Sequence record: OR896837.1 | Length of the DNA stretch: 64,000 bases | Direction: 5' to 3' (one strand) | DNA from: Escherichia phage vB_Eco_mar004NP2 | Shown here: piece by piece, positions 1-64,000 of the stretch | How the letters are laid out: each line of letters begins with the position of its first letter | How positions within the stretch are numbered: the first letter of the stretch is position 1 | Position numbers and translations under genes: made by a program | Notes under the pieces: model-generated | Seen by the model: only the letters and a program-made list of their open reading frames with translations | The model's database searches: none | What the model was told of the DNA's origin: nothing

Positions 1-201
1 AAGGTAGATAAAGAACGTATCTATTTTATTATGGATTCTGGGGCGTATGGTTCCATTCTCCGTGGGGATATAGCTAAATTATGTTTAGTAAATACTTGGA
101 TGGACGAAGGGAAGATTGATCCTAGGGTGGGATTGTGCTTATCTGGGCCCGCCCTTTATATTGCTAGTGCAGAAATTGAAATGTTTGAGGAACAAGAATG
201 A
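1..201 (+). CDS. hypothetical protein, 3' fragment (gene starts upstream of window)
   Basis: Frame 1 is open from position 1 to TGA at 199-201; the stop overlaps the ATG of the next ORF (ATGA coupling). Confidence 0.4.
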   Translation, partial: KVDKERIYFIMDSGAYGSILRGDIAKLCLVNTWMDEGKIDPRVGLCLSGPALYIASAEIEMFEEQE

Positions 202-401
202 AGAACGTAAAACATCTTAAATATCGCTTAATTTACAACGGACGTATGGAAACAGAAGACCTGGCCCAGTTAGCTATTAATTCTAATGAGGTTACAGTGC
301 GTGCGCTGGCAATTGAAAAGTTGCGTGCTTCTTATGAAAATCGTGTTATGGAACTAGAGGAGAAACTTTATGGCATTCTCGAAGCCGATGCTACCAGATA
401 A
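198..401 (+). CDS. hypothetical protein (67 aa)
   Basis: ORF in track; ATG coupled to upstream stop; no recognisable motif. Confidence 0.4.
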   Translation: MKNVKHLKYRLIYNGRMETEDLAQLAINSNEVTVRALAIEKLRASYENRVMELEEKLYGILEADATR

Positions 402-591
402 GGGTTTAAATGCCGCTTTGGAAAACGCATTAATGCAGCATTGGGAAACTGGCTATAAGGATGGTGTTGAATCCTGCGCTAATATGCTAGAAGTTATTGC
501 TAATACCTTAATGGAGAAAGGCAATAAAGAATTAGCTGAGCTATTAGACAGTATTGGGCAAAACTTCAGAGAACAGGTGGAAAATGCGTAG
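370..591 (+). CDS. hypothetical protein (73 aa)
   Basis: ATG at 370 preceded by GAGGAG (357-362) with 7-nt spacing; overlaps neighbours. Confidence 0.45.
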   Translation: MAFSKPMLPDKGLNAALENALMQHWETGYKDGVESCANMLEVIANTLMEKGNKELAELLDSIGQNFREQVENA

Positions 592-1402
592 ATTAATTAT
601 TATTAGCGGTGCGGGTTTGAGTGTTGAAAGTGGTGTACGAGCTTTTCGTACTGATACTGCTAGTGGTAAAGCACTGTGGGATGATTATGATCTAGAAGAA
701 GTATGTAATATTCATGCCTTTCGTAGTAATTTTTACCATAAAACCCATATGTTTTACAACAAACGTCGTGAAGAGCTAAAAACTGTTGAACCCAATCTTG
801 CACATTTGCGTATTGGTGAATGGTATAAACAATATCCAGGTCAGGTAGTAAACTTGACTACCAACGTTGATGACCTTATTGAGCGTGCTGGCGTTCCACA
901 TAGTGACATTCTGCACATTCACGGATATTTAAAAGAGGTTATTGTAGCTGATAGCTACAATAGTAGCAATAAACGGATTATTGATGTAGGGTACAATTCT
1001 ATTGATCCAGATGATTATAAATGGGTTAAACCTAATGTAATCTTCTTTGGGGAGCATGCTCCAGCGTATGCAGAAATGTACAATATTTTTGATGGTATTA
1101 CCAGTCAAGATATGATCATTGTGGTTGGTTGCTCTAACCAAGTAATTAACTTCTACTGGGAATTATTTCCTGTTCTTAATTTGACTGCTGCGAAACTTAT
1201 GGTTGTTAACTACTATGATAGTGCCCTCGCAGCGGAACCGGGCTATCAAGGTATGACTCGTAGTGAGATGTACCAGCTGGAAGAACGTGGTATCCCTTAC
1301 TGGAGTAAAGGTGCGGTAGATGCTTTCAACGACCCTGATTTTATTGCTCGTGTAGAAGCCCATTTAGAGGGTAGACCTTATGTGTCGAGAAGCAAGAAAT
1401 AA
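584..1402 (+). CDS. Sir2 (sirtuin) family NAD-dependent enzyme, no zinc ribbon
   Basis: Translation contains sirtuin motifs GAGLSVESGVRAFR, TTNVDDL, ILHIHG (catalytic His), VIFFGE and VVGCSNQV; no CxxC pairs. Start placed at ATG 584 (track start 554 is TTG); ATG overlaps the upstream stop. Confidence 0.75.
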   Translation: MRRLIIISGAGLSVESGVRAFRTDTASGKALWDDYDLEEVCNIHAFRSNFYHKTHMFYNKRREELKTVEPNLAHLRIGEWYKQYPGQVVNLTTNVDDLIERAGVPHSDILHIHGYLKEVIVADSYNSSNKRIIDVGYNSIDPDDYKWVKPNVIFFGEHAPAYAEMYNIFDGITSQDMIIVVGCSNQVINFYWELFPVLNLTAAKLMVVNYYDSALAAEPGYQGMTRSEMYQLEERGIPYWSKGAVDAFNDPDFIARVEAHLEGRPYVSRSKK

Positions 1403-1494
1403 TGAATGGGATATTTTTATAGCTTAGTCTGGCACTTGGTGTTATATATATGTTGATACGGTTGAGTATGATACGTTCTTAGAAAGGAACAAAA

Positions 1495-2001
1495 ATGGAA
1501 ATAAGTAATACTCCAATTATTTTTCTAGACATTGATGGGGTGCTCAATTCGAGCATCTCCCATCATCATGCACCTGATAATGAAAAGATTTTCTTTGGAA
1601 GTGACTGGGTTTTCAAACCGCTTCTCAAGGCTTTTCAGGATTTTATTCGTCCTTCTCCGATAATGATTGTTGGAGTATCCTCATGGTTCTCTGTTAGGAA
1701 TGAGATGGAGAACGTTCAGATTATGACCGGATTAGGTCTTATCGATCGTTTTCTTGGTACAACTGATTTTACTGGGGGTGGGCTATCTAGAGGTAATTCT
1801 GTTCTCCGTTTCGTTGAAAAGCATAAGCTCAAACATTGGTGTGTGCTTGATGATGCTGGTGCTACGATGTATCAGTATCCAACGGTTATAGTCAACGGTA
1901 GGACTGGGATAAATCTTCAAGATTTAAAAGCTGTTAGCTATATGCTAGAATTTAGCCCAGATATTGAAATGTGTAAATCCTTACAACAATTTAAGGTGTA
2001 A
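1495..2001 (+). CDS. HAD-superfamily phosphatase-like protein
   Basis: N-terminal FLDIDGVLN matches HAD motif I (DxDG[VT]); later VLDDAG; RBS AAAGGA upstream. Confidence 0.5.
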   Translation: MEISNTPIIFLDIDGVLNSSISHHHAPDNEKIFFGSDWVFKPLLKAFQDFIRPSPIMIVGVSSWFSVRNEMENVQIMTGLGLIDRFLGTTDFTGGGLSRGNSVLRFVEKHKLKHWCVLDDAGATMYQYPTVIVNGRTGINLQDLKAVSYMLEFSPDIEMCKSLQQFKV

Positions 2002-2003
2002 AT

Positions 2004-2432
2004 ATGTTCAATAATGTATTCTCTAAAGAAGCTAACCCAATTTTGGTTAACTTTTGGCGTACTCTCCCAGCTAGCCTGTATAATGAGGCTATTAACTCTT
2101 TGAAAATATGGTGTGAGAATAACGAAATCTCCTTTGCTTTTAAGGATGATATTGATGAGGCCCCCTGTATTGGTTTAATTGTGCAGGTAGAGGATGGTCT
2201 TGAAGAGATTGTGGGCTGGAAAGAGTTAGACGAAATGGGCTTAGTTTTTGCGTTAAACTATAAGCTGTTTATGCCTGCTAAGCATCGCCTAGTTGTTAAC
2301 TATAAAACTAGTGAATCTCCTGGTTTTCAGGTTAATGAACGTTATGGTTGGTCTTACTCACCGGAAGAAGTGAATGAGGGGATTCAGAAACTTCGCCGTT
2401 TCGGGTATATGATCCCAGGTTTAACTGCTTAA
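2004..2432 (+). CDS. hypothetical protein, paralog 1 of tandem pair
   Basis: 142 aa; shares W-x-ELDEMGL-x-F-LN and C-terminal IPGL with the next ORF. Confidence 0.5.
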   Translation: MFNNVFSKEANPILVNFWRTLPASLYNEAINSLKIWCENNEISFAFKDDIDEAPCIGLIVQVEDGLEEIVGWKELDEMGLVFALNYKLFMPAKHRLVVNYKTSESPGFQVNERYGWSYSPEEVNEGIQKLRRFGYMIPGLTA

Positions 2433-2441
2433 GGAGGCAGA

Positions 2442-2834
2442 ATGGAACAAGTATATTGGCGTCAGATTGATCCTAGTTTGGTGAAGCGTGCTGAGAAGCT
2501 GCTACAACGTTGGTTGGGGGTAAAGCAAGCCTCCTTCACTTTTCCAGAGCAGCAAATAGATGATCCCTGCACTGGCGTTTTCCTGTCTGGATATGCCGGG
2601 GAATGGGAGATGGACTGGAATGAATTGTCCTCTATGGGTTTAATTGTTTCCCTAAATTTCTCTTTGTTCCATCCACGTGGTTTTGCCATATGTCGTGTGC
2701 CTGATGACGGTTGTTCGCCCCATCTTTTACAGGTGAAAGATGATATTTGGGAGTACACTCCAGATATTCTCAAAGAAGCTAAAGAACAATTAAACCGTGT
2801 TGGGATTTATGTTCCAGGCCTAAATGATGAATGA
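2442..2834 (+). CDS. hypothetical protein, paralog 2 of tandem pair
   Basis: 130 aa; RBS AGGAGG; same ...ELSSMGLIVSLNF...VPGL pattern as 2004..2432. Confidence 0.5.
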   Translation: MEQVYWRQIDPSLVKRAEKLLQRWLGVKQASFTFPEQQIDDPCTGVFLSGYAGEWEMDWNELSSMGLIVSLNFSLFHPRGFAICRVPDDGCSPHLLQVKDDIWEYTPDILKEAKEQLNRVGIYVPGLNDE

Positions 2835-2857
2835 TTTTTACTAGCTGAACTCTGATT

Positions 2858-2885
2858 ACCGAGTCATTTTGGCTCGGTTTTCTCT
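2858..2885 (+). terminator. rho-independent terminator
   Basis: Hairpin CCGAGTC-ATTTT-GGCTCGG followed by TTTTCTCT, just after the 2442..2834 stop. Confidence 0.5.
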
Positions 2886-2925
2886 GTACTCAAAGACACT
2901 GATAGCACCTTTGGGAAAAATTTAC

Positions 2926-2954
2926 TTGCACGGTGCTCAAAATCTTGATATAAT
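2926..2954 (+). promoter_or_regulatory. sigma70-like early promoter
   Basis: TTGCAC (2926-2931), 17-nt spacer, TATAAT (2949-2954). Confidence 0.5.
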
Positions 2955-3453
2955 ATTTATATTGAATTGAGAGACATTAGTAAAAATTGATTTTGCTAAT
3001 TTTTCTTGTTTACAATCCGCGATACGGAACAGTTAGGCTGCCCCATTAAGGGTTGTTTTAACTGTTACGTGTTAGTTTTTAAACAAATAGTTAATAGAAT
3101 ACTTAGCGATCTGCGTCCCGTAGGAACCCTGGTAAGGCCTCGAAGCAACCTAGATAGAGGTGGTTGTGAAGTGAGACGGGAGGAGTGAAAAACTCCGAGA
3201 CGTGATTCTGTAAGTTATATTGCATCTAGTATGAGCTAGTATATGAAGCATTAGGTGAGCAAATCTGGCTTAGCGGCCATCCTCAAGGATTTGTGCGGTA
3301 TAGCAAAGCAGCAGCGCAGCGTGAAAGTGGAAGTTGCCACCCCACTTCAGTATTTGCGATTAATTTGTTGAGAAATTGACAGTAACAGTTGTTCTATTCT
3401 TTCTGAATAGTCCTAAAGAAAACTTATTTCATTTCCAACACAGGAGTATTGTT

Positions 3454-6243
3454 GTGTTTTCAATCCTACAAGGTCATGCAGGATTTCATCGCGATTTAGC
3501 CACAGGCAATTGGCGAGAAGTTAAAGCAGAAGATTATCTTTTTGCTAAAAGATTTTCCTCAAAGCATCCTGAAGGTAAACCAGCTTCAATGCCCTTCAAG
3601 TTTGATGTAATTGACGAAGTTGATCCTCAAACCCTAGTAGAAATGCTTCCTCTTATGAGACGTTTAACGTCTGACCCTCATATCGTTGCGGTACGAGGTC
3701 GATGTCTTGCACCTAAAAATAATGTGCGGCGTAAGAATGGCAACTTTAATGTATCTAACCCAAGTCATATAATTGCAATGGATGTGGATGGTATTGTAGA
3801 TACAGGTGGTTGTAACAAGTTTGATCTTGTTGGCATGGCTCGACATATTATTAGAATGTTAAATAGTATTAGTGAGGATATGTTTCCTCTTGATGCAGGG
3901 TTTATCGCTCATGCATCGTCTTCGGCTGGGCTAAAACCAGGTATCCGAATGCACTTAATACTAGAATCTAATGTTAAAGTAACTCAGGGTCAAATCAAAT
4001 TCTTATTTACATCTATCAACGAAAGTAGTAGACAAAAGTATGGCTTTGATATTGCCGACTTAGCTTATTACTCTTCCGTACAGCTCCATTATTTTGCAGA
4101 TCCGTTATTTACCGATGGTATAGTAGATCCGTTTAAAGAGGAGGGTGCTTCACGTCTGGTATTTGTTAAGGGTTCTAAAGTAAATTTACCCAATAATCTG
4201 GTTGACTATGAAACAACTAGAGGTGAGTTTAAAGAAGAGTTCTACTCTTTACTAGACCAAATTAAGGGTAAAAAAGCTGCCTCTGATAAAGTAGAAGAAA
4301 CCATCAGCGAACTAGAAGAAGCTGAGGATGGAGTGTATCTACGTATTATTCCTAAACTCTATCACAGGGCTTTAGAGGATGGTGTTGATTTTGCATGGCT
4401 AGAAAAAGAAATCCGTCCAGCCTTATCAGAATATATTGCAACTAAAGATAATAGTCGTAATATTCAAGACTACTTTAATAATGGTCGTAAACAGGCTCTA
4501 AAAGCATTTGTTAATAATTCTAAACGTTATATACCGGATGTTTTAAAAGGTATTCCACTCAAAAAGCTAGAAACTAACTCTTTAGAGACTGATAACTTCT
4601 TGAAATTAAATACTGTGCCACCAGAAGGTTATATGACTTTTGTAAAAGCGAGTCTAGGTACAGGTAAAACTACAGCGGTTGTGCGTTGGTTAGATTCAGG
4701 AGTTATTAAAGGTAATTTCTTAGCAATTACCAATACTCGAGCACTGGTATCTTCCAATGCTAAGAAATTTAGTGCAGGACAATATGATAAGTCTGTAGAT
4801 ATGCTTAATTTTAAGCGTGGTGCTATTGACCGTATGTCCACAACTATTCACTCTTTGCATAAGTTCAAGAGTTTTATTGGTCAAATTGATGCAATCTTTA
4901 TCGATGAATGTGATGCAGTAATGAACGACCTATTATTCGCCCCGGTTGTTAAACAACGTCGTGAATGTATTCAGGTTCTTCGGGATATTCTTGCAACTGC
5001 AAAAATCATTATATTATCAGATGGTGATATTAGTGCAGAAACAATTGAAGCATATGGTTCTTTGATCGAGTTTGATAAACCGGTTGCATTTTATAATCAT
5101 CACCGTAAAATGCTGTCAAAAGCTCATGCTTATGAGTTTCCTGATGAATCCAGTATTTGGGTTGCACTTCAGACTTCTCTAGAGATGGGTGAGAAATCTA
5201 TTCTGGTATCTGATTGTGGCCCTGATGAGCTGAATGAGAAGGGTATGGCATTACGTCGTAATACGGGTGCGTTAGTTAAGGAAATCCACTCAAATTCTAC
5301 GTCTGATGTGGATATTAGACGTATTCTGGATTACACAACTAATGAGCTGATTGATCAACAAATTGATTGCTTATTATGTAGTCCATCCGTAACGAGTGGA
5401 GTTGACTTCAACTATTTTGATAACGTATTCGTTATTACTAGAACCAGTAACCAAGCGCCAAACATGCGTTTTCAAGCAATCAGGCGCGACCGTGGTGCTC
5501 AGAATATCTATTATTTTATTGATAAATCTACGAGTGGATTCTCTGCAGGTTCTGAACAATATAATATTGATGAGGGCTGGCTGGAGTTAGCACAGCAATT
5601 ATATGCACGTCGTAGAGAGCTGGAATCTAGAAATTATACTAGTACTTTACGTTATTACTTGCTTGATCAGGGTGCAACTATTGATATTTTCAGCGAAAGC
5701 TGGGGAACTATTGAAGGTGCAGGGAAAGAATATATGGAAGAGCGAATCAAAGCTATTCTACATTCAACTCCTGATTATTGTGCTCCACGTCATGCGGATG
5801 CGTATGAAGCTAAACTACTTCTTGTTCGCTATTATCATCTTGAGTCTATTAAAGATGTAACAGTTGAGCATGTTGAACAATATATCAAGGATAAACCTAA
5901 TGATCGAGCGGCATTCTTCCATAAAATGCACGAGATGTTTTGGGAAGATATTAAGAAGTGTTCAAACGTCACTATCAAACCATTCATAGAAGCTCTGAAA
6001 GGTAAGAAGAAGGACTTCTTCCTTAAAACAGGTCAGAGTGCTAACCCAAAATATGCTAGAATGTATCTTGGTATGATGGGTATTGGTAAGGATATGAACA
6101 CTGAAAATATTGTAGACTGGTACAGAACCTATTGTAAAATCGAGTGTATGCCAATTCCTTATAAGTTTATGACTGATGAGGAGAAACATATGCATGATGA
6201 AGCAATGGCAGAGCTAGGTGCTAGAAATGACAGTGAAGAATAA
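3454..6243 (+). CDS. replication helicase, UL9/origin-binding-protein-like SF2 helicase with a possible primase-like N-terminal domain
   Basis: Walker A ASLGTGKTT and Walker B IFIDECDAV in the translation; N-terminal AMDVDG acidic motif. Start placed at GTG 3454 with AGGAG 7 nt upstream (track start 3376 is TTG). Confidence 0.6.
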   Translation: MFSILQGHAGFHRDLATGNWREVKAEDYLFAKRFSSKHPEGKPASMPFKFDVIDEVDPQTLVEMLPLMRRLTSDPHIVAVRGRCLAPKNNVRRKNGNFNVSNPSHIIAMDVDGIVDTGGCNKFDLVGMARHIIRMLNSISEDMFPLDAGFIAHASSSAGLKPGIRMHLILESNVKVTQGQIKFLFTSINESSRQKYGFDIADLAYYSSVQLHYFADPLFTDGIVDPFKEEGASRLVFVKGSKVNLPNNLVDYETTRGEFKEEFYSLLDQIKGKKAASDKVEETISELEEAEDGVYLRIIPKLYHRALEDGVDFAWLEKEIRPALSEYIATKDNSRNIQDYFNNGRKQALKAFVNNSKRYIPDVLKGIPLKKLETNSLETDNFLKLNTVPPEGYMTFVKASLGTGKTTAVVRWLDSGVIKGNFLAITNTRALVSSNAKKFSAGQYDKSVDMLNFKRGAIDRMSTTIHSLHKFKSFIGQIDAIFIDECDAVMNDLLFAPVVKQRRECIQVLRDILATAKIIILSDGDISAETIEAYGSLIEFDKPVAFYNHHRKMLSKAHAYEFPDESSIWVALQTSLEMGEKSILVSDCGPDELNEKGMALRRNTGALVKEIHSNSTSDVDIRRILDYTTNELIDQQIDCLLCSPSVTSGVDFNYFDNVFVITRTSNQAPNMRFQAIRRDRGAQNIYYFIDKSTSGFSAGSEQYNIDEGWLELAQQLYARRRELESRNYTSTLRYYLLDQGATIDIFSESWGTIEGAGKEYMEERIKAILHSTPDYCAPRHADAYEAKLLLVRYYHLESIKDVTVEHVEQYIKDKPNDRAAFFHKMHEMFWEDIKKCSNVTIKPFIEALKGKKKDFFLKTGQSANPKYARMYLGMMGIGKDMNTENIVDWYRTYCKIECMPIPYKFMTDEEKHMHDEAMAELGARNDSEE

Positions 6244-6460
6244 AAAATGGGAAACAAGGAAGTTCCCAGTAAAAGAGCGTAAAGTTCCTGTTTACGATAC
6301 TTCGGAAAAGCTATGTAGGGTGGTTCCTGCTAGATTAGCTGGCATCCCTAACATATCCGAGTGGTTACTTAAACAACGGAAAACAAACGTGTCTCTTCGC
6401 ATCGGCTTTGAATTAGATAAAGTCTATGCTGAACTTGCTTCTTTGCTCAAGGAATCGTAA
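6227..6460 (+). CDS. hypothetical protein (77 aa)
   Basis: ATG 6227 overlapping the end of the helicase gene; basic small protein; weak RBS. Confidence 0.3.
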   Translation: MTVKNKKWETRKFPVKERKVPVYDTSEKLCRVVPARLAGIPNISEWLLKQRKTNVSLRIGFELDKVYAELASLLKES

Positions 6461-6468
6461 AAATTTAT

Positions 6469-6497
6469 TTGCATAGTGCAAAAAATTTCTGTATAAT
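6469..6497 (+). promoter_or_regulatory. sigma70-like early promoter
   Basis: TTGCAT-17 nt-TATAAT, followed by AT-rich CATAAATTTGAGAGAGGAG leader ending in the RBS. Confidence 0.55.
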
Positions 6498-6528
6498 AGA
6501 TTCATAAATTTGAGAGAGGAGTTTAAAT

Positions 6529-7233
6529 ATGGCTGGTTCTCGTAGAAAGAAACATATCCATGAAATCCCGGATGAAGTCTTTAAAAAGGTTATAGAGCAT
6601 CTGGAGAACGGTGGTACTAAGAAAGCAGCATGTGAAATGCTCGGCGTATCATCTAATCCAACTATGGAAAGAATGATTGAAGAATGGCAAGACCGCCAGA
6701 TTCAAGTTGCCGAAATGAAGAAAAAGAAACGTGGCACACTCATTGAAGGCATTGAGTTAGCTAACGTTATTGAGCAGTATTTATCTGGTGATTCTTTTGA
6801 AGAAATTGCCGATCGTAATTACCGCTCTGTAGCAATGGTTAAATCTGTTCTGGAACGATATGGTGCTCTACTTCGTTTGAACGATATTGTAGATCCATTG
6901 AATCCTCCAATTATTCCTGATGATGCTGTAGCAGAAGAATTTGCAGTTGGTGAGCTTGTTTGGGTTCCTGGATACCAGTGTATCGGTGAAATCAAAAAAG
7001 CAATGGATAATCCTGTTGGTTGTTACCGTGTATGGCTTCTATCGGAAGGCAAACAACAGAACGTCCATTATATGAATTACGAGTTGGCCTCTGTTAAGCA
7101 TCTAGAAAAGTTAGGGGTTGACGTAAAATCTCTAGGGTACAAGTGGACTCGTGAAGAAATTATTACGTTGATTAACGAAGCTGTTAAGGCCGCCCTGAAG
7201 CTTGATAAAGAAAAAGGAAAACGCCGTGAGTAA
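6529..7233 (+). CDS. putative DNA-binding (HTH) early protein
   Basis: N-terminal GGTKKAACEMLGVSSNPTMERM resembles a helix-turn-helix; strong RBS GAGAGGAG. Confidence 0.45.
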   Translation: MAGSRRKKHIHEIPDEVFKKVIEHLENGGTKKAACEMLGVSSNPTMERMIEEWQDRQIQVAEMKKKKRGTLIEGIELANVIEQYLSGDSFEEIADRNYRSVAMVKSVLERYGALLRLNDIVDPLNPPIIPDDAVAEEFAVGELVWVPGYQCIGEIKKAMDNPVGCYRVWLLSEGKQQNVHYMNYELASVKHLEKLGVDVKSLGYKWTREEIITLINEAVKAALKLDKEKGKRRE

Positions 7234-7489
7234 GCTAACAGATTTGCTTAAAGATGGAGATGTAAAATATCTCCAGCGGGATAGCTGGGGTAATTGGGAC
7301 GCTCGTACTTATTACTCTACTATTATAAAAGTAGATGTTGATAATAATGATATTGTCGAGTTTACCTGGTGGCTCAATGAAGGTGGGTATACCAAGTTCG
7401 ATATAAAAGACGCAACATGGAAAACCTCCTCCCTAACCCTAGAAGAAGCTCTGGCGGATGATTGGGAGATCGTTGAGCTAGATGTGTAG
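7226..7489 (+). CDS. hypothetical protein
   Basis: GTG 7226 with AAGGA 7 nt upstream, overlapping the previous stop (track start 7202 is TTG). Confidence 0.4.
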   Translation: MSKLTDLLKDGDVKYLQRDSWGNWDARTYYSTIIKVDVDNNDIVEFTWWLNEGGYTKFDIKDATWKTSSLTLEEALADDWEIVELDV

Positions 7490-7510
7490 CAATTACAGAA
7501 AAAATTTCAG

Positions 7511-7539
7511 TTGCTTAATCCTATAATTCTTGATATAAT
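7511..7539 (+). promoter_or_regulatory. sigma70-like early promoter
   Basis: TTGCTT-17 nt-TATAAT. Confidence 0.55.
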
Positions 7540-7596
7540 ATTCTCATAGTTTGAAAGAACTATTCTGTTTAATTATTAATTAAGGAAATATAAAAT

Positions 7597-8007
7597 ATGA
7601 CTACTCCAACTCAGTGGACTGATGAACTGTTCGAAAAAATGTCTTCCGAATACGTTGCTCGTATGGAGCAATTCCCAGAGGATGAACGTCCGGGTGTTAG
7701 CATGGAAATTGTTAGCGAAATTGCCCAGGAAAATGGTGTAACTCCGAACGGTTTTCGTATGAAGCTAACTAAAGCAGGTGTGTATATCAAGAAAGCTGCT
7801 GGCTCTGCTTCTAAATCTAGCGCATCTACTGGAGAAAAAGCTTCTGGTGGTTCTCGTACTTCCAAAGCCCAAGCTCATGCCGATCTTCGTTCAGCATTCT
7901 CTGATGCTGGCTTAGCACCAGATTTTCTGGATGATGCAATTATCGACAAACTGACCGGTAAAGCGGCTGCTCATCTGGCAGAAGCAATCCGAGCTATCAC
8001 TAAGTAA
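7597..8007 (+). CDS. hypothetical abundant early protein with one HeH-like module
   Basis: Codons biased to GCT/CGT/CTG/GAA; contains TPNGFRMKLTKAGVYIKKA, related to the repeats of ORF 10733..11500. Confidence 0.5.
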   Translation: MTTPTQWTDELFEKMSSEYVARMEQFPEDERPGVSMEIVSEIAQENGVTPNGFRMKLTKAGVYIKKAAGSASKSSASTGEKASGGSRTSKAQAHADLRSAFSDAGLAPDFLDDAIIDKLTGKAAAHLAEAIRAITK

Positions 8008-8043
8008 TTTCTAGATAAATCCACCAACAAAAGGAACACAGTT

Positions 8044-8337
8044 ATGACCAAAGCTGAAATTATCGCACAATGTGAAAAATTTGGTGAGTTTTATCTTCAT
8101 TACGAGAAACTTCGTCAGAAAGGAACCACGTACCTTCAGGGTACGATGGAATTTGATCCAGCCCAAGATAAATATCTGGCTGAGCGTATTAAACGTGAAC
8201 GTATTCGTAAAGCGAAAGATGATGAGATCCTTGTCTTCTCTCGTACTAATGATAGCTTCCGTTTTATTCCTGTCGAGAAAGTCCGTCGTGTGACTAGCCT
8301 CCAATCAGAGTTAGATCGTGCTTCTCCAGTAGGCTGA
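8044..8337 (+). CDS. hypothetical protein
   Basis: 97-aa ORF with RBS AAGGA; basic, lysine/arginine-rich. Confidence 0.45.
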   Translation: MTKAEIIAQCEKFGEFYLHYEKLRQKGTTYLQGTMEFDPAQDKYLAERIKRERIRKAKDDEILVFSRTNDSFRFIPVEKVRRVTSLQSELDRASPVG

Positions 8338-8350
8338 TAAGAAACCAATT

Positions 8351-8378
8351 AGCCCCTATATGGGGCTTTTTGTGTATT
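8351..8378 (+). terminator. rho-independent terminator
   Basis: AGCCCC-TATAT-GGGGCT followed by TTTTTGTGTATTT. Confidence 0.6.
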
Positions 8379-8390
8379 TGGGATATGTAA

Positions 8391-8699
8391 ATGAGCGAAC
8401 AGGTAAATCAAAACTATGAAGGACACGTTGATGACCAGTCCATCATACTCTGGGAGAAGGAGGGAGAACAAGTAAGATTAACAGTATCTGAATTTCGTGG
8501 GAATCTATACATGGGTATTCGTTACTGGCTTCTTGATATTAATGATGAATGGTTTCCAACGAAATCTGGCTTCTCTTTTCCTTACACCCTAGAAACAACA
8601 TCGCAGCTTTTCTATGCGTTTACACAGATTCTTAGCGAATCTGAGGTTTTACATGAAGTACAGAAACGAGCTGAAGAACTCAAAGCCAAGAATGCCTAG
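8391..8699 (+). CDS. PC4/p15-like ssDNA-binding protein (putative)
   Basis: Pattern RLTVSEFRGNLYMGIRYW...WFPTKSGFSFP resembles the PC4 coactivator fold signature (K..VS...F.G...IDIREYW...PTKKGISL). Confidence 0.4.
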   Translation: MSEQVNQNYEGHVDDQSIILWEKEGEQVRLTVSEFRGNLYMGIRYWLLDINDEWFPTKSGFSFPYTLETTSQLFYAFTQILSESEVLHEVQKRAEELKAKNA

Positions 8700-8718
8700 T
8701 TCTTGGCTTTTTCTTTAT
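8684..8718 (+). terminator. rho-independent terminator
   Basis: AGCCAAGAA-TGCCTAG-TTCTTGGCT followed by TTTTCTTTAT; the stop codon lies in the loop. Confidence 0.55.
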
Positions 8719-8726
8719 AAATGTAT

Positions 8727-8755
8727 TTGCTTTCAACTCAGTTTTGTTATATAAT
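8727..8755 (+). promoter_or_regulatory. sigma70-like early promoter
   Basis: TTGCTT-17 nt-TATAAT followed by TATAAATTAATGAGAG leader. Confidence 0.55.
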
Positions 8756-8786
8756 ATTTATATAAATTAATGAGAGATACAAATAA

Positions 8787-9758
8787 ATGACTAATGTAAA
8801 AGACTTTATTAAACGTTGCCAAGAAGCATATTACCAGGGAATGTCTTTAATCTCTGACGAAGAATATGATCGTCTGATTAAAAGATTTCCGTTAGAAGAA
8901 GAGATCGGGCCTAAGGGCGATATTCCACATCTGTATCGTATGTATTCTTTACAGAAAGTTTATTATAATCGTGGAGATAAACCTCCGTTTAACCCATTAG
9001 GTCAGGTAGAAACTGATAAGTTAGATGGTTGTGCGATTTCTCTGTTATATATTAATGGCGAATTTGTTCAAGCATTAACTCGTGGTAATGGCATTCTAGG
9101 GAATGATGTCACAAGCAACGTAAGATTGCTGAACATCCCTAAAAAGATTTCCCAAAAAGTACCTACTCAAATCACTGGTGAAGTTCTAATTACAAAAGAA
9201 GTAGAAAATAAACGTAACTTTGCCTCTGGTGCTATTAACCTCAAGGATAGAGATGATTTCGTACAACGTATCGGGGAAGGTGGTTTAATCTTCGTTGCAT
9301 ATGGTATCCAGTGTTCTGCTGAATCTGTAGGTATTACAGAAGCGTATTTAAAAGATATGCTTTGGCTGGAGAATGAGAACTTCTTAACAGTTGTTAATGT
9401 GCGTTCCTTCTTTAAATGGATTCCGACGGACGGTAAAGTTGTTCGTATCAATGACAATAACAAATTCTTCCGAGAAGGCTGGACTAATAAATTCCCTCGT
9501 GGAGCATTCGCTATTAAAGAGGATGAAGAAGGCGAAATTACAACTCTTACTAAAGTTGAATGGCAGGTAGGGGCTTCTGGTAAAGTAACTCCAGTTGGTT
9601 ATTTTGAACCGGTAATTATTGATGATGCTACAATTGTTAAAGCGACTCTTAATAACGTTGATTATATTAACTCTCTCGATCTAGAGATCGGTTGCCAGAT
9701 TCGAGTGATTCGTGCTGGTGGTGTAATCCCGTGTATAGTAGAGCGAGTATACGATTAA
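8787..9758 (+). CDS. NAD-dependent DNA ligase, N-terminal (adenylation/OB) subunit
   Basis: LigA-type adenylation motif ETDKLDGCAIS (KxDG lysine), RGNG and EGxV motifs; 323 aa; ends before the Zn-finger/HhH/BRCT part. Confidence 0.8.
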   Translation: MTNVKDFIKRCQEAYYQGMSLISDEEYDRLIKRFPLEEEIGPKGDIPHLYRMYSLQKVYYNRGDKPPFNPLGQVETDKLDGCAISLLYINGEFVQALTRGNGILGNDVTSNVRLLNIPKKISQKVPTQITGEVLITKEVENKRNFASGAINLKDRDDFVQRIGEGGLIFVAYGIQCSAESVGITEAYLKDMLWLENENFLTVVNVRSFFKWIPTDGKVVRINDNNKFFREGWTNKFPRGAFAIKEDEEGEITTLTKVEWQVGASGKVTPVGYFEPVIIDDATIVKATLNNVDYINSLDLEIGCQIRVIRAGGVIPCIVERVYD

Positions 9759-9901
9759 TACATAACCCTTTGCTACCCATCTACCATATCGGAATTATAA
9801 AGTGGTTATTGACATTTTCGCCGCTTAGGTATATACTATTATCATTCAGTTGAGGGATAGAAAGTTATGGCGAGGGTAAGCAAAGTTAGTTAAAATTGTA
9901 G

Positions 9902-9930
9902 TTGCTAAATGCTTAAATACTTGCTATAAT
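9902..9930 (+). promoter_or_regulatory. sigma70-like early promoter inside the ligase split
   Basis: TTGCTA-17 nt-TATAAT; a second candidate TTGACA-17-TATACT lies at 9813-9841. Confidence 0.5.
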
Positions 9931-9960
9931 ATTTATATAAATTGATAAGGAAGAAATTTG

Positions 9961-10740
9961 ATGAAAATCGAAATTCCAACACAATGTCCCTCTTGTGGTT
10001 CTAAGCTAGATCTTGTCAACGGACAATTATTCTGTCGGAATAAGTCCAACTGTCCAGCGCAATCAAGTAAGTTAATTGAGAACTTCTGTTCAAAAATGAA
10101 GTTAAAGGGCTTTGGCCCAAAAACTATTGAGAAGCTGGAGCTGACGAAGATTTCAGAACTATTTTACCTAACCGAAGAAGATTTGGTTAGAGCCGTGGGT
10201 AGCAAGGTTGCCGCTAAGTTAATTAGCGAATTAAATACTAAAGTTCGCGGAGACATTGACTTTGGTTCAGTTCTCGGTTCTTTAGGAATCCCTCTAATTG
10301 GAGAGGTTGCAGCAAAGAAATTATCCCAAAATTACACTAGCTTCCATGATGTGAAGGCTGACGGCAAGGCTGGAGAAAATTACAAAGCCTGGCTAAATTC
10401 CCCACAAGGCAAGGATGTTATCGAACTACCGTGGAAATTTTCAACTGGTATTAAGGGCACTAAAGCTGACGTCATCATTACAGATGAATTAGTTGCCCAG
10501 CCAAATGGAATCGCGGTATGTATTACCGGATCTTTGCAAGATTTTGCAAATCGAACGGATGCAACAAACTATTTAGAAGGTCTAGGGTATACGGTTAAGA
10601 AATCCGTTACTAAAGACGTCAAATACCTAATCTGTGAGGATGAATCAAAACGTTCTTCCTCATCTTATAAGAAAGCCGAAACGAATGGGATAGAAATCCT
10701 GTCGATTAAAGAACTATTGGAGAAAAATAATAATGTCTAA
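9961..10740 (+). CDS. NAD-dependent DNA ligase, C-terminal (Zn-finger/HhH/BRCT) subunit
   Basis: CPSCGSKL...FCRNKSNCPAQ four-Cys zinc finger, glycine-rich HhH-like segment (GFGPKT, GIPLIGE), BRCT-like C-terminus; ATG 9961 (track start 9958 is TTG). Confidence 0.75.
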   Translation: MKIEIPTQCPSCGSKLDLVNGQLFCRNKSNCPAQSSKLIENFCSKMKLKGFGPKTIEKLELTKISELFYLTEEDLVRAVGSKVAAKLISELNTKVRGDIDFGSVLGSLGIPLIGEVAAKKLSQNYTSFHDVKADGKAGENYKAWLNSPQGKDVIELPWKFSTGIKGTKADVIITDELVAQPNGIAVCITGSLQDFANRTDATNYLEGLGYTVKKSVTKDVKYLICEDESKRSSSSYKKAETNGIEILSIKELLEKNNNV

Positions 10741-11500
10741 ACTGAACTGGAACGTAGAAGGTGTAACCGAGTCTCTGAAAGCAAAAGCCACTGCTCTGGG
10801 TGTTGCTGTAATCTCTCAAGAACAAGTAGCTGCTATCGCTGCTGAACTGGCTGCTGAAACTGGCAAAGACGTTACCGCTCGCTCTGTTGGCTCTAAGCTG
10901 CGTAAAGAAGGTTTTGAAGTACAAAAAGCTAACGAAGTACAGAAATCCCCGTGGACTCCTGAGCAGGAAGCTGAACTGGTTGATTTCCTGAACGCTCATG
11001 CTGGTCAGTATACCTATGCTGAAATCGCTGCTGCTGTAGCTGGTGGTCAATTTGGTGCTAAGCAGGTACAGGGTAAGATCCTGAGTCTGGAAATGACCGC
11101 CTCTGTTAAACCAACTGAAAAAGCTGCTGCTGTTCGTTCCTTCACTCCTGATGAAGAAACCGATTTTGTTAATCAGGTTGTTGCTGGGGCTACTATTGAA
11201 GCTATCGCTGCTCACTTCGGTCGTAATATCAAGCAGATCCGTGGTAAAGCTCTGAGCCTGCTTCGTGAAGGTCGTATCGCTGCTATGCCGGTACAGGAAA
11301 CTTCAAGTGCTAAAACTCGTGAAGATCTGTTAGAAGGTCTGGATCTGGCTAACATGACTGTTGCTGAGATCGCTGAGAAAACTGGTAAATCTGAGCGCGG
11401 TGTTAAATCTATGCTGTCTCGTCGTGGTCTAGTTGCTAAGGACTATGATGGTGCTGCTAAGCGTGCTAAACTGGATGCAAAAGCTGCGGCTGCTGAATAA
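10733..11500 (+). CDS. hypothetical abundant protein with four tandem ~40-aa HeH/SAP-like repeats
   Basis: Four repeats of the type [TQ]x[AE]EIAxxxGxxxxxVxxKxLSLxxxG; strongly host-optimal codon usage. Confidence 0.5.
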   Translation: MSKLNWNVEGVTESLKAKATALGVAVISQEQVAAIAAELAAETGKDVTARSVGSKLRKEGFEVQKANEVQKSPWTPEQEAELVDFLNAHAGQYTYAEIAAAVAGGQFGAKQVQGKILSLEMTASVKPTEKAAAVRSFTPDEETDFVNQVVAGATIEAIAAHFGRNIKQIRGKALSLLREGRIAAMPVQETSSAKTREDLLEGLDLANMTVAEIAEKTGKSERGVKSMLSRRGLVAKDYDGAAKRAKLDAKAAAAE

Positions 11501-11517
11501 TCTGGTAAATTAAACCT

Positions 11518-11553
11518 AAGGGGAGGGGGCTATGCTCCTTCCCCTTTTTTGCA
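11518..11553 (+). terminator. rho-independent terminator
   Basis: AAGGGGAGGGGGC...CCTTCCCCTT hairpin followed by TTTTTTGCATTT. Confidence 0.6.
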
Positions 11554-11583
11554 TTTAGAAGGCACGAAAGCGTGCAAAGGAGA

Positions 11584-13056
11584 ATGACCTTGTTTAACGT
11601 GCAAGCTGTAGTGTTGAAGATGCTTCTTGCTTCTGAACAGAAGCAAATAGCATTGGAAACATTCTCAAAACTGCATAAAGATCATTTTAATGACGCTTTC
11701 TCCTCAATTTACCAAGCCGTCCAGAATTATTATAAAAAATATAACACAATGCCGTCCATTGACGCACTTATGCTTGAAGCTAATAGGAACGCCCGCCTTT
11801 CTCAAGCTCTAGTCGTCTTAGCTAACACTCAAATTCCAGAAGTGAGCATGGAACAGGCACTTGAAGTCCTAGAGGCCGAATATACACAAGATTTATTCCT
11901 AAAGCTTCTAGAAACAGATGTGCTTCAAGATTTAACAATGCTGGATCAGGGAGAAATTCTCAACCGAGTTGCCTCCCTTCACTTAAAATTAGAAGAGAAA
12001 GTAACGAATACTGGAAAAGTATTCAACGCAGATAACATGCGTATTTTCCAGAGAGAAGAAGATACCAAACTGAACTTAATCGCTCTTGGTATTTGTAATG
12101 AGTTCGACGCTCAAATTGGTTTAGCTCGCACAGAAACGTTACTGCTTGGTGGTTGGCGTGGTACTGGTAAATCCATTATCTGTTCAAACATACAGGTTCA
12201 GCAATATTTGAATGGAGATATTGCTCCATACTTCTCAATTGAGATGAAAGAACATGAAGTATTTAGACGTAATCTAGCCATGTTAGCTGGTGTATCAGCA
12301 TTAGCAATGCGTAATAATACTCTAGAAGGTGCAGCTCTGTTGAGATTGGCCAGAACTAGAGCTAGGATGTTCAACGGGGGTGAGGAGCTTTTCGATAACT
12401 TCGTTAAACAGTATACAATGGCTAAGATGAGTGATTTCTACGATATGGAGAGTAAGCTAATAGAAGGATATGAGCTACATACTCCTATGATTATTGTTTA
12501 TGACCCTGAGCTGTCCATTACAACAGTTGACGTAGAATTAAATAAATTAGTTGCTAGATACGGAGATAAAGTTACAGTAGCTTTACTGGACTATATTAAC
12601 CAAACCCGACTTCCAGACTCTAAAACCATTGATATGTATGACTGGAAAGAACAGATGGTTGTCAGCTCGTCTTTCAAATCTATCTGCCAGAAACATAACG
12701 TGGCTGGTGTAGCTCCTTACCAGATTGATCAAGATGGTAGAACACGTATGTCAAAGGGGATTCTTGATTCCGCAGACATGGCTGCTAATCTTAATGCTGC
12801 AAAAGCTGATAATGGTCAAGGTGCTATTATGTTTGACTTCGTTAAGACCCGTTCTTCTGATAGCGTGAAGTTTATGCCTAAAATGAACTGGGAAACCCTG
12901 CGGATGGATAACACTATCAACCTAGCAATGGAAGATATATCTCAAATGGAAGCTGAGTTCGTTATCCCTATTGAGAAGGATAAGCCGGCTCAATCTAAAC
13001 GTGCTAAGAAAGACAAAGCTGAAAATTCAACAGGTGAACAGGCCAGCGATATATGA
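11584..13056 (+). CDS. replicative DNA helicase (DnaB/RecA-fold, SF4-like)
   Basis: Walker A GGWRGTGKS and Walker B-like MIIVYD; sits directly upstream of and overlapping the primase gene; start uncertain (GTG 11572, ATG 11584 or TTG 11590). Confidence 0.65.
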   Translation: MTLFNVQAVVLKMLLASEQKQIALETFSKLHKDHFNDAFSSIYQAVQNYYKKYNTMPSIDALMLEANRNARLSQALVVLANTQIPEVSMEQALEVLEAEYTQDLFLKLLETDVLQDLTMLDQGEILNRVASLHLKLEEKVTNTGKVFNADNMRIFQREEDTKLNLIALGICNEFDAQIGLARTETLLLGGWRGTGKSIICSNIQVQQYLNGDIAPYFSIEMKEHEVFRRNLAMLAGVSALAMRNNTLEGAALLRLARTRARMFNGGEELFDNFVKQYTMAKMSDFYDMESKLIEGYELHTPMIIVYDPELSITTVDVELNKLVARYGDKVTVALLDYINQTRLPDSKTIDMYDWKEQMVVSSSFKSICQKHNVAGVAPYQIDQDGRTRMSKGILDSADMAANLNAAKADNGQGAIMFDFVKTRSSDSVKFMPKMNWETLRMDNTINLAMEDISQMEAEFVIPIEKDKPAQSKRAKKDKAENSTGEQASDI

Positions 13057-13943
13057 GTAGAATAACAGAACTACTTGATCTGAAAGGCATTGAGTATAAA
13101 GACACAGGTGGGGACATCCTCATCTGTTGTCTCAATCCAGATCATGACGATAAACATCCAAGTTTGCGTATTGATCCTGAAACAGGTATTATGCACTGCT
13201 TGAGTTGTGGCTTCGGTAAAGGTATACCGAGCATTTACCATTATTTTAATGAGACTCAGTACCGACAGTCTCCAAGACTATCGCAGGTACGTAAAAAGAT
13301 TTCAGAGATTAGGAATGGATCTACGAATCTTGCAATTCCTGAATCTGCTTACCTTTTCGAAGGTGATTTCCGAGGTATAAGTTCTAAGACCTTGAAGAAA
13401 TATTTTGCTTTCCAACACCAAGCAGATTGGGAGGGCAGAATTGTATTCCCAATCACAGATGCTGTTGGACGCAATATCCTATTTTTGGGTCGTTCTATAA
13501 ACAGTTCTGCCCCTCCTAAATACTTAGTAAAACCAAAACAAGTTTCACCACCGATTTTCCCTGTACGATATAATACTCCAGTTCTTATTCTAGTTGAAGG
13601 TATCTTTGATATGCTGAACCTAGAGGATAATGGTATAGACTATGCTTCTTGCTGCTTTGGTACACATCAGTTTACTTCGGATAACATTGCAGATAAGTTC
13701 AGTCCTTATATTATTGCTGGTGTAAAAGTTGTTGTTATCTTACTAGATAATGATGCTTCTGGTAATAAAACTGCACAAGCATTGGCTAAGCTAATTCGTA
13801 CAAAAACGCGTTTAACACCTGTAGTTGCTAACTTTCTCCTACCTGAAGGCAAAGATCCAGGTGATTTAAACAAAGATGAAATTGATATGTTAGCAAAACG
13901 TATTGAAATTTTAGTTGCTGAATCGCTTAAAGATTTGGTATAA
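13053..13943 (+). CDS. DNA primase (DnaG-like zinc finger plus TOPRIM)
   Basis: CCLNPDHDDKHPSL...HCLSCGFGKG zinc-binding motif; TOPRIM-like LVEGIFDM and LLDNDASG. Confidence 0.8.
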   Translation: MSRITELLDLKGIEYKDTGGDILICCLNPDHDDKHPSLRIDPETGIMHCLSCGFGKGIPSIYHYFNETQYRQSPRLSQVRKKISEIRNGSTNLAIPESAYLFEGDFRGISSKTLKKYFAFQHQADWEGRIVFPITDAVGRNILFLGRSINSSAPPKYLVKPKQVSPPIFPVRYNTPVLILVEGIFDMLNLEDNGIDYASCCFGTHQFTSDNIADKFSPYIIAGVKVVVILLDNDASGNKTAQALAKLIRTKTRLTPVVANFLLPEGKDPGDLNKDEIDMLAKRIEILVAESLKDLV

Positions 13944-13969
13944 TAGTCCTAAATAACTGAGGAGCTACT

Positions 13970-14299
13970 ATGGAATATGTATATATTTATGCGGATGTTC
14001 CAGTGTATGATAGTGTAACACACAAAGAGGTTAAACTAGAGCGGTTTACAACACTGGAGTCCCTTAATAAACGAAAGAATTTCCATTTATTTGGTGATCC
14101 TAAATTACCTGCATCTTATATTTACTTTAAAGTAAAAGATACAGGTCAAGAGGTATACCTAACATATGATTGGGCTGTTGTAGAAAATACTGAGCAATCT
14201 ATGAAAGCGCTAGATGCTTTTCTGCGTATAGATGAAGAATTTCGGGTACTAGAAAAGCAGCGCAATGAAATGCGTAAATTACTTCACACCTATAAATAG
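13970..14299 (+). CDS. hypothetical protein
   Basis: 109 aa; RBS GAGGAG; no recognisable motif. Confidence 0.45.
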   Translation: MEYVYIYADVPVYDSVTHKEVKLERFTTLESLNKRKNFHLFGDPKLPASYIYFKVKDTGQEVYLTYDWAVVENTEQSMKALDAFLRIDEEFRVLEKQRNEMRKLLHTYK

Positions 14300-14302
14300 T
14301 AT

Positions 14303-14331
14303 TTGCTATTATCCCAATATTTTGATATAAT
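14303..14331 (+). promoter_or_regulatory. sigma70-like early promoter
   Basis: TTGCTA-17 nt-TATAAT upstream of the DNA polymerase gene. Confidence 0.55.
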
Positions 14332-14392
14332 ATATTGGTAAGTTAGAGAAGAAACACTGAAGTTATACTTACTTACCAAGAGGAGATTAAAT

Positions 14393-16960
14393 TTGAAAAT
14401 CGCAGTAGTTGATAAAGCTCTAAATAACACTCGTTATGATAAACATTTCCAGCTATACGGCGAGGAAGTTGATGTATTCCATATGTGTAACGAGAAGTTA
14501 TCCGGTCGTTTGCTCAAAAAGCATATTACTATCGGGACTCCGGAAAACCCATTTGACCCGAATGATTATGATTTTGTTATACTGGTAGGTGCCGAGCCTT
14601 TCCTGTACTTTGCAGGTAAGAAAGGCATTGGTGACTATACTGGTAAACGTGTAGAGTATAATGGATATGCTAACTGGATTGCGAGTATCAGCCCCGCCCA
14701 GTTACACTTTAAGCCTGAAATGAAACCAGTTTTCGATGCAACAGTAGAGAATATCCACGATATTATCAATGGTCGTGAGAAGATTGCAAAAGCTGGTGAT
14801 TACCGTCCTATTACTGACCCTGACGAGGCGGAAGAATATATCAAGATGGTGTATAATATGGTTATCGGACCTGTCGCATTCGACTCCGAAACCTCAGCAC
14901 TATACTGTCGAGATGGTTATCTGCTTGGTGTTTCTATGTCTCACCAAGAGTATCAGGGTGTATATATCGATTCTGATTGTCTCACAGAGGTTGCAGTATA
15001 TTATCTCCAGAAAATTCTGGATAGTGAAAACCACACTATTGTTTTTCACAACTTGAAGTTTGATATGCACTTTTATAAGTACCATCTGGGACTTACTTTT
15101 GATAAAGCACATAAAGAACGCAGGCTCCATGATACCATGTTGCAGCATTATGTTCTAGATGAGCGTCGTGGTACTCATGGCTTGAAATCTCTAGCAATGA
15201 AGTATACCGATATGGGCGACTATGACTTTGAACTAGATAAGTTCAAGGAGGATTACTGCAAAGCACATAAAATCAAGAAAGAAGATTTCACCTATGATTT
15301 AATTCCGTTTGATATTATGTGGCCTTACGCTGCAAAAGATACCGATGCCACCATACGTTTGCACAACTTCTTCTTATCAAAAATTGAGAAGAATGAAAAA
15401 CTTTGCAGTCTGTATTATGATGTCCTAATGCCTGGTTGTGTATTTCTCCAGCGTGTTGAGGATCGTGGTGTACCTATTTCTATTGATCGTTTAAAAGAAG
15501 CTCAGTACCAGTTAACCCATAATCTGAATAAGGCTCGTGAGAAACTGTATACTTATCCAGAAGTCGTTCAGCTAGAAAAAGACCAGAACGAGGCGTTTAA
15601 CCCAAACTCTGTTAAGCAACTGCGTGTTCTTCTGTTTGATTATGTTGGCTTAACTCCAACAGGTAAATTGACGGATACTGGGGCAGACTCTACAGATGCA
15701 GAAGCTCTGAATGAACTGGCTACGCAGCATCCAATTGCTAAGACTCTACTAGAGATTCGTAAGCTGACTAAGCTGATCTCTACTTATGTTGAGAAGATTC
15801 TTCTGAGTATTGATGCAGATGGTTGCATTCGTACTGGTTTCCATGAACATATGACTACTTCTGGTCGTCTGAGTTCTTCTGGTAAACTGAACCTGCAACA
15901 GTTACCTCGTGATGAATCTATTATCAAGGGTTGTGTAGTAGCTCCTCCCGGGTATCGTGTAATTGCATGGGACTTAACAACTGCGGAAGTTTATTATGCT
16001 GCTGTTCTATCTGGTGATAGAAATATGCAACAAGTATTTATCAACATGAGAAATGAACCTGATAAATACCCTGACTTCCACTCTAACATCGCACACATGG
16101 TATTTAAACTCCAATGCGAGCCTCGTGATGTTAAAAAGTTATTCCCAGCTCTGCGTCAGGCTGCTAAAGCAATCACCTTTGGTATTCTGTATGGTTCTGG
16201 CCCGGCTAAAGTAGCTCATTCTGTTAACGAAGCTCTTCTGGAACAGGCTGCTAAGACAGGTGAACCGTTTGTAGAGTGTACTGTTGCGGATGCGAAGGAC
16301 TATATCGAAACTTACTTCGGTCAGTTCCCGCAGCTTAAGCGTTGGATTGATAAGTGTCACGACCAGATCAAGAATCATGGATTTATCTATAGTCACTTTG
16401 GTCGTAAACGTCGTCTGCATAATATCCATTCCGAAGACCGTGGTGTTCAGGGTGAAGAAATCCGTTCTGGATTTAACGCAATCATTCAGTCTGCTTCTTC
16501 CGACAGTCTCCTTTTAGGTGCTGTAGATGCAGATAATGAGATCATTTCTCTTGGCCTAGAACAAGAGATGAAGATTGTTATGCTAGTTCATGACTCCGTA
16601 GTTGCTATTGTTCGTGAAGACTTGATCGACCAATACAATGAAATCCTGATTCGTAATATTCAGAAAGACCGTGGTATTAGTATTCCTGGCTGTCCGATTG
16701 GTATTGATTCAGATTCTGAAGCAGGAGGTTCTCGTGACTATTCTTGTGGTAAGATGAAGAAACAGCACCCATCAATCGCTTGTATTGATGATGATGAATA
16801 TACTCGTTATGTCAAGGGTGTATTACTTGATGCAGAGTTCGAGTATAAGAAACTAGCTGCAATGGATAAAGAGCATCCAGATCATAGCAAGTACAAGGAT
16901 GATAAGTTTATTGCTATATGTAAAGATTTGGATAACGTGAGAAGGATTCTCGGTGCTTAA
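14393..16960 (+). CDS. DNA polymerase, family A with 3'-5' exonuclease domain
   Basis: 855 aa; exonuclease motifs (VAFDSETSAL, YAAKDTDAT) and Pol-I-type polymerase motifs (RQAAKAITFGILYGSG, VMLVHDS); TTG start with AGAGGAG RBS; 855 aa matches the T5 polymerase length as I recall it. Confidence 0.95.
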   Translation: MKIAVVDKALNNTRYDKHFQLYGEEVDVFHMCNEKLSGRLLKKHITIGTPENPFDPNDYDFVILVGAEPFLYFAGKKGIGDYTGKRVEYNGYANWIASISPAQLHFKPEMKPVFDATVENIHDIINGREKIAKAGDYRPITDPDEAEEYIKMVYNMVIGPVAFDSETSALYCRDGYLLGVSMSHQEYQGVYIDSDCLTEVAVYYLQKILDSENHTIVFHNLKFDMHFYKYHLGLTFDKAHKERRLHDTMLQHYVLDERRGTHGLKSLAMKYTDMGDYDFELDKFKEDYCKAHKIKKEDFTYDLIPFDIMWPYAAKDTDATIRLHNFFLSKIEKNEKLCSLYYDVLMPGCVFLQRVEDRGVPISIDRLKEAQYQLTHNLNKAREKLYTYPEVVQLEKDQNEAFNPNSVKQLRVLLFDYVGLTPTGKLTDTGADSTDAEALNELATQHPIAKTLLEIRKLTKLISTYVEKILLSIDADGCIRTGFHEHMTTSGRLSSSGKLNLQQLPRDESIIKGCVVAPPGYRVIAWDLTTAEVYYAAVLSGDRNMQQVFINMRNEPDKYPDFHSNIAHMVFKLQCEPRDVKKLFPALRQAAKAITFGILYGSGPAKVAHSVNEALLEQAAKTGEPFVECTVADAKDYIETYFGQFPQLKRWIDKCHDQIKNHGFIYSHFGRKRRLHNIHSEDRGVQGEEIRSGFNAIIQSASSDSLLLGAVDADNEIISLGLEQEMKIVMLVHDSVVAIVREDLIDQYNEILIRNIQKDRGISIPGCPIGIDSDSEAGGSRDYSCGKMKKQHPSIACIDDDEYTRYVKGVLLDAEFEYKKLAAMDKEHPDHSKYKDDKFIAICKDLDNVRRILGA

Positions 16961-17450
16961 TTTCAAATTGCCCGTATATGCTTTACGGGCGTTTGTATCA
17001 ATTGAGCAAGAAGGTGATTATTCCGTAATTACAACAAGATATAATAAATATGTGCTAGATAACAGGAAGTTGCCTGGCACGTTTTCTCAACGTAGACTTA
17101 TTCTATTTGAGAAACGGAAAGAATTACCATACAAGCTCTACCCTATTAGAGGTAGAATATCAATGTTGTCTCAATTAGTTGGGTCAAAGCGTAGCCAATT
17201 TATAGATTCTGATGGAAATCTTATTAACTGGAAGAAAACTACGTTCTATGATGTTGTCACCTCTAAAGTTTTGCATTCAGCTAGAATTTATAATGGAAAA
17301 TACCAATGCTATGTGGCTAAAGTTCCTTATCCATTTGTATTATCCTATGTTCCAGCTTATATAAGCTATATTCTGGTAAATAATAGCCCTGTTATTTATC
17401 AAGTCCATCAAGAGGAGCCTGAAATTCCTAGACTTAGAATAAAATTATGA
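16953..17450 (+). CDS. hypothetical protein (start uncertain)
   Basis: Frame open between polymerase and helicase genes; track start is GTG; first internal ATG is far downstream; ends in ATGA coupling with the next gene. Confidence 0.3.
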   Translation: MLNFKLPVYALRAFVSIEQEGDYSVITTRYNKYVLDNRKLPGTFSQRRLILFEKRKELPYKLYPIRGRISMLSQLVGSKRSQFIDSDGNLINWKKTTFYDVVTSKVLHSARIYNGKYQCYVAKVPYPFVLSYVPAYISYILVNNSPVIYQVHQEEPEIPRLRIKL

Positions 17451-18799
17451 AGGTTGTTATATCTAATAAAGCCTATTTCAAGCCCGATGATGAACTTTGG
17501 GATTATTGTAGTAAGCAAACCACTTATCACATTGAGACAATGACTAGTAAATACCCTATTATGTATAAGAATAGTGGTGTTGTTGCCAAAGAGATTAAGT
17601 GGATTCCTATTACGCGTCTGGACTTACTAGATGCTAAAGGAGTAAAATACGAATTAGTCGATAAACGCACATTAGCTCCGGTAGATATACCAAAACCTAA
17701 GTTCAAGCTGCGTGAAGAAGACCAGCTCCCAATATATGAAGAGTGTGATGATACCTGTATTATTAATGGTAAGCCTGGATTTGGCAAAACTATCCTAGCC
17801 CTTGCACTTGCGTATAAATTTGGCCAGAAAACTCTGGTAATTTGTACTAACACATCTATTCGTGAGATGTGGGCAGCAGAAGTTCGTAAATGGTTTGGAT
17901 TTGAGCCAGGTATTATAGGTTCTGGGAAATACAATATTGATCCACCAATTGTAGTCAGTAATATTCAAACAGTGAATAAACATGCGAATAATCTTTCTAA
18001 AGTATTCGGTACTGTTATAGTTGATGAAGTTCACCATTGTGTGGCTACAACTTTCATTAACTTCCTAGAAATATCATGTGCTCGCTATAAGATTGGGCTA
18101 TCTGGAACATTAAAACGTAAAGATGGTCTACAAGTTATGCTCAAAGATTTCTTTGGATATAAGATCTTTAGCCCACCGGTTAATAATACTGTTGCACCTA
18201 CAATCCACAGGTACTCCGTACCAGTTGAGTTGTCTGGAAACCAAAACGTACCGTGGGCATTACGTGCTAATGATGTGTATAATCATCCTGAATATCGAGA
18301 AACTATTATAAACCTAGCACATTTATATGTGAATATGGGACATAAAGTACTCATTGTAAGTGATAGAACAGAGTTAATCCAAACAGTACTAGAAGCTCTT
18401 GCACAACGTGGTGTTACAACATATGAAATTATAGGGTCAACTCACTTGGATGACCGATTAAAAATTCAGGAAGATATAGCAAAAGGTGGGCCTTGTGTAC
18501 TTGCAGCAGCTCAAAGTATCTTCTCTGAAGGTATTTCCCTTAATGAGCTGTCTTGTTTAATAATGGGAAGCCTCATTAATAATGAATCTCTCATTGAACA
18601 GCTTGCAGGACGTGTTCAACGTATTGTCGATGGTAAACTCGACCCTATTGTTGTAGATCTAATTATGAAAGGTGGCACTGGACTAAGGCAGGCTTCTGGA
18701 CGTATGGCAGTATATCATAACAATGGGTGGAAAACTATTACCATGACTCCTGAGAAAGCAGTTCAATTAGCTAAAATTGCATTTGGCAACAGCTCATAA
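17447..18799 (+). CDS. SF2 DNA helicase (D10-like)
   Basis: Walker A NGKPGFGKT, DExH box VIVDEVHH, SGTLKR motif. Confidence 0.8.
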   Translation: MKVVISNKAYFKPDDELWDYCSKQTTYHIETMTSKYPIMYKNSGVVAKEIKWIPITRLDLLDAKGVKYELVDKRTLAPVDIPKPKFKLREEDQLPIYEECDDTCIINGKPGFGKTILALALAYKFGQKTLVICTNTSIREMWAAEVRKWFGFEPGIIGSGKYNIDPPIVVSNIQTVNKHANNLSKVFGTVIVDEVHHCVATTFINFLEISCARYKIGLSGTLKRKDGLQVMLKDFFGYKIFSPPVNNTVAPTIHRYSVPVELSGNQNVPWALRANDVYNHPEYRETIINLAHLYVNMGHKVLIVSDRTELIQTVLEALAQRGVTTYEIIGSTHLDDRLKIQEDIAKGGPCVLAAAQSIFSEGISLNELSCLIMGSLINNESLIEQLAGRVQRIVDGKLDPIVVDLIMKGGTGLRQASGRMAVYHNNGWKTITMTPEKAVQLAKIAFGNSS

Positions 18800-18811
18800 A
18801 TGATGTATAAT
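18783..18811 (+). promoter_or_regulatory. sigma70-like promoter overlapping the helicase 3' end
   Basis: TTGGCA-17 nt-TATAAT followed by ATATACATAAATTTGAGAGAG. Confidence 0.45.
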
Positions 18812-18883
18812 AATATACATAAATTTGAGAGAGAAAGTTTCGGATTGATAAGAAAGTCCGAAGCAGAAAAATAAAAATTTTAG

Positions 18884-18913
18884 TTGCTAAATTCTCTCGA
18901 AATCTAGTATAAT
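18884..18913 (+). promoter_or_regulatory. sigma70-like early promoter
   Basis: TTGCTA-18 nt-TATAAT followed by ATATACATAAATTCGAGGAG. Confidence 0.5.
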
Positions 18914-19020
18914 ATATACATAAATTCGAGGAGAAAACAAAAATTAAATTCTTCGATTATGAAAAGCTATACTTACTAGCTAGAGGAAATTCCGACCTAA
19001 TTATTAAGTTATTCAAAAGA

Positions 19021-19305
19021 ATGCTCATAGAGCCTGATGCTCACCAATTATTGGTCGGTTCCTCATTCATTTTGAATGAGTCAACAATAGTTGATAATCC
19101 AAATAAATTGTCTAATAGACAACTGGCAGAATATCTAGGAATTTTAAGTCTACGAAATTATGCCGAATACAAGTTTACAAACGATCCTAGTTTGAACATA
19201 CAATATGTTCCAGTATGGATACCACGTTTAGTAATCGACACTAACCCACTAATCGCAATTAACAAATCGAAATTAATCTTTAAAGAGGAAATAAAATATG
19301 GCTAA
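19021..19305 (+). CDS. hypothetical protein (doubtful; may be untranslated leader)
   Basis: 94-aa ORF with no RBS; region carries perfect palindromes. Confidence 0.25.
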   Translation: MLIEPDAHQLLVGSSFILNESTIVDNPNKLSNRQLAEYLGILSLRNYAEYKFTNDPSLNIQYVPVWIPRLVIDTNPLIAINKSKLIFKEEIKYG

Positions 19306-20071
19306 GTCTTGGGGCGAAACTACTGGCGGTTCTAACGATAAAATCGAATTCCTGAAGTTCAACAACGGTATCACTCGTGTCCGTATCGTTTCTGGTGTTC
19401 TTCCACGTTATGTCTATTGGCTGACTAATAAAGAGGGTAACGTAGCTCCTTTTGAATGTCTCCGTTTTAACCGTGACAAAGAGAGCTTTGTTCGTGGTAA
19501 AGCTGATCCGGTTCATGAGATGGGCTTCTTCGAGAAAGAGCTGGATAAAGACGGTAATCGTGTTCCGCTGAAACCGAAGAAAAACTATATCGCTTTTGTT
19601 ATCGACCGTTCTGATAACAAACTGAAAGTAATGGAAGTCAAGGCTACTATTCTGAAAGGCATCCAGTCTATCATGAAGCAGTTGAATCTGGCAACTCCGT
19701 TTGATATTGATATTTCTATCGAGAAAAAAGGTAAAGGTTTCGATACTGAGTATGATGTACAGCAGATTGCTGCTATGCAGTTCCAGATTAAGCTGCAAGA
19801 TCCTAACAGTGCAGAATCTAAGCAATATGCTGCAGATGTAGATCTGATCGGTGAAGCTATGTGTGATGAAGATGGCGACATCATTAAGTTCGAAAAAGTT
19901 CCTTCTCTGGAACAAACCTATCCGGTTCCTACCTATGAAGAGCAGAAAGAAGCAATTCAAGCCTTCATGGAGGGTCGTGAGAATAAAGATGATGATGCCA
20001 AATCTGGTAATAGCAATGCAGGCTCCCAGAAAGGTATTGACACAGAAGCTGCAAGCGATCTGGACGACTAA
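19298..20071 (+). CDS. single-stranded DNA-binding protein-like
   Basis: Strong RBS AAAGAGGAA; highly optimal codon usage; acidic C-terminal tail ...EAASDLDD typical of SSBs. Confidence 0.55.
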   Translation: MAKSWGETTGGSNDKIEFLKFNNGITRVRIVSGVLPRYVYWLTNKEGNVAPFECLRFNRDKESFVRGKADPVHEMGFFEKELDKDGNRVPLKPKKNYIAFVIDRSDNKLKVMEVKATILKGIQSIMKQLNLATPFDIDISIEKKGKGFDTEYDVQQIAAMQFQIKLQDPNSAESKQYAADVDLIGEAMCDEDGDIIKFEKVPSLEQTYPVPTYEEQKEAIQAFMEGRENKDDDAKSGNSNAGSQKGIDTEAASDLDD

Positions 20072-20076
20072 TAAAT

Positions 20077-20104
20077 AGAGGGGCTTCGGCCCCTTTCTTT
20101 TTAA
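20077..20104 (+). terminator. rho-independent terminator
   Basis: AGGGGC-TTCG-GCCCCT followed by TTCTTTTT. Confidence 0.65.
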
Positions 20105-20107
20105 CTT

Positions 20108-21085
20108 ATGAGAATATTATTTAGTGCTGATCATCATATTAAGCTGGGCCAAGATAAGATACCCAAAGAATGGCAGAAGCGTCGCTTCCTGATGCTAGGA
20201 GAACGGTTAAATGATATATTCCATAATCATAACTGTGATTTGCATATTATTGGTGGTGATTTATTTGATCATTCCGACCCGTCGTCGGAAGAAGTAGAAC
20301 TTCTAGAAAAATTTATGTCTAGGCTAGATCATATAGGAATGGTATTTACAGGTAATCATGAATTAATAACTAAGACTATTTCATGCCTATATCATTATGC
20401 AGGAGTTATTAATAAAGTAACGAGTGGTAAGTGGGAAGTAATTACCAAACCATATCGTTCCCCTGAATTTGATATTGTTCCATATGACGAAATCCATAAA
20501 TCTAAGTGGAAACCTCCTGTATCAAAACTATGTTTCACGCATGTTCGTGGTGAAATCCCTCCACATGTAAAACCAGAAATTGATCTAACTAAGTACAACT
20601 GTTATGATACTGTAATTGCTGGCGATTTACATTCTTATACTAATAGCCAGACTATCGGATCTACTAGACTTCTCTACCCAGGATCTCCATTAACTACATC
20701 GTTCCATAGAGAACGCACAAAAGGTACAAATGGTTGCTTTATCATTGATACCGACACATTAAAAGTAGAATGGATTGAACTAGGTGATTTACCACAACTG
20801 ATTCGTAAAACAATCGGAGCAGGTGAAGAGATGGAACCTAGTGATTATGATCGTGTAGTCTATGAAGTTACTGGTGACGTTGTTCAATTAAAGTCTATTA
20901 AAGACTCTGATTTGTTAGATAAGAAGATTAACCATCGAGTTACTAAAGACGCTAAGTTAAATCTTGTTGATCTTGATATGTTAGGGGAACTTGAACTTTA
21001 CTTCCGTGAAGTCGAGAAGCTGTCTCAAGGCGACATTGATAGAATCTTGGCTAGAGCTGCGAAATATGTCAAAGATTACAATTAA
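20108..21085 (+). CDS. SbcD/Mre11-like nuclease subunit
   Basis: Calcineurin-like phosphoesterase motifs ADHH, GGDLFDH, TGNHE. Confidence 0.8.
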   Translation: MRILFSADHHIKLGQDKIPKEWQKRRFLMLGERLNDIFHNHNCDLHIIGGDLFDHSDPSSEEVELLEKFMSRLDHIGMVFTGNHELITKTISCLYHYAGVINKVTSGKWEVITKPYRSPEFDIVPYDEIHKSKWKPPVSKLCFTHVRGEIPPHVKPEIDLTKYNCYDTVIAGDLHSYTNSQTIGSTRLLYPGSPLTTSFHRERTKGTNGCFIIDTDTLKVEWIELGDLPQLIRKTIGAGEEMEPSDYDRVVYEVTGDVVQLKSIKDSDLLDKKINHRVTKDAKLNLVDLDMLGELELYFREVEKLSQGDIDRILARAAKYVKDYN

Positions 21086-22904
21086 GACACTAAAATTTAG
21101 TAACGTTATGTCTTACGGTAGGGACATCGTAATTCATTTCGATAAGAATCCAGTTACTCAGTTAATCGGAGGAAACGGTCTAGGGAAGTCCACTATTGCT
21201 ACTGTTATTGAGGAATTGTTTTATAGCAAGAACTCACGTGGTATCAAGAAGGACGCCCTATTCTCTTGGGGTTCTCCGAAGAAAGAGTATGATATGCATG
21301 CTTACTTCTCGAAAGATGAAGATGAGTATGAATTGCATAAAGTAGTTAAATCAACTGCTAAGGTTACACTGATTAAGAATGGAGAAGATATCAGTGGACA
21401 CACAGCAACTCAAACGTACAAGATGATTGAAGAGATTATGGGTGGTGACTTCCAAACATTCACTAAACTAATCTATCAATCTGTTGGTTCCAATCTAGAC
21501 TTCCTCAAAGCAACAGATGCAACACGTAAGGCTTTTCTTGTTAACTTGTTCAATCAAGAACAGTATAAAGAAATGTCAGAAACTATTAAGGCTGACCGTA
21601 AAGAAATAGCAAATACCTTAAATAATTTGCAGGGCCAAATGGCTGTAATTACAAAAATCCTTAATGGAAAGAATAACTTGGGAACCTTACAAGAACCAGT
21701 CGAAGTACCAGAATTTGATGAAGAACCATTAGCACAAGAACTTACAGAATCGAAAATTAAGGCGGCATTAGCCAAGTCTCAAGAGGCTAATATTACTAAA
21801 TTGCGTAATTTGGACAAAGCTGTACAAGTTGCCGAACAATCTTTCGAGCCTTTCAAAAATTTGCCTGCGCCCACCGACCAAAATGAAGAGATCTCGAGTG
21901 TTACGCGTGACCTAACGATTGTGACCTCACGTGCGGGCGAAGTCAAGAAACGTTATCAGAAGTTCAAGCAAGAGGCTTCAAATACTGAATGTCCTACTTG
22001 TGGTACTCACCTGGATACAACTGCTGCTCAAAAAGCAATGGATATGGCTAGAACAGAATATGATCCTCTGTTCAAAGAGAAGCAATCTCTTGAAACCAAG
22101 CTAGAACAGCTGAAGAAAGAACAACTTGAGTACACTACGTATATTAGAGCAAAGGATGCTTTGGATAAAGCAGTAGCAGCTAGAGACGAGTTCAAAAATT
22201 CAATGAGTGATGCTTCTTTTGAAGAACTCAATGTGCAAAACCTACAGGTGCAAATACGACAATTAGAACAGGAAATTGCTGATGGACGTTCTAAGGTTGC
22301 AATTGCCAAAGAGCATAATGCAAATGTTGAATTAGCCAATGCAAAATATAAAGCGAAACTAGAACAGATTGAGAAAGCTGAGGCAGAAATGTCTGAGATT
22401 ACTTCCAAACTGGATGAAGTATCAGAAGCTGTTGCTGATCTCGATATTCTGATCGCCGCATTGAAAAATCTGGTAGGGTATAAGCTAGAGCATAGTGTGA
22501 AAGTATTTGAAGAACTAATTAATAAATACCTTTCCATTATGACTGGTGGTAAGTTCGCACTTGGATTTGAACTTGATGAAACAAAATTACAAGTAGTAAT
22601 CTTCAATGATGGAAACCGTACCAGTATGGAGAACTGCTCTACTGGTCAGCAAAGTCGAATCAACCTAGCAACTCTGTTAGCTATTCGAATGCTACTAACA
22701 TCTATTAGTAAAGTTAATATTAATCTTCTATTCCTTGATGAAGTAATTAGCTTTATTGATACGAAAGGACTTGACACCCTTGTTGAATTATTAAATGAGG
22801 AAGAAAGTCTAAACTCTATCATTGTTTCTCATGGGCATACGCATCCATTGGCCCATAAGATTACTGTCAAAAAAGATGCAGAAGGATTTTCCTACTTAGA
22901 ATAA
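21066..22904 (+). CDS. SbcC/Rad50-like ATPase subunit
   Basis: Walker A GGNGLGKST, long coiled coil with CPTCG zinc hook, Walker B LLFLDEV; start taken at ATG 21066 (MSKITIK). Confidence 0.8.
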   Translation: MSKITIKTLKFSNVMSYGRDIVIHFDKNPVTQLIGGNGLGKSTIATVIEELFYSKNSRGIKKDALFSWGSPKKEYDMHAYFSKDEDEYELHKVVKSTAKVTLIKNGEDISGHTATQTYKMIEEIMGGDFQTFTKLIYQSVGSNLDFLKATDATRKAFLVNLFNQEQYKEMSETIKADRKEIANTLNNLQGQMAVITKILNGKNNLGTLQEPVEVPEFDEEPLAQELTESKIKAALAKSQEANITKLRNLDKAVQVAEQSFEPFKNLPAPTDQNEEISSVTRDLTIVTSRAGEVKKRYQKFKQEASNTECPTCGTHLDTTAAQKAMDMARTEYDPLFKEKQSLETKLEQLKKEQLEYTTYIRAKDALDKAVAARDEFKNSMSDASFEELNVQNLQVQIRQLEQEIADGRSKVAIAKEHNANVELANAKYKAKLEQIEKAEAEMSEITSKLDEVSEAVADLDILIAALKNLVGYKLEHSVKVFEELINKYLSIMTGGKFALGFELDETKLQVVIFNDGNRTSMENCSTGQQSRINLATLLAIRMLLTSISKVNINLLFLDEVISFIDTKGLDTLVELLNEEESLNSIIVSHGHTHPLAHKITVKKDAEGFSYLE

Positions 22905-22907
22905 AAC

Positions 22908-23390
22908 ATGGCTGTAGATAGTAGAGAGAAAGGTAAACGTGGTGAATATCAGGTAAGAGATATTCTACGCGAGCGTACAGGTCTTGAGTGGGAACGTGTT
23001 CCTGGCTCTGGTGCTTTTGGCCAGAGCCACGGACTGAAAGGTGACATCTACCTTCCACCACAAAGCGGACACATTAGTAAATACTGCTTCGAAGTTAAGT
23101 GGTATAAAGATGATAATATATCAAGTAATTTATTTAATGTCGGTGAATCCACTCTAGAGAAGTGGTGGCAGCAATGCTCACGTGAAGGTGAGCAGATGAA
23201 CTCCAAGTCTGCATTAATATTCAAAAAAGACAGAGGACAGTGGTTAATAGCTTTGGATAGCGCAGACCCGATGGTTGACAACTTAATGAGTCGTACCCAT
23301 ATGGTGTTAAATAAGAAAGACATGGAAATCGTAATTGGTTTATTTGAACCGTGGCTACATCATGCATCTGTTGAGGACTTAATTAAATAA
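22908..23390 (+). CDS. PD-(D/E)xK nuclease, putative Holliday-junction resolvase
   Basis: GDIYL...CFEVKW fits a D...E-x-K active-site arrangement; lies between SbcC-like and flap endonuclease genes. Confidence 0.45.
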   Translation: MAVDSREKGKRGEYQVRDILRERTGLEWERVPGSGAFGQSHGLKGDIYLPPQSGHISKYCFEVKWYKDDNISSNLFNVGESTLEKWWQQCSREGEQMNSKSALIFKKDRGQWLIALDSADPMVDNLMSRTHMVLNKKDMEIVIGLFEPWLHHASVEDLIK

Positions 23391-24265
23391 TGAGTAAATC
23401 CTGGGGAAAATTTATTGAAGAAGAGGAAGCTGAAATGGCTTCCCGTCGTAACCTAATGATTGTTGATGGAACTAACTTAGGCTTCCGCTTCAAACATAAC
23501 AATAGTAAAAAACCATTTGCCTCAAGTTATGTTTCCACTATTCAGTCTCTAGCAAAATCTTATTCTGCTAGAACTACAATAGTTTTAGGGGATAAAGGAA
23601 AGTCTGCATTCCGCCTAGAGCATCTTCCAGAGTATAAAGGGAATCGAGATGAGAAATACTCTCAGCGTACGGAAGAGGAAAAAGCGTTAGATGAGCAGTT
23701 TTTCGAGTATTTGAAAGATGCTTTCGAACTATGTGAAACTACATTCCCAACCTTCACTATTCGTGGTGTAGAAGCAGATGATATGGCAGCTTATATTGTT
23801 AAGCTGATTGGGCATCTATATGATCATGTTTGGCTAATTTCTACCGATGGTGACTGGGATACTTTATTAACTGATAAAGTTTCTCGCTTCTCTTTTACAA
23901 CACGTCGTGAATATCATCTTCGTGATATGTATGAGCACCATAATGTTGACGATGTAGAGCAGTTTATCTCTCTGAAAGCAATTATGGGTGATTTAGGGGA
24001 TAATATCCGTGGTGTTGAAGGTATTGGGGCAAAACGCGGGTATAATATTATTCGTGAATTTGGTAACGTTCTGGATATTATTGATCAGCTTCCACTACCT
24101 GGAAAACAGAAATATATACAGAATTTAAATGCTTCGGAAGAATTGCTTTATCGAAACCTAATTTTAGTTGATTTACCTACCTACTGTGTGGACGCTATTG
24201 CTGCTGTAGGTCAAGATGTATTAGATAAGTTTACAAAAGATATTTTGGAGATTGCAGAACAATGA
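23390..24265 (+). CDS. 5'-3' exonuclease / flap endonuclease (FEN family)
   Basis: 291 aa; N-terminal LMIVDGTNL, central GVEADDM and C-terminal H3TH-like GIGAKRG motifs; 291 aa matches the T5 D15 length as I recall it. Confidence 0.9.
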   Translation: MSKSWGKFIEEEEAEMASRRNLMIVDGTNLGFRFKHNNSKKPFASSYVSTIQSLAKSYSARTTIVLGDKGKSAFRLEHLPEYKGNRDEKYSQRTEEEKALDEQFFEYLKDAFELCETTFPTFTIRGVEADDMAAYIVKLIGHLYDHVWLISTDGDWDTLLTDKVSRFSFTTRREYHLRDMYEHHNVDDVEQFISLKAIMGDLGDNIRGVEGIGAKRGYNIIREFGNVLDIIDQLPLPGKQKYIQNLNASEELLYRNLILVDLPTYCVDAIAAVGQDVLDKFTKDILEIAEQ

Positions 24266-24708
24266 TTAAAATTAAATTAACTCATCCAGATTGTATGCCT
24301 AAGATTGGTTCCGAAGATGCCGCAGGTATGGATCTGCGAGCATTCTTTGGTACAAACCCTGCTGCAGATTTACGTGCTATTGCGCCAGGCAAATCCCTAA
24401 TGATTGACACCGGTGTCGCGGTAGAAATTCCGCGAGGTTGGTTCGGTTTGGTGGTTCCTCGTAGCTCTTTAGGTAAGCGCTATTTGATGATTGCAAACAC
24501 CGCAGGGGTGATCGACTCAGACTATCGTGGTACTATTAAGATGAACCTCTATAATTACGGTTCTGAAATGCAAACTCTGGAGAATTTCGAGAGACTTTGT
24601 CAGCTAGTGGTATTGCCACATTACTCAACTCATAATTTTGAAATCGTTGATGAGTTAGAAGAGACTGTACGTGGAGAAGGAGGATTTGGAAGTTCAGGAA
24701 GTAAGTAA
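24262..24708 (+). CDS. dut: dUTP diphosphatase
   Basis: dUTPase motifs AGMDL, PRSSLG, GVIDSDYRG and C-terminal RGEGGFGSSG. Confidence 0.9.
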   Translation: MIKIKLTHPDCMPKIGSEDAAGMDLRAFFGTNPAADLRAIAPGKSLMIDTGVAVEIPRGWFGLVVPRSSLGKRYLMIANTAGVIDSDYRGTIKMNLYNYGSEMQTLENFERLCQLVVLPHYSTHNFEIVDELEETVRGEGGFGSSGSK

Positions 24709-24732
24709 TCTACATATAAAATAAATAATAAA

Positions 24733-24770
24733 CCCCAGTGGATTTTGTCCACTGGGATTTTCTTTTATTG
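24733..24770. terminator. bidirectional rho-independent terminator between convergent early and late genes
   Basis: CCCAGTGGA-TTTTGT-CCACTGGG with T-runs on both sides. Confidence 0.7.
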
Positions 24771-25412
24771 TGATACTAATTGTACCTTTAATTGCTCAAG
24801 CTCTTTCTCTAGATCTTCAATCCGTTTAATAAGATCTTGCACAACATGCATAGTGTCAAGAAGCATTGGAGTTGTATCTAATTCCTTTTGCTCCTGCTCT
24901 ATTCCGTCATCATTATAAAATTTTCTAGTTTTTACATAAAGTGGTTCTATAGTCTCTACTTGCTGAGCAATAACCCCACGTCGGACACGAGATTTTTCAT
25001 CGTTATTATATACAAAGGATTGGAATTCTAATCCTTTTAATACCTCGATGGACTTAGTTGCGTCTATAGCCTTAATATCATGCTTTAAGCGAGAATCAGA
25101 TACAGCATTTAATTGCAAAGTATAGGTTGCTGAAGCACCTGGCCACCAAGAATAAAAATAAATACTATTATTATTCGGCTGAATTTTTAAACGCACACCA
25201 AATTTATTATCATCATCTCCCGCTACCTGCCAACAAGAATCTGCAAATGAGCCTAAGTCATTATGAATTAATCCAAAATGTGCAGATGTCTTATACCCTG
25301 CGGAAGAAGACTGGGAACCGCTCAATATACTATTAAAGTTAAATGTACTACCTATATTGACCTCGTTCTGAGAAAGAGTACCTTGTACCCAGCCAGTCTG
25401 AGACCACGCCAT
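24765..25412 (-). CDS. tail fibre distal segment with C-terminal intramolecular chaperone (S74-like) domain
   Basis: ...NAVSDSRLKHDIKAID... matches the autoproteolytic site and chaperone signature of phage fibres; the frame stays open 5' of the ATG up to 25463. Confidence 0.55.
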   Translation of the reverse strand: MAWSQTGWVQGTLSQNEVNIGSTFNFNSILSGSQSSSAGYKTSAHFGLIHNDLGSFADSCWQVAGDDDNKFGVRLKIQPNNNSIYFYSWWPGASATYTLQLNAVSDSRLKHDIKAIDATKSIEVLKGLEFQSFVYNNDEKSRVRRGVIAQQVETIEPLYVKTRKFYNDDGIEQEQKELDTTPMLLDTMHVVQDLIKRIEDLEKELEQLKVQLVSQ

Positions 25413-25431
25413 GCCAGTAACTAATCTAGCT

Positions 25432-26181
25432 TTAAAACGATCCGTTACAAAATCCCCATTTATCTACAAGCTGGGCGGAATTCGATTTACCGGTAGATTT
25501 ATTGTCTATTAGTAGTTCAGTAGAGTAGGTGCCACCAATAGTAGCTTTAGCTCGTAGTGTACTTACAGCCTCACTACTAGTACCTACTTTATACTCAGAT
25601 AGTACACTCCCGCCATAAACAGTAGTACCAGTATTAGGTTTGACAGCATCACCACTAATAACACTCCACGAAGTCTTTGCAGCCACGAACCCACCAGAAG
25701 CACGGATTACCCAGACACCTATAAAGCTGTTTGGAATAATAGTACCTTTTATTCCATAACGCCCATAAACAGGGTCCGCTAAGTTTGCATCAAAACTAAA
25801 TCCGTATTGGTTATCAGGATTAACTACGGCGAATGATTTAGATGCACCTCCAGGAGCGGCACCTAAGCCGTTTTCACCACCAATCGCCCCAATAAGACCA
25901 AATCTAGATGAATATCTATTAAGCGCTTCTTCATATGCACCAGCAATAGCGCCAGGAAAACTACCAGTAATATTGGGTGCTGCAGCTTCTGATATTGAAC
26001 CAGCTTGACCAGCATCCCCCCCCCCCCCACCGTCACCACGAGCGAATAACCCTTTGATTGAATTTAGTTGCACACCATTACGATCTGGGACGCGGAAAGT
26101 AGTGGTACCATCTCCCGTAGAATATTTCCCACGTTGTCCTACATCTGCTAACCAAACTGAATCATCTATAGCTCCAACCAT
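25432..26181 (-). CDS. tail fibre segment with phage tail-collar-like domain and glycine run
   Basis: DGQLLNRADWPELWAYA...GDGTTTFRVPDRNG is the tail-collar pattern; GGGGG is encoded by a G13 tract; the frame stays open 5' of the Met up to 26340. Confidence 0.5.
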   Translation of the reverse strand: MVGAIDDSVWLADVGQRGKYSTGDGTTTFRVPDRNGVQLNSIKGLFARGDGGGGGDAGQAGSISEAAAPNITGSFPGAIAGAYEEALNRYSSRFGLIGAIGGENGLGAAPGGASKSFAVVNPDNQYGFSFDANLADPVYGRYGIKGTIIPNSFIGVWVIRASGGFVAAKTSWSVISGDAVKPNTGTTVYGGSVLSEYKVGTSSEAVSTLRAKATIGGTYSTELLIDNKSTGKSNSAQLVDKWGFCNGSF

Positions 26182-26240
26182 TTGTGCATACGCCCAAAGT
26201 TCAGGCCAGTCAGCCCTGTTAAGAAGCTGCCCATCAGAAA

Positions 26241-26537
26241 CTACCTCATAAGGTTGAATATACGCACGGCTATCTCGAAGATGAAAATCCCCACCCCGTA
26301 GTTCATAACACCATTCATTGTGGGTCCTACTGTGCCAGTATTAAGTTTGTTCTCCACCCAACGCTTAGTTGCGGCATCATAGTCACTAACAGGATCTCCA
26401 GCAAGAGGGGTAGATCCAATAGGACGCACATTTAGCCATGCTGCACGGTCTGCTAAGTCACTCAGGTTATTATTTTTATTAAGTGACTCATTTTTAAGTT
26501 TTGTAATATCCGTAGGAATTACTGTTTTAGTTACCAT
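26241..26537 (-). CDS. tail fibre N-terminal segment
   Basis: ...DYDAATKRWVENKLNTGT... resembles fibre N-termini; the frame terminates 60 nt before the next fragment. Confidence 0.4.
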   Translation of the reverse strand: MVTKTVIPTDITKLKNESLNKNNNLSDLADRAAWLNVRPIGSTPLAGDPVSDYDAATKRWVENKLNTGTVGPTMNGVMNYGVGIFIFEIAVRIFNLMR

Positions 26538-26546
26538 TATAAAACC

Positions 26547-26825
26547 TTATGCCCATACTCTAAGAGGCTGTTCTAGCTGAACTATAAAAGGCTCGAAGGA
26601 TTCGTAAGTAAAGGATTCATCAAGAATCCTTACATTAATATAATACCCTTCATTACGGATGCATCTAGGTTCCTCATCACCTAGCGGAGAGATTTCAGTA
26701 TAAGTATATCCAATTTCGTCAAGCATTATTTGGTTTTGCAAATTTTCATTAGTATCCCACTCTATTTTTAAGAGAAAATCTTTATATGCTGATTTATCCG
26801 TGAATTTTAGGATTATATCTCTCAT
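26547..26825 (-). CDS. hypothetical protein in the tail fibre locus
   Basis: 92 aa; ATGA start/stop overlap with the upstream fibre gene. Confidence 0.35.
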   Translation of the reverse strand: MRDIILKFTDKSAYKDFLLKIEWDTNENLQNQIMLDEIGYTYTEISPLGDEEPRCIRNEGYYINVRILDESFTYESFEPFIVQLEQPLRVWA

Positions 26826-28879
26826 ACATACTCCTTCATTTGTCTATCAGTTAGTTCCTTATGCCAGATTCTAAAGTTTCTAACGTGCCCGAAAAGATGA
26901 CGTTCGCCCCTAGTTGTTTGTCCTCCAATCCTTATAGTAGCCGTTGATTGTATGTATCTCCATTCCGTTTTTGTTTCGCTTGATATTCTGGCATTACTTA
27001 CACAGCAAGTATTGTAATCACTCTTTACTCTCATTCCCATGATCATCTTTTTTAGTTTTGCATTCTCGTAAACCCTTCTGTTTGATTTACCTATATCGCA
27101 ATAAGGGAAACCATCATTATCGCCTTCGGCAGATCCGAAAGCAAGAATAATAGCCGCTTCGGTTTGATGACCTCTGGTATCAAAAACACGTGGCGCTGCA
27201 CTTGGCGTTATACTCCAGTTTTTATGAGCTTCCACAAGTACTGTAAACGGCAAATTGTAAAGGTTGTTTTTTATTGGTAATGTGACCATATCGCTTGCCC
27301 GTGTTACTGGAGTCTCTTCTGTAATAATAAACGATGAAGCGCACGCCCCGCCTTCAACTTGAGGGGTAGCTACCTGTAAGTACTCTCCACCAGAATAAGT
27401 GCCAGGTGAAACAGGTGGAGCAATTTGGATCTGAGAGCTAACCATATTATCAATAGCTTCAGATTGATATGTAACCTCGAAATAAATCCATCCATTAGAT
27501 TCTTTCTCCGCTCGGGCGGTTATTCTTGCAGCCCCTACTTCCGTTTTTCTAATGGACATATCTGTTATATTAAGATATGCATCTGCTAGATAAAAATATG
27601 CGGATCCGTCATATCTTTCAAATCTTATACGACATTGTATATTAGCACTATCGCTTTTTACACGACATGATGTTGTAACATACTTTTCAGTTCCGGTAAC
27701 ATCGACACCTCTTCCTCCTGAAATCGCAGCGATATTCATTGCCGTATTTGTCCCAATTTTTTCGTCCTTTATTTGAAACCGCCCATAAGTAAATCCAAAC
27801 TCATCAACACCACTTTCTGTTATAGTTACACTTGTTGTAGCTTCCCACTTAGATGGCGTAAGTGAGTTAAGATGATAGTTAGTTCTTTGCCCCTCAATGA
27901 GCAAACCATCCTTTTCAAATCTAGGTTCATTAATCCCCGCAACAGTTAATACACCTGATTTATTAATATATGTCGCAGTTGATGCACGTGTAAAGCTAAC
28001 AATCTTGTCACTGGGCAGTGTTATTTCCTCATCACCGACTGTTATTTTTTTTTTATAGTCTGGCGCAAAGCCGGTGATCATATCTAGAGAATCGTTAAAC
28101 GGTATCCATACATCTGGAAGAGGTTGAATGTCGGGGGTAGAATTAGCAGCAGCTTCTGATCTATCAGCCTCAGTTTTTGAACGATCGGCTTCAGTTTTAG
28201 CAGTATTAGCACTATTAGCAGCATTAGTAGCTTGTTTTCCTGCTTCAGTAGCAGAATTAGCAGCACTAGTTGCAGAATTAGCAGCTTGGTTTTTTAGCGT
28301 GGTAGTTTCTGTTATCGCGCTATTCTTAATGCCTTGTGTGTCTGTTTTTAACTGCGCAACATCTGCCTTTATAGCTGTTGTCTCTGTTACAGCACTGTTT
28401 TTAATGGCCTGAGTATCTGATTTTAGCTGCTCAACATCTGATTTTAAGCCTTGAATAGTAGTTACTGACTGACTAGCTGAAGTTGCGGAACTAGCTGCGT
28501 TATTCTCACTAGCTTTGGCTTTAGTCTCACTAGCTTTGGCTTTAGTCTCACTAGCTTTTGCATTAGTCTCGGATACTTTAGCAGCGGATGCAGATGTTGC
28601 AGCTTGTCTAGCGAATGTTTCTGCTTCATCCCTAAAACCTTTAGAATTGGCAGCAGACGCAGCAGCATTAGTCTCACTAATTTTAGCGTTAGTTTCGCTA
28701 ATTTTTGCAGCCGCAGCAGATTTAGCAGCAGCCTCTATAGAAGATACTAACTCATTAGCAGTAATAGAGCTAATAGAATTTCCAAGAGTTACTGTGTATC
28801 TAGGAAATTTACTAGCAGTAGCTTTAGTATCATCAATATTTAATATTTGTTGTACAATAATCTTAGTAGTTATTGCCAT
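26822..28879 (-). CDS. L-shaped tail fibre protein, proximal component
   Basis: 685 aa; Ala/Ser/Thr-rich repeats (SETNAKASETKAKASE), beta-rich C-terminal domain; position matches the T5 pb1 locus. Confidence 0.6.
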   Translation of the reverse strand: MAITTKIIVQQILNIDDTKATASKFPRYTVTLGNSISSITANELVSSIEAAAKSAAAAKISETNAKISETNAAASAANSKGFRDEAETFARQAATSASAAKVSETNAKASETKAKASETKAKASENNAASSATSASQSVTTIQGLKSDVEQLKSDTQAIKNSAVTETTAIKADVAQLKTDTQGIKNSAITETTTLKNQAANSATSAANSATEAGKQATNAANSANTAKTEADRSKTEADRSEAAANSTPDIQPLPDVWIPFNDSLDMITGFAPDYKKKITVGDEEITLPSDKIVSFTRASTATYINKSGVLTVAGINEPRFEKDGLLIEGQRTNYHLNSLTPSKWEATTSVTITESGVDEFGFTYGRFQIKDEKIGTNTAMNIAAISGGRGVDVTGTEKYVTTSCRVKSDSANIQCRIRFERYDGSAYFYLADAYLNITDMSIRKTEVGAARITARAEKESNGWIYFEVTYQSEAIDNMVSSQIQIAPPVSPGTYSGGEYLQVATPQVEGGACASSFIITEETPVTRASDMVTLPIKNNLYNLPFTVLVEAHKNWSITPSAAPRVFDTRGHQTEAAIILAFGSAEGDNDGFPYCDIGKSNRRVYENAKLKKMIMGMRVKSDYNTCCVSNARISSETKTEWRYIQSTATIRIGGQTTRGERHLFGHVRNFRIWHKELTDRQMKEYV

Positions 28880-29301
28880 TATCTAGTTACCCCATCACTG
28901 ATAAATACTTTACCCTCCATTATACGAAAAGAGCTAATAGCTGATCCTATGACATCTCGTGTCATAATTATATCATAGTATCCTGCAAAACGTTGGCGAG
29001 GGTTATACTTATCTCTCTCTTTGGTAGCTTTTTCACCAATATTATCTACCGCCTCTACAGGTAAACTTATAGCTATAGCACCTTGAGCAGCATCAATAAT
29101 TTTAGTAGTAAAAGATGCCAAAGTTTCCGCGTTCTCATCAAGCCCCGCCTTTATAGTACCCCTTAGGGAATACCCTGTTAAGTTAACAGGGGTATTTGTA
29201 GGTGGATAAGTACTATCATCAACATCTAAGAATTGCATCATTAGACCATAAGGTACTTTTTCATCTATTACTAAGTCTATAACTCTATTTTCAGTACTCA
29301 T
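28879..29301 (-). CDS. tail collar protein (p132-like)
   Basis: 140 aa, between the fibre and baseplate genes, matching T5 p132 by size and position. Confidence 0.45.
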
Positions 29302-29307
29302 TATTTA

Positions 29308-31380
29308 TTACCTTATATGGATATACCCACTATTTAGGTCTATCTTCATCTTGTAGTATGCCTCAGGGTTTACCGATAATGCAGCATTCTTATCATAAAT
29401 GATGTTAACACCGATCTGAGATAAGAAAGCATTTCCTGCTACAATTTTATCTGCCGTCACCGTCCCATTAACAATCATGTTTCCATGGAGAACCATTGCA
29501 GGGTTAACCCAACCAGACCCGTTCCATTGCCTTGTAAATGCTGATTGGGGGGCATTACTATTAAATTCAGTTAATACATCGTATTTAACTGGTGGAGAAC
29601 CGAAGTTACTTTGAAAGAAGGAATTAGCTTGTCCATCATCCCAACCACCTAAACCTGCTATACCTACAGAATACATCCCAGGACCACGTTGTCCATCATG
29701 CCCTATAGTACCTTCAGTACCACTCCACTGAACTACATCCGACCAGCTAGTACCCTCTAATAACCTATTAGTAACTGGATCAAGCGTACCTGTAGTGGTA
29801 TAGATATTTTGTGTCATATCTGTACGGTTAGGTGGAGTTTTTGACCAACCAGGAGGCGGATAATCTTGTTCTAGTGGTTTAGCAGGTAGAGATGTTGCTA
29901 ACTTATAAACAAATACTGTTTGCTTACCTTGCATACCAGTACCCAGATCTACATCGCCATTAGGAGTTCCAATAACTACTCCACTAGAAATACGTAGCAC
30001 ATCACCATCATAACGTATCCATTGTGTGGCGTTACCAATGTCTAGTTTAGCTTTGGCAGAAGTATTATCCATACCCATCCAAATACCGGAGTTATTATCA
30101 CCCCAAGATTTACCTTGAGTGTAAATTGCTGGATTATCCTTACCAGATAAGTTAGTCATGATAAAGTTCGCAGCATTAATATCTCTAGTAATTACTTTAC
30201 CATCAACGTTAACAACACGGTTTATAGGGTCAAAAGAAATAGGTGCTTTTCCTTCTTCATCTAGCAGACCAATGTTAATAGCACCAGTAGCTGCGTCGAT
30301 TAAGAATGTCTGTCTCCAGATTTCTCCATCTTTCATGCTGCCCTTAATAAAGGCATAGTTAACATCAATACCAGTCTCATTGACAAAGCTGTTGTCTAGA
30401 GGAGTATCTTCATTAAGTATAAACGTTACAGGAGCTGATTCTGCTATATCTTGCTTATTTGGTCCCCAGGCAATTGATGATACCTTAAAAGTATGCTCAA
30501 CTTTCCATGGGAATGATATAATCGTTGCGGCTCTGGCAGCACCAACGTTTATCTTTTGAGCTTTAGCCCAGCCAGTCTTAGAATATTCTTCAGAGTTTAT
30601 ATAAGTAACCAGAAATTCACGGACATTAGCACCAGCACCACGTTCCCAGTCCCACTCTATTCTAACATCATATCGTTCCTTACCGTCTGCGATTCGTGCA
30701 GCTTTAAAGTCAATGTTAGTAGGTGCAGTAGGTGGTACGAAATTATAAGCTACAGTGAAAACGCTAGGATATTCATAATAGCCAGATGAGTCAACTGTAA
30801 CACCATCTGGCATAGTAACTTGACCAGATATTCTGATCTTATAGTTGCCAACAGGAACACCACCAAATTTGATAGTAGGTCCCAGTGCTCCTATGTAATA
30901 TTTAACCCATTCACTATCTTCTGATGCAGTACTTTTTAATTCAATAGTGCAGTAACTAGCCTCACCAGCAGTCTCTACAACAACTATTGGAGCACCAACA
31001 CCAACGTCAACGGGTTCTGATTCAGATCTTGCTGCAGTAATTATTGGCTTTTCCTTTGTTCTAAAGTTAGTTTCATTAGAGAGGTTGATACCAATCTTAG
31101 CTTCTAGTAACTCTGAGTCAATAATTGAGTCATAGAAAGCCCCCTGAATCTCATAGGAGGTAGAGGGGGTTAAATTATTAATCATTACGAAGAAAGTATC
31201 TATACCGGTGTAATCACGTCTATCTATACTTTCTCCTATTTTTAACCAAAAAGATCTACCAATAACATCATAATCAGTATAAATGGAGTGCTGGACATAA
31301 GCCAAAGTATATCCAGTCATTATACTATTTAAGACCATTTTGGCTGGTGCATTATTTGAAATCATTAAATGGATGCCCAC
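29308..31380 (-). CDS. baseplate/central fibre protein (pb4-like)
   Basis: 690 aa beta-rich protein; by T5 gene order and size (pb4 about 688 aa as I recall). Confidence 0.5.
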   Translation of the reverse strand: MGIHLMISNNAPAKMVLNSIMTGYTLAYVQHSIYTDYDVIGRSFWLKIGESIDRRDYTGIDTFFVMINNLTPSTSYEIQGAFYDSIIDSELLEAKIGINLSNETNFRTKEKPIITAARSESEPVDVGVGAPIVVVETAGEASYCTIELKSTASEDSEWVKYYIGALGPTIKFGGVPVGNYKIRISGQVTMPDGVTVDSSGYYEYPSVFTVAYNFVPPTAPTNIDFKAARIADGKERYDVRIEWDWERGAGANVREFLVTYINSEEYSKTGWAKAQKINVGAARAATIISFPWKVEHTFKVSSIAWGPNKQDIAESAPVTFILNEDTPLDNSFVNETGIDVNYAFIKGSMKDGEIWRQTFLIDAATGAINIGLLDEEGKAPISFDPINRVVNVDGKVITRDINAANFIMTNLSGKDNPAIYTQGKSWGDNNSGIWMGMDNTSAKAKLDIGNATQWIRYDGDVLRISSGVVIGTPNGDVDLGTGMQGKQTVFVYKLATSLPAKPLEQDYPPPGWSKTPPNRTDMTQNIYTTTGTLDPVTNRLLEGTSWSDVVQWSGTEGTIGHDGQRGPGMYSVGIAGLGGWDDGQANSFFQSNFGSPPVKYDVLTEFNSNAPQSAFTRQWNGSGWVNPAMVLHGNMIVNGTVTADKIVAGNAFLSQIGVNIIYDKNAALSVNPEAYYKMKIDLNSGYIHIR

Positions 31381-34217
31381 TCCACAGACTGTTCTCCATC
31401 ATCCCCTTCAGCCCTAATACGAAAATACAATTTTCTATTTATACCTAGAGCACCGCTGTTCTGGAGAGCAAAGTCTGCCTTATTATATGTTAATAAATAG
31501 TCATAAGTATACTGATTTTCAATACGTACACTTCTTAACATCCTATTTTGCGAATCGTGTATTTCAAGTGTATAAAATATACTCTCTATTATATCTTCTT
31601 CAGGTATTTTATCCCAAGCTAGTTTTACATCTGGGCCAACAAACTCAGTTACATCTCCAGAAGCAGTATTAGTTACCATAAAATTAGATACTACACTAAG
31701 GTTTTTAGCAGAGTTAAGTTCTATAGACAGAGTCACCGGGGAACTTCTTCTACCATTAATATCTACTGCTCTTATCTCAAATATAGCCAGACCTGCTGGT
31801 TCCCCAATTATTTCTTGGATCATACGTTCGTTAGGATTGGTCTCTAACTGTTGTACTATGTAAGGTTCGGCATGGCCTGAGTGCACAATAGAGTAATAAA
31901 CTACATTATTGGTTAGACTCGGAAGCCAGGATAACTCACCATTTTTACCTATAGAACCAACTAAGCCATCAGGTGGCTTAGGAGTATACTTAAAATCTCT
32001 AGGAGGAAGAACGTTGTTACTAATATCTGGTATATCATTACCACTATTATCTATTTGATCAGAGTTGATGAATACATCTTTTCCATACTCCTGTAGAGTA
32101 ACATTTATCTTTCCTTCCCTAGAGTTTTCGACTTCATCTACTAAAAAGTACTTCTTATCCCATCCGTAACGGTCGTATGTAAATGCAATAGCATCATTAG
32201 GCTCAATACCAATGAATTGATATGGTAAAGAAAATGAGAGGGTTCTAGAATACCTAGATTTCTTAAGTTCTCTGTCTGCAAAACTTCTAGCAGTATAGTA
32301 GTTAGTTATATTTGCAAAAGATAATTGTAATTTTTTGTCTAGGTTCTTGTCCTGTTCCTTATACTTGGAGTTATAGAATGTAATGGAATTAGTTTTCCAG
32401 CTAAGGGCTGGATCTACGATAGATGCTTGAACTGAGTTGAATTTATTTCTACCAGTAGTATCTGATAGCTCCAAATCACCGTAAGTATCTAGAAAATTAA
32501 TCTCTAATGGAGTATTAGAGTATTTTTCTACAGTAATCCTGTACTGGCCAGATAAGTTGTTAATAGCCCCACCGTAGGACTCTAATAAACCTTGCACATT
32601 TTTAAATACTGATTCAGATGTATCCAGAATAGTATTCATTTGTACTATTTGTCTATTTTCTGCTAGTGGATCAGTCCACCCAACGTATCTCCAATATGGC
32701 TGCCAAGATACCTGATAGGATTCATCTATAATATCTAAAATAGCTGCTTCCTGTATTAATTGCTGAAGAGGGAACTGATCAATGGTAATATTAGCACCGT
32801 ATCTATCGGAGGTTAAGTAGTCAAGTGTTTGCCAAATACCATTTAAACTAGTACTATTAGCAGTTACTCTACCATCAGAATGATAGACTTTTACTTTTTT
32901 ACCTTGAATTTCAGCACTAACTTCAGGAATCTCAGTCCTATTTTCATTAATAGTGAAGCGCACCACTGCGTATGCAGTATCTAGTAGTTTATACCTAGCA
33001 TCCCAGTACTCCGGTCCATTGCCATTCATATTCTGAAGGTAGAACCCACGTTCTTTCGCTATGTCTACTAATACTTCAGAAGCCGTTTGATCAGCTTTTC
33101 CATGATAAGTCCAAATCCTTATATCACCATTACCATCATTATACTTATATTCCTGACCATGCACAGAAGGACTACTAGAAGATATTCCTGATGCTATTCT
33201 TTGCATGGTGTCTCCTGCTACTTTTTTAACACCGAAACAGGTTCTAGCAGAGCTATCATTAGAGTCCATACAAATCATAGGGTTATCCCCGAAGGAAAAG
33301 TCAAGAAAACCGTCTATCTCCCCTTCAGCAAAGGCGTATACTACATAAACTATATTAGGATTGTGTAGTTCCGTATCCGCAAAAATAGGTATTCCTGGTA
33401 TTTTCTGTACACCATAAACTACTGGTATATACTTAGCAGCAAGGTTAAAATCTATATCTACTTCTTTAGTAACAGTCTCATAATACTTTTTAAGACTATA
33501 GCTTCTAGATAGGCCAAATAGCTTTTTCTTAGACTTTAGCTTGTATCTCTCTTCCTGTACCTGATATTTTGCTAAAATAGAGATACTTTTATTAGCATGA
33601 AAGAACCCATAATCTTCTTGGTACTCAAGTCTTTTAGCCCCGTTAGATGGAACTAATTGCCCTGCTACAACCTCAAGCCCTCTATGAGAAGCATCATCAG
33701 TAAATCTACCGTTAACCCTATCAAAGTCATAGAATTGGTTAGAACAATTCCAAGTAATTGTGGAGGTTCCAACCCCAGAAGTACTAATGTTGTCCTTAAT
33801 ACCCCCACCGGTAATTCTCCCTCTAAAGTATAATAAAGGGCCATTTGTGTCTGGGTCTACAGGTAAAATAGAACCATCCTCTGTAATAATTGCTTGGTGG
33901 ATTGTTACTATTCTATCTAAAAAGGACACACCATTCTGCACTAATTTCAGTACTTCATCCTGCGCTGTACCCGTAATAGTAAAAGATAGACTGCCAATAG
34001 ATAAATCTCTATTTTGTTTATGTGTGCTAATGGACTTAACCTTACCGGCCTGGTACAAAATACCATTATATAGTACATCTCTAAAATAATCAGTTAAATA
34101 AATAAAAGCAGTACTAGTACCAGTAGAGCCAGGTAATTCTAGGGAAATTAGACTAGCAGTTTTTATTCTGCTATTATTTTTTAAGTAGTTTCTAGCACTA
34201 TCTAGTATTTTCTTCAT
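31365..34217 (-). CDS. baseplate hub protein (pb3-like)
   Basis: 950 aa; by T5 gene order and size (pb3 about 949 aa as I recall). Confidence 0.55.
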   Translation of the reverse strand: MKKILDSARNYLKNNSRIKTASLISLELPGSTGTSTAFIYLTDYFRDVLYNGILYQAGKVKSISTHKQNRDLSIGSLSFTITGTAQDEVLKLVQNGVSFLDRIVTIHQAIITEDGSILPVDPDTNGPLLYFRGRITGGGIKDNISTSGVGTSTITWNCSNQFYDFDRVNGRFTDDASHRGLEVVAGQLVPSNGAKRLEYQEDYGFFHANKSISILAKYQVQEERYKLKSKKKLFGLSRSYSLKKYYETVTKEVDIDFNLAAKYIPVVYGVQKIPGIPIFADTELHNPNIVYVVYAFAEGEIDGFLDFSFGDNPMICMDSNDSSARTCFGVKKVAGDTMQRIASGISSSSPSVHGQEYKYNDGNGDIRIWTYHGKADQTASEVLVDIAKERGFYLQNMNGNGPEYWDARYKLLDTAYAVVRFTINENRTEIPEVSAEIQGKKVKVYHSDGRVTANSTSLNGIWQTLDYLTSDRYGANITIDQFPLQQLIQEAAILDIIDESYQVSWQPYWRYVGWTDPLAENRQIVQMNTILDTSESVFKNVQGLLESYGGAINNLSGQYRITVEKYSNTPLEINFLDTYGDLELSDTTGRNKFNSVQASIVDPALSWKTNSITFYNSKYKEQDKNLDKKLQLSFANITNYYTARSFADRELKKSRYSRTLSFSLPYQFIGIEPNDAIAFTYDRYGWDKKYFLVDEVENSREGKINVTLQEYGKDVFINSDQIDNSGNDIPDISNNVLPPRDFKYTPKPPDGLVGSIGKNGELSWLPSLTNNVVYYSIVHSGHAEPYIVQQLETNPNERMIQEIIGEPAGLAIFEIRAVDINGRRSSPVTLSIELNSAKNLSVVSNFMVTNTASGDVTEFVGPDVKLAWDKIPEEDIIESIFYTLEIHDSQNRMLRSVRIENQYTYDYLLTYNKADFALQNSGALGINRKLYFRIRAEGDDGEQSVEWASI

Positions 34218-34828
34218 AAACTTTCCCGTAAATTTAATGAGATGCCGGAATATGTTCCGTTATTATTTAATGTAGATCCGAAAGCATCACCATTCATGAG
34301 TTTTGTTCTAAATAGTATTCCGTTAAACACTGGTTTCTCAGCCCCAGTAGTAGTTATAAATAAATCAGGGTATAAGTTTATAGACCACGTATTGCCTGAT
34401 TTATTGAATGATGTTATTTTATATACTTTTGGATGGTTAGATAGCTTAAATAGATCCCCTGGTTTTGGAATACCTGTGAGAAGTCCTTTTGTATCCATAG
34501 TTATATTAGAACTCTTCTGTCCAGCAGGTATATTTACTAGGCTAGTATTACCTCTAACTCTAAAAGCTTCGTATTGTGGTAATATAACATCTATATAACC
34601 ACCAGTACTTTTGTATTCTAGAATAAATGCATCTAGAACACTATATTCATCTGGAAATAATTCTGGATAAGAAATATTTATACCCCAGTATTGAGCAGAT
34701 ACCTTAACTTCGTTAACTTTACCATTTGGTAACTCATCACGAATTACTGGGTCATTATCAATCAGGTTAACACTTTCGAATCCTAAGCCTGAAAGTTCTG
34801 GATTCGTGTATGGGTCTGGTAATCTCAT
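34214..34828 (-). CDS. distal tail protein (pb9-like)
   Basis: 204 aa, immediately downstream of the tape measure gene. Confidence 0.55.
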   Translation of the reverse strand: MRLPDPYTNPELSGLGFESVNLIDNDPVIRDELPNGKVNEVKVSAQYWGINISYPELFPDEYSVLDAFILEYKSTGGYIDVILPQYEAFRVRGNTSLVNIPAGQKSSNITMDTKGLLTGIPKPGDLFKLSNHPKVYKITSFNKSGNTWSINLYPDLFITTTGAEKPVFNGILFRTKLMNGDAFGSTLNNNGTYSGISLNLRESL

Positions 34829-34899
34829 AGTTAATTTCTCCTCTTTAATAACAATATTATAATAGTATTAGAAAATTTTATCAAGAAATTTTTATTTTT

Positions 34900-34931
34900 C
34901 CATAAAGAAAAGGAGGACTTTGAGTCCTCCT
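34900..34931 (-). terminator. rho-independent terminator after the tape measure gene
   Basis: Minus strand GGAGGACT-CAAA-GTCCTCC followed by TTTTCTTTATGGAAAAATAAAAA. Confidence 0.55.
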
Positions 34932-34937
34932 CCAGTT

Positions 34938-37900
34938 TTAAGAATTTCCTAATGTTTTCAGACTAGTACCGTTCTCATTCAGAGCTAATTCCACTGCGTC
35001 TCTTAGAGCACTACTATTACTAGAAGCAAACTCTCTAAAACTTGCAGCATCCATAGCACTAATATTCAGGATGATAGGTCTTCCTGAAGTTGAGTTAGAT
35101 GAGGTTTTTAGCTCATCATTAGGCGTAGCTTTCATAGGAACCATAGGGGTAACTACTTCTGTACCATGCTCACCCATTTGATAGCTAACCCCAGGGTACA
35201 TATTACCACCTTCGGCACGCGGCACAAATGAATTAGCATTACCAATACCTTGATCACCACGTACATAAGATAGTTCTCCAGCATTAGCAGACATAGATAC
35301 ATCAATGTTCTTCTGACGCTCTCCAAGAGTTAAATAACTAGTGGTATCAGCTCCAGAATCTGCAATACTTGACATACTAGAGGCAGAGGATGCCTGCGCT
35401 AATGCCAGAGCACCTGCTAATCCTGCCGCTACCATCAGAGGGATAGAGAACGGGTATGGTACAGCTGTTGCTGCCTGCATAACTGCTACTGCAGTTTGGA
35501 TGATAATCCGCTTCTTAGCTGCATCTTGTTGAATCTTCAGCTTTTCAGCTTCTAGCTTCTTCAATTTAGCTTTAGATGCTTCTGATTTACCATCACGTTT
35601 CTGCTCCGCTGCGATAGCTGCATCAATAGCACTAACCTGTTGACTAGTACTATACTGAATCATAGAAGATACAGTTTGCATGCCAGAAGCAATCAAGGAG
35701 GTAGTATCTAGGGATCCCTGAGAGAACTGAATCATAGCGTTAGTTAAGTTACCCATACTTTGAGCCACAGCGGTTGCTTCAGAATTTAATTCAGATAGCT
35801 TAGAGATTGCTTGGTCATAAGAAGCCATTCTATTTTGCATATCAGCAAAATCTTTATCTTCTCCAGATAATCCCGTTGTAGGAGTGTACACAGCACCTAC
35901 AGAGGATCCTACCTGTTGTTGCATTTGAGCATTACGTTGCGCCGTTAAAGCAGACATTTGAGCCCTTGTCTTAGCTATTTCAGCATTCCAGCGCATTTGC
36001 TCGTTAGCATTACCTTTGGTAAGTTCCTTCATCTGAGTATAAAAATCTAACTGCATTTCCATTTTTTGCATTTCCCCTGCCAGAGGGAACATGGAAGTTA
36101 GAGTATTTTCAAAGGCTTCTTGCCTTTTACTGGTCATTTCAGCTTGCTGATCCTGACGGAATTTCCATATTTCACGTTCAATTTGAGCTTGAGAACGTCT
36201 AGACTGTTCAGCCTCTTTCTGTTTATCAGCCTGTTTTGTATACCATTCGTACTTCTCTTTTTCAATGGTCAATTCAAGATTTAACTGTGCTAGACGATAC
36301 TGAGTATCTGTCATAGTACGGTTATTTAAGAGAGCTATCTCACGATCTACGCCAAGAATTTTATCTGTGTAATCCTTGACCTTCTTCTGAGCTTCCATAC
36401 CCTGATTAGTAAGTTTAAGTTTCTCCAGCTGAATTTTTTCAATTTCTTTCTCAACAGCTTTATTTCCCTGGTTTGTTTGAAGAACACGGCGTAAAGCAGC
36501 TTCTTGCTCTTCTAACTGTTGGAGTTCTAAACGTCTACCAGCTTCCTGAGCCTTTTCCTTATCCTTAGTTTGATTATACACATCAGCTATTTTCTGTTGA
36601 ACTGCTAACTGATTTTTAGTTTCATTACCAGTTAGTTTAACATACTCAGATAGAGCCTGAGATGCAGTTTTCATTTCAGACAGGGTGTTATAACCCAGGT
36701 TAAGGTTTTTAACATATTCATCGGCACTCTTACCGGTACCTAAGGATAGAGATTCTATATTTTTTATAGCATCTGCCAAAGTAGCACTAGTTTTAGCAGC
36801 AGTATCTGTATTCTGAGCAACGTTCTGTATATCATTAGCTAAGTCACTAGCCGTTTTCTTAGTCTGATTGTACGCTTTCTGCTGCTCAGTTAGTCCTTTT
36901 AATACAGTAGAGTTAAAATCGTATACAGCATCAGGATCAGTAGTATCTCTCTGTAGATTAATTTGCTTCTGAAACTCTGGACTAGCCTTTGCAGCAGCGG
37001 CACCAGCAGCTTGATACGCTGATTTCCAAGCATTGAGATTCTCTGTAGAATCCTCTACTTCCTTACCAAGTCTAGTTACTTGTAGACCCATAGCTGCAGT
37101 TTCTGCTACAAATTGCTTATTGGCCTCCGAAGCACCTGCTGCTACAAGACCAACAGGAATACCTTCACCAACTTGACGTATAGCTAATTTTGTATAGAAA
37201 TCTGCTTGTTCCATTCGTTTATCAAACTCAGATTTTAGCTTATTACGCTTATCAAGAGATTCCTTATACATATCTAGAGCTTTATTATAGCCTTCTTCAG
37301 AAGCAGCTAAACTTAAAGCAACAGCACCAACGTTGGTAGGGTCTATCTGTCTATTAGTTTTTTCTTGGGCCCTAGCTGCTTCAGCAGATATAGAAGCCTG
37401 AGATGTATAAAATACTGTGTTGATAGCATCAATTACTGGCCCTAAATACTTAGCAGCAGCTTGTTGTATTTTTCTTAGTGCAGCATCTGCATTAGCAGCA
37501 AATTGCTCCCACGGAGTTGCACGTAGTACTTCATCTAGGTAGCCAAAACGCTTAGTAGATTCAGCAATTACCGCGTTAGCGTATGCTTGTTGCTTCTGGA
37601 AAGTGGTAAGACTATTAACATTATATGTTATACCTGTGTTTGCAGCATTTAACTGTTTAGCATAATCAGCGTATGCATCATTAAGACGGATGGTGACACC
37701 CAGCTCATCCAGAAGTTCGATTTCTTGTTTAGATACGCCCTTAATTACACGGTTAAGTGCATCAGTCATATCAATGCCAAGAACAGCAGCCGCACGACGA
37801 GCTACTAAACCAAATTTATTAAGTTGTTCGGCATCAAATCCATAAGCAGATGCTGAAGATGCCTGTCTCATTGCTTCCTCAAAAGAAATAGCATATCCAG

Positions 37901-38621
37901 CAGCTTCTTGTAGTGATCTAGCAAGGGTCTGAACAGGAGTACCTGTCTGAGTACCTACTATAACACCAAATTTTTCTAGACGATTTAGCTGATCACCTAG
38001 TTTAAGTTGTTCAAATGCTGATTGCAAAACGAAGATGTTGGAAGCAAGAGCTGCGTACATAATAGGTAGACTACCACCGATCTTAGCCATTGCCGCAAAA
38101 TCACGAGTTGCACCACGTGCTGAACCAGAAGTATTACCAATAGCTCTAGAAGCTCTACCAGCGGCACCAGCAGTATCATTAAAACCCCTAGCTGTGCCAC
38201 CTAATGCTCTATTAGTATCATATAATCTATCCTGGACTTTTTCTGTTGCAGCTGCAACATCATTACCTATTGTTTTAACAGATCTAGAAACTCCATCGAA
38301 TCCAATTTCTAGTTTATCTGTCACTTCAATAAGCTGGATAGCTAGGTAATCTAGTTTATCACCAATATCATTAATAGATTTGGTGATACCAGCCATACCC
38401 CTACTAGCTTGCATTTTAGTAAGACTTTTTGCTGCTCTGTCTGCTGCCCTCTCAATGGAATAAAGAGTTCTGGGCATTTTACCTAACTGCTCATTTGTCA
38501 GTTCGGAAGCAGCAGCAGCATTTTCCAACGCATCAGATACGTTTTCAATAGACTTTGCAGTACGAGTTGCTCCCTTCTGTTTAACGTCTATTAGTAATTC
38601 TCGTATTAGCTTATCAGTCAT
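34938..38621 (-). CDS. tail tape measure protein (pb2-like)
   Basis: 1227 aa, long Ala/Gln-rich coiled coil, hydrophobic segment near the C-terminus (VAAGLAGALALA). Confidence 0.85.
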   Translation of the reverse strand: MTDKLIRELLIDVKQKGATRTAKSIENVSDALENAAAASELTNEQLGKMPRTLYSIERAADRAAKSLTKMQASRGMAGITKSINDIGDKLDYLAIQLIEVTDKLEIGFDGVSRSVKTIGNDVAAATEKVQDRLYDTNRALGGTARGFNDTAGAAGRASRAIGNTSGSARGATRDFAAMAKIGGSLPIMYAALASNIFVLQSAFEQLKLGDQLNRLEKFGVIVGTQTGTPVQTLARSLQEAAGYAISFEEAMRQASSASAYGFDAEQLNKFGLVARRAAAVLGIDMTDALNRVIKGVSKQEIELLDELGVTIRLNDAYADYAKQLNAANTGITYNVNSLTTFQKQQAYANAVIAESTKRFGYLDEVLRATPWEQFAANADAALRKIQQAAAKYLGPVIDAINTVFYTSQASISAEAARAQEKTNRQIDPTNVGAVALSLAASEEGYNKALDMYKESLDKRNKLKSEFDKRMEQADFYTKLAIRQVGEGIPVGLVAAGASEANKQFVAETAAMGLQVTRLGKEVEDSTENLNAWKSAYQAAGAAAAKASPEFQKQINLQRDTTDPDAVYDFNSTVLKGLTEQQKAYNQTKKTASDLANDIQNVAQNTDTAAKTSATLADAIKNIESLSLGTGKSADEYVKNLNLGYNTLSEMKTASQALSEYVKLTGNETKNQLAVQQKIADVYNQTKDKEKAQEAGRRLELQQLEEQEAALRRVLQTNQGNKAVEKEIEKIQLEKLKLTNQGMEAQKKVKDYTDKILGVDREIALLNNRTMTDTQYRLAQLNLELTIEKEKYEWYTKQADKQKEAEQSRRSQAQIEREIWKFRQDQQAEMTSKRQEAFENTLTSMFPLAGEMQKMEMQLDFYTQMKELTKGNANEQMRWNAEIAKTRAQMSALTAQRNAQMQQQVGSSVGAVYTPTTGLSGEDKDFADMQNRMASYDQAISKLSELNSEATAVAQSMGNLTNAMIQFSQGSLDTTSLIASGMQTVSSMIQYSTSQQVSAIDAAIAAEQKRDGKSEASKAKLKKLEAEKLKIQQDAAKKRIIIQTAVAVMQAATAVPYPFSIPLMVAAGLAGALALAQASSASSMSSIADSGADTTSYLTLGERQKNIDVSMSANAGELSYVRGDQGIGNANSFVPRAEGGNMYPGVSYQMGEHGTEVVTPMVPMKATPNDELKTSSNSTSGRPIILNISAMDAASFREFASSNSSALRDAVELALNENGTSLKTLGNS

Positions 38622-38633
38622 GTTTTATTTTTC

Positions 38634-38669
38634 CCAATAAAAAAGGCTCTGGGCAAATCACCCAGAGCC
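38634..38669 (-). terminator. rho-independent terminator fused to a conserved motif upstream of the tape measure gene
   Basis: Minus strand GGCTCTGGG-TGATTTG-CCCAGAGCC then TTTTTTATTGGGAAAAATAAAAC-ATG. Confidence 0.6.
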
Positions 38670-38704
38670 AAGCCTCATCGTGGAACGCCCATTGGAGGAA
38701 ACTT

Positions 38705-39073
38705 TTACCGTGCACGAGATCTAGCATGTGGCTTAACGTTAGGAATCCTTCCGTTTTGCGGTTTATGCTTCTCAGCACGTTTACGTGCAGCATCTACAGC
38801 TTTAGCATCAAATATATTGATAATGTGTAGAACAAATTCTTTCTCTATAGGATCAGTAATCCCATAAATATCAAATAAAACACCTAGAGCAGCCTTATCT
38901 TTACCTATAAAGATAGGAAAGTCACCTGGTATGAAGCAGTCAATTAGACTGTTATAAATATTCATACTAGTAGCCACAATAGGTGGAAAGTCTTCAAGTT
39001 CAACAGGCATGGCCTTAGGATCAGGCTCTATACCCATTGATTCACAAAGTATTAAATATTGTTGTTTAGTCAT
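38705..39073 (-). CDS. tail assembly chaperone (putative)
   Basis: 122 aa, between the tail tube and tape measure genes (position of G/GT-type chaperones). Confidence 0.4.
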   Translation of the reverse strand: MTKQQYLILCESMGIEPDPKAMPVELEDFPPIVATSMNIYNSLIDCFIPGDFPIFIGKDKAALGVLFDIYGITDPIEKEFVLHIINIFDAKAVDAARKRAEKHKPQNGRIPNVKPHARSRAR

Positions 39074-39134
39074 TTTAGATGCTGAGCTTTTAATACACTT
39101 ATCTGCAAAATCAGCAACAGCATCTAGGAGTTCT

Positions 39135-39554
39135 TTACGCTTTTGGGCTACGAAAAGTGTCTAAGTGGAACACTGTCTGGTTGATCCAAGAATCAAACGC
39201 AGCAGAGTTCTGCATGAGCATTACAGCATTATCGCGGCTAAAAGGAACTTCAGTAGCAGGATCAGCATCTGTTTCAATCAGCATCAGTTTTTCAACGTCA
39301 CCTACAGTCAAACCGGTCCAACCTTTAATAGCTGCGTCAACGAAGGCTTCAATGAACTTATCATCATCCTGTACCTGAATCAAAGTACCATTAACCCATT
39401 CATCGCGTTTAGCAGAAGAAATAACACGTTTAGAGGTAGCACGAGACATATAGTTAAGTTCTAATTTAAAGTTCGGCATACCTGGGTAGGAAAGAGTAAT
39501 AGTACGAGTATCAAGAGTAATATCTTTTAAATTAATCATTTTTAATTTCTCCAA
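39135..39554 (-). CDS. tail assembly chaperone (putative)
   Basis: 139 aa, position as above. Confidence 0.4.
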   Translation of the reverse strand: MEKLKMINLKDITLDTRTITLSYPGMPNFKLELNYMSRATSKRVISSAKRDEWVNGTLIQVQDDDKFIEAFVDAAIKGWTGLTVGDVEKLMLIETDADPATEVPFSRDNAVMLMQNSAAFDSWINQTVFHLDTFRSPKA

Positions 39555-40434
39555 AGAAATCTATTCTCACTGGGTCTGAAGAAGCAGTAGGTATAATATC
39601 CCACTCAACTCTATACACATCTGAGAAATCTAGGCGTTTTGTAATACGTGCTGAAGGAAAATCTATAGAAATATTATTATTTCTTATATTTAAAGGTACA
39701 TCTGTCTCCGGTTCGATATTGTAAACCATATCTCCTGCAAAACGTTTTAAGTAATATAGAGAAATGGTTGCCGAAGCATTCATTTCAGTTACATAGGCTC
39801 TTTTATTATTATAAATTTTATTTATATCAAAAACACTCTTATCCTCTCTCCAAGAGCACTGCTGCTGGAAAGATAAAGAGGCAGAAATAAGACCGGGTAA
39901 GATGCTGCCATTAGTAGAAGCTATTACTGGGCTGTAAGACATTACTTCACCCTGTATAATAGAAGCTGCTTCTCTATAGGTAGATACTTCTGAGAATTTC
40001 CCAGACTCAATACCAACATTAAGAATTGGTATGTTCTTATCTAAAGAAAAATCTACCGTAGATACATAACAGTTTTCAAAATATACACAGTTATTATCTT
40101 TATTTACTATATAGATATTGAACATAATAGGTTCAATATTACTACTATATAGTGGGAGTAAGAAAGTATTACCTTTTCTATCAAAACCTAACCATTCAAA
40201 GAAGTTAGCTTCAGTAAGAGTATTACTGAAATTTACTGCTAGAGAGATAGAAGAGGGGGTTTGAGCATTTATAATAGAGTCTGCATAGTTAGTTCTATGA
40301 TGAACAGTCCTACGAAGAGTCTTGAATTCCTCGTAGGAAGTCTGTATATCATAGTTTGATAGGGCATCAAAATGAAATGCCCTACCATCATACTCAACTA
40401 TAACTTTTGACTCTCTCATTAGAGAGTAGTACAT
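39532..40434 (-). CDS. tail protein (p140-like)
   Basis: 300 aa, directly downstream of the tail tube gene as in T5. Confidence 0.4.
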   Translation of the reverse strand: MYYSLMRESKVIVEYDGRAFHFDALSNYDIQTSYEEFKTLRRTVHHRTNYADSIINAQTPSSISLAVNFSNTLTEANFFEWLGFDRKGNTFLLPLYSSNIEPIMFNIYIVNKDNNCVYFENCYVSTVDFSLDKNIPILNVGIESGKFSEVSTYREAASIIQGEVMSYSPVIASTNGSILPGLISASLSFQQQCSWREDKSVFDINKIYNNKRAYVTEMNASATISLYYLKRFAGDMVYNIEPETDVPLNIRNNNISIDFPSARITKRLDFSDVYRVEWDIIPTASSDPVRIDFFGEIKND

Positions 40435-40438
40435 TTAA

Positions 40439-41809
40439 TTAGCCACCAGAACCGTCTTTAGCTACAGCTTTCACAGTAACTTCTCCAGTCTTAGTAGTAT
40501 CCGCAGTTAATAGACCAGATTCTGGATCAATTGTAGCTGCATCACCGCTAGAAATAGACCAAGTTACAGCACTATTAGTAGCATCTGACGGAGTTACTTC
40601 AACAGACATCTGTAGAGTATTGCTATTCTCCACTGAAGTGACATTACCAGCTGATTTAACTGTGATTGATTCAACTAGTTTTGGTGGAGTTTTAGCGCCA
40701 TCTCCTGTAGCAATCAGATTAGCCACAGTGGTTTTAGTATACTTGTTAGAAAAACCAAGATAACCTTCATCACCAGTATCCAGATCTGTAGGGATAGCTT
40801 TAAACTCTACTGAAGTACCAAGTACATCAACAGTCTCAATATTAGGAATATTAACATGCGCCTGTTTAGCAACTAACACAGCTGCCGGACGTTCATCATC
40901 ATATTCACCACCAAGGATAAGTGCAACTTCAAACTTGTTAACTACCTTAAGAGTTTTAATTAGATCTTTATATAGCTCCATAGATCCTAGAGCTTTATCA
41001 TTAAGGTAAGCTGTCAGAGAACCAGTTAGTTCAAACGCACCAGTAAATGAACCGATCGGAATATTTACACGGGACATAATATTGGGGGTTAGGTACGTAA
41101 TATTGTTATTAATGGTGAAAGTACCTCCAGTAATAGGGATATCATATGCCTTATCAGAATCCATATCCTTAATTTTCAGGATAGTCAATTTGTTCTTGAT
41201 ATAAGAACTCTGAATAGTCATATAAGTTTCATCATCAACACCTACAGTATCAGGATCAAATGGTTGCTCATCCAAAGGAATAAGCTGGTTACCATTACCT
41301 GACCAAGTTACACGACCAATATCCTCAATATCAACGTTAACTTCTGCCTGGTTGATCTGGCAAGAGTCGATGTAACTCCATGCTTTGTCAGTCAGGATGT
41401 AGATATGCAGCATTGCCAGTTCGTGGTACGCGTTATCTTTAAAGTTAACCATAAAATTGGTTTCGTTATTATGTGCTCCTGTATCACCTTTTAGGTTAAG
41501 AGCTTTACCGCTAGAAATAGCATGCCATAACATATAGTCAGGGACAATCTGTTTGTTAGTAGTTTTATCTATATATGGCAGGATATAAGTAGAGAAACTC
41601 CACTCAGCCGCGTTTAAAGAGTCATTAAAACGTTTAGAACCACGAGTTGGACGCGGACCAGCTTCATTAACAGTAATATCTGTTAAGTTACTGTCCTGAC
41701 CCCAAGAAATATCATCCTGAACTAGAATCTCTTGCGTGTTGGTCTTATTATGACCAGTCTTAACCGTAGACACGAAGATTCGAGTATTACGTAATAGTTG
41801 TAAAGACAT
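40439..41809 (-). CDS. major tail tube protein (pb6-like) with C-terminal Ig-like domain
   Basis: 456 aa; C-terminal ITVKSAGNVTSV...VTWSISSGDAATIDPESGLLTA... resembles Big_2 Ig-like domains. Confidence 0.7.
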   Translation of the reverse strand: MSLQLLRNTRIFVSTVKTGHNKTNTQEILVQDDISWGQDSNLTDITVNEAGPRPTRGSKRFNDSLNAAEWSFSTYILPYIDKTTNKQIVPDYMLWHAISSGKALNLKGDTGAHNNETNFMVNFKDNAYHELAMLHIYILTDKAWSYIDSCQINQAEVNVDIEDIGRVTWSGNGNQLIPLDEQPFDPDTVGVDDETYMTIQSSYIKNKLTILKIKDMDSDKAYDIPITGGTFTINNNITYLTPNIMSRVNIPIGSFTGAFELTGSLTAYLNDKALGSMELYKDLIKTLKVVNKFEVALILGGEYDDERPAAVLVAKQAHVNIPNIETVDVLGTSVEFKAIPTDLDTGDEGYLGFSNKYTKTTVANLIATGDGAKTPPKLVESITVKSAGNVTSVENSNTLQMSVEVTPSDATNSAVTWSISSGDAATIDPESGLLTADTTKTGEVTVKAVAKDGSGG

Positions 41810-41835
41810 TTAATTATTTTCTCCTAATCTGTAAC

Positions 41836-42321
41836 TTATCTGCGAAGTGACCTACGTGGAGGCTGATACCTCACTGTTACATTTATTTCTGCTAAACCAT
41901 ATGGGGCCAGTAGACCCTCATCTGTACTAACTGATGTAATGATCATATCAGTTGCCTCACATGGGAAGGTCGATCCATTAGGTTTACTAACAGTATATTC
42001 TAAATTTCCACCTGTGTCAATAACGGTTTTTATATCCACTACGAGTTTTTCAAGTTGCTCTTGAATGTCTGTTTTCTCTTTATCATACACCAGGATTGGA
42101 AGTTCTAAAAACATCCACTGTTGGCCTGAAGGAAGATACTGCCCAGTTTCAGTTCCGATATGAACTGCCACATAAGGAAACTCTCGTATTTCCTCAAATT
42201 TATAAGTTTGACGAGAAACGTTTCCATATAGGTTATTAAAATATTCGTCAGGTTGAGAACCGTCCAACTGTTTAGATATACGGTCAACCAGAGCTTGTGC
42301 AATACTTGTTCTATGGTCCAT
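41836..42321 (-). CDS. tail terminator protein (p142-like)
   Basis: 161 aa, immediately upstream of the tail tube gene. Confidence 0.5.
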   Translation of the reverse strand: MDHRTSIAQALVDRISKQLDGSQPDEYFNNLYGNVSRQTYKFEEIREFPYVAVHIGTETGQYLPSGQQWMFLELPILVYDKEKTDIQEQLEKLVVDIKTVIDTGGNLEYTVSKPNGSTFPCEATDMIITSVSTDEGLLAPYGLAEINVTVRYQPPRRSLRR

Positions 42322-42324
42322 TTA

Positions 42325-43092
42325 TTAGGTTCCTTGATTAACCTTGATTTTATATCTAGAGTGAATCAGGTCTCTTGCAGCTTTTGCTATAGCCTCACCA
42401 ATAAGTTTTTGTGGATTTCTAGCGCCAGGATAAGGTCTTAGAGATAATCTTCTATACGTAGATACTGCAGGGTTGAATACAGAATATGGACGAGTCATAT
42501 AATTATATGTTACGTTCAATTCAGGAGAGCCTTTACTAGTCTCTGCATCTCTAAGTATAACATCCTTAATTTTCAGAGAATTTGCAAAGCGACCGGTTCT
42601 AAATTTTAATGGCGCTCCTGTCTTTTTCATATCCTTTATTAAGTACTCTTTAGCAACTATCTCTAATATAACCTTCATATTGCTATTTGATACAAAACGT
42701 CCGGAAGCACCTGTTATTGCACCTGAGTATCCATCCTCTACGTCTCTAGGATCCCCAAAGTTTACCTGTACTCTGCCTGTAGAACGTTTTTTACCTACAG
42801 CAGATTTTTTACCAGCGGTTGCTTGTATTAAATTCTCTAAAGCACCTAAATCTCCCGAAAGATCTAAACTAGAGGATACAGCTTTTAGTATAGAGGCTGT
42901 TCTAACATCAAGAAGATCTTGGGATACAGGCTTTGAAAACTTAAAAGATACTTGAGCAACAGTACCATCTCTGGTAGGATCTTTTAGCCCTGTTTCAACA
43001 GAGTATACAACAGTATTCTTATTATTTTCAGATCGTCCTGCAGTATCTAGCTGCTCTTTAATAATTTGTTTAGCTAGATCGGAAAGAGACAT
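42325..43092 (-). CDS. neck/tail completion protein (p143-like)
   Basis: 255 aa; position between head and tail modules. Confidence 0.4.
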   Translation of the reverse strand: MSLSDLAKQIIKEQLDTAGRSENNKNTVVYSVETGLKDPTRDGTVAQVSFKFSKPVSQDLLDVRTASILKAVSSSLDLSGDLGALENLIQATAGKKSAVGKKRSTGRVQVNFGDPRDVEDGYSGAITGASGRFVSNSNMKVILEIVAKEYLIKDMKKTGAPLKFRTGRFANSLKIKDVILRDAETSKGSPELNVTYNYMTRPYSVFNPAVSTYRRLSLRPYPGARNPQKLIGEAIAKAARDLIHSRYKIKVNQGT

Positions 43093-43604
43093 TATACTCT
43101 CCTATATACTTCAATAATAGTACGAATATGCTCTGGAATACCAGACTTAGTGCTATTGAAGGTTACTGTTTCACCACCAATTGTTTTAGCTTGGCGATAA
43201 TCTTGTTTGTGCCAATGATCTACTAACATACATGCTGCAAGTTTGAGATCTTCAGGTATTGGATTGAATCCACCTTGTGTATATGCTACATCCATATAAC
43301 CTTCTGGAGGATTAAATTTGAGAAGGATAATACCGTCAGAGTATAGCCTATACTGCTCTGGGTCAATCTCATTATCGTTAATCGTCACTTTAGTTACGGA
43401 GGTAGCAGATGGTGAGCTCAGAAAATATTTCCTACGTGTAGGTTTTGTATTGATTAACTGGTCTACCGCATCAGCGTCATCCATGCCTAGAAGGCTTGTG
43501 ATCAGCGCATTGGCAGCAGTAATCATCATTTCTACACCAGATTCTAATTCAGGTCGTTTTAAACCACCATATAATCTATAATCTTCGTCTGTGATGATTT
43601 GCAT
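43092..43604 (-). CDS. head completion/connector protein (p144-like)
   Basis: 170 aa; ATGA coupling to the downstream gene. Confidence 0.4.
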   Translation of the reverse strand: MQIITDEDYRLYGGLKRPELESGVEMMITAANALITSLLGMDDADAVDQLINTKPTRRKYFLSSPSATSVTKVTINDNEIDPEQYRLYSDGIILLKFNPPEGYMDVAYTQGGFNPIPEDLKLAACMLVDHWHKQDYRQAKTIGGETVTFNSTKSGIPEHIRTIIEVYRRV

Positions 43605-43613
43605 TTATTTTTC

Positions 43614-43642
43614 CCAATAAAAAAGGAGAGCCGAAGCTCTCC
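43614..43642 (-). terminator. rho-independent terminator after the major capsid gene
   Basis: Minus strand GGAGAGC-TTCG-GCTCTCC then TTTTTTATTGGGAAAAATAA-ATG. Confidence 0.65.
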
Positions 43643-43663
43643 TTATCGGCTGAAAAGCCTGTA

Positions 43664-45040
43664 TTAAGATGCAGCGTAAGCACCAGATACAACGCCGTTT
43701 TTGAAGTAACGTTGCAGGTTAACACGCTGAGTAACGTAGTACGCATCACGCTGTTTACCAGCTTGGCGCTCACGTTCAACAGTAACAGCACGCTGACGCG
43801 GCATTACGAAGTTATCTTTATAAACAATAACTGCGAACTCTTTACCTACTGCTTTATCTGGGAAGTATTCAGAAACTACAACCGGAAGACCATAGATACG
43901 ACCAACCTGACCTTGCAGTTTAACAGCATCGTTACCAACCTGTGCAACATCCTGCCATTCTTCGTCTTCCAGCAGATCGTAGTAAGCATCCATAGATACT
44001 ATCAGTACCAGTTTGCTCAGTTTCAGACCATGACGACCCAGTTTACGACGCAGTTTAGAGATAGTTTTAGCAGTTACCAGAACAGTACCATCAGCTTTAG
44101 CTTCAGTAGTAACTTTAGCTTTATCATCTTCAGCCAGTTTCAACAGACCTTTCGGCTTACCAGTACCATCACCAGTCATAAAAGCTTCTTCGATAGAAAC
44201 AGCATGTGCTTCAATCAGACGCTTACGCAGCAGCGGCAGCAGGGAGAAGATTGCATCTTCTTCAGTTTCATCAGTAATGAAGGACTTAGCAGCCAGTTTG
44301 TAGGTTTTAAAACTAATTTCAGTCAGAGTACCTTGAACTTCGTTACCAACAGTATCATCAGTACCGTAGGAACCAGCATCTACCCAAGTAGCTTTTCCAG
44401 CTTCAGGCTCAACCAGCATAGTAAGAATTTTGCTGGACATTGGCAGTTCATCGAACAGTGCACCAACTACTAACTCTTTCTGCAGGTCACGAAGGATACG
44501 GGTAGAGAAAATAGTTTCGTAGTTTTCACTGAAAACCTGTACAGAGGAAGAAGTATTAACAGCGTTAATGTGGGCTTTACCATGTTCAGTTTCAAATACG
44601 TCCTTCTCCATCATATAAGACAGGAGAACTAGTTTTTCAACTTCATCTTCAAAAGCTTCCTGAGTACCATACAGTGCTTTAGCTACGCTATCACCGACGA
44701 AGGAACGACCTTCACGAGCTGCTAGCAGAGATTTAATTTCATCCTGAAGACCAACAATGGTTTCCTGCTGCTTTTCTACAGTCTGTGCGAACAGTTCTGC
44801 GCTCTTCTTAGATTTTTCATCCAGAGACTTAACCAGTTCCAGAGCTTGTTCCAGTTTCTGACGATCTTCGCCAACTGCTTTAGAAACCAGGTCATTCATA
44901 CGAGCCAGTTCTTTTTCTTCCTGCTCTTTACGCATACGTTCAGCTTCCTGGGCTTTCTGAGCAGCGGTCAGACCTTCCAGAGATTTAGCCAGATCACCCA
45001 GACCAAGTTCTTCTTTCAGCTTATTAATATCAATAGTCAT
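43664..45040 (-). CDS. major capsid protein with N-terminal scaffolding-like domain (pb8-like)
   Basis: 458 aa; N-terminal coiled-coil region, HK97-fold-like C-terminus; optimal codon usage; 458 aa matches T5 pb8 as I recall it. Confidence 0.8.
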   Translation of the reverse strand: MTIDINKLKEELGLGDLAKSLEGLTAAQKAQEAERMRKEQEEKELARMNDLVSKAVGEDRQKLEQALELVKSLDEKSKKSAELFAQTVEKQQETIVGLQDEIKSLLAAREGRSFVGDSVAKALYGTQEAFEDEVEKLVLLSYMMEKDVFETEHGKAHINAVNTSSSVQVFSENYETIFSTRILRDLQKELVVGALFDELPMSSKILTMLVEPEAGKATWVDAGSYGTDDTVGNEVQGTLTEISFKTYKLAAKSFITDETEEDAIFSLLPLLRKRLIEAHAVSIEEAFMTGDGTGKPKGLLKLAEDDKAKVTTEAKADGTVLVTAKTISKLRRKLGRHGLKLSKLVLIVSMDAYYDLLEDEEWQDVAQVGNDAVKLQGQVGRIYGLPVVVSEYFPDKAVGKEFAVIVYKDNFVMPRQRAVTVERERQAGKQRDAYYVTQRVNLQRYFKNGVVSGAYAAS

Positions 45041-45057
45041 TTTTAAATAATTCTCCG

Positions 45058-45690
45058 TTATTCTTTAACGTAGCCTAAAGCTATCGCAAGTTTTTCTAGT
45101 TCAGAAAGATTACGTTCTTGAGCTGGGACAGCTTTAGAACTTATTGCAGTAAAAGATTTACGCCATTCAGTATAATCATGACCATTCATGCTCTTAGCGA
45201 GATTGAATGTTGAGTCCTGATTACAAGGTACAGAAACTACCGAAACTTCGTATAGTTCTAAATCTTTAATAATAAATATATCAGTAGCTTCATCCCACTC
45301 TGCATCTAGGCAGTGGAATCCGATACTAAAAGTTTTCAGTACACCGTTTTTAATTAGTGAAAAGATAGCCGGGTCAGAACTTTCATAGATCTCGCATTCG
45401 ATTTCGAGACCCATTTCAGTGGGGTTAAGATCAATACACTTACCGATTGGACGACGATGATCGTGTCCGAAAAGAATAATCGGGTTTTTCATGTAGTTAG
45501 TAAGTGCATTAGATGTTTTCCATGCAGAAGCAGGAATTACATCACCAGCGCGATCTTTACTAATTGTATTAGCGAATCCACGTATTTTTACAACACCCTC
45601 TTTGGATTCGCTATCAATAGATTTAATATAAGCATCTAAATGAACCGGTGCTGATTTTAACTTGTTATAGTCAATAGCAGCTTGTGTCAT
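45058..45690 (-). CDS. prohead protease (pb11-like)
   Basis: 210 aa between the capsid and decoration/portal genes; conserved His in ILFGHDHRRPIGK. Confidence 0.55.
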   Translation of the reverse strand: MTQAAIDYNKLKSAPVHLDAYIKSIDSESKEGVVKIRGFANTISKDRAGDVIPASAWKTSNALTNYMKNPIILFGHDHRRPIGKCIDLNPTEMGLEIECEIYESSDPAIFSLIKNGVLKTFSIGFHCLDAEWDEATDIFIIKDLELYEVSVVSVPCNQDSTFNLAKSMNGHDYTEWRKSFTAISSKAVPAQERNLSELEKLAIALGYVKE

Positions 45691-45693
45691 TTA

Positions 45694-46176
45694 TTAGCCT
45701 CCAGAAACAGTAGGATTAACTGTTACAGCACATGCAGTAGAATCCTTACTTACTTGCTTACTATCTGTTACAGTTACTTTATAAGAGCCGGCATCCTTAG
45801 CTGCTGTAGGCTTAGTATAGGTAGCTCCTGAAGCACCAGGAATAGGAGAACCATCTTTAGTCCATGCATAAGTATATGGACCAGTACCCCCAGTTGCAGT
45901 AACAGAAAGTGTTAATGCTGCTCCCTCTTCAACTGACATGCTCGCAATTAAATCTTTAGAAAGAGTTAATGGTGGAGCCGGAGGAATTGCTTTACCATAA
46001 GCCTCTACAAATTTCTTCCATACTTTACGATTAGTATGCGCAGATGAAAGCCCTAGTTCTCTACGCAGAAAAGCATAGCTAGGAACATATTTATGCGCAG
46101 CAACCGTAGCAAAGAAGATATGAGATTCTGGCAGTTTTTCACCAAAAATGGTCCTCAGACCACTATAATCAATCAT
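45694..46176 (-). CDS. capsid decoration protein with Ig-like domain (pb10-like)
   Basis: 160 aa; TLSVTATGGTGPYTYAWTKDGSPIPGASGATYTKP resembles an Ig-like domain. Confidence 0.5.
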   Translation of the reverse strand: MIDYSGLRTIFGEKLPESHIFFATVAAHKYVPSYAFLRRELGLSSAHTNRKVWKKFVEAYGKAIPPAPPLTLSKDLIASMSVEEGAALTLSVTATGGTGPYTYAWTKDGSPIPGASGATYTKPTAAKDAGSYKVTVTDSKQVSKDSTACAVTVNPTVSGG

Positions 46177-46178
46177 TC

Positions 46179-47390
46179 TTAATCTCCCTCGGTGGAACTC
46201 TTGGGTCTACCACCTTCTTGACCAGATACACCTGTTGCAGAACCAGCGACGTTAGCAGGAATACGGATCTTATTCATCTGCTCATCATCTAAAGGTTCAA
46301 GGTTCAGCTCTGAACGAGCTTCGTTACCGGTTATAATACCATTATTAACCAATGAGGTTAAATGTTTAGCCTCTGCTTCTTTATCTGGTGTTAATGCTGC
46401 GACTTCCTTAGTATTCGGAGTGATCTTATAACCAAAAAAGAAAGTAAGAGAACTAGTCAGTTTGCTCAGCATAGGAATGACAGTCATATAATAGAACAGT
46501 TCGATGTTTGGTCGAATGTTCGCATTATTACCCCCACCAAGCAACACTTGCGGAACACCAAAGGCTAGACAGATAGATTTATTAAATCCTTCAATGTCTT
46601 CCTTAAAGTCTAGATCTTTAAAGGAGGATATTTGGGAGTACGGTTTAGCTTTCATACCACCATCTAGAATCAGGACAGAAGACTGACCAGTACTAGGATT
46701 ATAATCGAGTTGTAATTCTTCTTGTTTACGCTCACGCAATTTCTTGTTCAGGATTTCATCCGTCTCAAGAATAAGACCAATCACGGTTCCGTTATCTAGG
46801 AATTTCTCTTTAAAGTTAAGCATCTTAGAACGCTTTTCAAGAGAATCAATAACAGTAGCAACACGAGATTGTCCAGAAATTTGAGAATTTGTGCCACACA
46901 CGTAACTGTTATCCTTTATGAAGATAATCTCATCTACGCGATAGTCTATCTGATTATTAAATGTAAATTTTTTGATAAACTTATTGGCATCTGCCTCGAC
47001 CTGCATAAGAGCAGCCGGGACATGGTAAAGCGATGTGCCATCCCAATAGATGTATGCACAACCTTCAAAAAGTAGGTCAGTGACTACAAGTCTACGGAAT
47101 GTGCTTATATCCATGAATGGATTAGGTCGTACATTTAAGAGAGTGTCTAGAGTCTTTGTTTTGACGCCATTAGCGTACGTAACAATATTATATTTATCTC
47201 CGACAGTATAAGAACACTCCGCCGCACTATCTATAACCATATTGGCAGTTCGATTGAGAATCTCAATCTTGCTATAGGCTTGTCCAGTGGTAAAAGGCTT
47301 ACGGTTAGTGCGATGACTAACTGGTTCCATGTCTCTTATAATACGTTGACCCGGATTTAGCTTTTCAGTAATCCAGCTTTTAAAACCCAT
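46179..47390 (-). CDS. portal protein (pb7-like)
   Basis: 403 aa, between terminase and protease/capsid genes. Confidence 0.7.
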   Translation of the reverse strand: MGFKSWITEKLNPGQRIIRDMEPVSHRTNRKPFTTGQAYSKIEILNRTANMVIDSAAECSYTVGDKYNIVTYANGVKTKTLDTLLNVRPNPFMDISTFRRLVVTDLLFEGCAYIYWDGTSLYHVPAALMQVEADANKFIKKFTFNNQIDYRVDEIIFIKDNSYVCGTNSQISGQSRVATVIDSLEKRSKMLNFKEKFLDNGTVIGLILETDEILNKKLRERKQEELQLDYNPSTGQSSVLILDGGMKAKPYSQISSFKDLDFKEDIEGFNKSICLAFGVPQVLLGGGNNANIRPNIELFYYMTVIPMLSKLTSSLTFFFGYKITPNTKEVAALTPDKEAEAKHLTSLVNNGIITGNEARSELNLEPLDDEQMNKIRIPANVAGSATGVSGQEGGRPKSSTEGD

Positions 47391-47842
47391 TATAAGAACC
47401 TTGCGAATCCTGATTTTGTTTCAGTCTTGACTTGTGTCTTTTCTTGAGGATTCTGTAATTTGTCTTTCTGCTTTTGAACCCACGCTTTTTGCTTATTAGC
47501 AGAAAATAAAGGAGGTTCTTTTGTGTAAACCTTATGTAATAATTGGTGATGGTGCTGGCACAATGTTACCACGTCCCTAACTAACTCATGCTCATATTTC
47601 TTGTAGAATGCTTCCCTATTTGAAAGGACGATATTCTCATCAGTGAAATCCAGCTGGAGTTCTTTAGCAAATTTTTTTATTAGCTGAGATATAGTATGAT
47701 AATGGTGAAGTTCTAGGTCTTCACTACTACCACATATAGCACAGCAACCATCCTTACTATACCTAGATTTTATACCATCCCTCATTATGGAAATGGCATC
47801 ACGTTTGTACTTAGTATTAGTGGCCATAATCCTCCAATCCAA
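47390..47842 (-). CDS. HNH endonuclease
   Basis: CAICGSSEDLELHHYH...LCQHHHQLLH is an HNH signature. Confidence 0.65.
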   Translation of the reverse strand: MDWRIMATNTKYKRDAISIMRDGIKSRYSKDGCCAICGSSEDLELHHYHTISQLIKKFAKELQLDFTDENIVLSNREAFYKKYEHELVRDVVTLCQHHHQLLHKVYTKEPPLFSANKQKAWVQKQKDKLQNPQEKTQVKTETKSGFARFL

Positions 47843-48491
47843 AGCTACTTAGAAAGATTACTATATCCTCAGGAGCAACATTAAAAAATTCCGTGCTTCC
47901 TGTAAAATTAGAAAACCCACAGTTTTTATTATAATATTCTCTGTGAACTTCCTTTTCTAAATCTAAAGCAGTCTCTCTATCTGGCAGATGATACATGGTG
48001 AACAAGTATAGGTCAGAAAATCCAGATTCTCTTTTAACTTCATTCAGCCGTTTCTCAGGGTATAAGCTTATGCCTACTTTAGTACCACTAGAGGAGGACA
48101 TGATATAGAGGAATCCGCCATTCTCCCACTTAAGAGAACAATAAGGACATCTCTTACCTTGAGTCAATCCATCTAAGGTAATTAAACAGTCATGCCCATT
48201 ATTGCAGCGTAGATGTAGTTTTGTTTTAGCATTAGTATAGCTGCTTAACAGAGTATACCCTATATTAGATATTCTGTTATTAACTTCATCTAACGATATT
48301 GTATTATTGGAGCAGTGTGGACAACCTCTCCCCATATGGAGTATAGAATGTGGTGTTGCTTCCCAAACATGTGCTCTCTGGCATTTAAATACTGTTTTTG
48401 TACGTTGGTTTACATACTCACCGACAATTTGGATTCCACGATCAGCTAATCTAATATTTATATCTTTTATTGTTAGCTTTTGTCGACCCAT
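47817..48491 (-). CDS. putative GIY-YIG-superfamily (T5orf172-like) endonuclease with two CPxC zinc ribbons
   Basis: CPHCS and CPYCS motifs; C-terminal GFLYIMSSSSGTKVGIS...R...E resembles a GIY-(x10)-YIG-like core. Confidence 0.4.
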   Translation of the reverse strand: MGRQKLTIKDINIRLADRGIQIVGEYVNQRTKTVFKCQRAHVWEATPHSILHMGRGCPHCSNNTISLDEVNNRISNIGYTLLSSYTNAKTKLHLRCNNGHDCLITLDGLTQGKRCPYCSLKWENGGFLYIMSSSSGTKVGISLYPEKRLNEVKRESGFSDLYLFTMYHLPDRETALDLEKEVHREYYNKNCGFSNFTGSTEFFNVAPEDIVIFLSSFGLEDYGH

Positions 48492-48662
48492 AGAATCTCC
48501 TACACCCCATGTAGAGCATTAATTTTTCTTGTTTACGTTCTATTATGGGAGAAGTTCTCCCGATCAATGAATATAGTATACATAATCGTATCGAATTTGT
48601 AAAGGGGATTTTAAAATGCAGGAATGGGATACCAACTGAGTAGTATCCCTTCCTATACTTAT

Positions 48663-49979
48663 TTATTTACCACGGGAAATAGAGTAAATTCCATAGCGCA
48701 GTGCATCACAAAGGTGAGAGTTAGCATCATGACGTGGTTTTTCACGTGATAATTTTTCTTCACCTTCTTGGAAATCCCATTTATAGTTCTGCAACGCATG
48801 GATTAATGAGGAACATGAAACATCTACAATAATCTTGCCTTGTTGGAATAGCGCTTGCAAGCATGCTAGGCCATCTAGGACAGATTTTTTAGCAGGGGCT
48901 GATGCAATTTCATGTTCATAAGCTAAGTCCTGGCGGAACTGAGCTGCCGCGGAGTCAACAAAAATACGATCAACTTTATAACGATCTATACAGTGCTGAA
49001 TGTAAGCAGCATGCTGAGCTGTAGTTTTCTCCGCCTGCTGATACTCTTCTAATACATAGTAAGTATCCGTATCGTAATGATACTTAATAGTAAGAACTGC
49101 TGTAGGATCACGATAACCAACGTCGATACCAAGCAACGTTTCGAATGCTTCATCATCTTTAAAGAAATGACGCATACCCTTAAGGTCTTTAACATGGTCA
49201 ATAGCATTGAAAGTATCAAAAATCTGACCTTCAAATACAGAGAAGTCAGCTTCATATTCCTGGCGGAAGTAGTTTTTACTAACCGTACGACGTGCTTCTT
49301 CTATATCATTCAGGTCAGCACGAGGGTTATCACGATATGTACCATGAATAGATACCCAGTTAGGCAACGTATCATCAAATCCGTAGGCGTAAAACTCTTT
49401 AAACCAGTTACCTCCACGAGGTGTGGAAATAAATAGAGCCTTAGAATTAGGTTTATCTAGAGTAGGACGCAGCTGAACCCTGAAGGCATCACCACCCACA
49501 TCGGAAATTGCCGCCTCGTCAAAGATGATAAAATCATATGAACGTCCAACCGCGGAGTCAGCCTGAGCAGCGGAAGCTAGTTTAAACAGAGAACCATTAG
49601 CTAACTCAATTTCCTTATCTTTAGCGTTCTCACGTTCAGTTTGTAGGCCATATTTTTTAATAAGACCACGAATCTGAGACCATCCGATGTTGGCCAGTGA
49701 ATAGTTAGGAGCAACTACTAACACCTTCACATTAGGTTCCAGCAATTTTAGGAACCCAAGAGTATATGCGATGAAGGATTTACCTACACGGCGTGATACA
49801 CACGCCGTTACAAAACGATGTCTAGGATCCTCTAGAGCATTAATAATCGCTATTTGAGGACCATTAGGTGTAATACCTTCTTGTGCTAGTATTCCCGAAA
49901 CAGGTAGACGAAAGAAACGTTTATCTATTCCGAAATCAATAACATCTACTGTATTAACGTAAGGTCTTGATACTTCCAT
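48663..49979 (-). CDS. terminase large subunit
   Basis: 438 aa; N-terminal ATPase P-loop-like VSRRVGKSF, C-terminal nuclease-like acidic residues (FVDSAAA). Confidence 0.8.
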   Translation of the reverse strand: MEVSRPYVNTVDVIDFGIDKRFFRLPVSGILAQEGITPNGPQIAIINALEDPRHRFVTACVSRRVGKSFIAYTLGFLKLLEPNVKVLVVAPNYSLANIGWSQIRGLIKKYGLQTERENAKDKEIELANGSLFKLASAAQADSAVGRSYDFIIFDEAAISDVGGDAFRVQLRPTLDKPNSKALFISTPRGGNWFKEFYAYGFDDTLPNWVSIHGTYRDNPRADLNDIEEARRTVSKNYFRQEYEADFSVFEGQIFDTFNAIDHVKDLKGMRHFFKDDEAFETLLGIDVGYRDPTAVLTIKYHYDTDTYYVLEEYQQAEKTTAQHAAYIQHCIDRYKVDRIFVDSAAAQFRQDLAYEHEIASAPAKKSVLDGLACLQALFQQGKIIVDVSCSSLIHALQNYKWDFQEGEEKLSREKPRHDANSHLCDALRYGIYSISRGK

Positions 49980-50461
49980 TACTTCTTACCTCCAGTAGCT
50001 AGGGAAGTAATTAAGTCCATGTAGTTTTGATCCCCAGCTCCAGCAATAATATTATTCTGGATGTTGGTCTGGTTAGCTGGAGTACGGGCTGCTGCCTTCA
50101 CTTTCTCCAGTTCTACCATCATTTTCATTTCTTCCATTTTCATTTTATGTGCTTTCCAGAGAATATCCATAATATCTTGGTCAGAACCCATGCCAGTTTC
50201 TTCTAGTTCCTCTAGTTTACGCTTGATAACTTCATCCAGAACACCAAATAAACGATCTCTGTTACGGAAACCACTCTCCATAAAAATATCATTTAAGTAG
50301 TTCTTAACTTCACTACGATTCATAATATCTCGAAAAGCAATTTCGGACATCCCAAGACTACGTGCGGCAGAAGGCACATCGCTGCCACACTGTAAATATG
50401 CTTCAATTACATCCATCCCTTCAGGGGACATAAGATCTGGTACTAATACATCATTTGCCAT
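49979..50461 (-). CDS. putative terminase small subunit / DNA-binding protein
   Basis: 160 aa, HTH-like N-terminus, directly upstream of and coupled to the large terminase gene. Confidence 0.4.
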
Positions 50462-50471
50462 ATTTCCTCCT

Positions 50472-52229
50472 TTAGGTAAGGCGTTGAACTGTTACTCTTA
50501 ATCTCGGTAGGAAAACTGCACTACCTAAACTTACGTGCATAACTACCCCTAACTCTACATTTCCATTCCCCAGATTTTTAGCAGTATATATAAAACTATT
50601 TCTACTTAGGGCATTGTTAGGTGTGTACCTAAAAGCAGATGTAGTATGAAAAGGTACTAAATACCCTACTGGTAATGTTAAAATCTGGTGGAATATTGCA
50701 TCTCCATTACTATAGCTATATGCTCTTCTTCCTTGCACTTGAAACACACCGTTATTCCATGTATTAGCAGGAACACCTGCACAGTTAAGGTTACCTGATA
50801 TAACTTCAGTGGTAAGAATTACTGTAGCATTGCCACCCGGTATACCTAGCCCAATAGTTGATAAACCAACGTATCTATCCCCTGTTCCCGGGTAGCTGGG
50901 AGTAATATCATCCCCCATGTAAGAGCTACCTACATTTCCACCAAAAAGTCGTAATGGAACTGCTGATGGTCCCCAAACAACCCCGTGTTCATTACCGATA
51001 GTATTATCCCTAGAGTTTACATACCATTGCTTACCCGCTCCGAATTTGTAAATGCTAATTTGGGATTTAGCTCCACCATAGTCTACAGGAGACCATAATC
51101 CTCCATTACTAGACCCTACAAGTTCACACCTTGCCGTGGTATCCCCAAAAACCCCGGTATACGCTGCGTTATTTCCTATATACTCCATATCAGGACGGTA
51201 ACCTAGGTTACCAAAAGCATTCTGATTTATAAATTTATACCCGGTATTAGGGAGACTTACCCCTTTAATTATGAAATTAGAAGGAGATATAAGAATATCA
51301 GAACCAGTAAAGGGGTTGCCTGAAATACTCATTCCACCATTAGAGTACCTTAAATTAAGAACATACCAAATAACCTTAGTAGGGGTTATATTATACCAAT
51401 CCTGTAGTATTGTAGAGTCACCCGACTGGTTAGCTAAATTAGTAGTAGATCCCCTACAAACAAATCTGTTCCCACCGTCGTGGTACATAGTATTTACATT
51501 ACCTGGGAGCCCTTGTCTAACCCCACCGTATCCACGTATATTAGAGTTGCAAACATAAAACCAATCATGCCCTCTATGTGCTGCTCCTAGAGGCGACATC
51601 CATCCAGGATCCCAATAGTACGGGTTATTCCCATCTACAGGTACTGTGCTACTATTAGTAGGAAAACCTAATTGTGCAAAGGCTTCTGCAACAGTAACAC
51701 CTACAGGAGCTCCCGCACCAGGCCTAACTATCCCATGGTAGGTACTATGTAACGTAGTACCACCTGTACCACTCCTAGAGATAGATTCTTCGTGCCATAT
51801 CGATGGGTTATAATTATAAGTTCCAGATGCTAGACTATTACCAAATGCAAATCCACTGGTTTGAGAAACACTAGCAAAAGATCTAAAGGGGTCTGCTTGA
51901 GTGGCAACTATAGTTTGACCAACTTTACTCTGAGTACCATTAAGAAAAGCTCTGTGAGTACCATTAATCTCAATAGCAGTTAGTATAACTCTACCAGGAT
52001 CATTAGATTTAATATTTACTATATCAGGAGGCATCTGACATACGAAAAACCCATTCCCGGCATCACCTAATCCTGCCTCATAAGTACCCTCAACTAGAAC
52101 AAATGGCATATCACTATGAAAAATACTATTATTACTTGGACTATAGTGACGATTAATGTCACCCCCAGATTCAGTATTTAAAGATAGTACGGTCTTACCA
52201 TCGCTATACTTTCCAGCGAAAAAACCCAT
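50472..52229 (-). CDS. receptor-binding tail protein (pb5/Oad-like)
   Basis: 585-aa Gly/Asn/Thr-rich beta protein, divergent from the lipoprotein gene as in T5 oad-llp. Confidence 0.5.
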
Positions 52230-52254
52230 ATAATCTCCTATTATAAAAATGTAT

Positions 52255-52283
52255 TTGCTTTCATCCCTCTATTTTGCTATAAT
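52255..52283 (+). promoter_or_regulatory. sigma70-like promoter for the lipoprotein gene
   Basis: TTGCTT-17 nt-TATAAT followed by AAATTCATAAATTAGAAATGGAGAG. Confidence 0.55.
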
Positions 52284-52314
52284 AAATTCATAAATTAGAA
52301 ATGGAGAGATAAAT

Positions 52315-52581
52315 ATGAAAAAGTTTGTAATTGCACTAGTTGCCACAGTTATATTATCTGGTTGTGTACCTGCTCCCAAACCATTTTGTACGGGATTTGT
52401 AAAATCTTTTGGTGGTGCGGGAGAAGAATATTACGGTCTCAAGGTTCAAAAAGTTCGTATTAAGGGAGATCGCTTTCCAGTAGTACAGCTCCGTACTAAA
52501 TTTGGGTGGTGGGATCTCAGTCAGTTTGACCTTAAATATGGTGATTGTAAATTTAAACTAGAGCAATCTAATTACCTGTAA
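52315..52581 (+). CDS. llp: lytic-conversion lipoprotein (Llp-like), predicted receptor blocker
   Basis: Signal peptide with lipobox: MKKFVIALVATVILSGC; 88 aa; divergent from the receptor-binding protein gene. Confidence 0.6.
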   Translation: MKKFVIALVATVILSGCVPAPKPFCTGFVKSFGGAGEEYYGLKVQKVRIKGDRFPVVQLRTKFGWWDLSQFDLKYGDCKFKLEQSNYL

Positions 52582-52748
52582 TTAGTATAAAACAAAAAGA
52601 CATCCAAGTAAACTAAATTTTTTATTTCTTGGATGGTATATTGGCAGAAACCACTATGTAAGAAAAGTAGAAGTCCTTCTAGGAGTCCACAAGCACGGTT
52701 GGTTATGCACATATTTTAAAATATCACATTTATGGGAGCACGAAAGAT

Positions 52749-52877
52749 ATGTCAAACAAAAGAAATAATAGACGCGGAGAGGTGTATGAGAGTTGGATAA
52801 ATAGTTTTGGGTTCGGAACTCTCCTATTCTTTATTTTCGTAGGTTTTTGGTTAGCAGCTATGGCGGGGTGGATTTAA
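52749..52877 (+). CDS. small membrane protein (42 aa)
   Basis: ORF below the track cutoff, translated by hand: MSNKRNNRRGEVYESWINSFGFGTLLFFIFVGFWLAAMAGWI; one predicted TM helix. Confidence 0.3.
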   Translation: MSNKRNNRRGEVYESWINSFGFGTLLFFIFVGFWLAAMAGWI

Positions 52878-52984
52878 TGGAATGGGTAATTATTGCACTA
52901 TTAGGGATTGTGATTATTGGGCAATGTATTTTAGATAATCACTTAGCTAGAATTGAAACTTTATTGCTGGAGAAACGTAAATGA
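52877..52984 (+). CDS. small membrane protein (35 aa)
   Basis: Hand-translated MEWVIIALLGIVIIGQCILDNHLARIETLLLEKRK; start overlaps the previous stop (TAATG). Confidence 0.3.
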   Translation: MEWVIIALLGIVIIGQCILDNHLARIETLLLEKRK

Positions 52985-53175
52985 TGGAAGTGGCAGCTAC
53001 ATTAATAGTAATATTAATCTGGGCAATTTTCATTGTTTCTTATACCGCGTATGTTCGCCTAAAAACTCTAGAGGCCCAGGTAAAGCAGCAACAATTTGCA
53101 CTAGAAAAATTAGTAGAGCTTCAACGCTGTGATAGTACCCGTATTCTGCAAATTGAGAGGGAATTAGATGTTTAG
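52981..53175 (+). CDS. small membrane protein (64 aa)
   Basis: N-terminal TM helix (AATLIVILIWAIFIVSY) then coiled-coil-like tail; ATGA overlap with the previous ORF. Confidence 0.4.
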   Translation: MMEVAATLIVILIWAIFIVSYTAYVRLKTLEAQVKQQQFALEKLVELQRCDSTRILQIERELDV

Positions 53176-53413
53176 TATTGTAATTGCTTTTATTATCGGG
53201 ATACTCGCGGGAGTTTTCGGGACGACTGCGGCAATCAATAAGCATCGTAAATATATTGCGGGAGTGACGCGGGAGATTGCGGAAAGGGAGCGGAAGTTTG
53301 ACGAGAAACGTGCGGAGTTTGAGCGGGAGTGGTCGGATGGATCTCGGGCGTCGCGGAAGAGATTCCGTGAGTTCAGACCAGAATACAGGTTTGATGACCC
53401 TTCTATGCGCTAA
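53168..53413 (+). CDS. small membrane protein (81 aa)
   Basis: N-terminal TM helix (IVIAFIIGILAGVFG), highly charged C-terminus; 3' end lies in the 76-bp tandem repeat. Confidence 0.4.
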   Translation: MFSIVIAFIIGILAGVFGTTAAINKHRKYIAGVTREIAERERKFDEKRAEFEREWSDGSRASRKRFREFRPEYRFDDPSMR

Positions 53414-53519
53414 TTTGACTTTTGCCAATTTCTTTGGATTACGTGAGTTCAGACCAGAATACAGGTTTGATGACCCTTCTATGCGCTAATTTGACTTTTG
53501 CCAATTTCTTTGGATTACG
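53368..53519. repeat. 76-bp tandem direct duplication (2 copies)
   Basis: GTGAGTTCAGACCAGAATACAGGTTTGATGACCCTTCTATGCGCTAATTTGACTTTTGCCAATTTCTTTGGATTAC occurs at 53368-53443 and again at 53444-53519. Confidence 0.9.
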
Positions 53520-53641
53520 TACGCGTGGGTGTGTCCAGTGGCCCCCCAGATGAGAATGAGTCTCATTACCGCCCGGTACTTAGCAGGCTAATAGTCACGG
53601 CATGGTATCATTACACACCGTGACTATTTCAACTTTAATTG

Positions 53642-54376
53642 TTAGGCAACTTTTAATTTCTCAATATATTGTTGAGGACTGCAACTATATTCTGCGCGTT
53701 CTTCCTCGGTCATACCTTCCCAGCATAATTTTAAACGGTCAGCTAGGAATTGATAATCATTATCATCGTCGAGAGATTCATCAATAAAGGTTTCACCTAT
53801 CAATGCCACGCCGATTGATAGAATATCATTAACGGCTTGTGCGTCCAGCGTTTTAAATCCGTATGACGCTGCCGCTGATAGCACGCCTTTATGATCATCA
53901 ATCATTGTAAAATCAGCGTTAGGATATAACTGTTTAAATAATTCAAAATAATAAGATTTATATACTGCGTCTTTGCTGTGGTATATTTCGCTAACCTTAT
54001 CAGCTTTAAAATATTTGTGTAGTGTATCGCGGGAAAATACGCGGATATTACTATTACCACGACCGCGCAACCCTTGTTTACGCAAGAAATAATAGTCCGA
54101 CTTACTCATCAGTCGAGCGGTGCAAATAATGTTTAAAGTATTTGCGTCATTCATGCACTGGCGCATATATTCAACCAATGGCAATAAAGTATCTTGCATT
54201 ATTAAATGGTGTTTACACGCTTCATTTTTATACTTATTTAAATCTAAATTGCCCTCGCTATCAAAGCAGGGTGCTATACGATGGAAAGAATTAATGATAG
54301 TGCCGTCTAAATCCCAAATCATGACGCGGGAAATATGCGGGAAGCTGCGGGAAAGATTCATGATAGCTTTATTCAT
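53642..54376 (-). CDS. dmp: HAD-family 5'-deoxyribonucleotidase (Dmp-like pre-early protein)
   Basis: HAD motif I IWDLDGTII; 244 aa; next to the A1-like gene. Confidence 0.65.
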   Translation of the reverse strand: MNKAIMNLSRSFPHISRVMIWDLDGTIINSFHRIAPCFDSEGNLDLNKYKNEACKHHLIMQDTLLPLVEYMRQCMNDANTLNIICTARLMSKSDYYFLRKQGLRGRGNSNIRVFSRDTLHKYFKADKVSEIYHSKDAVYKSYYFELFKQLYPNADFTMIDDHKGVLSAAASYGFKTLDAQAVNDILSIGVALIGETFIDESLDDDNDYQFLADRLKLCWEGMTEEERAEYSCSPQQYIEKLKVA

Positions 54377-54455
54377 TTGTTACGTTCTCCATTTAAGGGA
54401 TTAGATTAATTCAGCATTACCCGCTATTTATAAGCGGGTAATAATAAATTAACTA

Positions 54456-54848
54456 TTAAAGACCATAAGCCAACGCATCGGCGATAAAACTAACATCCTC
54501 ACCTGATACATGGGAACGAATCCCCGCACAAGTATATACTTTTGCAGAAATCAATTGATCATCAAGGCAAGCGGGGCAAGGCGCGACAACTGCAAAGGCT
54601 AGACCGGATTTTACTGCGTCGATGATAATCGTTTCTTGTTTCGCCGTGTCAACATAAACGCCTTTTGCTTTAATATGGCTAGTTAGTTTGCCTTGCATAT
54701 ATGCAAATGTTGTAACCTGCAAAGCGTCATTGAAATCTAGCAATTCATCAATAACGTGCCCCGCCTCGACGTGGTAACGCTCACCATTAGAATAAACCAG
54801 AACAATTGAGGATTGAGCGCGGTCAAATGGAATATTTTGCTTTTTCAT
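54456..54848 (-). CDS. hypothetical pre-early protein
   Basis: 130 aa; GC-richer codon usage than the late genes. Confidence 0.45.
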   Translation of the reverse strand: MKKQNIPFDRAQSSIVLVYSNGERYHVEAGHVIDELLDFNDALQVTTFAYMQGKLTSHIKAKGVYVDTAKQETIIIDAVKSGLAFAVVAPCPACLDDQLISAKVYTCAGIRSHVSGEDVSFIADALAYGL

Positions 54849-54886
54849 GTTTATAAAACTCCAATTAGTTTAATAATGGATTTAAT

Positions 54887-55144
54887 TTATTTGATAATAA
54901 TCTGCATCTGGTACGGTGTTAATTCACCGTTTACGGGTAAATTATTATCGCTTAGCCACTCATAAAAAGCACCATCATCGTCAAAGGGTACAATATCATT
55001 ATCACTATAATCGACCGTAATAATCCCATCAGTATTAGTTTTGGCGGCTAGAATAGGCCCGAAGCTGTAAACTTTATCGGATTCCATTTCATCCGGTGAA
55101 ATAAATGCTTTTTCGTCTAGCGTTTTGGGTAATGTAACTTTCAT
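54887..55144 (-). CDS. hypothetical protein
   Basis: 85-aa acidic protein. Confidence 0.4.
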   Translation of the reverse strand: MKVTLPKTLDEKAFISPDEMESDKVYSFGPILAAKTNTDGIITVDYSDNDIVPFDDDGAFYEWLSDNNLPVNGELTPYQMQIIIK

Positions 55145-55200
55145 TCTAATTTAGCTCCTGTAATAGCGGCTATATTTCAAGCCGCTAGGGGATTAATTAT

Positions 55201-56865
55201 TTACGCAAAGAATTTACCGTTTTTAAAGTCAATCAAAGTGCGCTGACCGTTTGCATAGGTAATTAAATGCGTTTGCGTCCAGCTTGACGCGCCAACGTTG
55301 TAACCCATGTCCAGACTACCAGCTACGCCAGCGGTATACACGCCGCCATAAATGCTGGCGGTGTGAGTGTGTCCGGTGTTTAATTTGCCCAATTTCTTAA
55401 ATTGTTTAGGATTGCCACGGCTGCCGTTAATGCCGTTGTGACCGTGTACGCCGCATTCAATGCCTACAATCTTGAAAGATTGGTCAGTAGTTAGAAAAAT
55501 GGCGTTAAACTCACAACCTGCAACCTTGCGCAGCGCATAATCTAGCACGTTGAAAGTATCGTCTTTTTCTGCAATAGCTCCATAAATCGCGGCATTTAGG
55601 CGGTGATATAGTTCCGCGTTTGCTGGATCGTCTTTAATGTTAGCATTACGATCATCAAGCCAACGGGATAGCGCCAAATCGTGATTAGATTCAACAATGA
55701 TTGTTTGCGAGAAATCACGTTCCATTGATTCCAGCACGCGCCCCGTATCGATAAGATCATCTAATACCTTATCACGTCCGGCGGCGTATTGTTTTGCTAG
55801 GAATACACCGGATGCGCGGTTGTGATGGTTGCGTGATGTAAAATCATGCACGTCATGGATAAACTGATATTTAGGCTTGAGAATATCAAGCAAGCTATTT
55901 TCGCCAGCCCATGACGCAACGGCACAATCATCATCTAGTTTTTCTGCGTGAATATCGCCGTATTGCAAGCCTAAAACATGCCCCGATGTCTCATAGCATC
56001 CGGCAGGAGTAGCGCACACATTCAGATCATAAAATACCCCGCTTTCGTCCATCGTTTCGAGCTGGCGTACAAAAAATTCCCCGTCCTCGTCGAACTCGAC
56101 AATTAGCGCACCGAAGTTATGCAGCGCCTCGGCCTTTTGTCCTGCTTTCTGCTGAATGTAGTTTTTGAGCGTTGCCGTTCCGGTTGAGTACATACGGCGC
56201 ACTACTTCACCTTTTAAAGCTGGCACGCTTTCAGCGGTAATTTTAGCGTGACCAATTGCCAGACCTTCCAGATTAAGCGCCGTTGCAGTTTCAGCGAATC
56301 CAGAAAGCGGATAATCTGCGGTTGGCAAAACGTTAATTTCAGCCATGAAAGCAAAACGGCGGTTATTTAAAAACACGTTTTTATTGCAGATATATTTGTC
56401 AAATGCGGAATCATATTTTATTCCTTCTGCACCCTCGCCATTTTGAAAACCGTTTTTGTTATAAATAAACTTGCTAACCAGCAAATCAGCGCCGATATAT
56501 TTAGCAAATTGCTCCAATGAGGCTAAAAAGTTTTTATGCGGGAAAGTATTATTCTGAATCGACGTAATAATAAAGCGTTTACCCTGCTTTACTTCCCATT
56601 GCTCAACCGTGCTAGAAACAATCCCCGCCGCTTCTGGACGCTCATCGTTTTTAATGGCTTTTGCTACTTTCGCCGCTTTCGGTTTAGCTGGTTTATTTGC
56701 TTCCAACCAGTCGCAGATAGCGGTCGAGTGTTTTGTTGTATCGTAGACCGCTTTTGATATATCGTCGCAGACCTCCAGTTTAGTAGCGCGCAGACGTTTA
56801 CCATAGAAATTAAAGTCAGCGGCCATTTTCAGGATAACGGTTTGTTTTTCTGTGGAAATAATCAT
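55201..56865 (-). CDS. A1: A1-like pre-early metallophosphatase/nuclease
   Basis: 554 aa with calcineurin-like motifs (GDIHAE, ESNHD, GVHGHNG, GHTHT); size close to T5 A1 (about 556 aa as I recall). Confidence 0.65.
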   Translation of the reverse strand: MIISTEKQTVILKMAADFNFYGKRLRATKLEVCDDISKAVYDTTKHSTAICDWLEANKPAKPKAAKVAKAIKNDERPEAAGIVSSTVEQWEVKQGKRFIITSIQNNTFPHKNFLASLEQFAKYIGADLLVSKFIYNKNGFQNGEGAEGIKYDSAFDKYICNKNVFLNNRRFAFMAEINVLPTADYPLSGFAETATALNLEGLAIGHAKITAESVPALKGEVVRRMYSTGTATLKNYIQQKAGQKAEALHNFGALIVEFDEDGEFFVRQLETMDESGVFYDLNVCATPAGCYETSGHVLGLQYGDIHAEKLDDDCAVASWAGENSLLDILKPKYQFIHDVHDFTSRNHHNRASGVFLAKQYAAGRDKVLDDLIDTGRVLESMERDFSQTIIVESNHDLALSRWLDDRNANIKDDPANAELYHRLNAAIYGAIAEKDDTFNVLDYALRKVAGCEFNAIFLTTDQSFKIVGIECGVHGHNGINGSRGNPKQFKKLGKLNTGHTHTASIYGGVYTAGVAGSLDMGYNVGASSWTQTHLITYANGQRTLIDFKNGKFFA

Positions 56866-56962
56866 ATTAATAAAACTCCATTAAAGGGATTAAAAAACGT
56901 TTGTTATTGGCAAATATTGCCAAATATAACGCCTTGAATAATAGGCGTTATAATTTGCAACA

Positions 56963-57160
56963 TTAATTTAAAGGCATAAGGCTAGAACTAACACCACAAG
57001 CAATGGCGGCAATAAAACAAATCAGACCTAAACGCTTTGCCAATTTAGACTTACGTTTAAAATAATATGAGTCTAAATCATTTTGAAAATAAGCGAATAA
57101 TAACGAGGCCGCCATAATAAATAAGCCTAGAATTAACGATTCAGTGGGGTAAAAGATCAT
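56963..57160 (-). CDS. small membrane protein
   Basis: 65 aa with two hydrophobic helices. Confidence 0.4.
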   Translation of the reverse strand: MIFYPTESLILGLFIMAASLLFAYFQNDLDSYYFKRKSKLAKRLGLICFIAAIACGVSSSLMPLN

Positions 57161-57216
57161 TTTAAAACTCCAGTCAAAGAGAAATTATAGTGGGGAATAT
57201 TCCCCGCTAATTAAAT

Positions 57217-57624
57217 TTATTCACCTGCGGCCTGTTTTACTTCATCGGCAACGCCTAACAGTTGCGCTACGGCGTCCAGCGTTTCAAGTTTTGCACTTTC
57301 CAGACTTGCCAGACCGTCGGCGTCTTTAATAATGCCGGAATCAATAGCATGTTTAGCGATAACGCGTACATAGTGAGCTTTGCGGATTGAGCTACCGCCG
57401 CCAACTTTGCGAGGCTTATCGCTTTTCTGATACGCTTTTGCGCTGGTCAATTTTGATCGAACAGACACGGGAGAAGACGCGCCCACTGCTTTTGCAATCT
57501 CTTTTAAACCGTCGCTATTTGCGAAATCTAAACCGTTTTCATTAATTAACTGCTGGTACATAGAAACAGCTTTTTGAGTGTTTTCTTCATTCCAAGCAAA
57601 TTTTGCGGTTTTAACGTTAGTCAT
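57217..57624 (-). CDS. hypothetical pre-early protein (candidate A2-like by size and position, unverified)
   Basis: 135 aa, immediately upstream of the A1-like gene. Confidence 0.4.
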   Translation of the reverse strand: MTNVKTAKFAWNEENTQKAVSMYQQLINENGLDFANSDGLKEIAKAVGASSPVSVRSKLTSAKAYQKSDKPRKVGGGSSIRKAHYVRVIAKHAIDSGIIKDADGLASLESAKLETLDAVAQLLGVADEVKQAAGE

Positions 57625-57720
57625 GGTAAAAACTCCTATTAGTTTAATTTAAGGGATAAGATTAACATAATGTTAATCGTTATATCCCCCGAACTACTGG
57701 GGGATATAAAAGTAACACTA

Positions 57721-57972
57721 TTACGCTACAGCTTCCCATTTTTCGTTACGCTGTACAACCTTTACAACGTCGCCGGATTTAACGCGAACGCTAAAAACGG
57801 TTTTGCCGTTGTTACTACGTTCATTTTCAGCGTATACCGCGTCGATTGTATCAAACGGCATAAGCGCCGCACCTTTAATACGTTCGGCTTTTCCGGTTAG
57901 TTCATCCGTTTTAGTAACGAAAGGAATAAAAACGGATTGACCAATTTTAGGCGCGGTAATAACGTTTTGCAT
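57721..57972 (-). CDS. hypothetical protein
   Basis: 83-aa ORF with an RBS. Confidence 0.4.
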   Translation of the reverse strand: MQNVITAPKIGQSVFIPFVTKTDELTGKAERIKGAALMPFDTIDAVYAENERSNNGKTVFSVRVKSGDVVKVVQRNEKWEAVA

Positions 57973-58202
57973 AGTATAAACTCCAAGTTATTTAGGGGAT
58001 TGTTCCGCATTACCTGCTAGAAAGTAGCAGGTAATAAGCAACAATCCGCTCACCGCTATAATCAATTTAAGGAACTCCACGCAGGCTGCTATATCCCAGT
58101 TAGGGGGCAGGATGATTTATGGGGAATCACCTAACCGTCAAATTGTATCAAGTTATCGCTCTCATCGAACTGGGTACATCTTAAAGCCTATCGGCTAGGG
58201 TG

Positions 58203-58406
58203 TCAAACTGTTTTTTGCAGTTTTTTATGATTTTCTTTCAGGTCGATCATAATATTACGCCAGATCATTTCTAAACCCTGCTGGCGGCCTTTCTTGTACT
58301 GAGCAAATCGGTATTTTACGGATTGCTGGGCTATTGTCAACAATTTTTTAGTAGTACCATCTAATTTTTTAGCTGGTTTACCAGTGATCAATAAAGTTTG
58401 TTTCAT
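58203..58406 (-). CDS. hypothetical small basic protein
   Basis: 67 aa, Lys-rich. Confidence 0.35.
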   Translation of the reverse strand: MKQTLLITGKPAKKLDGTTKKLLTIAQQSVKYRFAQYKKGRQQGLEMIWRNIMIDLKENHKKLQKTV

Positions 58407-58863
58407 ATCTGCGATTCCTTATAATATAAGTTTACCGCCGATAGACTTTAAGATGTACCCAATTTTTAAAGAGCGCGGCGGTAAACTTCCCGCCGTGTAG
58501 TTCGTCATTGCCGCCCTACGAGATAAATAATAGCAAATAGTAAAAATGGCGCAACCTTATTTTTGTAAAGAAACGTAAAGACAAAATGCCACCGGACACC
58601 GTGCGGCGACCTGGGCGCGGCGCACTAAAATTAAAGGAAACGGGCGCGCGAATACCATAAAACCCAGCAGGTTGGCAAGTAATTTTTTCATTTATATTTG
58701 CCTTGCCCTACTTGACAAAAACTAAAAAGCTCGTGGTAGCGATAAACGAGGGTAGGCAATGCAATGGCATGGCTAAAAACTTCATCGCGTTATAGGGCGT
58801 TTTAGGCGCATTCTAGCCTTGTTGATAACTTATCCCCAAAAGCAAAAATGAAATTTTCCTAGT

Positions 58864-58895
58864 TATCCACTTGACTTTTATTTTCCAGTGGATAA
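58864..58895. promoter_or_regulatory. inverted pair of DnaA-box-like sites
   Basis: TTATCCACT (58864-58872) and AGTGGATAA (58887-58895) form a palindrome around TTGACTTTTATTTTCC. Confidence 0.4.
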
Positions 58896-59156
58896 CTACT
58901 TATTTTATGAAATAAATTAATTGACTTTTATTTGTTAGTATGCATCGGAAAGATAGCAGACTAATAGTTGCTAGGATGATAATCATGCTGGTGGATTGTA
59001 ATAGCCGGAACTGTTAGCAGACTATTAATCACGGAAAATCTCATTAGCCAACTAACTATTTCATGATATATAATATACTTATAAATTAATGAGAAATAAT
59101 AATTATAAGAAATCGTAACCGATAGAAATAATAACTATAAGAAACTATCGTCCTAA

Positions 59157-59286
59157 GTGAGAACCACTATCGTTTAAGTTATCCACAAGTTTATTAACAG
59201 CACAAAATGATTTGACACGATAGGCGACGATATAAGGACTTATCCACAGACTTATCCACATGTTATCCTACTGTATAAATATACAG
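59157..59286. repeat. left inverted repeat with three DnaA boxes
   Basis: TTATCCACA at 59179, 59240 and 59252; ends in palindrome CTGTATAAATATACAG; about 80% reverse-complement match to 62758-62884. Confidence 0.7.
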
Positions 59287-59552
59287 GGTAAAAAGGTAGT
59301 GTTAACAACTGCAATCAATTTTAGGCGGCCTAAAACGCTTTCTAACGAGCTAAATGCGGTGGGGTAATATTAAAGTGAAGCCTTCACCCGTCGCCCTGGT
59401 GGCTTCACCGTGTTTTGCTCTTTACTGTACCGCTGCGCGGTTAGCATAAAACTAGGCGCTAGGCAAGGAAAATAAAAAGGTAAAATAATATTTGCCTATG
59501 CTAGAAAATTGCCTTTATCATTCACTCACCGATTAACGAGGGAGGCCAACAA

Positions 59553-60314
59553 ATGAGGCTATATAAACCAGGTAACGCAACCGTCTTAAAAGGTGCGCTG
59601 CGTAACCTGCTGGACGGTAGCAGAACAACCAGCATTAAACATTTTATTAACAAGGCTGAAACTATTCACCAAAACTTTTTTGGTGATTTCGATGCCTATG
59701 ATATGAATAGTTTTCTACCGTTATATAAACAAGGGGCAACGCTTGTTTTATATAATCAAGATTATCAATTGCTCACTAGTCGAGGGCCGGATACTGATTT
59801 CATAATCGTAAAAGGTAGCACAGTAAAAGCCTATGATACTGGGGCAGGCTTAGAAGTTTTTTCAATAGAAAATTATGAAGCCAACCCCAATGATCTTTAT
59901 GATATTGAAAATTTTCTTGATTCATTTTGGCGTTATTTATCAGTTGGCTGGAATCGGTCGGATTGTGACGGGTATCGTTTCGCGGCTGTAATGGCCTTTG
60001 ATGATAACGGTAATTTTTTGTTACCGTCGGAAGTGTACCCTTATGTATATGAGGGGGATATTGAAAGCGCGGGCTTTTCTTTCTGGAAGGAGGAAGATCA
60101 GCCTATTGACAACACGGAAAAACATGCTGTAAATTCTAACACTCAAAGCGTTAACACTCAAACTACTGAAAACAAAGGAAATAATACCATGACCAAGATC
60201 GCTAATATCGTTGCCGCTAATAAATCCGCTGTTGTAAATGCTGCAAAACTGGAAGCTGGCAAAATTGCATTGACTCAAATCACGAAAGTAGCGGCTAAAA
60301 ACCGCCGTTTATGA
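59553..60314 (+). CDS. hypothetical pre-early protein
   Basis: 253 aa; RBS GAGGGAGG. Confidence 0.5.
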   Translation: MRLYKPGNATVLKGALRNLLDGSRTTSIKHFINKAETIHQNFFGDFDAYDMNSFLPLYKQGATLVLYNQDYQLLTSRGPDTDFIIVKGSTVKAYDTGAGLEVFSIENYEANPNDLYDIENFLDSFWRYLSVGWNRSDCDGYRFAAVMAFDDNGNFLLPSEVYPYVYEGDIESAGFSFWKEEDQPIDNTEKHAVNSNTQSVNTQTTENKGNNTMTKIANIVAANKSAVVNAAKLEAGKIALTQITKVAAKNRRL

Positions 60315-60544
60315 TTAAAGGTTATATTGATACGCCGATTGGTCGGGTAGTTATTGCTAACCTGCTGAGCGTAGCGGTTGACCAGTACGCCCCGAATAAC
60401 CAGAAAGCGAAAGCGGTAGCAGGCGCAGCTATGGAAGCGGCAATGCTAGAAATGGTGCAAAGTTTTAACATCGCTGAAATGATTGATGAAATGGTGAAAG
60501 GTATCGATATTTCTACTTTTACCACTAGCACCGAAAGCGAGTAA
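60311..60544 (+). CDS. hypothetical protein
   Basis: 77 aa; ATGA coupling. Confidence 0.45.
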   Translation: MIKGYIDTPIGRVVIANLLSVAVDQYAPNNQKAKAVAGAAMEAAMLEMVQSFNIAEMIDEMVKGIDISTFTTSTESE

Positions 60545-60609
60545 TAATATTTAGTGGGGATTGTTTCCCCGCTTTACTATTCCCTTATTAATTAATAGGA
60601 GGCTAATAA

Positions 60610-61104
60610 ATGGCTGAGGAAAAATATGGGTTTTCGCTAGGGGAAGTGAGCAAGGCTAAACATGATATGATCATTTTGGTCGATTGTCATACTGGCTATT
60701 GCGGTGAAGGGAATACTGAGGAATATTTTGTTCCTGCTGGTACGGATCTCGACGCTTTCGCTCATGAAATGGCTGTTGATAATGCTTCTCGTTTTGGTAG
60801 CGATGGCTATGAAGATGAGGAAACGGGCGAATGGTATGAGAATGATAATGTATATGCAAGCCTTTATCATTATCAATTAAGTAAATCCGGCACATATGTA
60901 AACGGCGGCGATCCTATTAATTCCGTCATGAAATTAATTATTAAATATGGTGGCGCTGAAATAATCGGAAATAAAGCGGTAATATACGCAAACCGACTAA
61001 AACAGCTTGTTTATATCCCTGATAGTACCCGATGGGATGAATACGCTGTTTTGCATGACGAATTGAAACGATGTTTCAATATTGAAACATTACAAGTAGT
61101 TTAA
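60610..61104 (+). CDS. hypothetical protein
   Basis: 164 aa; RBS AGGAGG. Confidence 0.5.
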   Translation: MAEEKYGFSLGEVSKAKHDMIILVDCHTGYCGEGNTEEYFVPAGTDLDAFAHEMAVDNASRFGSDGYEDEETGEWYENDNVYASLYHYQLSKSGTYVNGGDPINSVMKLIIKYGGAEIIGNKAVIYANRLKQLVYIPDSTRWDEYAVLHDELKRCFNIETLQVV

Positions 61105-61210
61105 TGTAAAGTTTTGTAAAGGTCGCCATAATTGGTGGCCTTTTTTGTTATAATGCCTTTACACCGTTTAAGGACGGTTGAAAATTTTCCCAAAAATTTG
61201 GAGGCTTAAA

Positions 61211-61441
61211 ATGGTTGCTTATTCTTCTGCTAGTCATCTGTTTACCGCGCAAGGCTGGGTATCTAATCATGCTGTCATCTATGAAATGGTGCAGGAGTTC
61301 GGTATTGTTAAAACCTATAATACCATTCAGGAACTATATAACGCCGATAAAATCGATCAGCAAACGGCTGGCTTTTTGCTGGATACCCTGAAGGCGGAAC
61401 ATTGCACCAAAAAACAAGCTGCAAAAATTGTTTTAATGTAA
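61211..61441 (+). CDS. hypothetical protein
   Basis: 76 aa from ATG 61211 with GGAGG RBS (track start 61178 is TTG). Confidence 0.4.
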   Translation: MVAYSSASHLFTAQGWVSNHAVIYEMVQEFGIVKTYNTIQELYNADKIDQQTAGFLLDTLKAEHCTKKQAAKIVLM

Positions 61442-61491
61442 TTAATAACGGGGGATATAATATCCCCCGATAACTAGGAGGATATCACAAA

Positions 61492-61641
61492 TGGTTATTT
61501 TTCGAGCTATTCTAGCAGGTATCTTGGGCGCTATTTTATCACTTTTTGCAATAGCTTTCGGCGTTCACGCGGTTATTATTGGTGCGGGTATCGCTGTATT
61601 TTCTTATCTGCTGGGCTGCATGACTAGTAAAGGAGAATAAA
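61492..61641 (+). CDS. small membrane protein (49 aa)
   Basis: Hand-translated MVIFRAILAGILGAILSLFAIAFGVHAVIIGAGIAVFSYLLGCMTSKGE; RBS AGGAGG. Confidence 0.35.
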
Positions 61642-61642
61642 A

Positions 61643-61855
61643 ATGATTCGTAACGTTTCCCTTGCACGTTCAAAAGGCTTTAAGCTGGTGGACGTTAACA
61701 CGTTCGAGCGGGAAGATTGTAAAATTGAATATGTAGCGCGAAATAAAAACGTCTTCCGTGTTACCGAGAAAAAATTCGATAAACGGGGCAACGTGATAGC
61801 TGAAACAGTTAAACATTTTGCCACCTTTTACGCTGCGTTTCGGGGAGTGCTATAA
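61643..61855 (+). CDS. hypothetical protein
   Basis: 70 aa; RBS AAAGGAGA. Confidence 0.4.
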   Translation: MIRNVSLARSKGFKLVDVNTFEREDCKIEYVARNKNVFRVTEKKFDKRGNVIAETVKHFATFYAAFRGVL

Positions 61856-61856
61856 A

Positions 61857-62201
61857 ATGGTAATTTATGAAGGCAATCGTTTTGTTGCTAATTGCCGTCC
61901 GGCATTACTAGCAAACTACTTAAATCAGCTTTCCCCAGCTTATAAGGGCGTTATTAATATTTATGAAGGCAAGGCGCATTATAAAATCAATGCGGTCGTT
62001 GCCCGTGAACTAGCGTTTCAATTTTTGACCTTTGCATCTTGCGACGTTCAGGTCATGGGTGAGGCGTTAATTGCAGAAAATGAAGATGATTTTATTAATA
62101 TTTTTCGCAAGATATGCACCGAGCGCCTGATAATGAAAGGCGCGTATATTCAATCCACTGCGGATAGTATTGAAACAGCGTTTCGAAAGGTGGCGCAATG
62201 A
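61857..62201 (+). CDS. hypothetical protein
   Basis: ATG 61857 directly after the previous stop (track start 61818 is further upstream). Confidence 0.4.
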   Translation: MVIYEGNRFVANCRPALLANYLNQLSPAYKGVINIYEGKAHYKINAVVARELAFQFLTFASCDVQVMGEALIAENEDDFINIFRKICTERLIMKGAYIQSTADSIETAFRKVAQ

Positions 62202-62301
62202 GATTATATATTTTCGCGGGTAATGTTGAGGCTGCAAATGATTCCGCTGGTGGCGATAACGTTCGCCACTATTGGCAAAAATATATTTACTAGGGGTTAT
62301 T

Positions 62302-62496
62302 ATGAACAATAAAATTGTTGTAACCAAAATCAGTACAATGGTTGATGTTTTTTACGTGCCCGATACGCCGGAGAATCGGCAAGCGGTCGAGCGTGGCGAA
62401 TATGATAGCGTTATTTATGATGCCGATGGTTATTATCAGCATTTGGTGGATTCCTACGGGGAGGAGGAAAAGATCACGCATCGACTACCAGACTAA
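62302..62496 (+). CDS. hypothetical protein
   Basis: 64 aa from ATG 62302 (MNNKIVV...). Confidence 0.3.
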   Translation: MNNKIVVTKISTMVDVFYVPDTPENRQAVERGEYDSVIYDADGYYQHLVDSYGEEEKITHRLPD

Positions 62497-62757
62497 TAAT
62501 AACGGGGCGCAACTACCAGGGAGTGCCCCCAATTCTCAAATGAGAGTGATTCTCATTTAACCGCGCCCGCGATGGTTAGCCTGCTAATGATTAAGGTGTT
62601 ACATGTCGCCTTGTGTGATCGTTAGCAAGCTAACTAATTTTTAAGCCTCCTCCAATTTTGCCCTTGTTTTAGTATCCCCATCAAAATTAAACGCGTTAGA
62701 ATGCGATTCAGGACGTTTTAGGCCTATATTAGAATTATTCACTACATAGGAATATTG

Positions 62758-62884
62758 TATATTTATACAGTAGGATAAGCTGTGGATAAGTCTGTTAATA
62801 ACGCCTCAAAATGGCTAGGATTCTGTCAAATCAAATCGTGCTGTTAATAAGTCTGTGGATAACTTAAATAACAGTGTTTCTCAC
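62758..62884. repeat. right inverted repeat with DnaA boxes
   Basis: TGTGGATAA at 62781 and 62854; reverse complement aligns with 59157-59286. Confidence 0.7.
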
Positions 62885-63060
62885 TTCCATTCTTAAATGA
62901 GAATCATTATCATTCGCATTCCACTGTCTAACCGATAATCATTTCCTTTCTTAAATGAGAATCATTTCACTTTTTGAATAGTTCTCATTTCACTTCTTAA
63001 ATGAGAATCATTATCATTCGCATTCCACTTCTTAAATGATAATGATTCTCATTCAAAGTC
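62885..63060. repeat. array of TCTTAAATGAGAATCATT-type repeats
   Basis: At least four direct or inverted copies of AAATGAGAATCATT / AATGATTCTCATT; related palindromes at 53547-53568 and 62537-62560. Confidence 0.7.
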
Positions 63061-63078
63061 GCAGGGCAATTGCCCTGC
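63061..63078. repeat. perfect 18-bp palindrome
   Basis: GCAGGGCAATTGCCCTGC. Confidence 0.9.
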
Positions 63079-63084
63079 GCTTTT

Positions 63085-63685
63085 GTGCAAATCCGACATA
63101 TGCCACCATGGATTACGCGCGGGCGTGTATGTGCGAATCCGACAATTTTTGGTAGTGTGCAAATCCGACCCCAAAAATTTTTATAGTGTGCAAATCCGAC
63201 AATGAATTTTCCCAAAAACTCCAGCAATCACGAACTGCGTTCGAATCCTGTGGGATATGTGCAAATCCGACACGGTTTTTCTAGGATTAAGATGTGCGAA
63301 TCCGACAAGATTTTTGTGACTTCGATTGGAGGGTGTGTGATTGTATAGGTTTGAGGAGAAGATGAGAGAGCGAGAGAAAATAAGGGGAGAAACTGGAGGA
63401 GCAGCATGGGTGGCGTGCAACGCCTGATTTGCTGCGTTTTTGGGAAGAGTTGAGAAGATTTGGGTTAATTTGAGATTAGTGGAGATAAAGTAAAATTTTA
63501 TTTGCTAAAGGTGGCAAAATAGCTTGACAAGTGAAAATTTTTTGTGACCCTAAAAACTCAGGCAATCATGGGCCTTCGGCCCGAAATAATGCTGCCATTT
63601 TCAGGAGATTATGTATTCATGAAAACTTAGGCGTTTGTGCAAATCCGACCATAAATTTCTAGAAACACAATGTGCAAATCCGACA
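63085..63685. repeat. dispersed array of GTGC(A/G)AATCCGAC(A/C) 14-mers
   Basis: Eight copies, at 63085, 63131, 63157, 63188, 63259, 63294, 63637 and 63672, all in the same orientation, irregular spacing, no ORF. Confidence 0.85.
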
Positions 63686-64000
63686 GTAATTTCTGGAAAT
63701 GTGTTTTCAAAAAATGTCTCCTAGAAATAACCGCCCTCCCTATAACCGCCCTGTATTAAACCGGCCTAGGATATGTAACGTTGGAGAGAAACTGCCCTAG
63801 AGTGTAAGAGTTTTCCTAGAAACTTAGGAGTCTAGAAGAAAGTGTTGTGCCATCCTAGCAGATGAGCGGCAACAGGTGTATCATCTTGAATGTAAATTAT
63901 ATGGTCAAAAAGTTTTACTTTTATTTTAAATATAAGATCCCCCAGGGTTCTCATATAGAGCTTTGCCCCCGCCAGAAGGTCTCGTGATGTTTCTAGTAAT

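Follow-up and report, generated by a model that had tools for sequence, protein, structure and literature searches.

Sirtuins are protein deacylases and, in bacterial immunity, destroyers of NAD+, and the presence of a sirtuin-like gene in a virulent phage raises the question of what NAD+ is spent on there. The gene lies near the start of a 64,000-nucleotide stretch (the window) of Escherichia phage vB_Eco_mar004NP2 (OR896837.1), a virulent Tequintavirus (T5-like phage). The locus itself is not new. Its annotation dates back to the sequencing of the T5 genome, a description of its neighbourhood appeared in 2022, and deposited genomes with 99.6% identity to the window already label the ORF at 584–1402 as Sir2. 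The type example is phage SP15, for which a neighbourhood of a sirtuin with a Swiss-army-knife (SAK) HAD protein has been described, the phage sirtuin being predicted to remove RNA 2'-phosphates in the manner of KptA/Tpt1 (Iyer, Burroughs, Anantharaman & Aravind 2022, Viruses 14:1977, section 3.7.3; PMC9503650). We found no biochemical or genetic assay of the Sir2/HAD locus in the literature searched. Our analysis indicates that the locus probably spends NAD+ either on RNA-end repair or on protein deacylation, and we set out below what bears on this choice.

The Sir2 ORF (584..1402; all genes and the terminator described here are on the + strand) encodes a predicted NAD+-dependent enzyme of 272 residues, orthologous to T5p100 and to SP15 E0157_102. 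It matches PF02146 (SIR2) with E 2.7e-25 and 89.8 bits, relative to a cut-off of 24, over profile positions 1–178 of 180, and PHROG 2162 with E 4e-121; no other Pfam family matches it at E <= 0.1. A sequence-only reading of this DNA had credited the ORF with the full sirtuin motif set and with an absence of zinc-ribbon cysteines, and had expected a profile search to return SIR2 without a zinc module, and all of this holds. Every quoted motif is present, at residues 9–22 (GAGLSVESGVRAFR), 92–98 (TTNVDDL), 111–114 (HIHG), 152–157 (VIFFGE), and 180–187 (VVGCSNQV), and the only cysteines are C41 and C183, both of which lie outside the region between HG and FGE where CobB carries its zinc ribbon; the four-cysteine ribbon of sirtuins is absent. 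The loss is clade-wide, in that none of the 83 homologs (from 120) in which the HG–FGE region could be located by pattern has more than two cysteines there, and 56 have none. The ORF is a true Sir2-family gene and not a replication gene, as had been supposed, and its catalytic His and Asn positions are not substituted: His113 and N94/D96 are kept, and G9-A10-G11-L-S13, N94, D96, and H113-G114 align with CobB. G9, A10, G11, S13, N94, D96, H113, and G114 are invariant in an alignment of 45 clade members, as are Y58, R61, R62, T93, V95, F154, F155, and E157. The segment FYNKRR aligns with FYNARR of CobB (Y92/R95), such that the class III Tyr-x-x-Arg corresponds to the invariant Y58/R61. The phage Sir2 thus has in common with CobB and SIRT5 a Rossmann core with a small domain and the GAGxS, N/D, HG, FGE, and Y-x-x-R elements, but it differs from them in lacking the zinc-binding cysteines, in having TTNVD in place of TQNID (the Gln is replaced by Thr throughout the clade), in an invariant Cys41 at the position of CobB A76, in a C-terminal extension of ~57 residues, in being confined to phages, and in scoring below the NCBIfam CobB cut-offs (100.7 versus 243 bits for NF001753, and 90.1 versus 320 bits for NF040867).

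The closest solved relative is CobB (1s5p, E 1.3e-17), and an AF2 model (pLDDT 90) finds CobB (target-normalised TM 0.85), Sir2Af1, and SIRT5 as its top Foldseek matches, which gives the placement that the sequence-only reading had looked to structure prediction for. The model retains a three-stranded sheet at the zinc-ribbon site. The clade is restricted to phages: it has at least 1000 phage records, and a set of 185,579 species genomes yields only a single, phage-like MAG contig. The window Sir2 is a zinc-less, phage-restricted offshoot of the class III (CobB/SIRT5-like) sirtuins with its catalytic residues intact. The earlier reading misleads where it likens the zinc-less state to that of NAD-consuming Sir2 domains. 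The defence Sir2 NADases (ThsA, DSR1/2, Sir2-HerA, and SPARSA) appear to share with the window protein a zinc-ribbon-free Sir2 fold and NAD+ consumption, but the window Sir2 is phage-encoded and has no sensor partner, its nearest relatives are deacylases, it keeps Y58/R61, no PADLOC family, defence-Sir2 models included, matches it at E <= 0.01, and the top 50 fold matches of the model include no defence Sir2. No sensor or partner of the defence systems (SLOG, HerA, pAgo/APAZ, or a large C-terminal sensor) is fused to the protein or encoded beside it; the protein stands alone, with HAD, DUF7415 genes, and small ORFs as its neighbours. A defence-type, NAD-depleting Sir2 was rejected on the basis that there is no PADLOC match and that the best sequences and folds are CobB and SIRT5. 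Homology to the ART-fold KptA was also rejected, as Pfam, NCBIfam, and PDB searches give sirtuins only.

The Sir2 gene is followed by one for a predicted HAD-superfamily phosphatase of 168 residues (1495..2001), orthologous to T5p103, that had already been recognised as HAD-like and that matches HAD_SAK_2 (PF18143; E 6.7e-20, and 72.3 bits versus a cut-off of 27.5, over profile positions 1–138 of 139). Across 14 homologs, with identities down to 32%, its motifs I–IV (D12-I-D14, S62/S63, R99, and D119-D120) do not vary, and the protein, a capless-looking phosphatase of this family, is predicted to be catalytically competent. The window contains both the phage-clade sirtuin and the SAK-like HAD by which the SP15-type neighbourhood (type 3 of the phage RNA-repair sirtuin neighbourhoods) is recognized. 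HAD is the conserved partner of Sir2: the two genes are adjacent in all 27 Tequintavirus/Epseptimavirus loci examined, the adjacency is kept in two loci (L071 and L072) where the gene order is reversed and HAD identity is only 39–42%, and in phage DT57C Sir2 and HAD have been destroyed together, with flanking genes 91% intact. The intergenic gap between them (1403..1494) is 92 nt long in the window and is a hot spot of small-ORF gain and loss among relatives, with HAD starting 911 nt after the Sir2 start in the window and 805 to 1311 nt after it in relatives; T5 and SP15 have one or two additional small ORFs there. The gap yielded no promoter-like site. The tight operon coupling that had been proposed is thus seen generally, but not at this gap with its variable length.

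Comparison with relatives shows that the locus is the tail end of an early transcription run, led by nrdD, in a T5-like phage. Its functional core is the two-enzyme pair of sirtuin and HAD phosphatase, with which the small upstream ORFs and both DUF7415 genes are co-transcribed as passengers. Although the ORF coordinates of the sequence-only reading all stand, its start of the unit at 198 does not; the run starts earlier, because in every relative it is led by nrdD, upstream of the window, and because the window cuts through another small gene of the same run, of which the ORF at 1..201 (PHROG 20147, E 3e-24) is the 3' part. The true start of this ORF is ~12 nt before the window; it follows nrdD in relatives, and its counterpart is an annotated 213-nt CDS in NC_048205 and PP094244. 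Its stop is overlapped by the start of a T5p099-like ORF of 67 residues (198..401; PHROG 5236, E 4e-46), which is found in 27 of the 27 Tequintavirus/Epseptimavirus loci examined. The next ORF (370..591, 73 residues; PHROG 5827, E 1e-29), the stop of which overlaps the Sir2 start by 8 nt, is variable: clear orthologs with at least 64% identity are present in 12 of 23 Tequintavirus loci, and T5 has at this position a non-coding stretch with a predicted promoter instead. SP15 and the window have the same locus, with Sir2 97% and HAD 95.8% identical and a common order of nrdD, small ORFs, Sir2, HAD, a 429-nt gene, a 393-nt gene, and a helicase, but SP15 alone has one small ORF between Sir2 and HAD and, past the terminator region, an HNH endonuclease, and the window alone has the ORF at 370–591, in place of two small upstream ORFs of SP15.

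The two genes that follow HAD are tandem paralogs, as had been noted, and both match PF24187: DUF7415 protein a (2004..2432, 142 residues, the T5p104 ortholog; E 2.6e-35; PHROG 2502) and protein b (2442..2834, 130 residues, the T5p105 ortholog; E 2.3e-31) score 120.8 and 108.2 bits (cut-off 27), the profile matching two stretches of each protein, and share 31% identity (E 2e-19). They are not, however, a specific part of the module that they were taken to belong to. The pair is intact in DT57C despite the loss of Sir2 and HAD, divergent T5-like contigs have the HAD–Sir2 pair without DUF7415 genes, and T4-like and P2-like phages encode the C-terminal domain of protein b, of ~65 residues, by itself as a small ORF. 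The run ends, where it had been predicted to, at an intrinsic terminator (2858..2885), with a 9-bp stem (2858–2878) that has five G-C pairs and a 3-nt loop and is followed by a T-run; it folds with −16.8 kcal/mol (z = −3.5), a stability reached by none of 200 shuffled sequences.

The genomic contexts of more distant homologs suggest two kinds of function. In 12 Vequintavirinae-like loci, orthologs of Sir2 that are 47–62% identical are encoded in an operon with a metallophosphoesterase, an Rnl1-type RNA ligase, and a P-loop kinase, and cREC is present in eight of the 12; in the rV5/PVP-SE1 type of this operon the Sir2 is 57–61% identical and likewise zinc-less. The T5-like locus is unlike this operon in that HAD is present and no ligase, kinase, cREC, or phosphoesterase genes adjoin it. 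In a 99.4%-identical T5-like relative, cREC (E 1.5e-14) lies beside ~24 tRNA genes, ~13 kb from the Sir2 locus. The ligase/cREC/kinase/Sir2 operon and this placement of cREC speak for RNA repair, and the ~10 of 59 loci that have no RNA-repair neighbour speak against it. Other arrangements place the two genes close to NAD+ salvage. In Acinetobacter phage ABPH49 and in Serratia phage ChuuTotoro a HAD homolog heads a Prs–Nampt operon, lying directly upstream of Prs and Nampt; two distant Sir2 relatives, which sit between Nampt/NADAR and nrdD, are in the order Nampt–Sir2, one of them with NADAR upstream; and Prs and Nampt are no more than 7 kb from Sir2 in the Vequintavirinae and in locus L065. 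The HAD–Prs–Nampt and Nampt/NADAR–Sir2 contexts point to NAD+/ADP-ribose metabolism rather than to RNA.

We lean, although tentatively, towards the reading that the Sir2–HAD pair heals damaged RNA ends, chiefly those of nuclease-cut tRNA, which we infer in essentially the form proposed by Iyer et al. 2022 (PMC9503650). The damage would consist of tRNA cut by host anticodon or acceptor-stem nucleases, with metal-independent RNases leaving 2',3'-cyclic phosphates, and a cyclic-phosphate-opening enzyme, for which the candidate is the phage cREC beside the tRNA cluster, outside the window, would convert these to 2'- or 3'-monophosphates. The sirtuin would then act as KptA/Tpt1 does: a phosphate oxygen would attack C1'' of NAD+ with departure of nicotinamide, and the His-activated ribose 2''-OH would attack the phosphorus, yielding ADP-ribose-1'',2''-cyclic phosphate and a clean 2'-OH. 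The Tyr/Arg pair in SIRT5 and CobB binds the carboxylate of succinyl-lysine, and Tyr58/Arg61 of the phage Sir2 could similarly hold the anionic phosphate. HAD would strip either the remaining RNA 3'-phosphate or the phosphate of the ADP-ribose by-product, and in the second case the by-product could re-enter NAD+ salvage. The proposed likeness to KptA/Tpt1 thus includes an NAD+-dependent step, nicotinamide release, and attack of the ADP-ribose 2''-OH on the adduct, as well as genomic association with RNA ligases and end-healing enzymes, but the folds differ (ART versus Rossmann sirtuin) without homology, and Sir2 would at most be a functional analogue.

This reading gains from the HAD_SAK_2 family having been defined from RNA-repair proteins, and the neighbourhood and mechanism have been published for SP15. 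Other points count against it. Rnl1-type RNA ligase appears to be missing from enterobacterial T5-like phages (a search gave only 14 Salmonella records among 814 matches), and no polynucleotide kinase was found among the annotated products in the examined parts of a close relative, so that repair would either depend on enzymes of the host or go no further than the healing of 3' ends. E. coli already has KptA. All of the residues for lysine deacylation are also conserved in Sir2, and the sequence therefore cannot separate the two chemistries.

It is a real possibility, if less than a probable one, that Sir2 is instead a phage copy of CobB, a protein lysine deacylase (deacetylase or desuccinylase) that remodels host or phage protein acylation early in infection, with HAD either unrelated or a metabolite-level helper. 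Whether by sequence, profile, or fold, its best matches are deacylases (CobB, Sir2Af1/2, SIRT5, SIRT3, and SIRT2), and the sheet that the model retains at the zinc-ribbon site, together with the invariance of His113, N94/D96, the FFGE substrate-staple loop, and the acyl-carboxylate readers Y58/R61, is consistent with such an activity, as are the Sir2 loci that have no RNA-repair neighbours. A deacetylase role, namely the activation of acetyl-CoA synthetase, has been proposed in silico for Sir2/CobB of the schizoT4-like Vibrio phages phiSt2 and KVP40 in a study that noted their loss of zinc and listed T5 among the phages with this protein (Skliros et al. 2016; PMC5107563), although these zinc-less phage sirtuins are only ~35–40% identical to the window Sir2 and are in another genome context. 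However, the scores far under the CobB cut-offs argue against simple equivalence with CobB, as do the two clade-invariant departures, Thr for Gln in TQNID and Cys41 at the acyl-pocket position A76. Deacylation also leaves unexplained both the operon with RNA ligase, cREC, and kinase and the conserved pairing with a phosphatase, and CobB is already supplied by the host.

A module acting on NAD+ or ADP-ribose metabolites is improbable. The sirtuin would be an NAD+ glycohydrolase, or an ADP-ribosyl or phosphoribosyl transferase acting on small molecules, and HAD would dephosphorylate a nucleotide intermediate, the pair reshaping NAD+-derived pools or destroying NAD+-derived immune signals. This corresponds to the anti-defence idea of the sequence-only reading, which is plausible, but the specific form of it that has been published is RNA-end repair and not NAD depletion (PMC9503650). 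The missing zinc module, as in defence NADases, fits, as do the Prs, Nampt, and NADAR contexts of both genes and the NARP3-based rebuilding of NAD+ in T5-like phages (PMC13464706). Nampt beside a sirtuin is, however, equally expected for any reaction that releases nicotinamide, wholesale destruction of NAD+ would harm a lineage that invests in its re-synthesis, defence Sir2s are absent from the PADLOC matches and from the top 50 fold matches, and a protein that has kept Y58/R61 and the FGE loop is more likely to bind a macromolecule or an acyl group as its substrate. Very unlikely is a mono-ADP-ribosyltransferase for protein or nucleic acid, or an enzyme acting on NAD-capped RNA, that modifies a host target without repair, since, although some sirtuins (the SirTM class) have ADP-ribosyltransferase activity (PMC9503650, section 3.3.2) and the gene is expressed early, in the host-takeover region, there is no adjacent Macro-domain partner as in SirTM systems, the clade is nearest to class III deacylases, and specific support is absent.

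A further version of the RNA-repair reading, which we consider doubtful, is that the phage protein is the first RNA-acting sirtuin, removing 2'-phosphates through Tpt1-like ADP-ribosyl transfer with the phosphate held by the class III Tyr/Arg pair, and that with HAD and the distant cREC it would accomplish ligase-independent healing of tRNA ends, with its by-products feeding NAD+ salvage. We know of no sirtuin with KptA/Tpt1-type activity. If this is correct, the HAD–Prs–Nampt and NADAR–Nampt–Sir2 arrangements, which are newly seen here, would tie RNA repair to NAD+ recycling, with nicotinamide and ADP-ribose-phosphate by-products supplying the NAD+ salvage of the phage. At least 1000 sequenced phages carry a member of the Sir2 clade, and some of them are candidates for phage therapy against E. 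coli, Salmonella, and Klebsiella. RNA-end repair, if true, would give the sirtuin family a new chemistry and phages a new way to counter immune systems that cut tRNA; deacylation, if true, would show clearly that a virus rewrites the acyl-proteome of its host. Either activity would inform how NAD+ is contested during infection.

Four genes lie near the start of the vB_Eco_mar004NP2 window, all on the plus strand: a Sir2-like protein (584–1402; 272 aa), a HAD phosphatase (1495–2001; 168 aa) and two DUF7415 proteins (2004–2432 and 2442–2834). All of the ORF coordinates proposed in the sequence-only reading are confirmed, as are the HAD assignment of the gene after Sir2 (HAD_SAK_2, PF18143, E 6.7e-20) and the paralogy of the last two genes, which both match DUF7415 (E about 1e-31 to 1e-35) and are 31% identical to each other (E 2e-19). 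The terminator it placed at 2858–2885 is real by the usual criteria, with a 9-bp stem and a T-run (-16.8 kcal/mol, z = -3.5). The operon does not start at 198, as had been proposed, since the first gene of the same-strand run is nrdD, which lies before the window, and the proposed tight coupling of the genes fails between Sir2 and HAD, where there is a 92-nt gap. The first 3.4 kb of the window matches about 180 further T5-like phages (Demerecviridae, Tequintavirus) at 95–99% identity, and T5 itself encodes orthologs of Sir2 (T5p100, annotated "similar to KVP40 Sir2/CobB"), HAD (T5p103) and the DUF7415 paralogs (T5p104 and T5p105). Hundreds of genomes already carry an annotation of this locus, and earlier publications describe both the lack of zinc in the sirtuin and its neighbourhood with HAD. 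Skliros et al. (2016) noted that phage Sir2/CobB proteins (phiSt2 and KVP40) lack the zinc ligand, named T5 as a carrier, and proposed that they deacetylate acetyl-CoA synthetase (PMC5107563). Iyer et al. (2022) proposed that the sirtuin strips RNA 2'-phosphates as KptA does; SP15, the phage whose sirtuin–HAD neighbourhood they published, has a gene order identical to that of the window, with Sir2 97% and HAD 95.8% identical. A literature search for experiments on any phage sirtuin returned in-silico work only, and no biochemical or genetic test was found.

The assignment of the first protein to the Sir2 family is solid and the original observation correct: PF02146 matches across the whole profile (E 2.7e-25), every Sir2 motif previously quoted is present in the 272-aa product, and the only cysteines, C41 and C183, both lie outside the segment that forms the CobB zinc ribbon. 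By sequence, the closest proteins of known structure are E. coli CobB (E 1.3e-17), Sir2Af1/2 and SIRT5, and an AlphaFold model (pLDDT 90, pTM 0.88) gives a fold ranking that agrees with the sequence ranking, with a target-normalised TM-score of 0.85 to CobB. In the CobB alignment the NAD+ loop, N94, D96, the catalytic H113 and the FFGE loop are all in place, such that neither the catalytic His nor the Asn is substituted, and the class III pair is kept, with FYNKRR aligned to the FYNARR of CobB (Y92/R95); all of these features are invariant in 45 clade members. The clade departs from CobB in having Thr in place of the Gln of TQNID, in an invariant Cys41 at the position of the acyl-pocket residue A76 (mapped via A76G mutant chains among the structure matches), in lacking the zinc ligands, although a three-stranded sheet persists there in the model, and in carrying a C-terminal extension. 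The window protein scores far below the cut-offs of the curated CobB models. The lack of zinc had been likened to the arrangement of NAD-consuming Sir2 domains, but a defence-type Sir2 is not borne out: PADLOC matched none of the six proteins scanned to any defence model, for which reason we dropped a defence-type reading, and no defence-type Sir2 is found among the first 50 fold matches. We therefore place the protein in a zinc-less branch of the classical class III sirtuins; it is not a CobB ortholog, nor is it a defence NADase. Its clade is a large one, with at least 1000 phage records, and is restricted to phages. The best 120 database homologs listed are all 50% or more identical, their named sources are mostly phage, and many sit on contigs of about 110–150 kb. 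Cellular membership was considered, and a scan of 185,579 species genomes yielded the clade motifs in only one phage-like MAG contig.

The gene neighbourhoods were surveyed at 59 IMG/VR loci encoding clade members, each searched with a panel of neighbour proteins. All 23 Tequintavirus and all four Epseptimavirus loci have nrdD, one or more small ORFs, Sir2, HAD and both DUF7415 genes, whereas three Klebsiella T5-like phages have nrdD, Sir2 and DUF7415 without HAD. Twelve Vequintavirinae-like loci share a different arrangement of metallophosphoesterase, Rnl1-type RNA ligase, cREC (detected in eight of the 12), P-loop kinase, Sir2 and DNA ligase, with MazG further along, and each of these domains is confirmed by Pfam in two example loci; Prs and Nampt lie 5–7 kb away on the opposite strand in nine of the 12, and the available sequence stops short of that distance in two others. 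About ten other loci, mostly myovirus-like contigs of about 145–153 kb, have no panel neighbours, and a NadR-type AAA_28 kinase is the sole notable neighbour at one of them. Outside the census, two divergent T5-like contigs have the order nrdD, HAD, small ORF(s) and Sir2, with the pair inverted, HAD at 39–42% identity, and no DUF7415. In phage DT57C, deletions wreck both Sir2 and HAD, and both DUF7415 genes are still 91% identical. Because of the census, the inverted contigs and the DT57C deletions, we conclude that Sir2 and HAD work as a functional pair, which is not required under laboratory conditions, and that the DUF7415 genes are not tied to this pair. A PDB sequence search with HAD gave no match at E <= 1. 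A functional link of Sir2 with NrdD was also considered, since these genes are neighbours in three lineages whose gene order differs, but the adjacency may be no more than synteny among genes of nucleotide metabolism.

The DUF7415 proteins each consist of an N-terminal part followed by a C-terminal domain of about 65 aa, and the latter also occurs alone as an ORF of 77–86 aa (3480–3713 in locus L007 and 3492–3752 in locus L008). In Jiaodavirus KP185 the stand-alone form is flanked by nrdD and nrdG, and in RB16 it is next to nudE; tblastn detects the domain in the 34-kb Aeromonas phage phiO18P, and the T5 annotators noted similarity of the paralogs to P2-like phage proteins. A role as a specific Sir2 partner was rejected, given retention of DUF7415 in DT57C without Sir2 and HAD, its absence from the two divergent T5-like contigs (L071 and L072), and occurrence of the domain alone near nrdD/nrdG or nudE in T4-like phages. 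Because the T5-like run too begins with nrdD, DUF7415 may be linked to anaerobic ribonucleotide reduction. We also note that L074 (PP094244), a 99.4% identical relative that carries NrdD, encodes a stand-alone 122-aa glycyl-radical domain (24539–24907; PF01228, E 4e-18), which resembles a GrcA/YfiD-type spare part.

The locus varies in both spacing and alleles. In relatives the Sir2–HAD gap (1403–1494 in the window) ranges from overlap to about 500 nt with one or two extra small ORFs, and the Tequintavirus HAD genes (L011–L033) start 805, 984/992, 1131/1141 or 1311 nt after the Sir2 start, compared with 911 nt in the window; the gap is a hot spot of small-ORF gain and loss. Between Tequintavirus and Epseptimavirus (L049–L052), HAD is 88–89% and DUF7415 63–76% identical, but Sir2 only about 52%, such that mosaicism against the Epseptimavirus loci is strong between 584–1402 and 1495–2001. 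The Tequintavirus Sir2 is closer to that of Vequintavirinae (57–62%), a pattern that points to replacement of the allele through exchange among phage families. Upstream, nrdD is present as both 99% and 60% alleles within Tequintavirus. A promoter scan returned 12 sites against a chance expectation of 10.5, with no site in the Sir2–HAD gap, and is uninformative about internal promoters; an Rfam scan of 1–3600 found no match at E <= 1. About 490 nt of non-coding DNA (2885–3375) separate the terminator from the D2 ('replication origin binding') helicase ORF, and a sigma-70-like promoter is visible by eye at about 2925–2953 (TTGCAC-17-TATAAT), where the T5 annotators also mark one, although the automatic scan did not list it. 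A seemingly G+C-richer part of this stretch folds better than shuffles (z = -2.5) without an Rfam match, and SP15 has an HNH endonuclease inserted in the corresponding stretch.

Relatives of both enzymes lie beside NAD+ genes. HAD_SAK_2 homologs (38–40% identical) are directly upstream of Prs (ribose-phosphate pyrophosphokinase) and Nampt (nicotinamide phosphoribosyltransferase) in a conserved three-gene operon of Acinetobacter phage ABPH49 (L009, 3001–6222) and Serratia phage ChuuTotoro (L070, 6001–9217). This operon implies a probable phosphatase step in phage NAD+ salvage, of which we found no description in the literature consulted. Distant Sir2 relatives (41–43% identical) directly follow Nampt and precede nrdD in L068 and L073; the latter, a T4-like phage contig assigned by binning to a Bacilli MAG, encodes NADAR, an unknown gene, Nampt, Sir2, EndoVII, NrdD and NrdG on one strand (2664–9669). 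We did not find these links to Prs, Nampt and NADAR in Iyer et al. (2022). In addition, the NARP3 pair, for which NAD+ re-synthesis has been shown by experiment, is present in T5-like phages (PMC13464706).

We tentatively favor a model in which Sir2 and HAD heal RNA ends, while judging it somewhat short of an even chance, on the grounds that both enzymes are identified and intact, that they are conserved as a pair, and that the orthologs lie in an RNA-ligase operon; the chemistry is inferred. Cyclic-phosphate ends left by host RNases would be opened, perhaps by the phage cREC beside the tRNA cluster; the sirtuin would strip the 2'-phosphate via ADP-ribosyl transfer from NAD+; and HAD would remove either the 3'-phosphate or the phosphate group carried by the ADP-ribose by-product. 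The cREC is confirmed in L074 (12359–12676; PF20274, E 1.5e-14), some 13 kb to the left of where the window starts and with about 24 clustered tRNA genes roughly 2 kb downstream, and is the same domain as the Sir2 neighbour in Vequintavirinae. Attack of the His-activated ribose hydroxyl on the C1'' adduct would parallel the second step of Tpt1, and the class III pair Y58/R61 could grip a phosphate as it grips a carboxylate in SIRT5. RNA-end healing is weakened in that enterobacterial T5-like phages seem to be without an Rnl1-type ligase, and in that Sir2 retains every deacylase feature. An ordinary protein deacylase is nearly as likely. The NAD+ links fit any nicotinamide-releasing reaction and do not single out an acceptor. 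The NADase or metabolite module preferred in the sequence-only reading is improbable, and an ADP-ribosylating or NAD-cap-acting enzyme is very unlikely.

The value that remains is that the two published in-silico hypotheses, RNA 2'-phosphate removal and deacetylation, are directly testable, and such experiments gain a sharper focus from the HAD–Prs–Nampt and Nampt–Sir2 links and from the loss of both genes in DT57C.

Follow-up and report, generated by a model that had tools for sequence, protein, structure and literature searches.

What are the two early-region genes of this phage that share a protein module and are written in host-like codons, and what might their products do? The window analysed here, a 64-kb stretch, comes from a T5-like phage (Tequintavirus); by megablast it is 99.6% identical to Salmonella phage SPLA5b, and 427 T5-like records span the region. 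Both open reading frames (ORFs) were confirmed, and by sequence identity they are the long-known T5 early genes D5 and D3; the genes themselves are not new.

7597–8007, + strand: D3, 136 aa, 14.5 kDa; predicted helix-turn-helix (HTH) module, linker and C-terminal domain.
10733–11500, + strand: D5, 255 aa, 27.0 kDa, pI 6.8; early dsDNA-binding protein with four predicted tandem HTH modules and a C-terminal helix.

D5 is 99.2% identical to T5 D5 (T5.118, AAS77164), equal to it in length (255 aa) and without any difference of substance, and it matches PHROG 323, 'transcriptional regulator, D5-like', as a full-length family member (E = 1.9e-71, aa 1–253). D3 is 97.8% identical to T5 D3 (T5.113) and likewise matches PHROG 1725, 'DNA binding protein', over its full length (E = 1.7e-50). 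As in T5, the D5 gene follows ligB and precedes the gene for the DnaB-like D6 helicase, within the early replication cluster.

The codon adaptation index (CAI), calculated with the Sharp–Li E. coli weights, averaged 0.287 (s.d. 0.111) over the 62 ORFs of the window. D5 ranked first with 0.685, a value that exceeds even that of the major capsid gene, and D3 ranked fourth with 0.543, whereas their immediate neighbours lay at 0.23–0.38; the observation in the first-pass annotation, that both genes use strongly host-optimal codons unlike those around them, is thus confirmed. Measures that need no such weight table agreed with this picture: Nc was 32.2 for D5 (second lowest) and 36.5 for D3 (fifth), against a median of 44.7, and RSCU values correlated with those of the major capsid gene at 0.89 (D5) and 0.92 (D3), where the median was 0.47. 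GC3 (0.31) was the same as in the neighbours and not raised, so the signal is one of codon choice rather than base composition. Codon bias in D5 and D3 is extreme and on a par with that of the major capsid gene.

The promoters ahead of the two genes match ones annotated in T5.

7511–7539, + strand: sigma-70 promoter before D3, orthologue of T5 P-N26, read from the sequence as TTGCTT-17 nt-TATAAT.
9809–9930, + strand: tandem promoters before ligB–D5, corresponding to T5 P-K28b and P-K28a; TTGACA-17-TATACT (9809–9837) and TTGCTA-17-TATAAT (9902–9930).
9958–10740, + strand: ligB, NAD-dependent DNA ligase subunit B; its last 8 nt, stop codon included, overlap the beginning of D5.
11518–11556, + strand: strong intrinsic terminator directly 3′ of D5; 13-bp stem with 8 G–C pairs, then a T run.

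The region of the D3 promoter is 94% identical to that of P-N26, with one core mismatch, and a consensus promoter scan missed it because its −35 hexamer matches at only three of six positions. The ligB–D5 promoter region is 100% identical to that of T5; all three T5 promoters are annotated in AY543070. A GGAG stands at 10719–10722, 10 nt ahead of the D5 ATG. Although ligB is also downstream of the two promoters, its CAI is 0.23, and poor codons under the same promoters indicate that the bias is specific to D5. In phage phiR2-01, a relative, the homologue of D5 ranked with the most abundant proteins of a virion preparation, even though D5 does not belong to the T5 virion (PMC8624392). Codon bias, T5-matching promoters and these proteomic data together back the high expression that had been proposed for the two proteins.

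D5 consists of four in-register repeats followed by a helix.

10733–10948, + strand: repeat 1, aa 1–72; helices 11–22, 29–43 and 49–58; invariant W6, R50, K55, L56 and R57.
10949–11140, + strand: repeat 2, aa 73–136; helices 76–88, 95–101 and 109–118; W74; invariant Q113, G114, K115 and L117.
11141–11320, + strand: repeat 3, aa 137–196; helices 139–150, 155–162 and 166–178; invariant G171 and K172.
11321–11449, + strand: repeat 4, aa 197–239; short first helix, then helices 210–217 and 221–231; invariant G223, L228 and R231.
11450–11497, + strand: C-terminal Ala/Lys-rich helix in the AlphaFold2 model, aa 240–254; R244, K246 and D248 nearly invariant.

Comparison of D5 with itself gave a best off-diagonal Smith–Waterman score of 75, against 38.9 ± 6.9 in 200 shuffles (z = 5.2), one of which reached 75. 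When an alignment of 40 homologues was split into quarters and the resulting profiles were compared by hhalign, repeats 2 and 3 matched over 53 columns with a probability of 96% (E = 4e-9), repeats 3 and 4 with E = 7e-5, and repeat 1 matched each of the others with E = 6–9e-4. These five alignments share one register over helix 2, the turn and helix 3; the match between repeats 2 and 4 (E = 0.011) aligns only 11 columns, in helix 2. The AlphaFold2 model (pLDDT 92.4) contains a three-helix unit three times and a shortened fourth copy, with short flexible linkers between the modules. At the DNA level only short GCT-rich (Ala codon) matches were found, so the repeats are visible only in the protein. 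The four tandem repeats noted previously therefore stand, with statistical support from both hhalign and the shuffles, but their period is 53–60 aa (K55, K115, K172, K225) and not about 40 aa; the earlier consensus covers only the core of helix 2, turn and helix 3, hence the shorter estimate. In the literature we found no description of this four-repeat architecture, and a 2026 retron preprint (10.64898/2026.07.11.737809) mentions for D5 only 'a helix-turn-helix motif'.

According to the models, the module of D5 and D3 is a three-helix HTH of the Myb/homeodomain/GcrA type. In the AlphaFold2 model of D5 a tight turn, about 3–4 residues long, connects helices 2 and 3 (for example in the unit 139–150/155–162/166–178), and the module superposes on solved HTH domains. 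Repeat 4 matches Pfam Sigma70_r4_2 above the cut-off (29.1 versus 25.7 bits), a match that covers the HTH part only (profile positions 23–49 of 54). Repeats 1–3 reach HTH profiles only below the cut-offs; repeat 2 has a weak Pfam Myb match at aa 71–100, and repeat 3 has weak Pfam matches to HTH_23, HTH_28 and EutK_C. Repeat 1 has a profile match to an engrailed homeodomain variant (E = 0.003). Among the 40 D5 homologues, Sigma70_r4_2 was matched at E ≤ 0.01 by 34, HTH_23 by 22 and Myb by 11. Myb repeats are defined by a triad of regularly spaced Trp. Compared with tandem Myb/SANT repeats (c-Myb R1R2R3) and the Timeless DNA-binding domain, D5 keeps only the first Trp (W6, W74), and it scores 17.6 bits against the Myb/SANT profile (PF00249; cut-off 24.4), to which it cannot be assigned.

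The same module forms the N-terminal part of D3.

7597–7797, + strand: N-terminal HTH module, aa 1–67.
7798–7854, + strand: disordered Ser/Ala/Gly/Lys linker, aa 68–86; AlphaFold2 pLDDT below 50.
7855–8004, + strand: C-terminal three-helix domain, aa 87–136; invariant K-x-T-G-K-A-A core.

D3 residues 1–67 match D5 repeat 1 over 59 columns with a probability of 91% (E = 1.2e-6) and repeat 4 with E = 2.5e-5, in keeping with the one related module that had been recognized in this ORF, and in the D3 model (pLDDT 78.7) this domain has the helix pattern of the three-helix units in D5. The C-terminal domain is unrelated to the D5 repeats; in a 23-homologue alignment, a Leu between the K and T of its core is nearly invariant. 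The D3 profile retrieved 248 cluster representatives at E ≤ 0.001, and most of the 150 listed are 110–150 aa long. Both genes thus appear to encode early-region proteins with a common nucleic-acid-binding module, as first proposed.

D5 reportedly binds duplex DNA cooperatively and independently of sequence, in work attributed to Rice et al. in 1979 (J Biol Chem) and to Fujimura & Roop in 1983 (J Virol). The T5 record AY543070 describes D5 as a DNA-binding protein on which DNA replication and late transcription depend and which also takes part in a gene-expression shutoff; for the role in replication and late transcription, McCorquodale 1979 (J Virol 29:322) is cited by title. The 2026 retron preprint reports that purified D5, a 26-kDa species, remodels the retron-Kva2 complex, that D5 binds the retron msdDNA stem loop in an AlphaFold3 model, and that D5 alone is mildly toxic; D3 alone did not trigger retron-Kva2 (10.64898/2026.07.11.737809). 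In T5, the pre-early protein A1 is held responsible for host shutoff (10.64898/2026.04.02.716235); in the literature we found neither a link of D3 or D5 to host shutoff nor an assigned function for D3.

We consider it likely that D5 is an abundant DNA-coating protein with four HTH modules and D3 a second binder of the same lineage. D5 would be made in near-stoichiometric amounts, and its four recognition helices would line up on duplex DNA largely irrespective of sequence, forming a coat on replicating phage DNA. Such a coat could shut early promoters, permit late transcription and support replication. D3 would be a second abundant DNA binder, a paralogue of pre-early A2, that acts on phage DNA after the whole genome has entered. 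Host-optimal codons may allow fast synthesis of both proteins by host tRNAs. Two observations speak against a coat: D5 has no net charge (34 K+R versus 34 D+E), whereas proteins that coat DNA generally are seldom neutral, and HTH modules occur more typically in regulators that recognize specific sequences.

Could D5 instead work mainly at T5 late promoters, as a transcription factor that recognizes specific sequences or as a cofactor of RNA polymerase, much as GcrA accompanies the sigma-70 holoenzyme with its HTH DNA-binding domain? GcrA of Caulobacter (PDB 5YIU; PF07750) has one HTH and a C-terminal sigma-70-interacting domain. D5 differs in having four HTH modules, and it probably lacks a domain of the latter kind: after the fourth HTH, its model has only one helix (aa 240–254), which leaves little room for a GcrA-type C-terminal domain and is the sole candidate outside the HTH array for contacting polymerase. 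D5 segments gave no match to Pfam GcrA at E ≤ 1, and sequence similarity is not significant. Capsid-like codon bias and the high spectral counts of the D5 homologue argue for structural rather than regulatory amounts, and according to the T5 record DNA replication needs D5 as well. We therefore regard a mainly late-promoter role as unlikely.

Much less probable still are two further explanations. The first-pass annotation had taken the modules for HeH/SAP-like two-helix DNA- or RNA-binding motifs, and at the level of sequence alone the core T-x-AEIA...G...K-x-LSL does read as two helices with a Gly-containing connection; a short two-helix core, a conserved Gly and a DNA-binding context are what the module has in common with SAP/HeH. 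However, SAP/HeH is a two-helix unit with an extended linker, whereas the units of D5 and D3 are three-helix with a tight turn and match it neither in sequence nor in structure. Among the Pfam families listed at E ≤ 0.1 for D5, for D3 and for 23 D3 homologues there was no SAP, HeH or LEM profile, nor was there one among the 25 listed of the 35 families that 40 homologues of D5 matched at E ≤ 0.01; the evidence already contradicts this assignment. Nor is it at all probable that amino-acid composition or foreign origin, rather than selection for high expression, accounts for the codon bias. Ala does make up 18% of D5 and 15% of D3, and overall GC (0.47 and 0.46) is higher than in the neighbours. 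Yet when synonymous codons were resampled from their use elsewhere in the window without changing the protein sequence, the observed CAI lay 15.9 s.d. (D5) and 6.7 s.d. (D3) above expectation, a result that contradicts this explanation. The neighbour-like GC3 and capsid-like codon preferences (r = 0.89–0.92) also speak against it. Both are moreover Demerecviridae core genes, with D5 in 902 phage records and D3 in 593. Overall, the first-pass interpretation is partly supported: its functional guess was broadly right for D5, where the T5 record bears out transcription control, but host shutoff, attributed in T5 to A1, is not supported.

The modest new point is a family of proteins that share the module, to which two further genes of the window appear to belong.

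6529–7233, + strand: T5.111 ('D2' in AY543070), 234 aa; its N-terminal half (aa 8–116, nt 6550–6876) is a predicted HTH module pair homologous to D5 repeats 3 and 4.
57217–57624, − strand: pre-early A2, 135 aa, DNA-binding protein with the layout of D3; N-domain aa 5–68, nt 57421–57612.

T5.111, which lies outside the interval of the first-pass annotation, matches D5 in a profile–profile comparison (probability 90%, E = 1.4e-6, 101 columns) and also when its sequence alone is compared with the D5 profile (E = 3e-5), with weak Pfam matches to HTH_28 and HTH_23; its CAI of 0.32 means that it is not codon-optimized. A2, so annotated in LR027384 and PP094244, matches PHROG 1725, the PHROG of D3, with E = 3.6e-51, the D5 profile by hhalign with a probability of 95% (E = 2.4e-8, its N-domain matching repeat 1) and the D3 profile with 92% (E = 6e-7); the D3-family HMM matches A2 with E = 7.9e-9. 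D3 and A2 both combine an HTH module, a G/S/K-rich linker and a helical C-domain, but their sequence identity is only 26% across 104 aligned residues (BLASTP E = 0.006), and A2 is pre-early whereas D3 is early. Pairwise profile E values of 1e-6 to 2e-8, together with the PHROG common to D3 and A2, make homology of A2, T5.111, D3 and D5 reasonably supported.

A2 is essential for second-step DNA transfer (10.64898/2026.04.02.716235), and phages that escape retron-Kva2 are reported to carry mutations in three genes, T5.111, D3 and D5 (10.64898/2026.07.11.737809). We tentatively suggest, as one possible reading, that these proteins form a paralogous Demerecviridae family built on one GcrA/Myb-like HTH module, with one copy in A2 (pre-early) and, among the early proteins, two in T5.111, one in D3 and four, through internal amplification, in D5. 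We infer a functional succession from pre-early A2 to the early proteins T5.111, D3 and D5, of which D5 may serve as phage 'chromatin', and a link to the type IX retron-Kva2, which may sense the module. If true, sensing of the module would explain why escape mutations fall in exactly T5.111, D3 and D5.

Salmonella phage SPLA5b matches the 7400–11700 region of the phage at 99.6% identity, and 427 T5-like phage records span at least 80% of that region. Annotated relatives and T5 itself (AY543070) identify ORF 7597–8007 as D3 (T5.113) and ORF 10733–11500 as D5 (T5.118), with 97.8% and 99.2% identity to the respective T5 proteins. Both are already named T5 genes, so no new element comes from the finding itself; NCBIfam contains no model for D5, D3, A2 or T5.111. 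The features that bear on the analysis are as follows.

Genes and expression signals around D3 and D5, with the pre-early gene A2
6529–7233, + strand: T5.111, 234 aa, upstream of D3 and behind annotated promoter P-N25; named D2 in AY543070
7511–7539, + strand: D3 promoter, TTGCTT-17 nt-TATAAT, aligning to the P-N26 region annotated in AY543070
Between D3 and D5: 97-aa protein, function not assigned
8391–8699, + strand: 102-aa protein like PC4 (transcriptional coactivator p15 domain; Pfam E 8.1e-8)
8787–9758, + strand: ligA, NAD-dependent DNA ligase, adenylation and OB domains, split gene
200-nt gap before ligB, + strand: promoters P-K28b and P-K28a; gap 100% identical to T5, where both are annotated
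9958–10740, + strand: ligB, NAD-dependent DNA ligase, HhH and BRCT domains, split gene
11518 to ~11546–11556, + strand: strong terminator after D5
After D5: D6, DnaB-like helicase
57217–57624, − strand: A2, pre-early gene, in PHROG 1725 like D3 and with the domain layout of D3

The ligA/ligB split and its 200-nt spacer with two promoters have the same arrangement in T5, and a terminator-like hairpin (8682–8710) lies at the end of the PC4-domain gene. The 55201–58000 segment (− strand) and the composition profile indicate either a circularly permuted source assembly or one joined across the terminal repeat, and the sign of the GC skew flips near 24 kb and 52 kb, at coding-strand switches.

In the single D5 sequence, the top off-diagonal local alignment scored 75 versus 38.9 ± 6.9 for shuffles (z 5.2), and 1 of 200 shuffles attained this score because D5 is 18% alanine. 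A profile test, in which 40 homologues (50–81% identity) were aligned, the alignment was quartered and the quarters were compared by hhalign, was clearer. Repeats 2 and 3 matched with 96% probability (E 4e-9, 53 columns) and repeats 3 and 4 with E 7e-5; repeat 1 matched repeats 2, 3 and 4 at E 6–9e-4, and the comparison of repeats 2 and 4 gave E 0.011 with just 11 columns of helix 2 aligned. One common register runs through the 1–2, 1–3, 1–4, 2–3 and 3–4 alignments, and invariant residues recur at K55, K115, K172 and K225, a spacing that sets the period at 53–60 aa. The four tandem repeats of the first-pass annotation thus stand on the hhalign matches and their single register, but not its ~40-aa period, the consensus it gave being the core of the unit. 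The DNA of D5 contains no long repeats, only short GCT-rich (Ala codon) low-complexity matches, so that the repeats are visible at the protein level only.

An AlphaFold2 model of D5 built with the 40-sequence alignment (pLDDT 92.4, pTM 0.51) fits well-defined domains whose mutual orientation is undefined.

Helices of D5 in the AlphaFold2 model (residues)
Repeat 1: 11–22, 29–43, 49–58
Repeat 2: 76–88, 95–101, 109–118
Repeat 3: 139–150, 155–162, 166–178
Repeat 4: a short helix, 210–217, 221–231
Terminal helix, after repeat 4: 240–254

Each unit is predicted to form a bundle of three helices in which a tight turn precedes the last, a classical helix-turn-helix (HTH). Consistent with this, Pfam Sigma70_r4_2 matched repeat 4 at 29.1 bits (cut-off 25.7), and at E ≤ 0.01 the 40 homologues matched Sigma70_r4_2 (34/40), HTH_23 (22/40), Myb (11/40) and GcrA (4/40); SAP and HeH were absent among the matched families listed for them (25 of 35). 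In a profile search of PDB sequences the top rank went to an engrailed homeodomain variant (E 0.003) and the third to Timeless, and Foldseek with the whole D5 chain returned no significant match. The HeH/SAP-like label originally given to the module is therefore dropped: its three-helix, tight-turn units and HTH-family matches make it a Myb/homeodomain/GcrA-like HTH. Some D3 homologues and some D5 homologues carry a precomputed match to Pfam accession PF26822, possibly a curated family of recent date that spans the shared module.

D3 carries one such module, as had been proposed. Using a profile of 23 homologues, residues 1–69 of D3 aligned to residues 1–68 of D5 (probability 84%, E 7e-6), and the excised N-domain matched repeat 1 at E 1.2e-6 and repeat 4 at E 2.5e-5. 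In the D3 model (pLDDT 78.7) this three-helix N-domain (9–23, 31–45, 50–60) resembles the D5 units and is followed by a disordered linker (68–86) and a second small helical domain; the latter was ruled out as another copy of the module (E 0.1–0.6 against every repeat). A literature search on D3 function returned nothing.

The same module extends to two further genes. A2 is a predicted paralogue of D3: in pairwise comparison, its N-domain matched D5 repeat 1 with 95% probability (E 2.4e-8) and the D3 N-domain at E 6e-7, and HMM-to-sequence tests, as single comparisons, agreed (E 7.9e-9 and 6.8e-7). T5.111 holds two predicted HTH modules homologous to D5 repeats 3 and 4, its residues 8–116 aligning pairwise to D5 residues 132–236 over 101 columns (probability 90%, E 1.4e-6). 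All E-values linking A2, T5.111, D3 and D5 are pairwise, and equal scores would not reach significance in a whole-database search, a probable reason for the absence of the link from ordinary annotation. PHROG 3611 and several records label T5.111 a 'helicase', and Pfam finds no helicase motifs in it. The label is probably the product of a clash over the name D2, given to T5.111 in AY543070 and to a ~930-aa helicase (window 3376–6243, T5.108) by Wong et al. 2013. As an addition to known genes, the family of A2, T5.111, D3 and D5 is modest and testable.

The codon usage of D5 and D3 is host-optimal and unlike that of their neighbours, in agreement with the first-pass annotation. On Sharp–Li E. 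coli weights, D5 has the highest codon adaptation index (CAI) of the 62 window ORFs, 0.685, versus 0.664 for the major capsid gene, and D3 ranks fourth (0.543); the window mean is 0.287 (s.d. 0.111) and genes adjacent to the two lie at 0.23–0.38. A2 is codon-biased too (0.436, z +4.0). When the amino-acid sequence was held fixed and synonymous codons were sampled from the remainder of the window, D5 and D3 exceeded expectation by 15.9 and 6.7 s.d.; this conditional test rejects composition or horizontal transfer as the source of the bias. D5 uses CTG for 16 of 19 Leu, ATC for 9 of 10 Ile and GCT for 41 of 46 Ala, and never AGA, AGG or ATA. Two measures independent of any external weight table agree: D5 and D3 have Nc values of 32.2 and 36.5 (median 44.7), and their RSCU correlates with that of the capsid gene at 0.89 and 0.92 (median 0.47). 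GC3 is ordinary (0.31), and no tRNA genes occur in the window. ligB shares 8 nt with the start of D5 and has both D5 promoters in front of it, yet its CAI is 0.23, so the bias is specific to D5; the pair illustrates cleanly how translational selection in a phage can be gene-specific. Elsewhere in the window, the third-highest CAI (0.549) belongs to a 257-aa ORF (19298–20071, + strand; PHROG 1607, 'single strand DNA binding protein'), whose Nc is 34.4 and whose RSCU correlates with that of the capsid gene at r 0.91, and a 95-aa ORF (17163–17450, + strand) has an unusually low Nc of 36.9. The most codon-biased early genes of the window all encode DNA-binding proteins.

Work from Bujard's laboratory reportedly puts P-N25, P-N26 and P28 with the strongest promoters described for E. 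coli. D5 itself is said to bind duplex DNA cooperatively and without sequence preference, a result attributed to Rice et al. in 1979 and to Fujimura and Roop in 1983, and McCorquodale's work of 1979 reportedly belongs to the line behind the D5 note in the T5 record. That note, in AY543070, presents a DNA-binding protein on which both DNA replication and late transcription depend and which takes part in an expression shutoff, so that the earlier guess of a nucleic-acid-binding protein acting in transcription control was broadly right for D5. The D5 homologue of phiR2-01, a T5-like phage of Yersinia, counts among the most abundant proteins of the virion preparation, whereas D5 is not a T5 virion component (PMC8624392).

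We propose that D5 would be produced in very large amounts soon after entry of the whole genome and that its four linked HTH modules would bind along duplex phage DNA; this coating could then account for early shutoff, D5-dependent late transcription and the replication requirement. The main rival, that D5 is a GcrA-like, polymerase-associated specific factor, draws on the structural match and the late-transcription phenotype, but the capsid-like codon bias, the abundance of D5 and its lack of an extra domain argue against it, and we consider it rather unlikely.

D5 also figures in phage defence. A July 2026 preprint identifies D5 of T5 as what naturally triggers the type IX retron-Kva2; there, the purified protein, a 26-kDa species in solution that is mildly toxic alone, remodels the complex of the retron, and its placement on the msdDNA stem loop comes from an AlphaFold3 model (10.64898/2026.07.11.737809). 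The DRT4 trigger 'ORF55', likewise a DNA-binding protein of phage origin, is another T5 protein, from the deletable region. The retron preprint lists escape mutations in 'D2' (E76Q), D3 (E30Q, G85D) and D5 (G53D, W74*, V149I, G232D). In D5, G53D lies inside the repeat 1 recognition helix, G232D immediately past the last residue of that of repeat 4, and W74* truncates the protein at the beginning of repeat 2. W74* (window 10952–10954) is reported as a viable escape phage, alongside three further D5 substitutions, whereas replication depends on D5 according to the T5 record. A mixed population, or read-through of the stop, would be a more probable explanation than a true null allele. Residue 76 is a nearly invariant Glu in T5.111 and His in the large helicase named D2 by Wong et al. 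2013; the mutated 'D2' is therefore T5.111, and all three escape genes (T5.111, D3 and D5) carry the module.

The preprint describes 'a helix-turn-helix motif' in D5, not four; a four-fold HTH array changes how DNA binding and the reported retron triggering are to be modelled. A2 is essential for second-step DNA transfer (10.64898/2026.04.02.716235), and the module ties this DNA-binding protein to early replication and transcription proteins. Finally, the shared module suggests one reason why a single defence system selected mutations in three genes.

Follow-up and report, generated by a model that had tools for sequence, protein, structure and literature searches.

The three adjacent minus-strand open reading frames at 24765-26537 of the T5-like phage CPL00229 follow one another as parts of a single lateral (side) tail fibre gene of the LtfB type, and the copy in this isolate is a pseudogene of the LtfB family, not a functional member. 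We consider it probable that this gene, the second of the lateral tail fibre genes, is genuinely broken by two frameshifts and that the loss was tolerated on a rough laboratory host.

Three open reading frames are pieces of one fibre gene

The sequence analysed here (the window) is a stretch of 64,000 nucleotides of record OR896837.1. Its source isolate is CPL00229 of the Citizen Phage Library, and the record bears the name 'vB_Eco_mar004NP2', that of a phage whose original sequence keeps the gene intact. The fibre gene and its three fragments, deposited for CPL00229 as WWD13551-3, are as follows.

24765..26537, minus strand: whole LtfB-type lateral tail fibre gene, 1773 nt, a pseudogene here and collinear with single CDSs in relatives
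26241..26537, minus strand: fragment 1, 98 aa (WWD13553.1)
25432..26340, minus strand: fragment 2, first ATG at 26181, 249 aa from there (26181..25432; WWD13552.1)
24765..25463, minus strand: fragment 3, first ATG at 25412, 215 aa from there (25412..24765; WWD13551.1)

An earlier note on this DNA had read the three frames as parts of a single fibre protein, and the profile matches agree: fragment 1 covers positions 153-237 of PHROG 6921, fragment 2 positions 235-497 and fragment 3 positions 545-735, while an intact homologue matches the same family with an E value of 4.6e-180. The top PHROG 6921 match in the annotation of one relative is KM979355_p107. Because the alignment begins only at position 153 of the 738-position profile, the N-terminal region of LtfB seems to be absent. 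The coordinates, the strand and the overlaps between the open frames (26244-26340 and 25435-25463) that had been given for the three pieces are exact, with fragment 2 open over 26340..25435 and fragment 3 over 25463..24768. Fragment 1 consists of 82 native N-terminal residues followed by 16 out-of-frame residues and ends at a TAG at 26241-26243. Fragment 2 carries a collar-like motif, a Gly run and a shaft. Fragment 3 holds the fibre tip and a C-terminal Peptidase_S74 intramolecular chaperone (about 24942-25100), which matches PF13884 with an E value of 1.2e-12 and 48.3 bits against a Pfam cut-off of 22; the chaperone region of PDB entry 6f45 also aligns. The chaperone label of the earlier note holds, but its 'tail-collar' label depends on a Pfam match of 17.7 bits, below the cut-off of 24. 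The glycine run that it mentioned is encoded by a 13-base poly-G tract at 26016-26028.

The gene lies at the end of the ltf locus and is convergent with the dUTPase gene; upstream of it come ltfC and then the proximal fibre gene. This order is found in the window and in 12 annotated relatives. The neighbouring features are listed here.

24730..24760, both strands: hairpin resembling an intrinsic terminator in both directions, placed between the fibre and dUTPase genes, with a 13-pair stem (minus) and a 10-pair stem (plus)
26547..26825, minus strand: intact 92-aa gene, PHROG 1361, always between the two fibre genes
26822..28879, minus strand: intact proximal lateral fibre protein, LtfA-like, 685 aa, with a T5 Ltf-like N-terminus
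28879..29301, minus strand: intact LtfC-like fibre attachment or assembly protein, 140 aa (Pfam PF23926 LtfC, E value 8.4e-15)

The 92-aa protein may be an adaptor or a chaperone. Fragment 1 is closely coupled to its gene and is the only piece with a plausible ribosome-binding site, AAGG, ahead of it. The idea that each frame is expressed on its own was considered and rejected, since the internal ATGs at 26181 and 25412 both lack a Shine-Dalgarno sequence and the frame boundaries are common to no relative. In PMBT29, ltfC has separately lost 2 nt from an (AG)n run.

Two single-nucleotide indels break the reading frame

Comparison with relatives places the lesions at the following sites.

26289..26292, minus strand: frameshift 1 (−1), GGGG here against GGGGG in relatives, codon 83
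25459..25461, minus strand: frameshift 2 (+1), AA to AAA (TTT on the plus strand), codon ~359
26439..26447, minus strand: in-frame loss of one GCA from (GCA)3
26016..26028, minus strand: poly-G tract, 13 bases long (C13 when read on the plus strand), that encodes the Gly run, the longest G/C homopolymer of the window

At the first junction, the five relatives of at least 94% identity that have this run carry G5 (in the context GGGGTGGGGG), and more distant relatives read GGTGTTGGTG. A homopolymer does lie near the place proposed for this junction, although CCCCACCCC occupies 26289-26297 and not 26291-26299. At the second junction, GAT AAT GGG of the relatives has become GAT AAA TGG by one extra A; the CCCC run at 25454-25457 is present as described, but the indel sits in the adjoining TTT/AAA. 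The two indels cancel each other, so fragments 1 and 3 share a frame from which fragment 2 is shifted. The original frame contains 16 stops, and the gene is read as three frames rather than one continuous ORF. As had been anticipated, one change of a single base at each junction fuses the frames: adding one G and removing one A yields a 590-aa ORF with 588 of 588 aligned residues identical to LtfB of mar004NP2. Both 1-nt indels are found in the window alone (0 of 12 relatives), and the suggested comparison with intact homologues returned one continuous ORF at this position in 11 of the 12 (573-590 aa; CDS of 1722-1773 nt). The GCA loss deletes one Ala of the motif DRAAAWLNVRP, which is invariant in the 12 relatives and in LtfA of DT57C.

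Indels are concentrated in this locus. Outside locally divergent stretches, four 1-nt indels separate the window from SPLA5b in ~49.5 kb of alignment, and two of these fall within the 1.77-kb fibre gene (P = 0.007). When indel events are counted, 4 of 11 are in the LtfB-type gene (P = 4e-4) and 7 of 11 in both fibre genes (P = 4e-6). The changes in the LtfA-like gene are all in-frame, namely a 333-nt loss in 21-nt repeats and an A7 to A10 expansion at 28045-28054, and the two longest homopolymers of the window both lie within the fibre genes. Relative to mar004NP2, the LtfB-type gene has four slippage-type indels and no substitutions. Neutral drift during a few passages would yield fewer, which counts against the pseudogene account.

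Sequencing error, recoding and a mixed population

Three causes had been offered for the split: a sequencing error, a real inactivating mutation and frameshift-controlled expression. The real mutation is the supported one, with lesions that are unique to the isolate and also present in an independent assembly. If instead the gene were really intact, both 1-nt indels would be homopolymer errors in the consensus, which we judge very unlikely. Both do lie in homopolymer contexts with a G13 tract between them that is challenging for any platform, the reads were error-corrected with Tadpole before assembly, and a third gene of the window, encoding DUF7566, is likewise split by a 1-nt difference. 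However, CPL00229 was sequenced with Illumina NovaSeq 2x150 reads (assembled with Shovill), and consensus-level miscalls of G4/G5 or A2/A3 runs are rare with Illumina chemistry. An independent de Bruijn assembly of run SRR27112525 by Logan matches the window over 5.5 kb: contig SRR27112525_10 (5498 bp) is an exact substring corresponding to 23031-28528, contains the same 98-, 249- and 215-aa genes and spans all the indel sites. Moreover, homopolymer lengths agree with those of relatives nearly everywhere, since no more than 5 of about 800 runs of at least four bases differ and about 780 outside the gene are concordant. The adjacent LtfA-like gene carries in-frame indels only, as expected of real, selected variation, and the DUF7566 split occurs as a separately annotated 77-aa ORF in T5, pork27 and AZ23 too, so that it seems to be a natural allele and not an error. 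We also considered and rejected error at homopolymers throughout the genome, as indels were rare beyond the fibre locus in the ~49.5 kb of the window aligned to mar004NP2 and SPLA5b.

Another reading is that ribosomal frameshifting or reversible slippage at the two junctions sets the level of the fibre and hence the host range. In its favour, the native sequence would be recovered exactly at junction 1 if the ribosome slipped by −1 in the P site on G GGG A, the two indels sum to zero shift, and hypermutable repeats in phage genes have a precedent (PMC12633550). Yet the split is not conserved, with neither indel in any of the 12 relatives and a single frame in every intact one, and the junction runs (G4 and A3) are far shorter than repeats linked to hypermutability. 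The junctions have no canonical X XXY YYZ heptamer, and the downstream RNA is no more folded than shuffled sequence (z = 0.06 and 0.07). A scan of 24000-29500 against Rfam returned no RNA element, the sole match being a far sub-threshold isrG. Two independent low-efficiency events would be needed, the second of which also changes N to K, and the stop at 26241-26243 follows soon after the first shift. Hence we regard recoding at the junctions as extremely improbable, even more so than a sequencing error.

A third reading would leave the broken allele as the consensus of a stock in which a substantial subpopulation is intact or has another G-tract length, making the stock phenotypically heterogeneous. 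Long homopolymers such as G13 are expected to slip frequently. One stock of Golomidova et al. gave ~30% LTF-less plaques. Logan assembled this run in fragments, and the fibre gene is on a 5.5-kb contig. Against this, the contig is unbroken through all four indel sites, one of its ends is accounted for by 21-nt tandem repeats, and the phage was purified before sequencing. The end so explained is the one opposite 23031, where the repeats lie in the LtfA-like gene; within the window, no repeat was found that would explain the end near 23031. The agreement with Logan is at the level of contigs, in whose construction bubbles (minority alleles) can be popped. A mixed stock seems unlikely, somewhat less so than a consensus error.

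A variable poly-G tract

The poly-G tract differs from the two junctions in that its length varies among genomes, whereas the junction runs vary in no other genome. SPLA5b has G10; mar004NP2, PMBT29, phC17 and two metagenome contigs have G7; KS_S14 has G6 and is frameshifted; G8 is inferred from the protein of P0013; and JLBYU40 reads G5AG. Lengths of 13, 10, 7, 6 and an inferred 8 thus occur across genes of at least 94% identity and include out-of-frame states. G13 reaches the length of hypermutable repeats (6-8 bases or more), which the G4 and A3 runs do not. Exact-pattern scans of public collections added one IMG/VR contig and one ENA gut contig, both with G7; the other hits (19 of 19 in genome_contigs and 17 of 18 in metagenomes) were discarded as chance matches in GC-rich bacteria. 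An exact look-up of the truncated products predicted in the mar004NP2 background found none for G5, G8, G9, G11, G12 or G14; the single product present was that of G6, which KS_S14 and its relatives have.

From its length variation, the tract is a candidate hypermutable switch and the sole plausibly switch-like element of the gene. It is possible, if rather doubtful, that it acts as a contingency locus of T5-like phages, in which slippage would toggle the O-antigen-binding branch, or tune the Gly linker in steps of three bases, and so maintain a standing mix of host ranges. If so, the clustering of lesions in ltf would reflect a locally raised, selectable indel rate and not simple decay. For phase variation of host recognition in a phage family that is well studied, the variable tract offers a candidate that can be tested cheaply.

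Isolation history and host range

For the double-frameshift pseudogene that we favour, the proposed course is that a gene of 590 codons was disrupted when replication slipped at two very short runs, with G5 becoming G4 at codon 83 and AA becoming AAA at codon ~359. Ribosomes that begin at the native start would stop at the TAG at 26241-26243 and make a 98-aa stub. No functional fibre is expected, because the middle and C-terminal pieces lack a ribosome-binding site and are also missing either the chaperone for folding at the C-terminus or the N-terminal region for attachment. Virions would then probably miss the O-antigen-binding branch of the fibre while keeping the LtfA-like protein and the FhuA/BtuB-type central receptor-binding protein.

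CPL00229 was isolated on the O-antigen-less E. coli strain BW25113 after two liquid enrichments, and since enrichment and propagation both used this rough K-12 strain, losing the fibre would have cost nothing, and selection may even have favoured it. O-antigen-less hosts can be infected without lateral fibres of the T5 type, and LTF-less mutants reportedly arise or are selected on them at very high frequency; ltfB knockouts of DT57C and DT571/2 are normal on laboratory strains; LTF function was lost in about 30% of C600 plaques; and ltf mutants on O-antigen hosts give inhibition in spots without plaques (PMC4728585). Other Tequintaviruses of the library that were isolated in the same manner, Baret and Stokescottia, retain an intact gene, which counts against this account. 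On the clinical E. coli strain BPRG1486, CPL00229 produced a lysis zone with no plaques or growth, whereas Baret, with its intact fibre gene, reached 8 × 10^6 PFU/mL. Lysis without plaques fits fibre loss, and the link to host range is circumstantial: two unrelated phages of the library show the same phenotype, and the LtfA-like protein also differs from that of relatives.

The knockout could explain why CPL00229 clears spots on a clinical strain without propagating. In a therapy library, fewer hosts would be usable if isolation on rough K-12 had silently produced or enriched a knockout of an O-antigen-binding fibre, and the case would be a further example of isolation on a laboratory host selecting against the lateral fibres of T5-like phages. 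For annotation, the three GenBank 'tail fiber protein' entries WWD13551-3 are fragments of one dead gene.

Comparison with known systems

Classical T5 mutants without L-shaped fibres are a long-standing parallel. The nearest characterised relatives are the LtfB proteins of the branched fibres of DT57C and DT571/2 (Golomidova et al. 2016, PMC4728585; Ayala et al. 2023, PMC10713586), which are likewise encoded by the second gene of a two-gene ltf locus, the last before dUTPase. The DT571/2 protein shares PHROG 6921 with the gene described here (the family includes DT571/2 p107), both LtfB proteins end in a C-terminal Peptidase_S74 chaperone, and both are dispensable and readily lost on rough laboratory hosts. 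The orthologue in mar004NP2 was named ltfB by Michniewski et al. (PMC6563131). In contrast to LtfB of DT57C and DT571/2, the first ~150 residues appear from the profile alignment to be absent, including the phiEco32 gp15-like segment (~45 aa) that docks onto LtfA, and residues 14-369 are partly near-identical to the middle of DT57C LtfA (8hqz_d residues 526-874). The locus also differs in that the partner is a different fibre of 685 aa, the genes for the two fibres are separated by one of 92 aa, and the LtfB-type gene is broken in CPL00229.

A second comparison is with T5-like phages that lost their LTFs spontaneously during growth on K-12, namely delA198 in LtfA of DT57C and the ltfA-ltfB fusion deletion of DT530(1). 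There too, function was lost on O-antigen-less hosts, O-antigen strains show a lysis zone without plaques, and the lesions include small indels, among them a 3-bp Ala deletion. CPL00229 differs in combining two frameshifts with an Ala deletion, in the second fibre gene.

Some Campylobacter phages have hypermutable poly-G tracts in their receptor-binding genes. As in phage contingency loci, a long G homopolymer lies here in a host-recognition gene, its length varies from one near-identical genome to another, and some lengths are out of frame (G6 in KS_S14 and P0049, G8 in P0013). The likeness concerns G13 and not the two junctions that the earlier note had flagged; in CPL00229 the gene is inactivated before the tract is reached, and any switching is a candidate one. 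In T2 and T4, bet-hedging is driven by SSRs (Gomez, Barrick and Waters 2025, PMC12633550), which are under-represented in tail-fibre genes (PMC12633550). A further parallel is the fibre gene of E. coli phage KS_S14 (LC788706), which is 99.4% identical over the locus and in which a frameshift has likewise produced separately annotated CDSs; its single break is at the poly-G tract (G6) and at neither of the two sites of CPL00229. Set against these systems, the knockout is the known, ordinary fate of a dispensable side tail fibre gene, and the change in poly-G length between near-identical phages is the more interesting detail.

Three open reading frames are the pieces of one lateral tail fibre gene

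The window belongs to a T5-like phage (Tequintavirus), and its distal tail fibre gene (24765..26537, minus strand) appears in the ORF listing as three fragments; a terminator hairpin follows the last of them.

26537..26241 (-): fragment 1, 98 aa
26181..25432 (-): fragment 2, 249 aa
25412..24765 (-): fragment 3, 215 aa
24730-24760: strong bidirectional terminator hairpin with a 13-pair stem, between the convergent fibre and dUTPase genes

A six-frame read gave minus-strand open stretches at 26546-26244, 26340-25435 and 25463-24768, with fragments 1 and 3 in a common frame; the overlaps, 26244-26340 and 25435-25463, are exactly those reported in an earlier note, which took the ORFs for parts of one protein. 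This reading holds, since the fragments match consecutive segments of the PHROG 6921 profile (positions 153-237, 235-497 and 545-735) and relatives carry a single CDS. Fragment 3 contains a Peptidase_S74 intramolecular chaperone (PF13884, E 1.2e-12). The tail-collar domain that the note also named has a Pfam match, but a sub-threshold one, and the glycine run is indeed encoded there, by a 13-base poly-G tract at 26016-26028.

A megablast search with 24700-26900 returned five phage records at 99.3-99.5% identity, namely SPLA5b, mar004NP2 (twice: LR027384, NC_048205), KS_S14 and PMBT29, and many further matches at 83-95%. The comparison with intact homologues proposed in the note revealed one continuous CDS of 1722-1773 nt at the equivalent position in SPLA5b, mar004NP2, PMBT29, JLBYU40, IrisVonRoten, Baret, T5_ev219, phC17, FGS017, SIA3lw and Es2. 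An intact gene is the rule, because only four records among the best 60 tblastn rows have it in more than one piece. Alignment to the relatives located four differences in the window's gene.

near 26444 (-): GCA lost from (GCA)3, in frame, removing one Ala from the invariant DRAAAWLNVRP motif
26289-26292 (-): frameshift 1 (-1), GGGGG to GGGG
26016-26028 (-): G tract of 13 bases, versus 10, 7 or 6 in relatives
25459-25461 (-): frameshift 2 (+1), GAT AAT to GAT AAA T

Neither single-base change was found in any of the 12 relatives. Inserting one G and removing one A fused the three frames into a single 590-aa ORF, identical to mar004NP2 LtfB at 588/588 aligned residues; the only departures from LtfB are two additional Gly and the absent Ala. 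The suggestion of a single gene with a +/-1 event at each junction is therefore correct. The second event falls in the A run adjacent to the CCCC, outside the CCCC itself, and CCCCACCCC, previously placed at 26291-26299, is at 26289-26297.

The intact homologue is a fibre protein of 589-590 aa. Its residues 14-369 align to residues 526-874 of DT57C LtfA (PDB 8hqz chain d, an entry identified in PMC10713586; E 2.8e-135 for the whole chain, first ~100 residues nearly identical), and its C-terminus aligns to chaperone-bearing fibre tips. Its PHROG includes DT571/2 gp107, which is LtfB, and the mar004NP2 gene was named an ltfB orthologue by Michniewski et al. (PMC6563131). The locus order is pb4, an LtfC-like gene (PF23926), a 685-aa proximal fibre with a T5 Ltf-like N-terminus, a conserved 92-aa gene, the fibre gene, the bidirectional terminator and, on the opposite strand, dUTPase. 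Position, homology and the chaperone domain all support placing the gene in the LtfB family. DT57C LtfB has a gp15-like docking segment, whereas the window's gene apparently lacks one, since the profile match begins at position 153.

The LtfA-like proximal fibre (26822-28879) differs in shaft length among isolates: it has 685 aa in the window, 796 aa in both mar004NP2 and SPLA5b, and 557 aa in KS_S14. A 333-nt change, in frame and located in 21-nt (7-aa) tandem repeats at about 28192-28285, 28500-28570 and 28664-28709, underlies the difference. Records OR848352, OR847733 and MG065692, named Listeria phage LM 4-14-1, Listeria phage LM 4-11-1 and Campylobacter phage C13, contain this T5-type fibre gene at 60-92% identity and are probably mislabelled or contaminated.

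The frameshifts are present in the sequenced DNA

An exact-sequence look-up identified fragments 1, 2 and 3 as GenBank WWD13553, WWD13552 and WWD13551, from a record of 98,746 bp that bears the name vB_Eco_mar004NP2 and CPL00229 locus tags. This record (WWD13551-WWD13602) derives from an independent UK freshwater isolate, CPL00229, which shares 94-99.7% identity with the original mar004NP2. The fragments were entered as three separate 'tail fiber protein' entries without a pseudogene flag.

Of the causes raised in the earlier note, sequencing or assembly error is unlikely. Logan contig SRR27112525_10, an independent assembly from the public read set, carries the same three fragment genes; its 5,498 bp are an exact substring of the window (23031-28528), so that the G4, G13, AAA and GCA loss are all reproduced. 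Citizen Phage Library (CPL) phage DNA was sequenced by Illumina NovaSeq (2x150), with Tadpole correction and Shovill assembly (PMC10893117). In an alignment with mar004NP2 and SPLA5b that covered ~49.5 kb of the window, about 800 homopolymers reached at least 4 bases, and no more than 5 of these differed in length. Outside locally divergent stretches, only four single-base indels separate the window from SPLA5b: one intergenic (18813), one at 60302 and two in the fibre gene, which makes up 3.6% of the aligned sequence (P = 0.007). Considering all indel events, 4/11 fall in the fibre gene (P = 4e-4) and 7/11 in the two lateral-fibre genes (P = 4e-6). The adjacent LtfA-like gene has in-frame changes only (the 333-nt repeat loss, A7 to A10 and one 3-nt indel), a signature of real variation filtered by selection. 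The frameshifts are thus present in the DNA that was sequenced, at the level of the assembly consensus, and a minority intact allele may accompany the broken one. A real inactivating mutation, the second cause considered, agrees with their reproduction in the Logan contig and their uniqueness against the 12 relatives.

Other disparities occur along the window. A DUF7566 protein that is whole (330 aa) in mar004NP2, SPLA5b and Baret is divided in the window into 253 and 77 aa (59553-60314 and 60311-60544), owing to a 1-nt difference near 60302 (T6 to T5 plus C>G); this may be a natural allele, because separately annotated 77-aa ORFs that cluster with the piece (at least 90% identity) exist in T5 (ORF012/ORF163), pork27 and AZ23. 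The original mar004NP2 record is one base short at the equivalent of window position ~48353 (15323-15996 in the mar004NP2 sequence compared), leaving in two CDSs an endonuclease gene that is intact (675 nt) in the window and SPLA5b. Region 36181-40453 (tail tube, tape measure) is only 94% identical to mar004NP2 and SPLA5b, with flanks at 98.8-99.7%, and reads as a mosaic, recombinant block.

The third cause, frameshift-controlled expression, fares no better. The split is conserved in none of the 12 relatives aligned, the junction runs are short (G4 and A3), and a TAG at 26241-26243 ends the frame 16 codons past the first shift. Predicted RNA structure in the 86 nt downstream of each junction was no better than in shuffled sequence (z = 0.06, 0.07). 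The native start, 9 nt beyond the upstream gene, is preceded by AAGG, whereas neither internal ATG (26181, 25412) has a Shine-Dalgarno sequence. At junction 1, the native sequence could be regained by a -1 P-site slip on G GGG A, but an unfavourable +1 event would also be required at junction 2, and any rescue should therefore be negligible. A recoding device was therefore rejected.

Compared with mar004NP2, the fibre gene has four slippage-type indel events and zero substitutions, as does the whole of 24758-26909 for substitutions. This is above the neutral-drift expectation for a few passages: either the lesions are older than isolation, or selection favoured the loss, or this gene is unusually prone to slippage. 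One speculative reason for a second frameshift and an Ala deletion to follow a first knockout is that truncating the gene early might relieve a harmful, chaperone-less partial product.

A variable poly-G tract

The poly-G tract (C13 on the plus strand) is the only G/C homopolymer of at least 7 bases in the 64 kb, where about 3e-5 runs of at least 13 G's are expected from base composition.

Table. Tract length among fibre genes of at least 94% identity
G13: window
G10: SPLA5b
G8 (inferred): P0013, out of frame
G7: mar004NP2, PMBT29, phC17, one IMG/VR contig, one human-gut contig
G6: KS_S14, P0049, out of frame
G5AG: JLBYU40

The two longest homopolymers of the window, C13 and T10 (28045-28054), both lie within lateral-fibre genes and exceed those of relatives by multiples of three. 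T10 (A10 on the coding strand of the LtfA-like gene, versus A7 in mar004NP2 and SPLA5b) adds an in-frame Lys. The length pattern fits a hypermutable tract whose reading frame is under selection, making it a candidate switch or linker and a testable candidate contingency locus. In CPL00229 the tract has no bearing on expression, since the gene is already inactivated upstream. Poly-G tracts occur in receptor-binding genes of Campylobacter phages. Hypermutable repeats have been described in T2/T4 phage genes (PMC12633550), and our literature search found no hypermutable poly-G tract described for T5-like fibres.

Loss of the fibre is tolerated on rough hosts

Other copies are broken too. That of KS_S14 is interrupted at G6, P0049 is a 223-aa G6-type fragment of a different lineage, and P0013 is a 421-aa fragment whose start, MTVGGDAG, implies G8; several more truncated N-terminal fragments occur on 58-71-kb Logan contigs. 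In PMBT29, ltfC (269-689 of the PMBT29 sequence compared; window equivalent 28879-29301) has lost 2 nt in an (AG)n run, AGAGAGAGA, giving two annotated CDSs; the lateral-fibre locus of this phage, which is 99.3% identical, thus also contains a break of the slippage type. Ayala et al. noted a frameshift in the T5 LtfC reference sequence (PMC10713586).

We conclude that two frameshifts have turned a dispensable lateral tail fibre gene into a genuine pseudogene in this phage, which was isolated on rough K-12; the split is neither a recoding device nor an assembly error. The three GenBank entries should be corrected to one broken gene, and the case is a caution for phage libraries isolated on laboratory hosts. 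E. coli BW25113 is a K-12 derivative without O-antigen. It was the isolation host of the CPL E. coli phages, CPL00229 among them (PMC10893117), and the screening protocol included two overnight liquid enrichments.

In DT571/2, ltfB and ltfA knockouts grow normally on laboratory and rough strains (Golomidova et al., PMC4728585). LTF function was spontaneously lost in about 30% of plaques from E. coli C600, and during routine propagation the ltf locus acquired a 3-bp deletion that removed one Ala, or a deletion by recombination (PMC4728585). On O-antigen-bearing hosts the LTF mutants gave spot growth inhibition and no plaques (PMC4728585). CPL00229 behaved similarly on the clinical strain BPRG1486: it produced a clear zone during screening but neither plaques nor suppression of growth, whereas a titre of 8e6 PFU/mL was attained by Baret, a CPL Tequintavirus whose gene is intact (PMC10893117). 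The match is circumstantial, because two unrelated CPL phages gave the same phenotype. Loss of the fibre gene in CPL00229 is a new instance of the well-documented phenomenon.

Follow-up and report, generated by a model that had tools for sequence, protein, structure and literature searches.

Does a long homopolymeric tract in a phage tail-fibre gene serve as a switch of host recognition, or is it an accident of sequence in a gene that can at times be spared? The question arises from a 64,000-nucleotide stretch of DNA (the window), in which an earlier note had singled out thirteen consecutive C in a fibre reading frame and had called them a classic slipped-strand phase-variation switch. The window is a Tequintavirus (a T5-like phage) and over most of its length is ~99.5% identical to Salmonella phage SPLA5b and Escherichia phage vB_Eco_mar004NP2. 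The run occupies positions 26016-26028 and is read on the minus strand as G13 (C13 on the plus strand), where the coding sequence GGT GGG GGG GGG GGG GAT places it over four of five consecutive glycine codons and the first base of an aspartate codon, giving the peptide G-G-G-G-G-D in FARGDGGGGGDAGQAG. A second run, A10 on the minus strand (T10 on the plus strand; 28045-28054), lies in the proximal fibre gene and is read as TAT AAA AAA AAA ATA (DYKKKITV), so that it encodes KKK where the A7 of relatives encodes KK. Re-reading of the window confirmed both runs, the thirteen C encoding GGGGG and the ten T in lysine codons, as the earlier note had described them. Independent assembly of SRR27112525 by a k-mer assembler (Logan) yielded contig SRR27112525_10, an exact substring of the window (23031-28528), which reproduces G13, A10 and two further frameshifts discussed below; the deposited window and this contig were both built from the same reads. 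The G13 run is real.

Both runs stand out from the sequence around them. They are the only homopolymers of at least 10 bases in the 64 kb, both inside fibre genes, and the only further homopolymer of at least 7 in the window is T7 at 47672-47678. For the whole window, a composition model (39% G+C) predicts ~6e-5 G/C runs of 13 or more, and a first-order Markov model predicts ~7e-5 C runs of that length; the second-longest G/C run in the window is 6. The G13 tract is longer than chance allows, uninterrupted and within a coding region, as the repeat of a contingency locus would be. By composition alone T10 is not improbable, being expected 0.3-0.6 times, but it is an outlier against the genome's own run distribution, because A/T runs of at least 7 are depleted ~10-fold in the window (2 observed versus ~22 expected). 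A role of the G tract as a hairpin or attenuator was considered and dropped, as folding of the tract region predicted no significant structure (z = -0.95).

Both tracts sit in the lateral (L-shaped) tail-fibre genes, which are encoded on the minus strand in the order LtfC-type attachment protein, proximal fibre gene, 92-amino-acid open reading frame (ORF) and distal fibre gene. The LtfC-type fibre attachment (collar) protein gene (28879-29301, 140 aa) was assigned through PF23926 (LtfC), which is matched by the neighbour of identical length in related contigs; the role of LtfC in fibre attachment has been described (PMC10713586). The proximal gene (26822-28879) is intact and holds the A10 tract as well as 21-nt coiled-coil repeats; it encodes 685 aa in the window versus 796, 698 or 557 aa in relatives. 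It is followed by the conserved 92-aa ORF (26547-26825; phrog_1361, E=1.9e-32) and by the distal gene (24765-26537), which six-frame translation and comparison with relatives reveal as a three-piece frameshifted remnant in the window. Relatives have the distal gene as one coding sequence of 1770-1773 nt (589-590 aa). The intact distal homologue matches DT57C LtfA residues 526-1072 in PDB 8hqz_d (E=6e-135, homologue residues 14-582) and the tail-fibre family phrog_6921 (E=7e-181), and a profile of the distal fibre family matches 8hqz_d with E=7e-208. The Peptidase_S74 domain (PF13884) was detected on the window ORF at 24765-25412 (E=1.1e-12) and in 18 of 20 members of the distal-fibre family. 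The locus thus resembles the LtfA/LtfB and LtfC system of phages DT57C and DT571/2 (PMC4728585, PMC10713586; PDB 8hqz) in its multi-protein fibre, its LtfC attachment protein and its C-terminal S74 chaperone. The gene layout, with a proximal gene, the 92-aa ORF and a distal gene, differs from that of DT57C, which also is free of a homopolymer at the equivalent codons (RGDGGAS).

The earlier note had placed the G tract in a tail-fibre collar-domain ORF. The fibre assignment holds, whereas the ORF is not a gene of its own but the middle fragment of a split 590-aa gene, and the collar label is weakly supported: on the intact homologue, Pfam Collar (PF07484) scores 14.2 bits (cutoff 24; E=0.044), a weak match that covers only profile positions 38-54 and homologue residues 139-156 around the motif TTFRVPDRNG. 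Weak Collar matches at E<0.1 are found in 14 of 20 relatives, with a best E of 4.4e-4. The G tract follows ~15 residues past the Collar-matched stretch, in a segment whose length varies: the spacing from the invariant RG to the PN/PD motif is 14-21 residues among homologues and 19 in the window. Homology to many unrelated phage fibres stops exactly at the tract site, which therefore marks the junction of a conserved N-terminal module and a variable receptor-binding module.

Tract length and reading frame among relatives

The fibre allele was gathered from phages in GenBank, from IMG/VR and from metagenome (ENA) and Logan assemblies, with retrieval of relatives anchored on two neighbours, the 92-aa ORF and the dUTPase gene. 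A homologue search with the 249-aa ORF that carries the tract was unfit for a census, as it returned two 47%-identical proteins and no near-identical ones. Scanning with the tract flanks identified one locus among viral contigs (G7), one true match (G7) and one chance match among metagenome contigs, and no match among genome contigs.

The pure-tract allele is present in 17 assemblies, the window included, and occurs in five lengths. G7 is modal (10/17) and is found, among others, in mar004NP2, PMBT29, phA11, IMG/VR UViG_3300045988_054024, ENA OXIW01000060, LIXU21-1, YOKO23-1, ERR5898689 and ERR5908402. Four assemblies carry G8 (ERZ19211315, ERZ19211393, SRR13494487 and SRR13494488), and G6, G10 and G13 occur once each, in KS_S14, SPLA5b and the window, respectively. 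Substitutions between these genomes number only 0-10 per 5.1 kb. Alignment of KS_S14, SPLA5b and three G8 assemblies (ERZ19211315, ERZ19211393 and SRR13494488) over 3.6-4.6 kb of the fibre locus showed no indel other than the change in the tract. As the four G8 assemblies differ by 0-2 substitutions and represent one lineage, independent length changes are few, with ~4 at the G tract and 2 at the A tract. Even so, a rough estimate from at least 4 independent length changes at one site versus ~25 substitutions over 5,113 sites suggests that the tract changes length at a rate hundreds-fold above the substitution rate per site. The interrupted allele GGGGGAG (GGT GGG GGA), by comparison, encodes the same peptide and is constant in length in all four relatives that carry it (JLBYU40, Lindwurm, WP85 and PH204). 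Judged from these near-identical assemblies, the G tract is hypermutable in length. The instability that had been claimed for it is borne out by the G6, G7, G8, G10 and G13 alleles, and uniform length across related phages, the outcome named in advance as the contrary one, was not observed. Single database records, for example KS_S14, may contain platform-specific homopolymer miscalls. As a control, we followed the A7 run of the nicking-endonuclease gene (window 47672-47678) in assemblies fetched through the upstream neighbour gene, since a look-up by the run-bearing protein itself would miss frameshifted copies. This run was A7 in 10/10 assemblies, so that assemblies do not generally miscount runs of 7 nt.

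The lengths differ in their effect on the reading frame. In simulated tracts, 3n+1 lengths (7, 10 and 13) add nothing but glycines, whereas at all other lengths translation stops after 20 or 52 codons. Accordingly, G10 and G13 amount to one or two extra glycines, in a loop that varies in length among homologues, and the distal gene calls of the G6 and G8 genomes are split or shortened. At the A tract, five relatives have A7, ERR5898689 has A8 and the window has A10; the A8 allele splits the proximal gene of ERR5898689 in a sequence with 0 substitutions compared with mar004NP2. For each tract, the allele in the window is the longest known and preserves the reading frame. Comparison of these sequences indicates that both tracts are true hot spots of slippage, at which lateral-fibre genes have been knocked out in natural relatives. 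The proposal that length changes toggle the frame of the distal fibre is supported for the relatives, in which G6 and G8 truncate the gene, and fails for the window, in which the gene is already broken upstream.

The distal fibre gene of the window

Base-by-base alignment with five relatives uncovered four indels in the distal gene of the window, all at short repeats: the tract itself and three small sites, all on the minus strand. The first of the small sites in the coding sense, at 26439-26444, is an in-frame slippage deletion of 3 nt, which leaves TGCTGC in place of the relatives' TGCTGCTGC (AAAW to AAW). At 26289-26292, the C5 of the relatives is shortened to C4; this -1 frameshift is located 5' of the G tract in the coding sense, and translation ends at a stop at 26241, before the tract is reached. 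At 25459-25461, TT of the relatives is extended to TTT, and this +1 change restores the original frame but creates a stop at 25432. As a result the window is without an intact distal reading frame and has three ORFs instead. The first fragment (26241-26537, 98 aa) comprises the N-terminal attachment part and ends in the out-of-frame tail IFIFEIAVRIFNLMR. The second, of 249 aa (25432-26181), contains the collar-like motif FRVPDRNG, the G13 tract and the variable receptor-binding part, and the true fibre frame is open from ~26289. The third (24765-25412, 215 aa) comprises the C-terminal part, in which the Peptidase_S74 intramolecular chaperone domain (PF13884) lies.

The G13 tract keeps to the local fibre frame and adds two glycines. 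Tract length, however, cannot toggle expression of the distal fibre in the window, because the -1 change at 26289-26292 already stops translation upstream. Here it does not act as a working switch but is carried along, highly unstable, in a pseudogene. The frameshifted distal gene may be compared with fibre-less laboratory mutants of T5, in which loss of lateral-fibre function is likewise tolerated and accumulates on permissive hosts; the T5 mutants carry ordinary mutations rather than changes in a repeat tract.

The two extra frameshifts are probably real. When positions 9575-64000 were compared with both relatives, window-specific single-base indels in coding DNA were confined to the distal fibre gene; the others are non-coding: one, at 11550, is in the T-tail of a terminator, and one, at 18813, in an AT stretch that resembles a promoter. 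Of ~11 window-specific indels, 7 are inside the 4.1-kb fibre locus. It is the confinement of coding single-base indels to this one gene, together with the presence of both frameshifts in the Logan assembly, that makes them credible, even though both could in principle be errors common to two assemblies of the same reads.

Origin of the tract and alternative explanations

Only one sub-clade has the pure G tract, and a single synonymous A-to-G substitution (GGA to GGG) separates this tract from the stable form. Among 30 homologous loci from IMG/VR (134 kb), no homopolymer longer than 7 was found, and the conserved GRGDGG motif is written in mixed codons. We consider it probable that the tract is a lineage-specific mononucleotide microsatellite, the length of which is changed by slipped-strand mispairing during replication of the phage DNA. 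The ancestral allele would have had GGT GGG GGA for the three glycines that follow the conserved RGD; the synonymous A-to-G change would have produced an uninterrupted G7, and the run would then have gained or lost bases repeatedly. Lengths of 3n+1 would add glycines to a loop at the module junction that was variable in length already, whereas other lengths would cost the protein both its receptor-binding part and the S74 chaperone at its C terminus; the distal subunit, and with it the fibre, would then be lost from the virion. The A tract in the proximal gene would behave in the same manner. Lateral fibres of T5-like phages are required on hosts that bear O-antigen and dispensable on rough hosts (PMC10713586). 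Since fibres can be spared on hosts without a shielding O-antigen, off-variants can reach consensus, and we infer that they may overtake a stock or a natural population on such hosts, while fibre-dependent hosts would select for in-frame lengths. The locus is most simply accounted for by a microsatellite that arose by accident in a gene dispensable under some conditions.

As single slips, changes of +3 and +6 would be unusual; they need either several steps via out-of-frame intermediates or rarer slips of 3 nt.

Of the alternatives, an evolved contingency locus survives best, and we regard it as unlikely. Here selection would keep the tracts, and reversible ON/OFF switching of the distal (G tract) and proximal (A tract) subunits would be a hedge between hosts on which the fibre is needed and hosts on which it is not, or a protection against decoys and defences. 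Such a locus would explain why out-of-frame variants are the consensus in several assemblies, metagenome-derived ones included, why two tracts are found in two subunits of one organelle, and why both are the sole long runs in a genome that is otherwise purged of them; the expanded in-frame alleles G10, G13 and A10 could be OFF-to-ON returns. Precedent exists in phages. Hypermutable polyG tracts in receptor-binding genes of Campylobacter phages (Fletchervirus; Sorensen et al., Cell Rep 2021, as cited in PMC10877375) resemble the present case in that a poly-G run in a host-recognition gene gives in-frame and out-of-frame variants among close relatives through slippage. The Fletchervirus tracts, however, are reportedly conserved in the genus and their switching was demonstrated experimentally, whereas here a single lineage-specific tract, born by a synonymous change, is known from sequence comparison. 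For T2 and T4, a preprint (Gomez, Barrick & Waters, bioRxiv 10.1101/2025.10.21.683753) reports that ORF repeats of at least 6 bases mutate through polymerase slippage at ~1e-4 to 1e-3 per read and cause reversible frameshifts, with contingency repeats of 6-9 nt in agt and rIIA. In the sections read, the repeats are all shorter than G13, and the loci include no Tequintavirus fibre locus. Mechanistically, the case fits these known contingency-type repeats of phages. It likewise shares slipped-strand mispairing and an ON/OFF logic via the reading frame with the homopolymeric-tract phase variation of Neisseria, Haemophilus, Campylobacter and Bordetella (e.g. PMC1891110, PMC2831843). Bacterial contingency tracts, though, are conserved, often multiple, maintained by selection and modulated in rate by mismatch repair, whereas the present tract is young and belongs to a lytic phage with its own polymerase.

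Several observations argue against maintenance by selection. The pure tract occurs in one sub-clade, and in its sister alleles an interrupted and stable run codes for an identical peptide; the 30 homologous loci manage with mixed codons and with runs of 7 at most; and G7 is the modal length, in 10 of the 17 assemblies. Moreover, simple repeats are under-represented in tail-fibre genes, as stated in the T2/T4 preprint (bioRxiv 10.1101/2025.10.21.683753), and the gene in the window is dead for other reasons. Three of six contingency-locus features are present, namely the repeat, hyper-polymorphism and a consequence for the frame; conservation is absent. Of the classic slipped-strand switch that the earlier note had proposed, slippage mutability and natural out-of-frame variants are thus upheld, and the evolved switch is not, given a tract that is limited to one sub-clade, was born by a synonymous change and is lacking in the rest of the family. 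To our knowledge, the host family of this phage is not noted for polyG phase variation. A literature search retrieved no description of ON/OFF variation by slippage in Tequintavirus fibre genes, and neither the SPLA5b literature (PMC10949491) nor a paper on a multireceptor cocktail (PMC10972627) mentions the tract.

A more elaborate form of selection, which we hold to be less probable again, is bet-hedging by two switches in one Tequintavirus lineage. Stochastic and reversible frameshifts in the G and A tracts would yield mixed progeny with full, proximal-only or no lateral fibres, and in-frame returns would lengthen the tracts (from 7 to 10 to 13, and from 7 to 10, respectively) and thereby raise the switching rate. 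If this were true, the window would represent the most 'evolved' state of the system.

It is improbable that selection acts on the protein, favouring longer poly-glycine loops and an extra lysine through fibre flexibility or receptor binding, with the homopolymers as a by-product of GGG and AAA codon use. In-frame expansions do make up three of the six derived alleles (G10, G13 and A10), and the site is a length-variable loop at a module junction; but the G13-bearing gene of the window is not translatable past 26241, and G6, G8 and A8 cannot be explained in this way, because these alleles destroy the protein.

It is very improbable that homopolymer miscalls of sequencing or assembly produced the run lengths or the differences from record to record. 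Homopolymers are the commonest place for sequencing errors, the variable sites are all among the longest runs of the locus, and the two assemblies of the window share their reads. Against miscalls speak the recovery of G13 and A10 by an independent k-mer assembler, the repeated observation of G8 in four assemblies from different runs, the invariance of the A7 control in all ten assemblies, and the finding that single-nucleotide indels specific to the window affect no gene except the distal fibre gene, although the window offers 24 G/C runs of 5 and 51 A/T runs of 6.

Programmed recoding, in which transcriptional slippage or ribosomal frameshifting on the run would give two products from one gene, is scarcely credible: long A runs are slippage sites for RNA polymerase and ribosomes and the G8 variants have an ORF of 421-422 aa that starts from a GTG just 5' of the tract, but the two alternative frames run into stops after 20 or 52 codons and yield no conserved product, the run is not conserved across the family, and folding predicts no flanking structure (z = -0.95).

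Likely consequences for host range, stocks and annotation

Lateral fibres determine which O-antigen types are within the reach of a T5-like phage. As the tract site often knocks out the fibres or lengthens a loop beside the receptor-binding module, stocks of these phages are probably mixtures with differing host ranges. One of these phages, SPLA5b, has been tested in combination against Salmonella, and awareness of the tracts is of use in judging the uniformity of stocks proposed as antibacterial agents. The interrupted run and the alleles G6, G7, G8, G10 and G13 also form a natural series in a tractable model phage family, in which the dependence of mutation rate on repeat length could be measured under a phage polymerase and adaptive repeats could be distinguished from tolerated ones. 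The tracts matter equally for the annotation of these phages: it is because of them that near-identical phage records annotate the fibre as one, two or three genes.

Position of the C13 tract in the distal fibre gene

In sequence comparisons, the nucleotide similarity that the distal lateral tail-fibre gene (24765..26537, minus strand) shares with the fibre genes of numerous unrelated coliphages, among them NJ01, EP335, LAMP, bob and DT571/2, stops exactly at the C13 tract (26016-26028; G13 on the coding strand). The end point, at window 26026-26027, is the 5′ edge of the tract in the coding sense. Because similarity to unrelated fibres ends here, the run lies where a widely distributed N-terminal module meets the exchangeable receptor-binding module.

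Directly 5′ of the tract, at a site corresponding to about window 26030-26040, a GTG is called by gene callers as the start of an ORF of 421-422 aa in relatives with an out-of-frame, 8-nt tract (loci L051, L054, L057, L060, L062 and L065). It is conceivable that these G8 variants produce a re-initiated C-terminal product devoid of the attachment region.

Homopolymers elsewhere in the window

Long homopolymers are strongly depleted in the window: given its composition, about 22 A/T runs of at least 7 nt are expected and 2 are observed, and apart from C13 no G/C run exceeds 6 nt. The T7 run at 47672 lies within an ORF (47390-47827) encoding a homologue of the T5 nicking endonuclease (PF26848), and the public collection contains this exact protein sequence in over 100 blocks.

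The T10 run (28045-28054; A10 on the coding strand) belongs to the proximal lateral tail-fibre gene (26822..28879, minus strand), which also carries 21-nt (7-aa) coiled-coil repeats at 28192-28709. The product of this gene comprises 685 aa in the window, 796 in both mar004NP2 and SPLA5b, 698 in ERZ19211315/393 and 557 in KS_S14. These size differences are in-frame copy-number changes, and the gene is about 333 nt shorter than that of SPLA5b. Adjoining the A10 tract, within 28047-28060, a Gly to Asp substitution distinguishes the window from all five relatives, the peptide reading APDYKKK versus APGYKK.

Further differences from close relatives

Several further differences from the relatives each fall in a short repeat. 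At 1451 an (AT)n repeat is 10 nt shorter than in SPLA5b, the only relative compared at this site since mar004NP2 provides no coverage here. A terminator-like hairpin (11545-11550) has T6 instead of T5 in its T-tail, and a TATAAT-like stretch (18813) contains 1 extra nt. Two changes lie in ORFs: +3 (GCT) at 31976 in the long ORF 31365..34217, the pb3-type baseplate hub, and -3 (CTG) at 45806 in a 160-aa ORF.

Window 36181-40453, a tail-gene region corresponding roughly to 22.6-26.9 kb of SPLA5b, shares only about 94% identity with SPLA5b and mar004NP2, without a single indel, compared with 99.5% for the remainder of the genome. By its sequence it looks like a recombination patch, and it covers the tail tube and chaperone genes as well as the beginning of the tape-measure gene.
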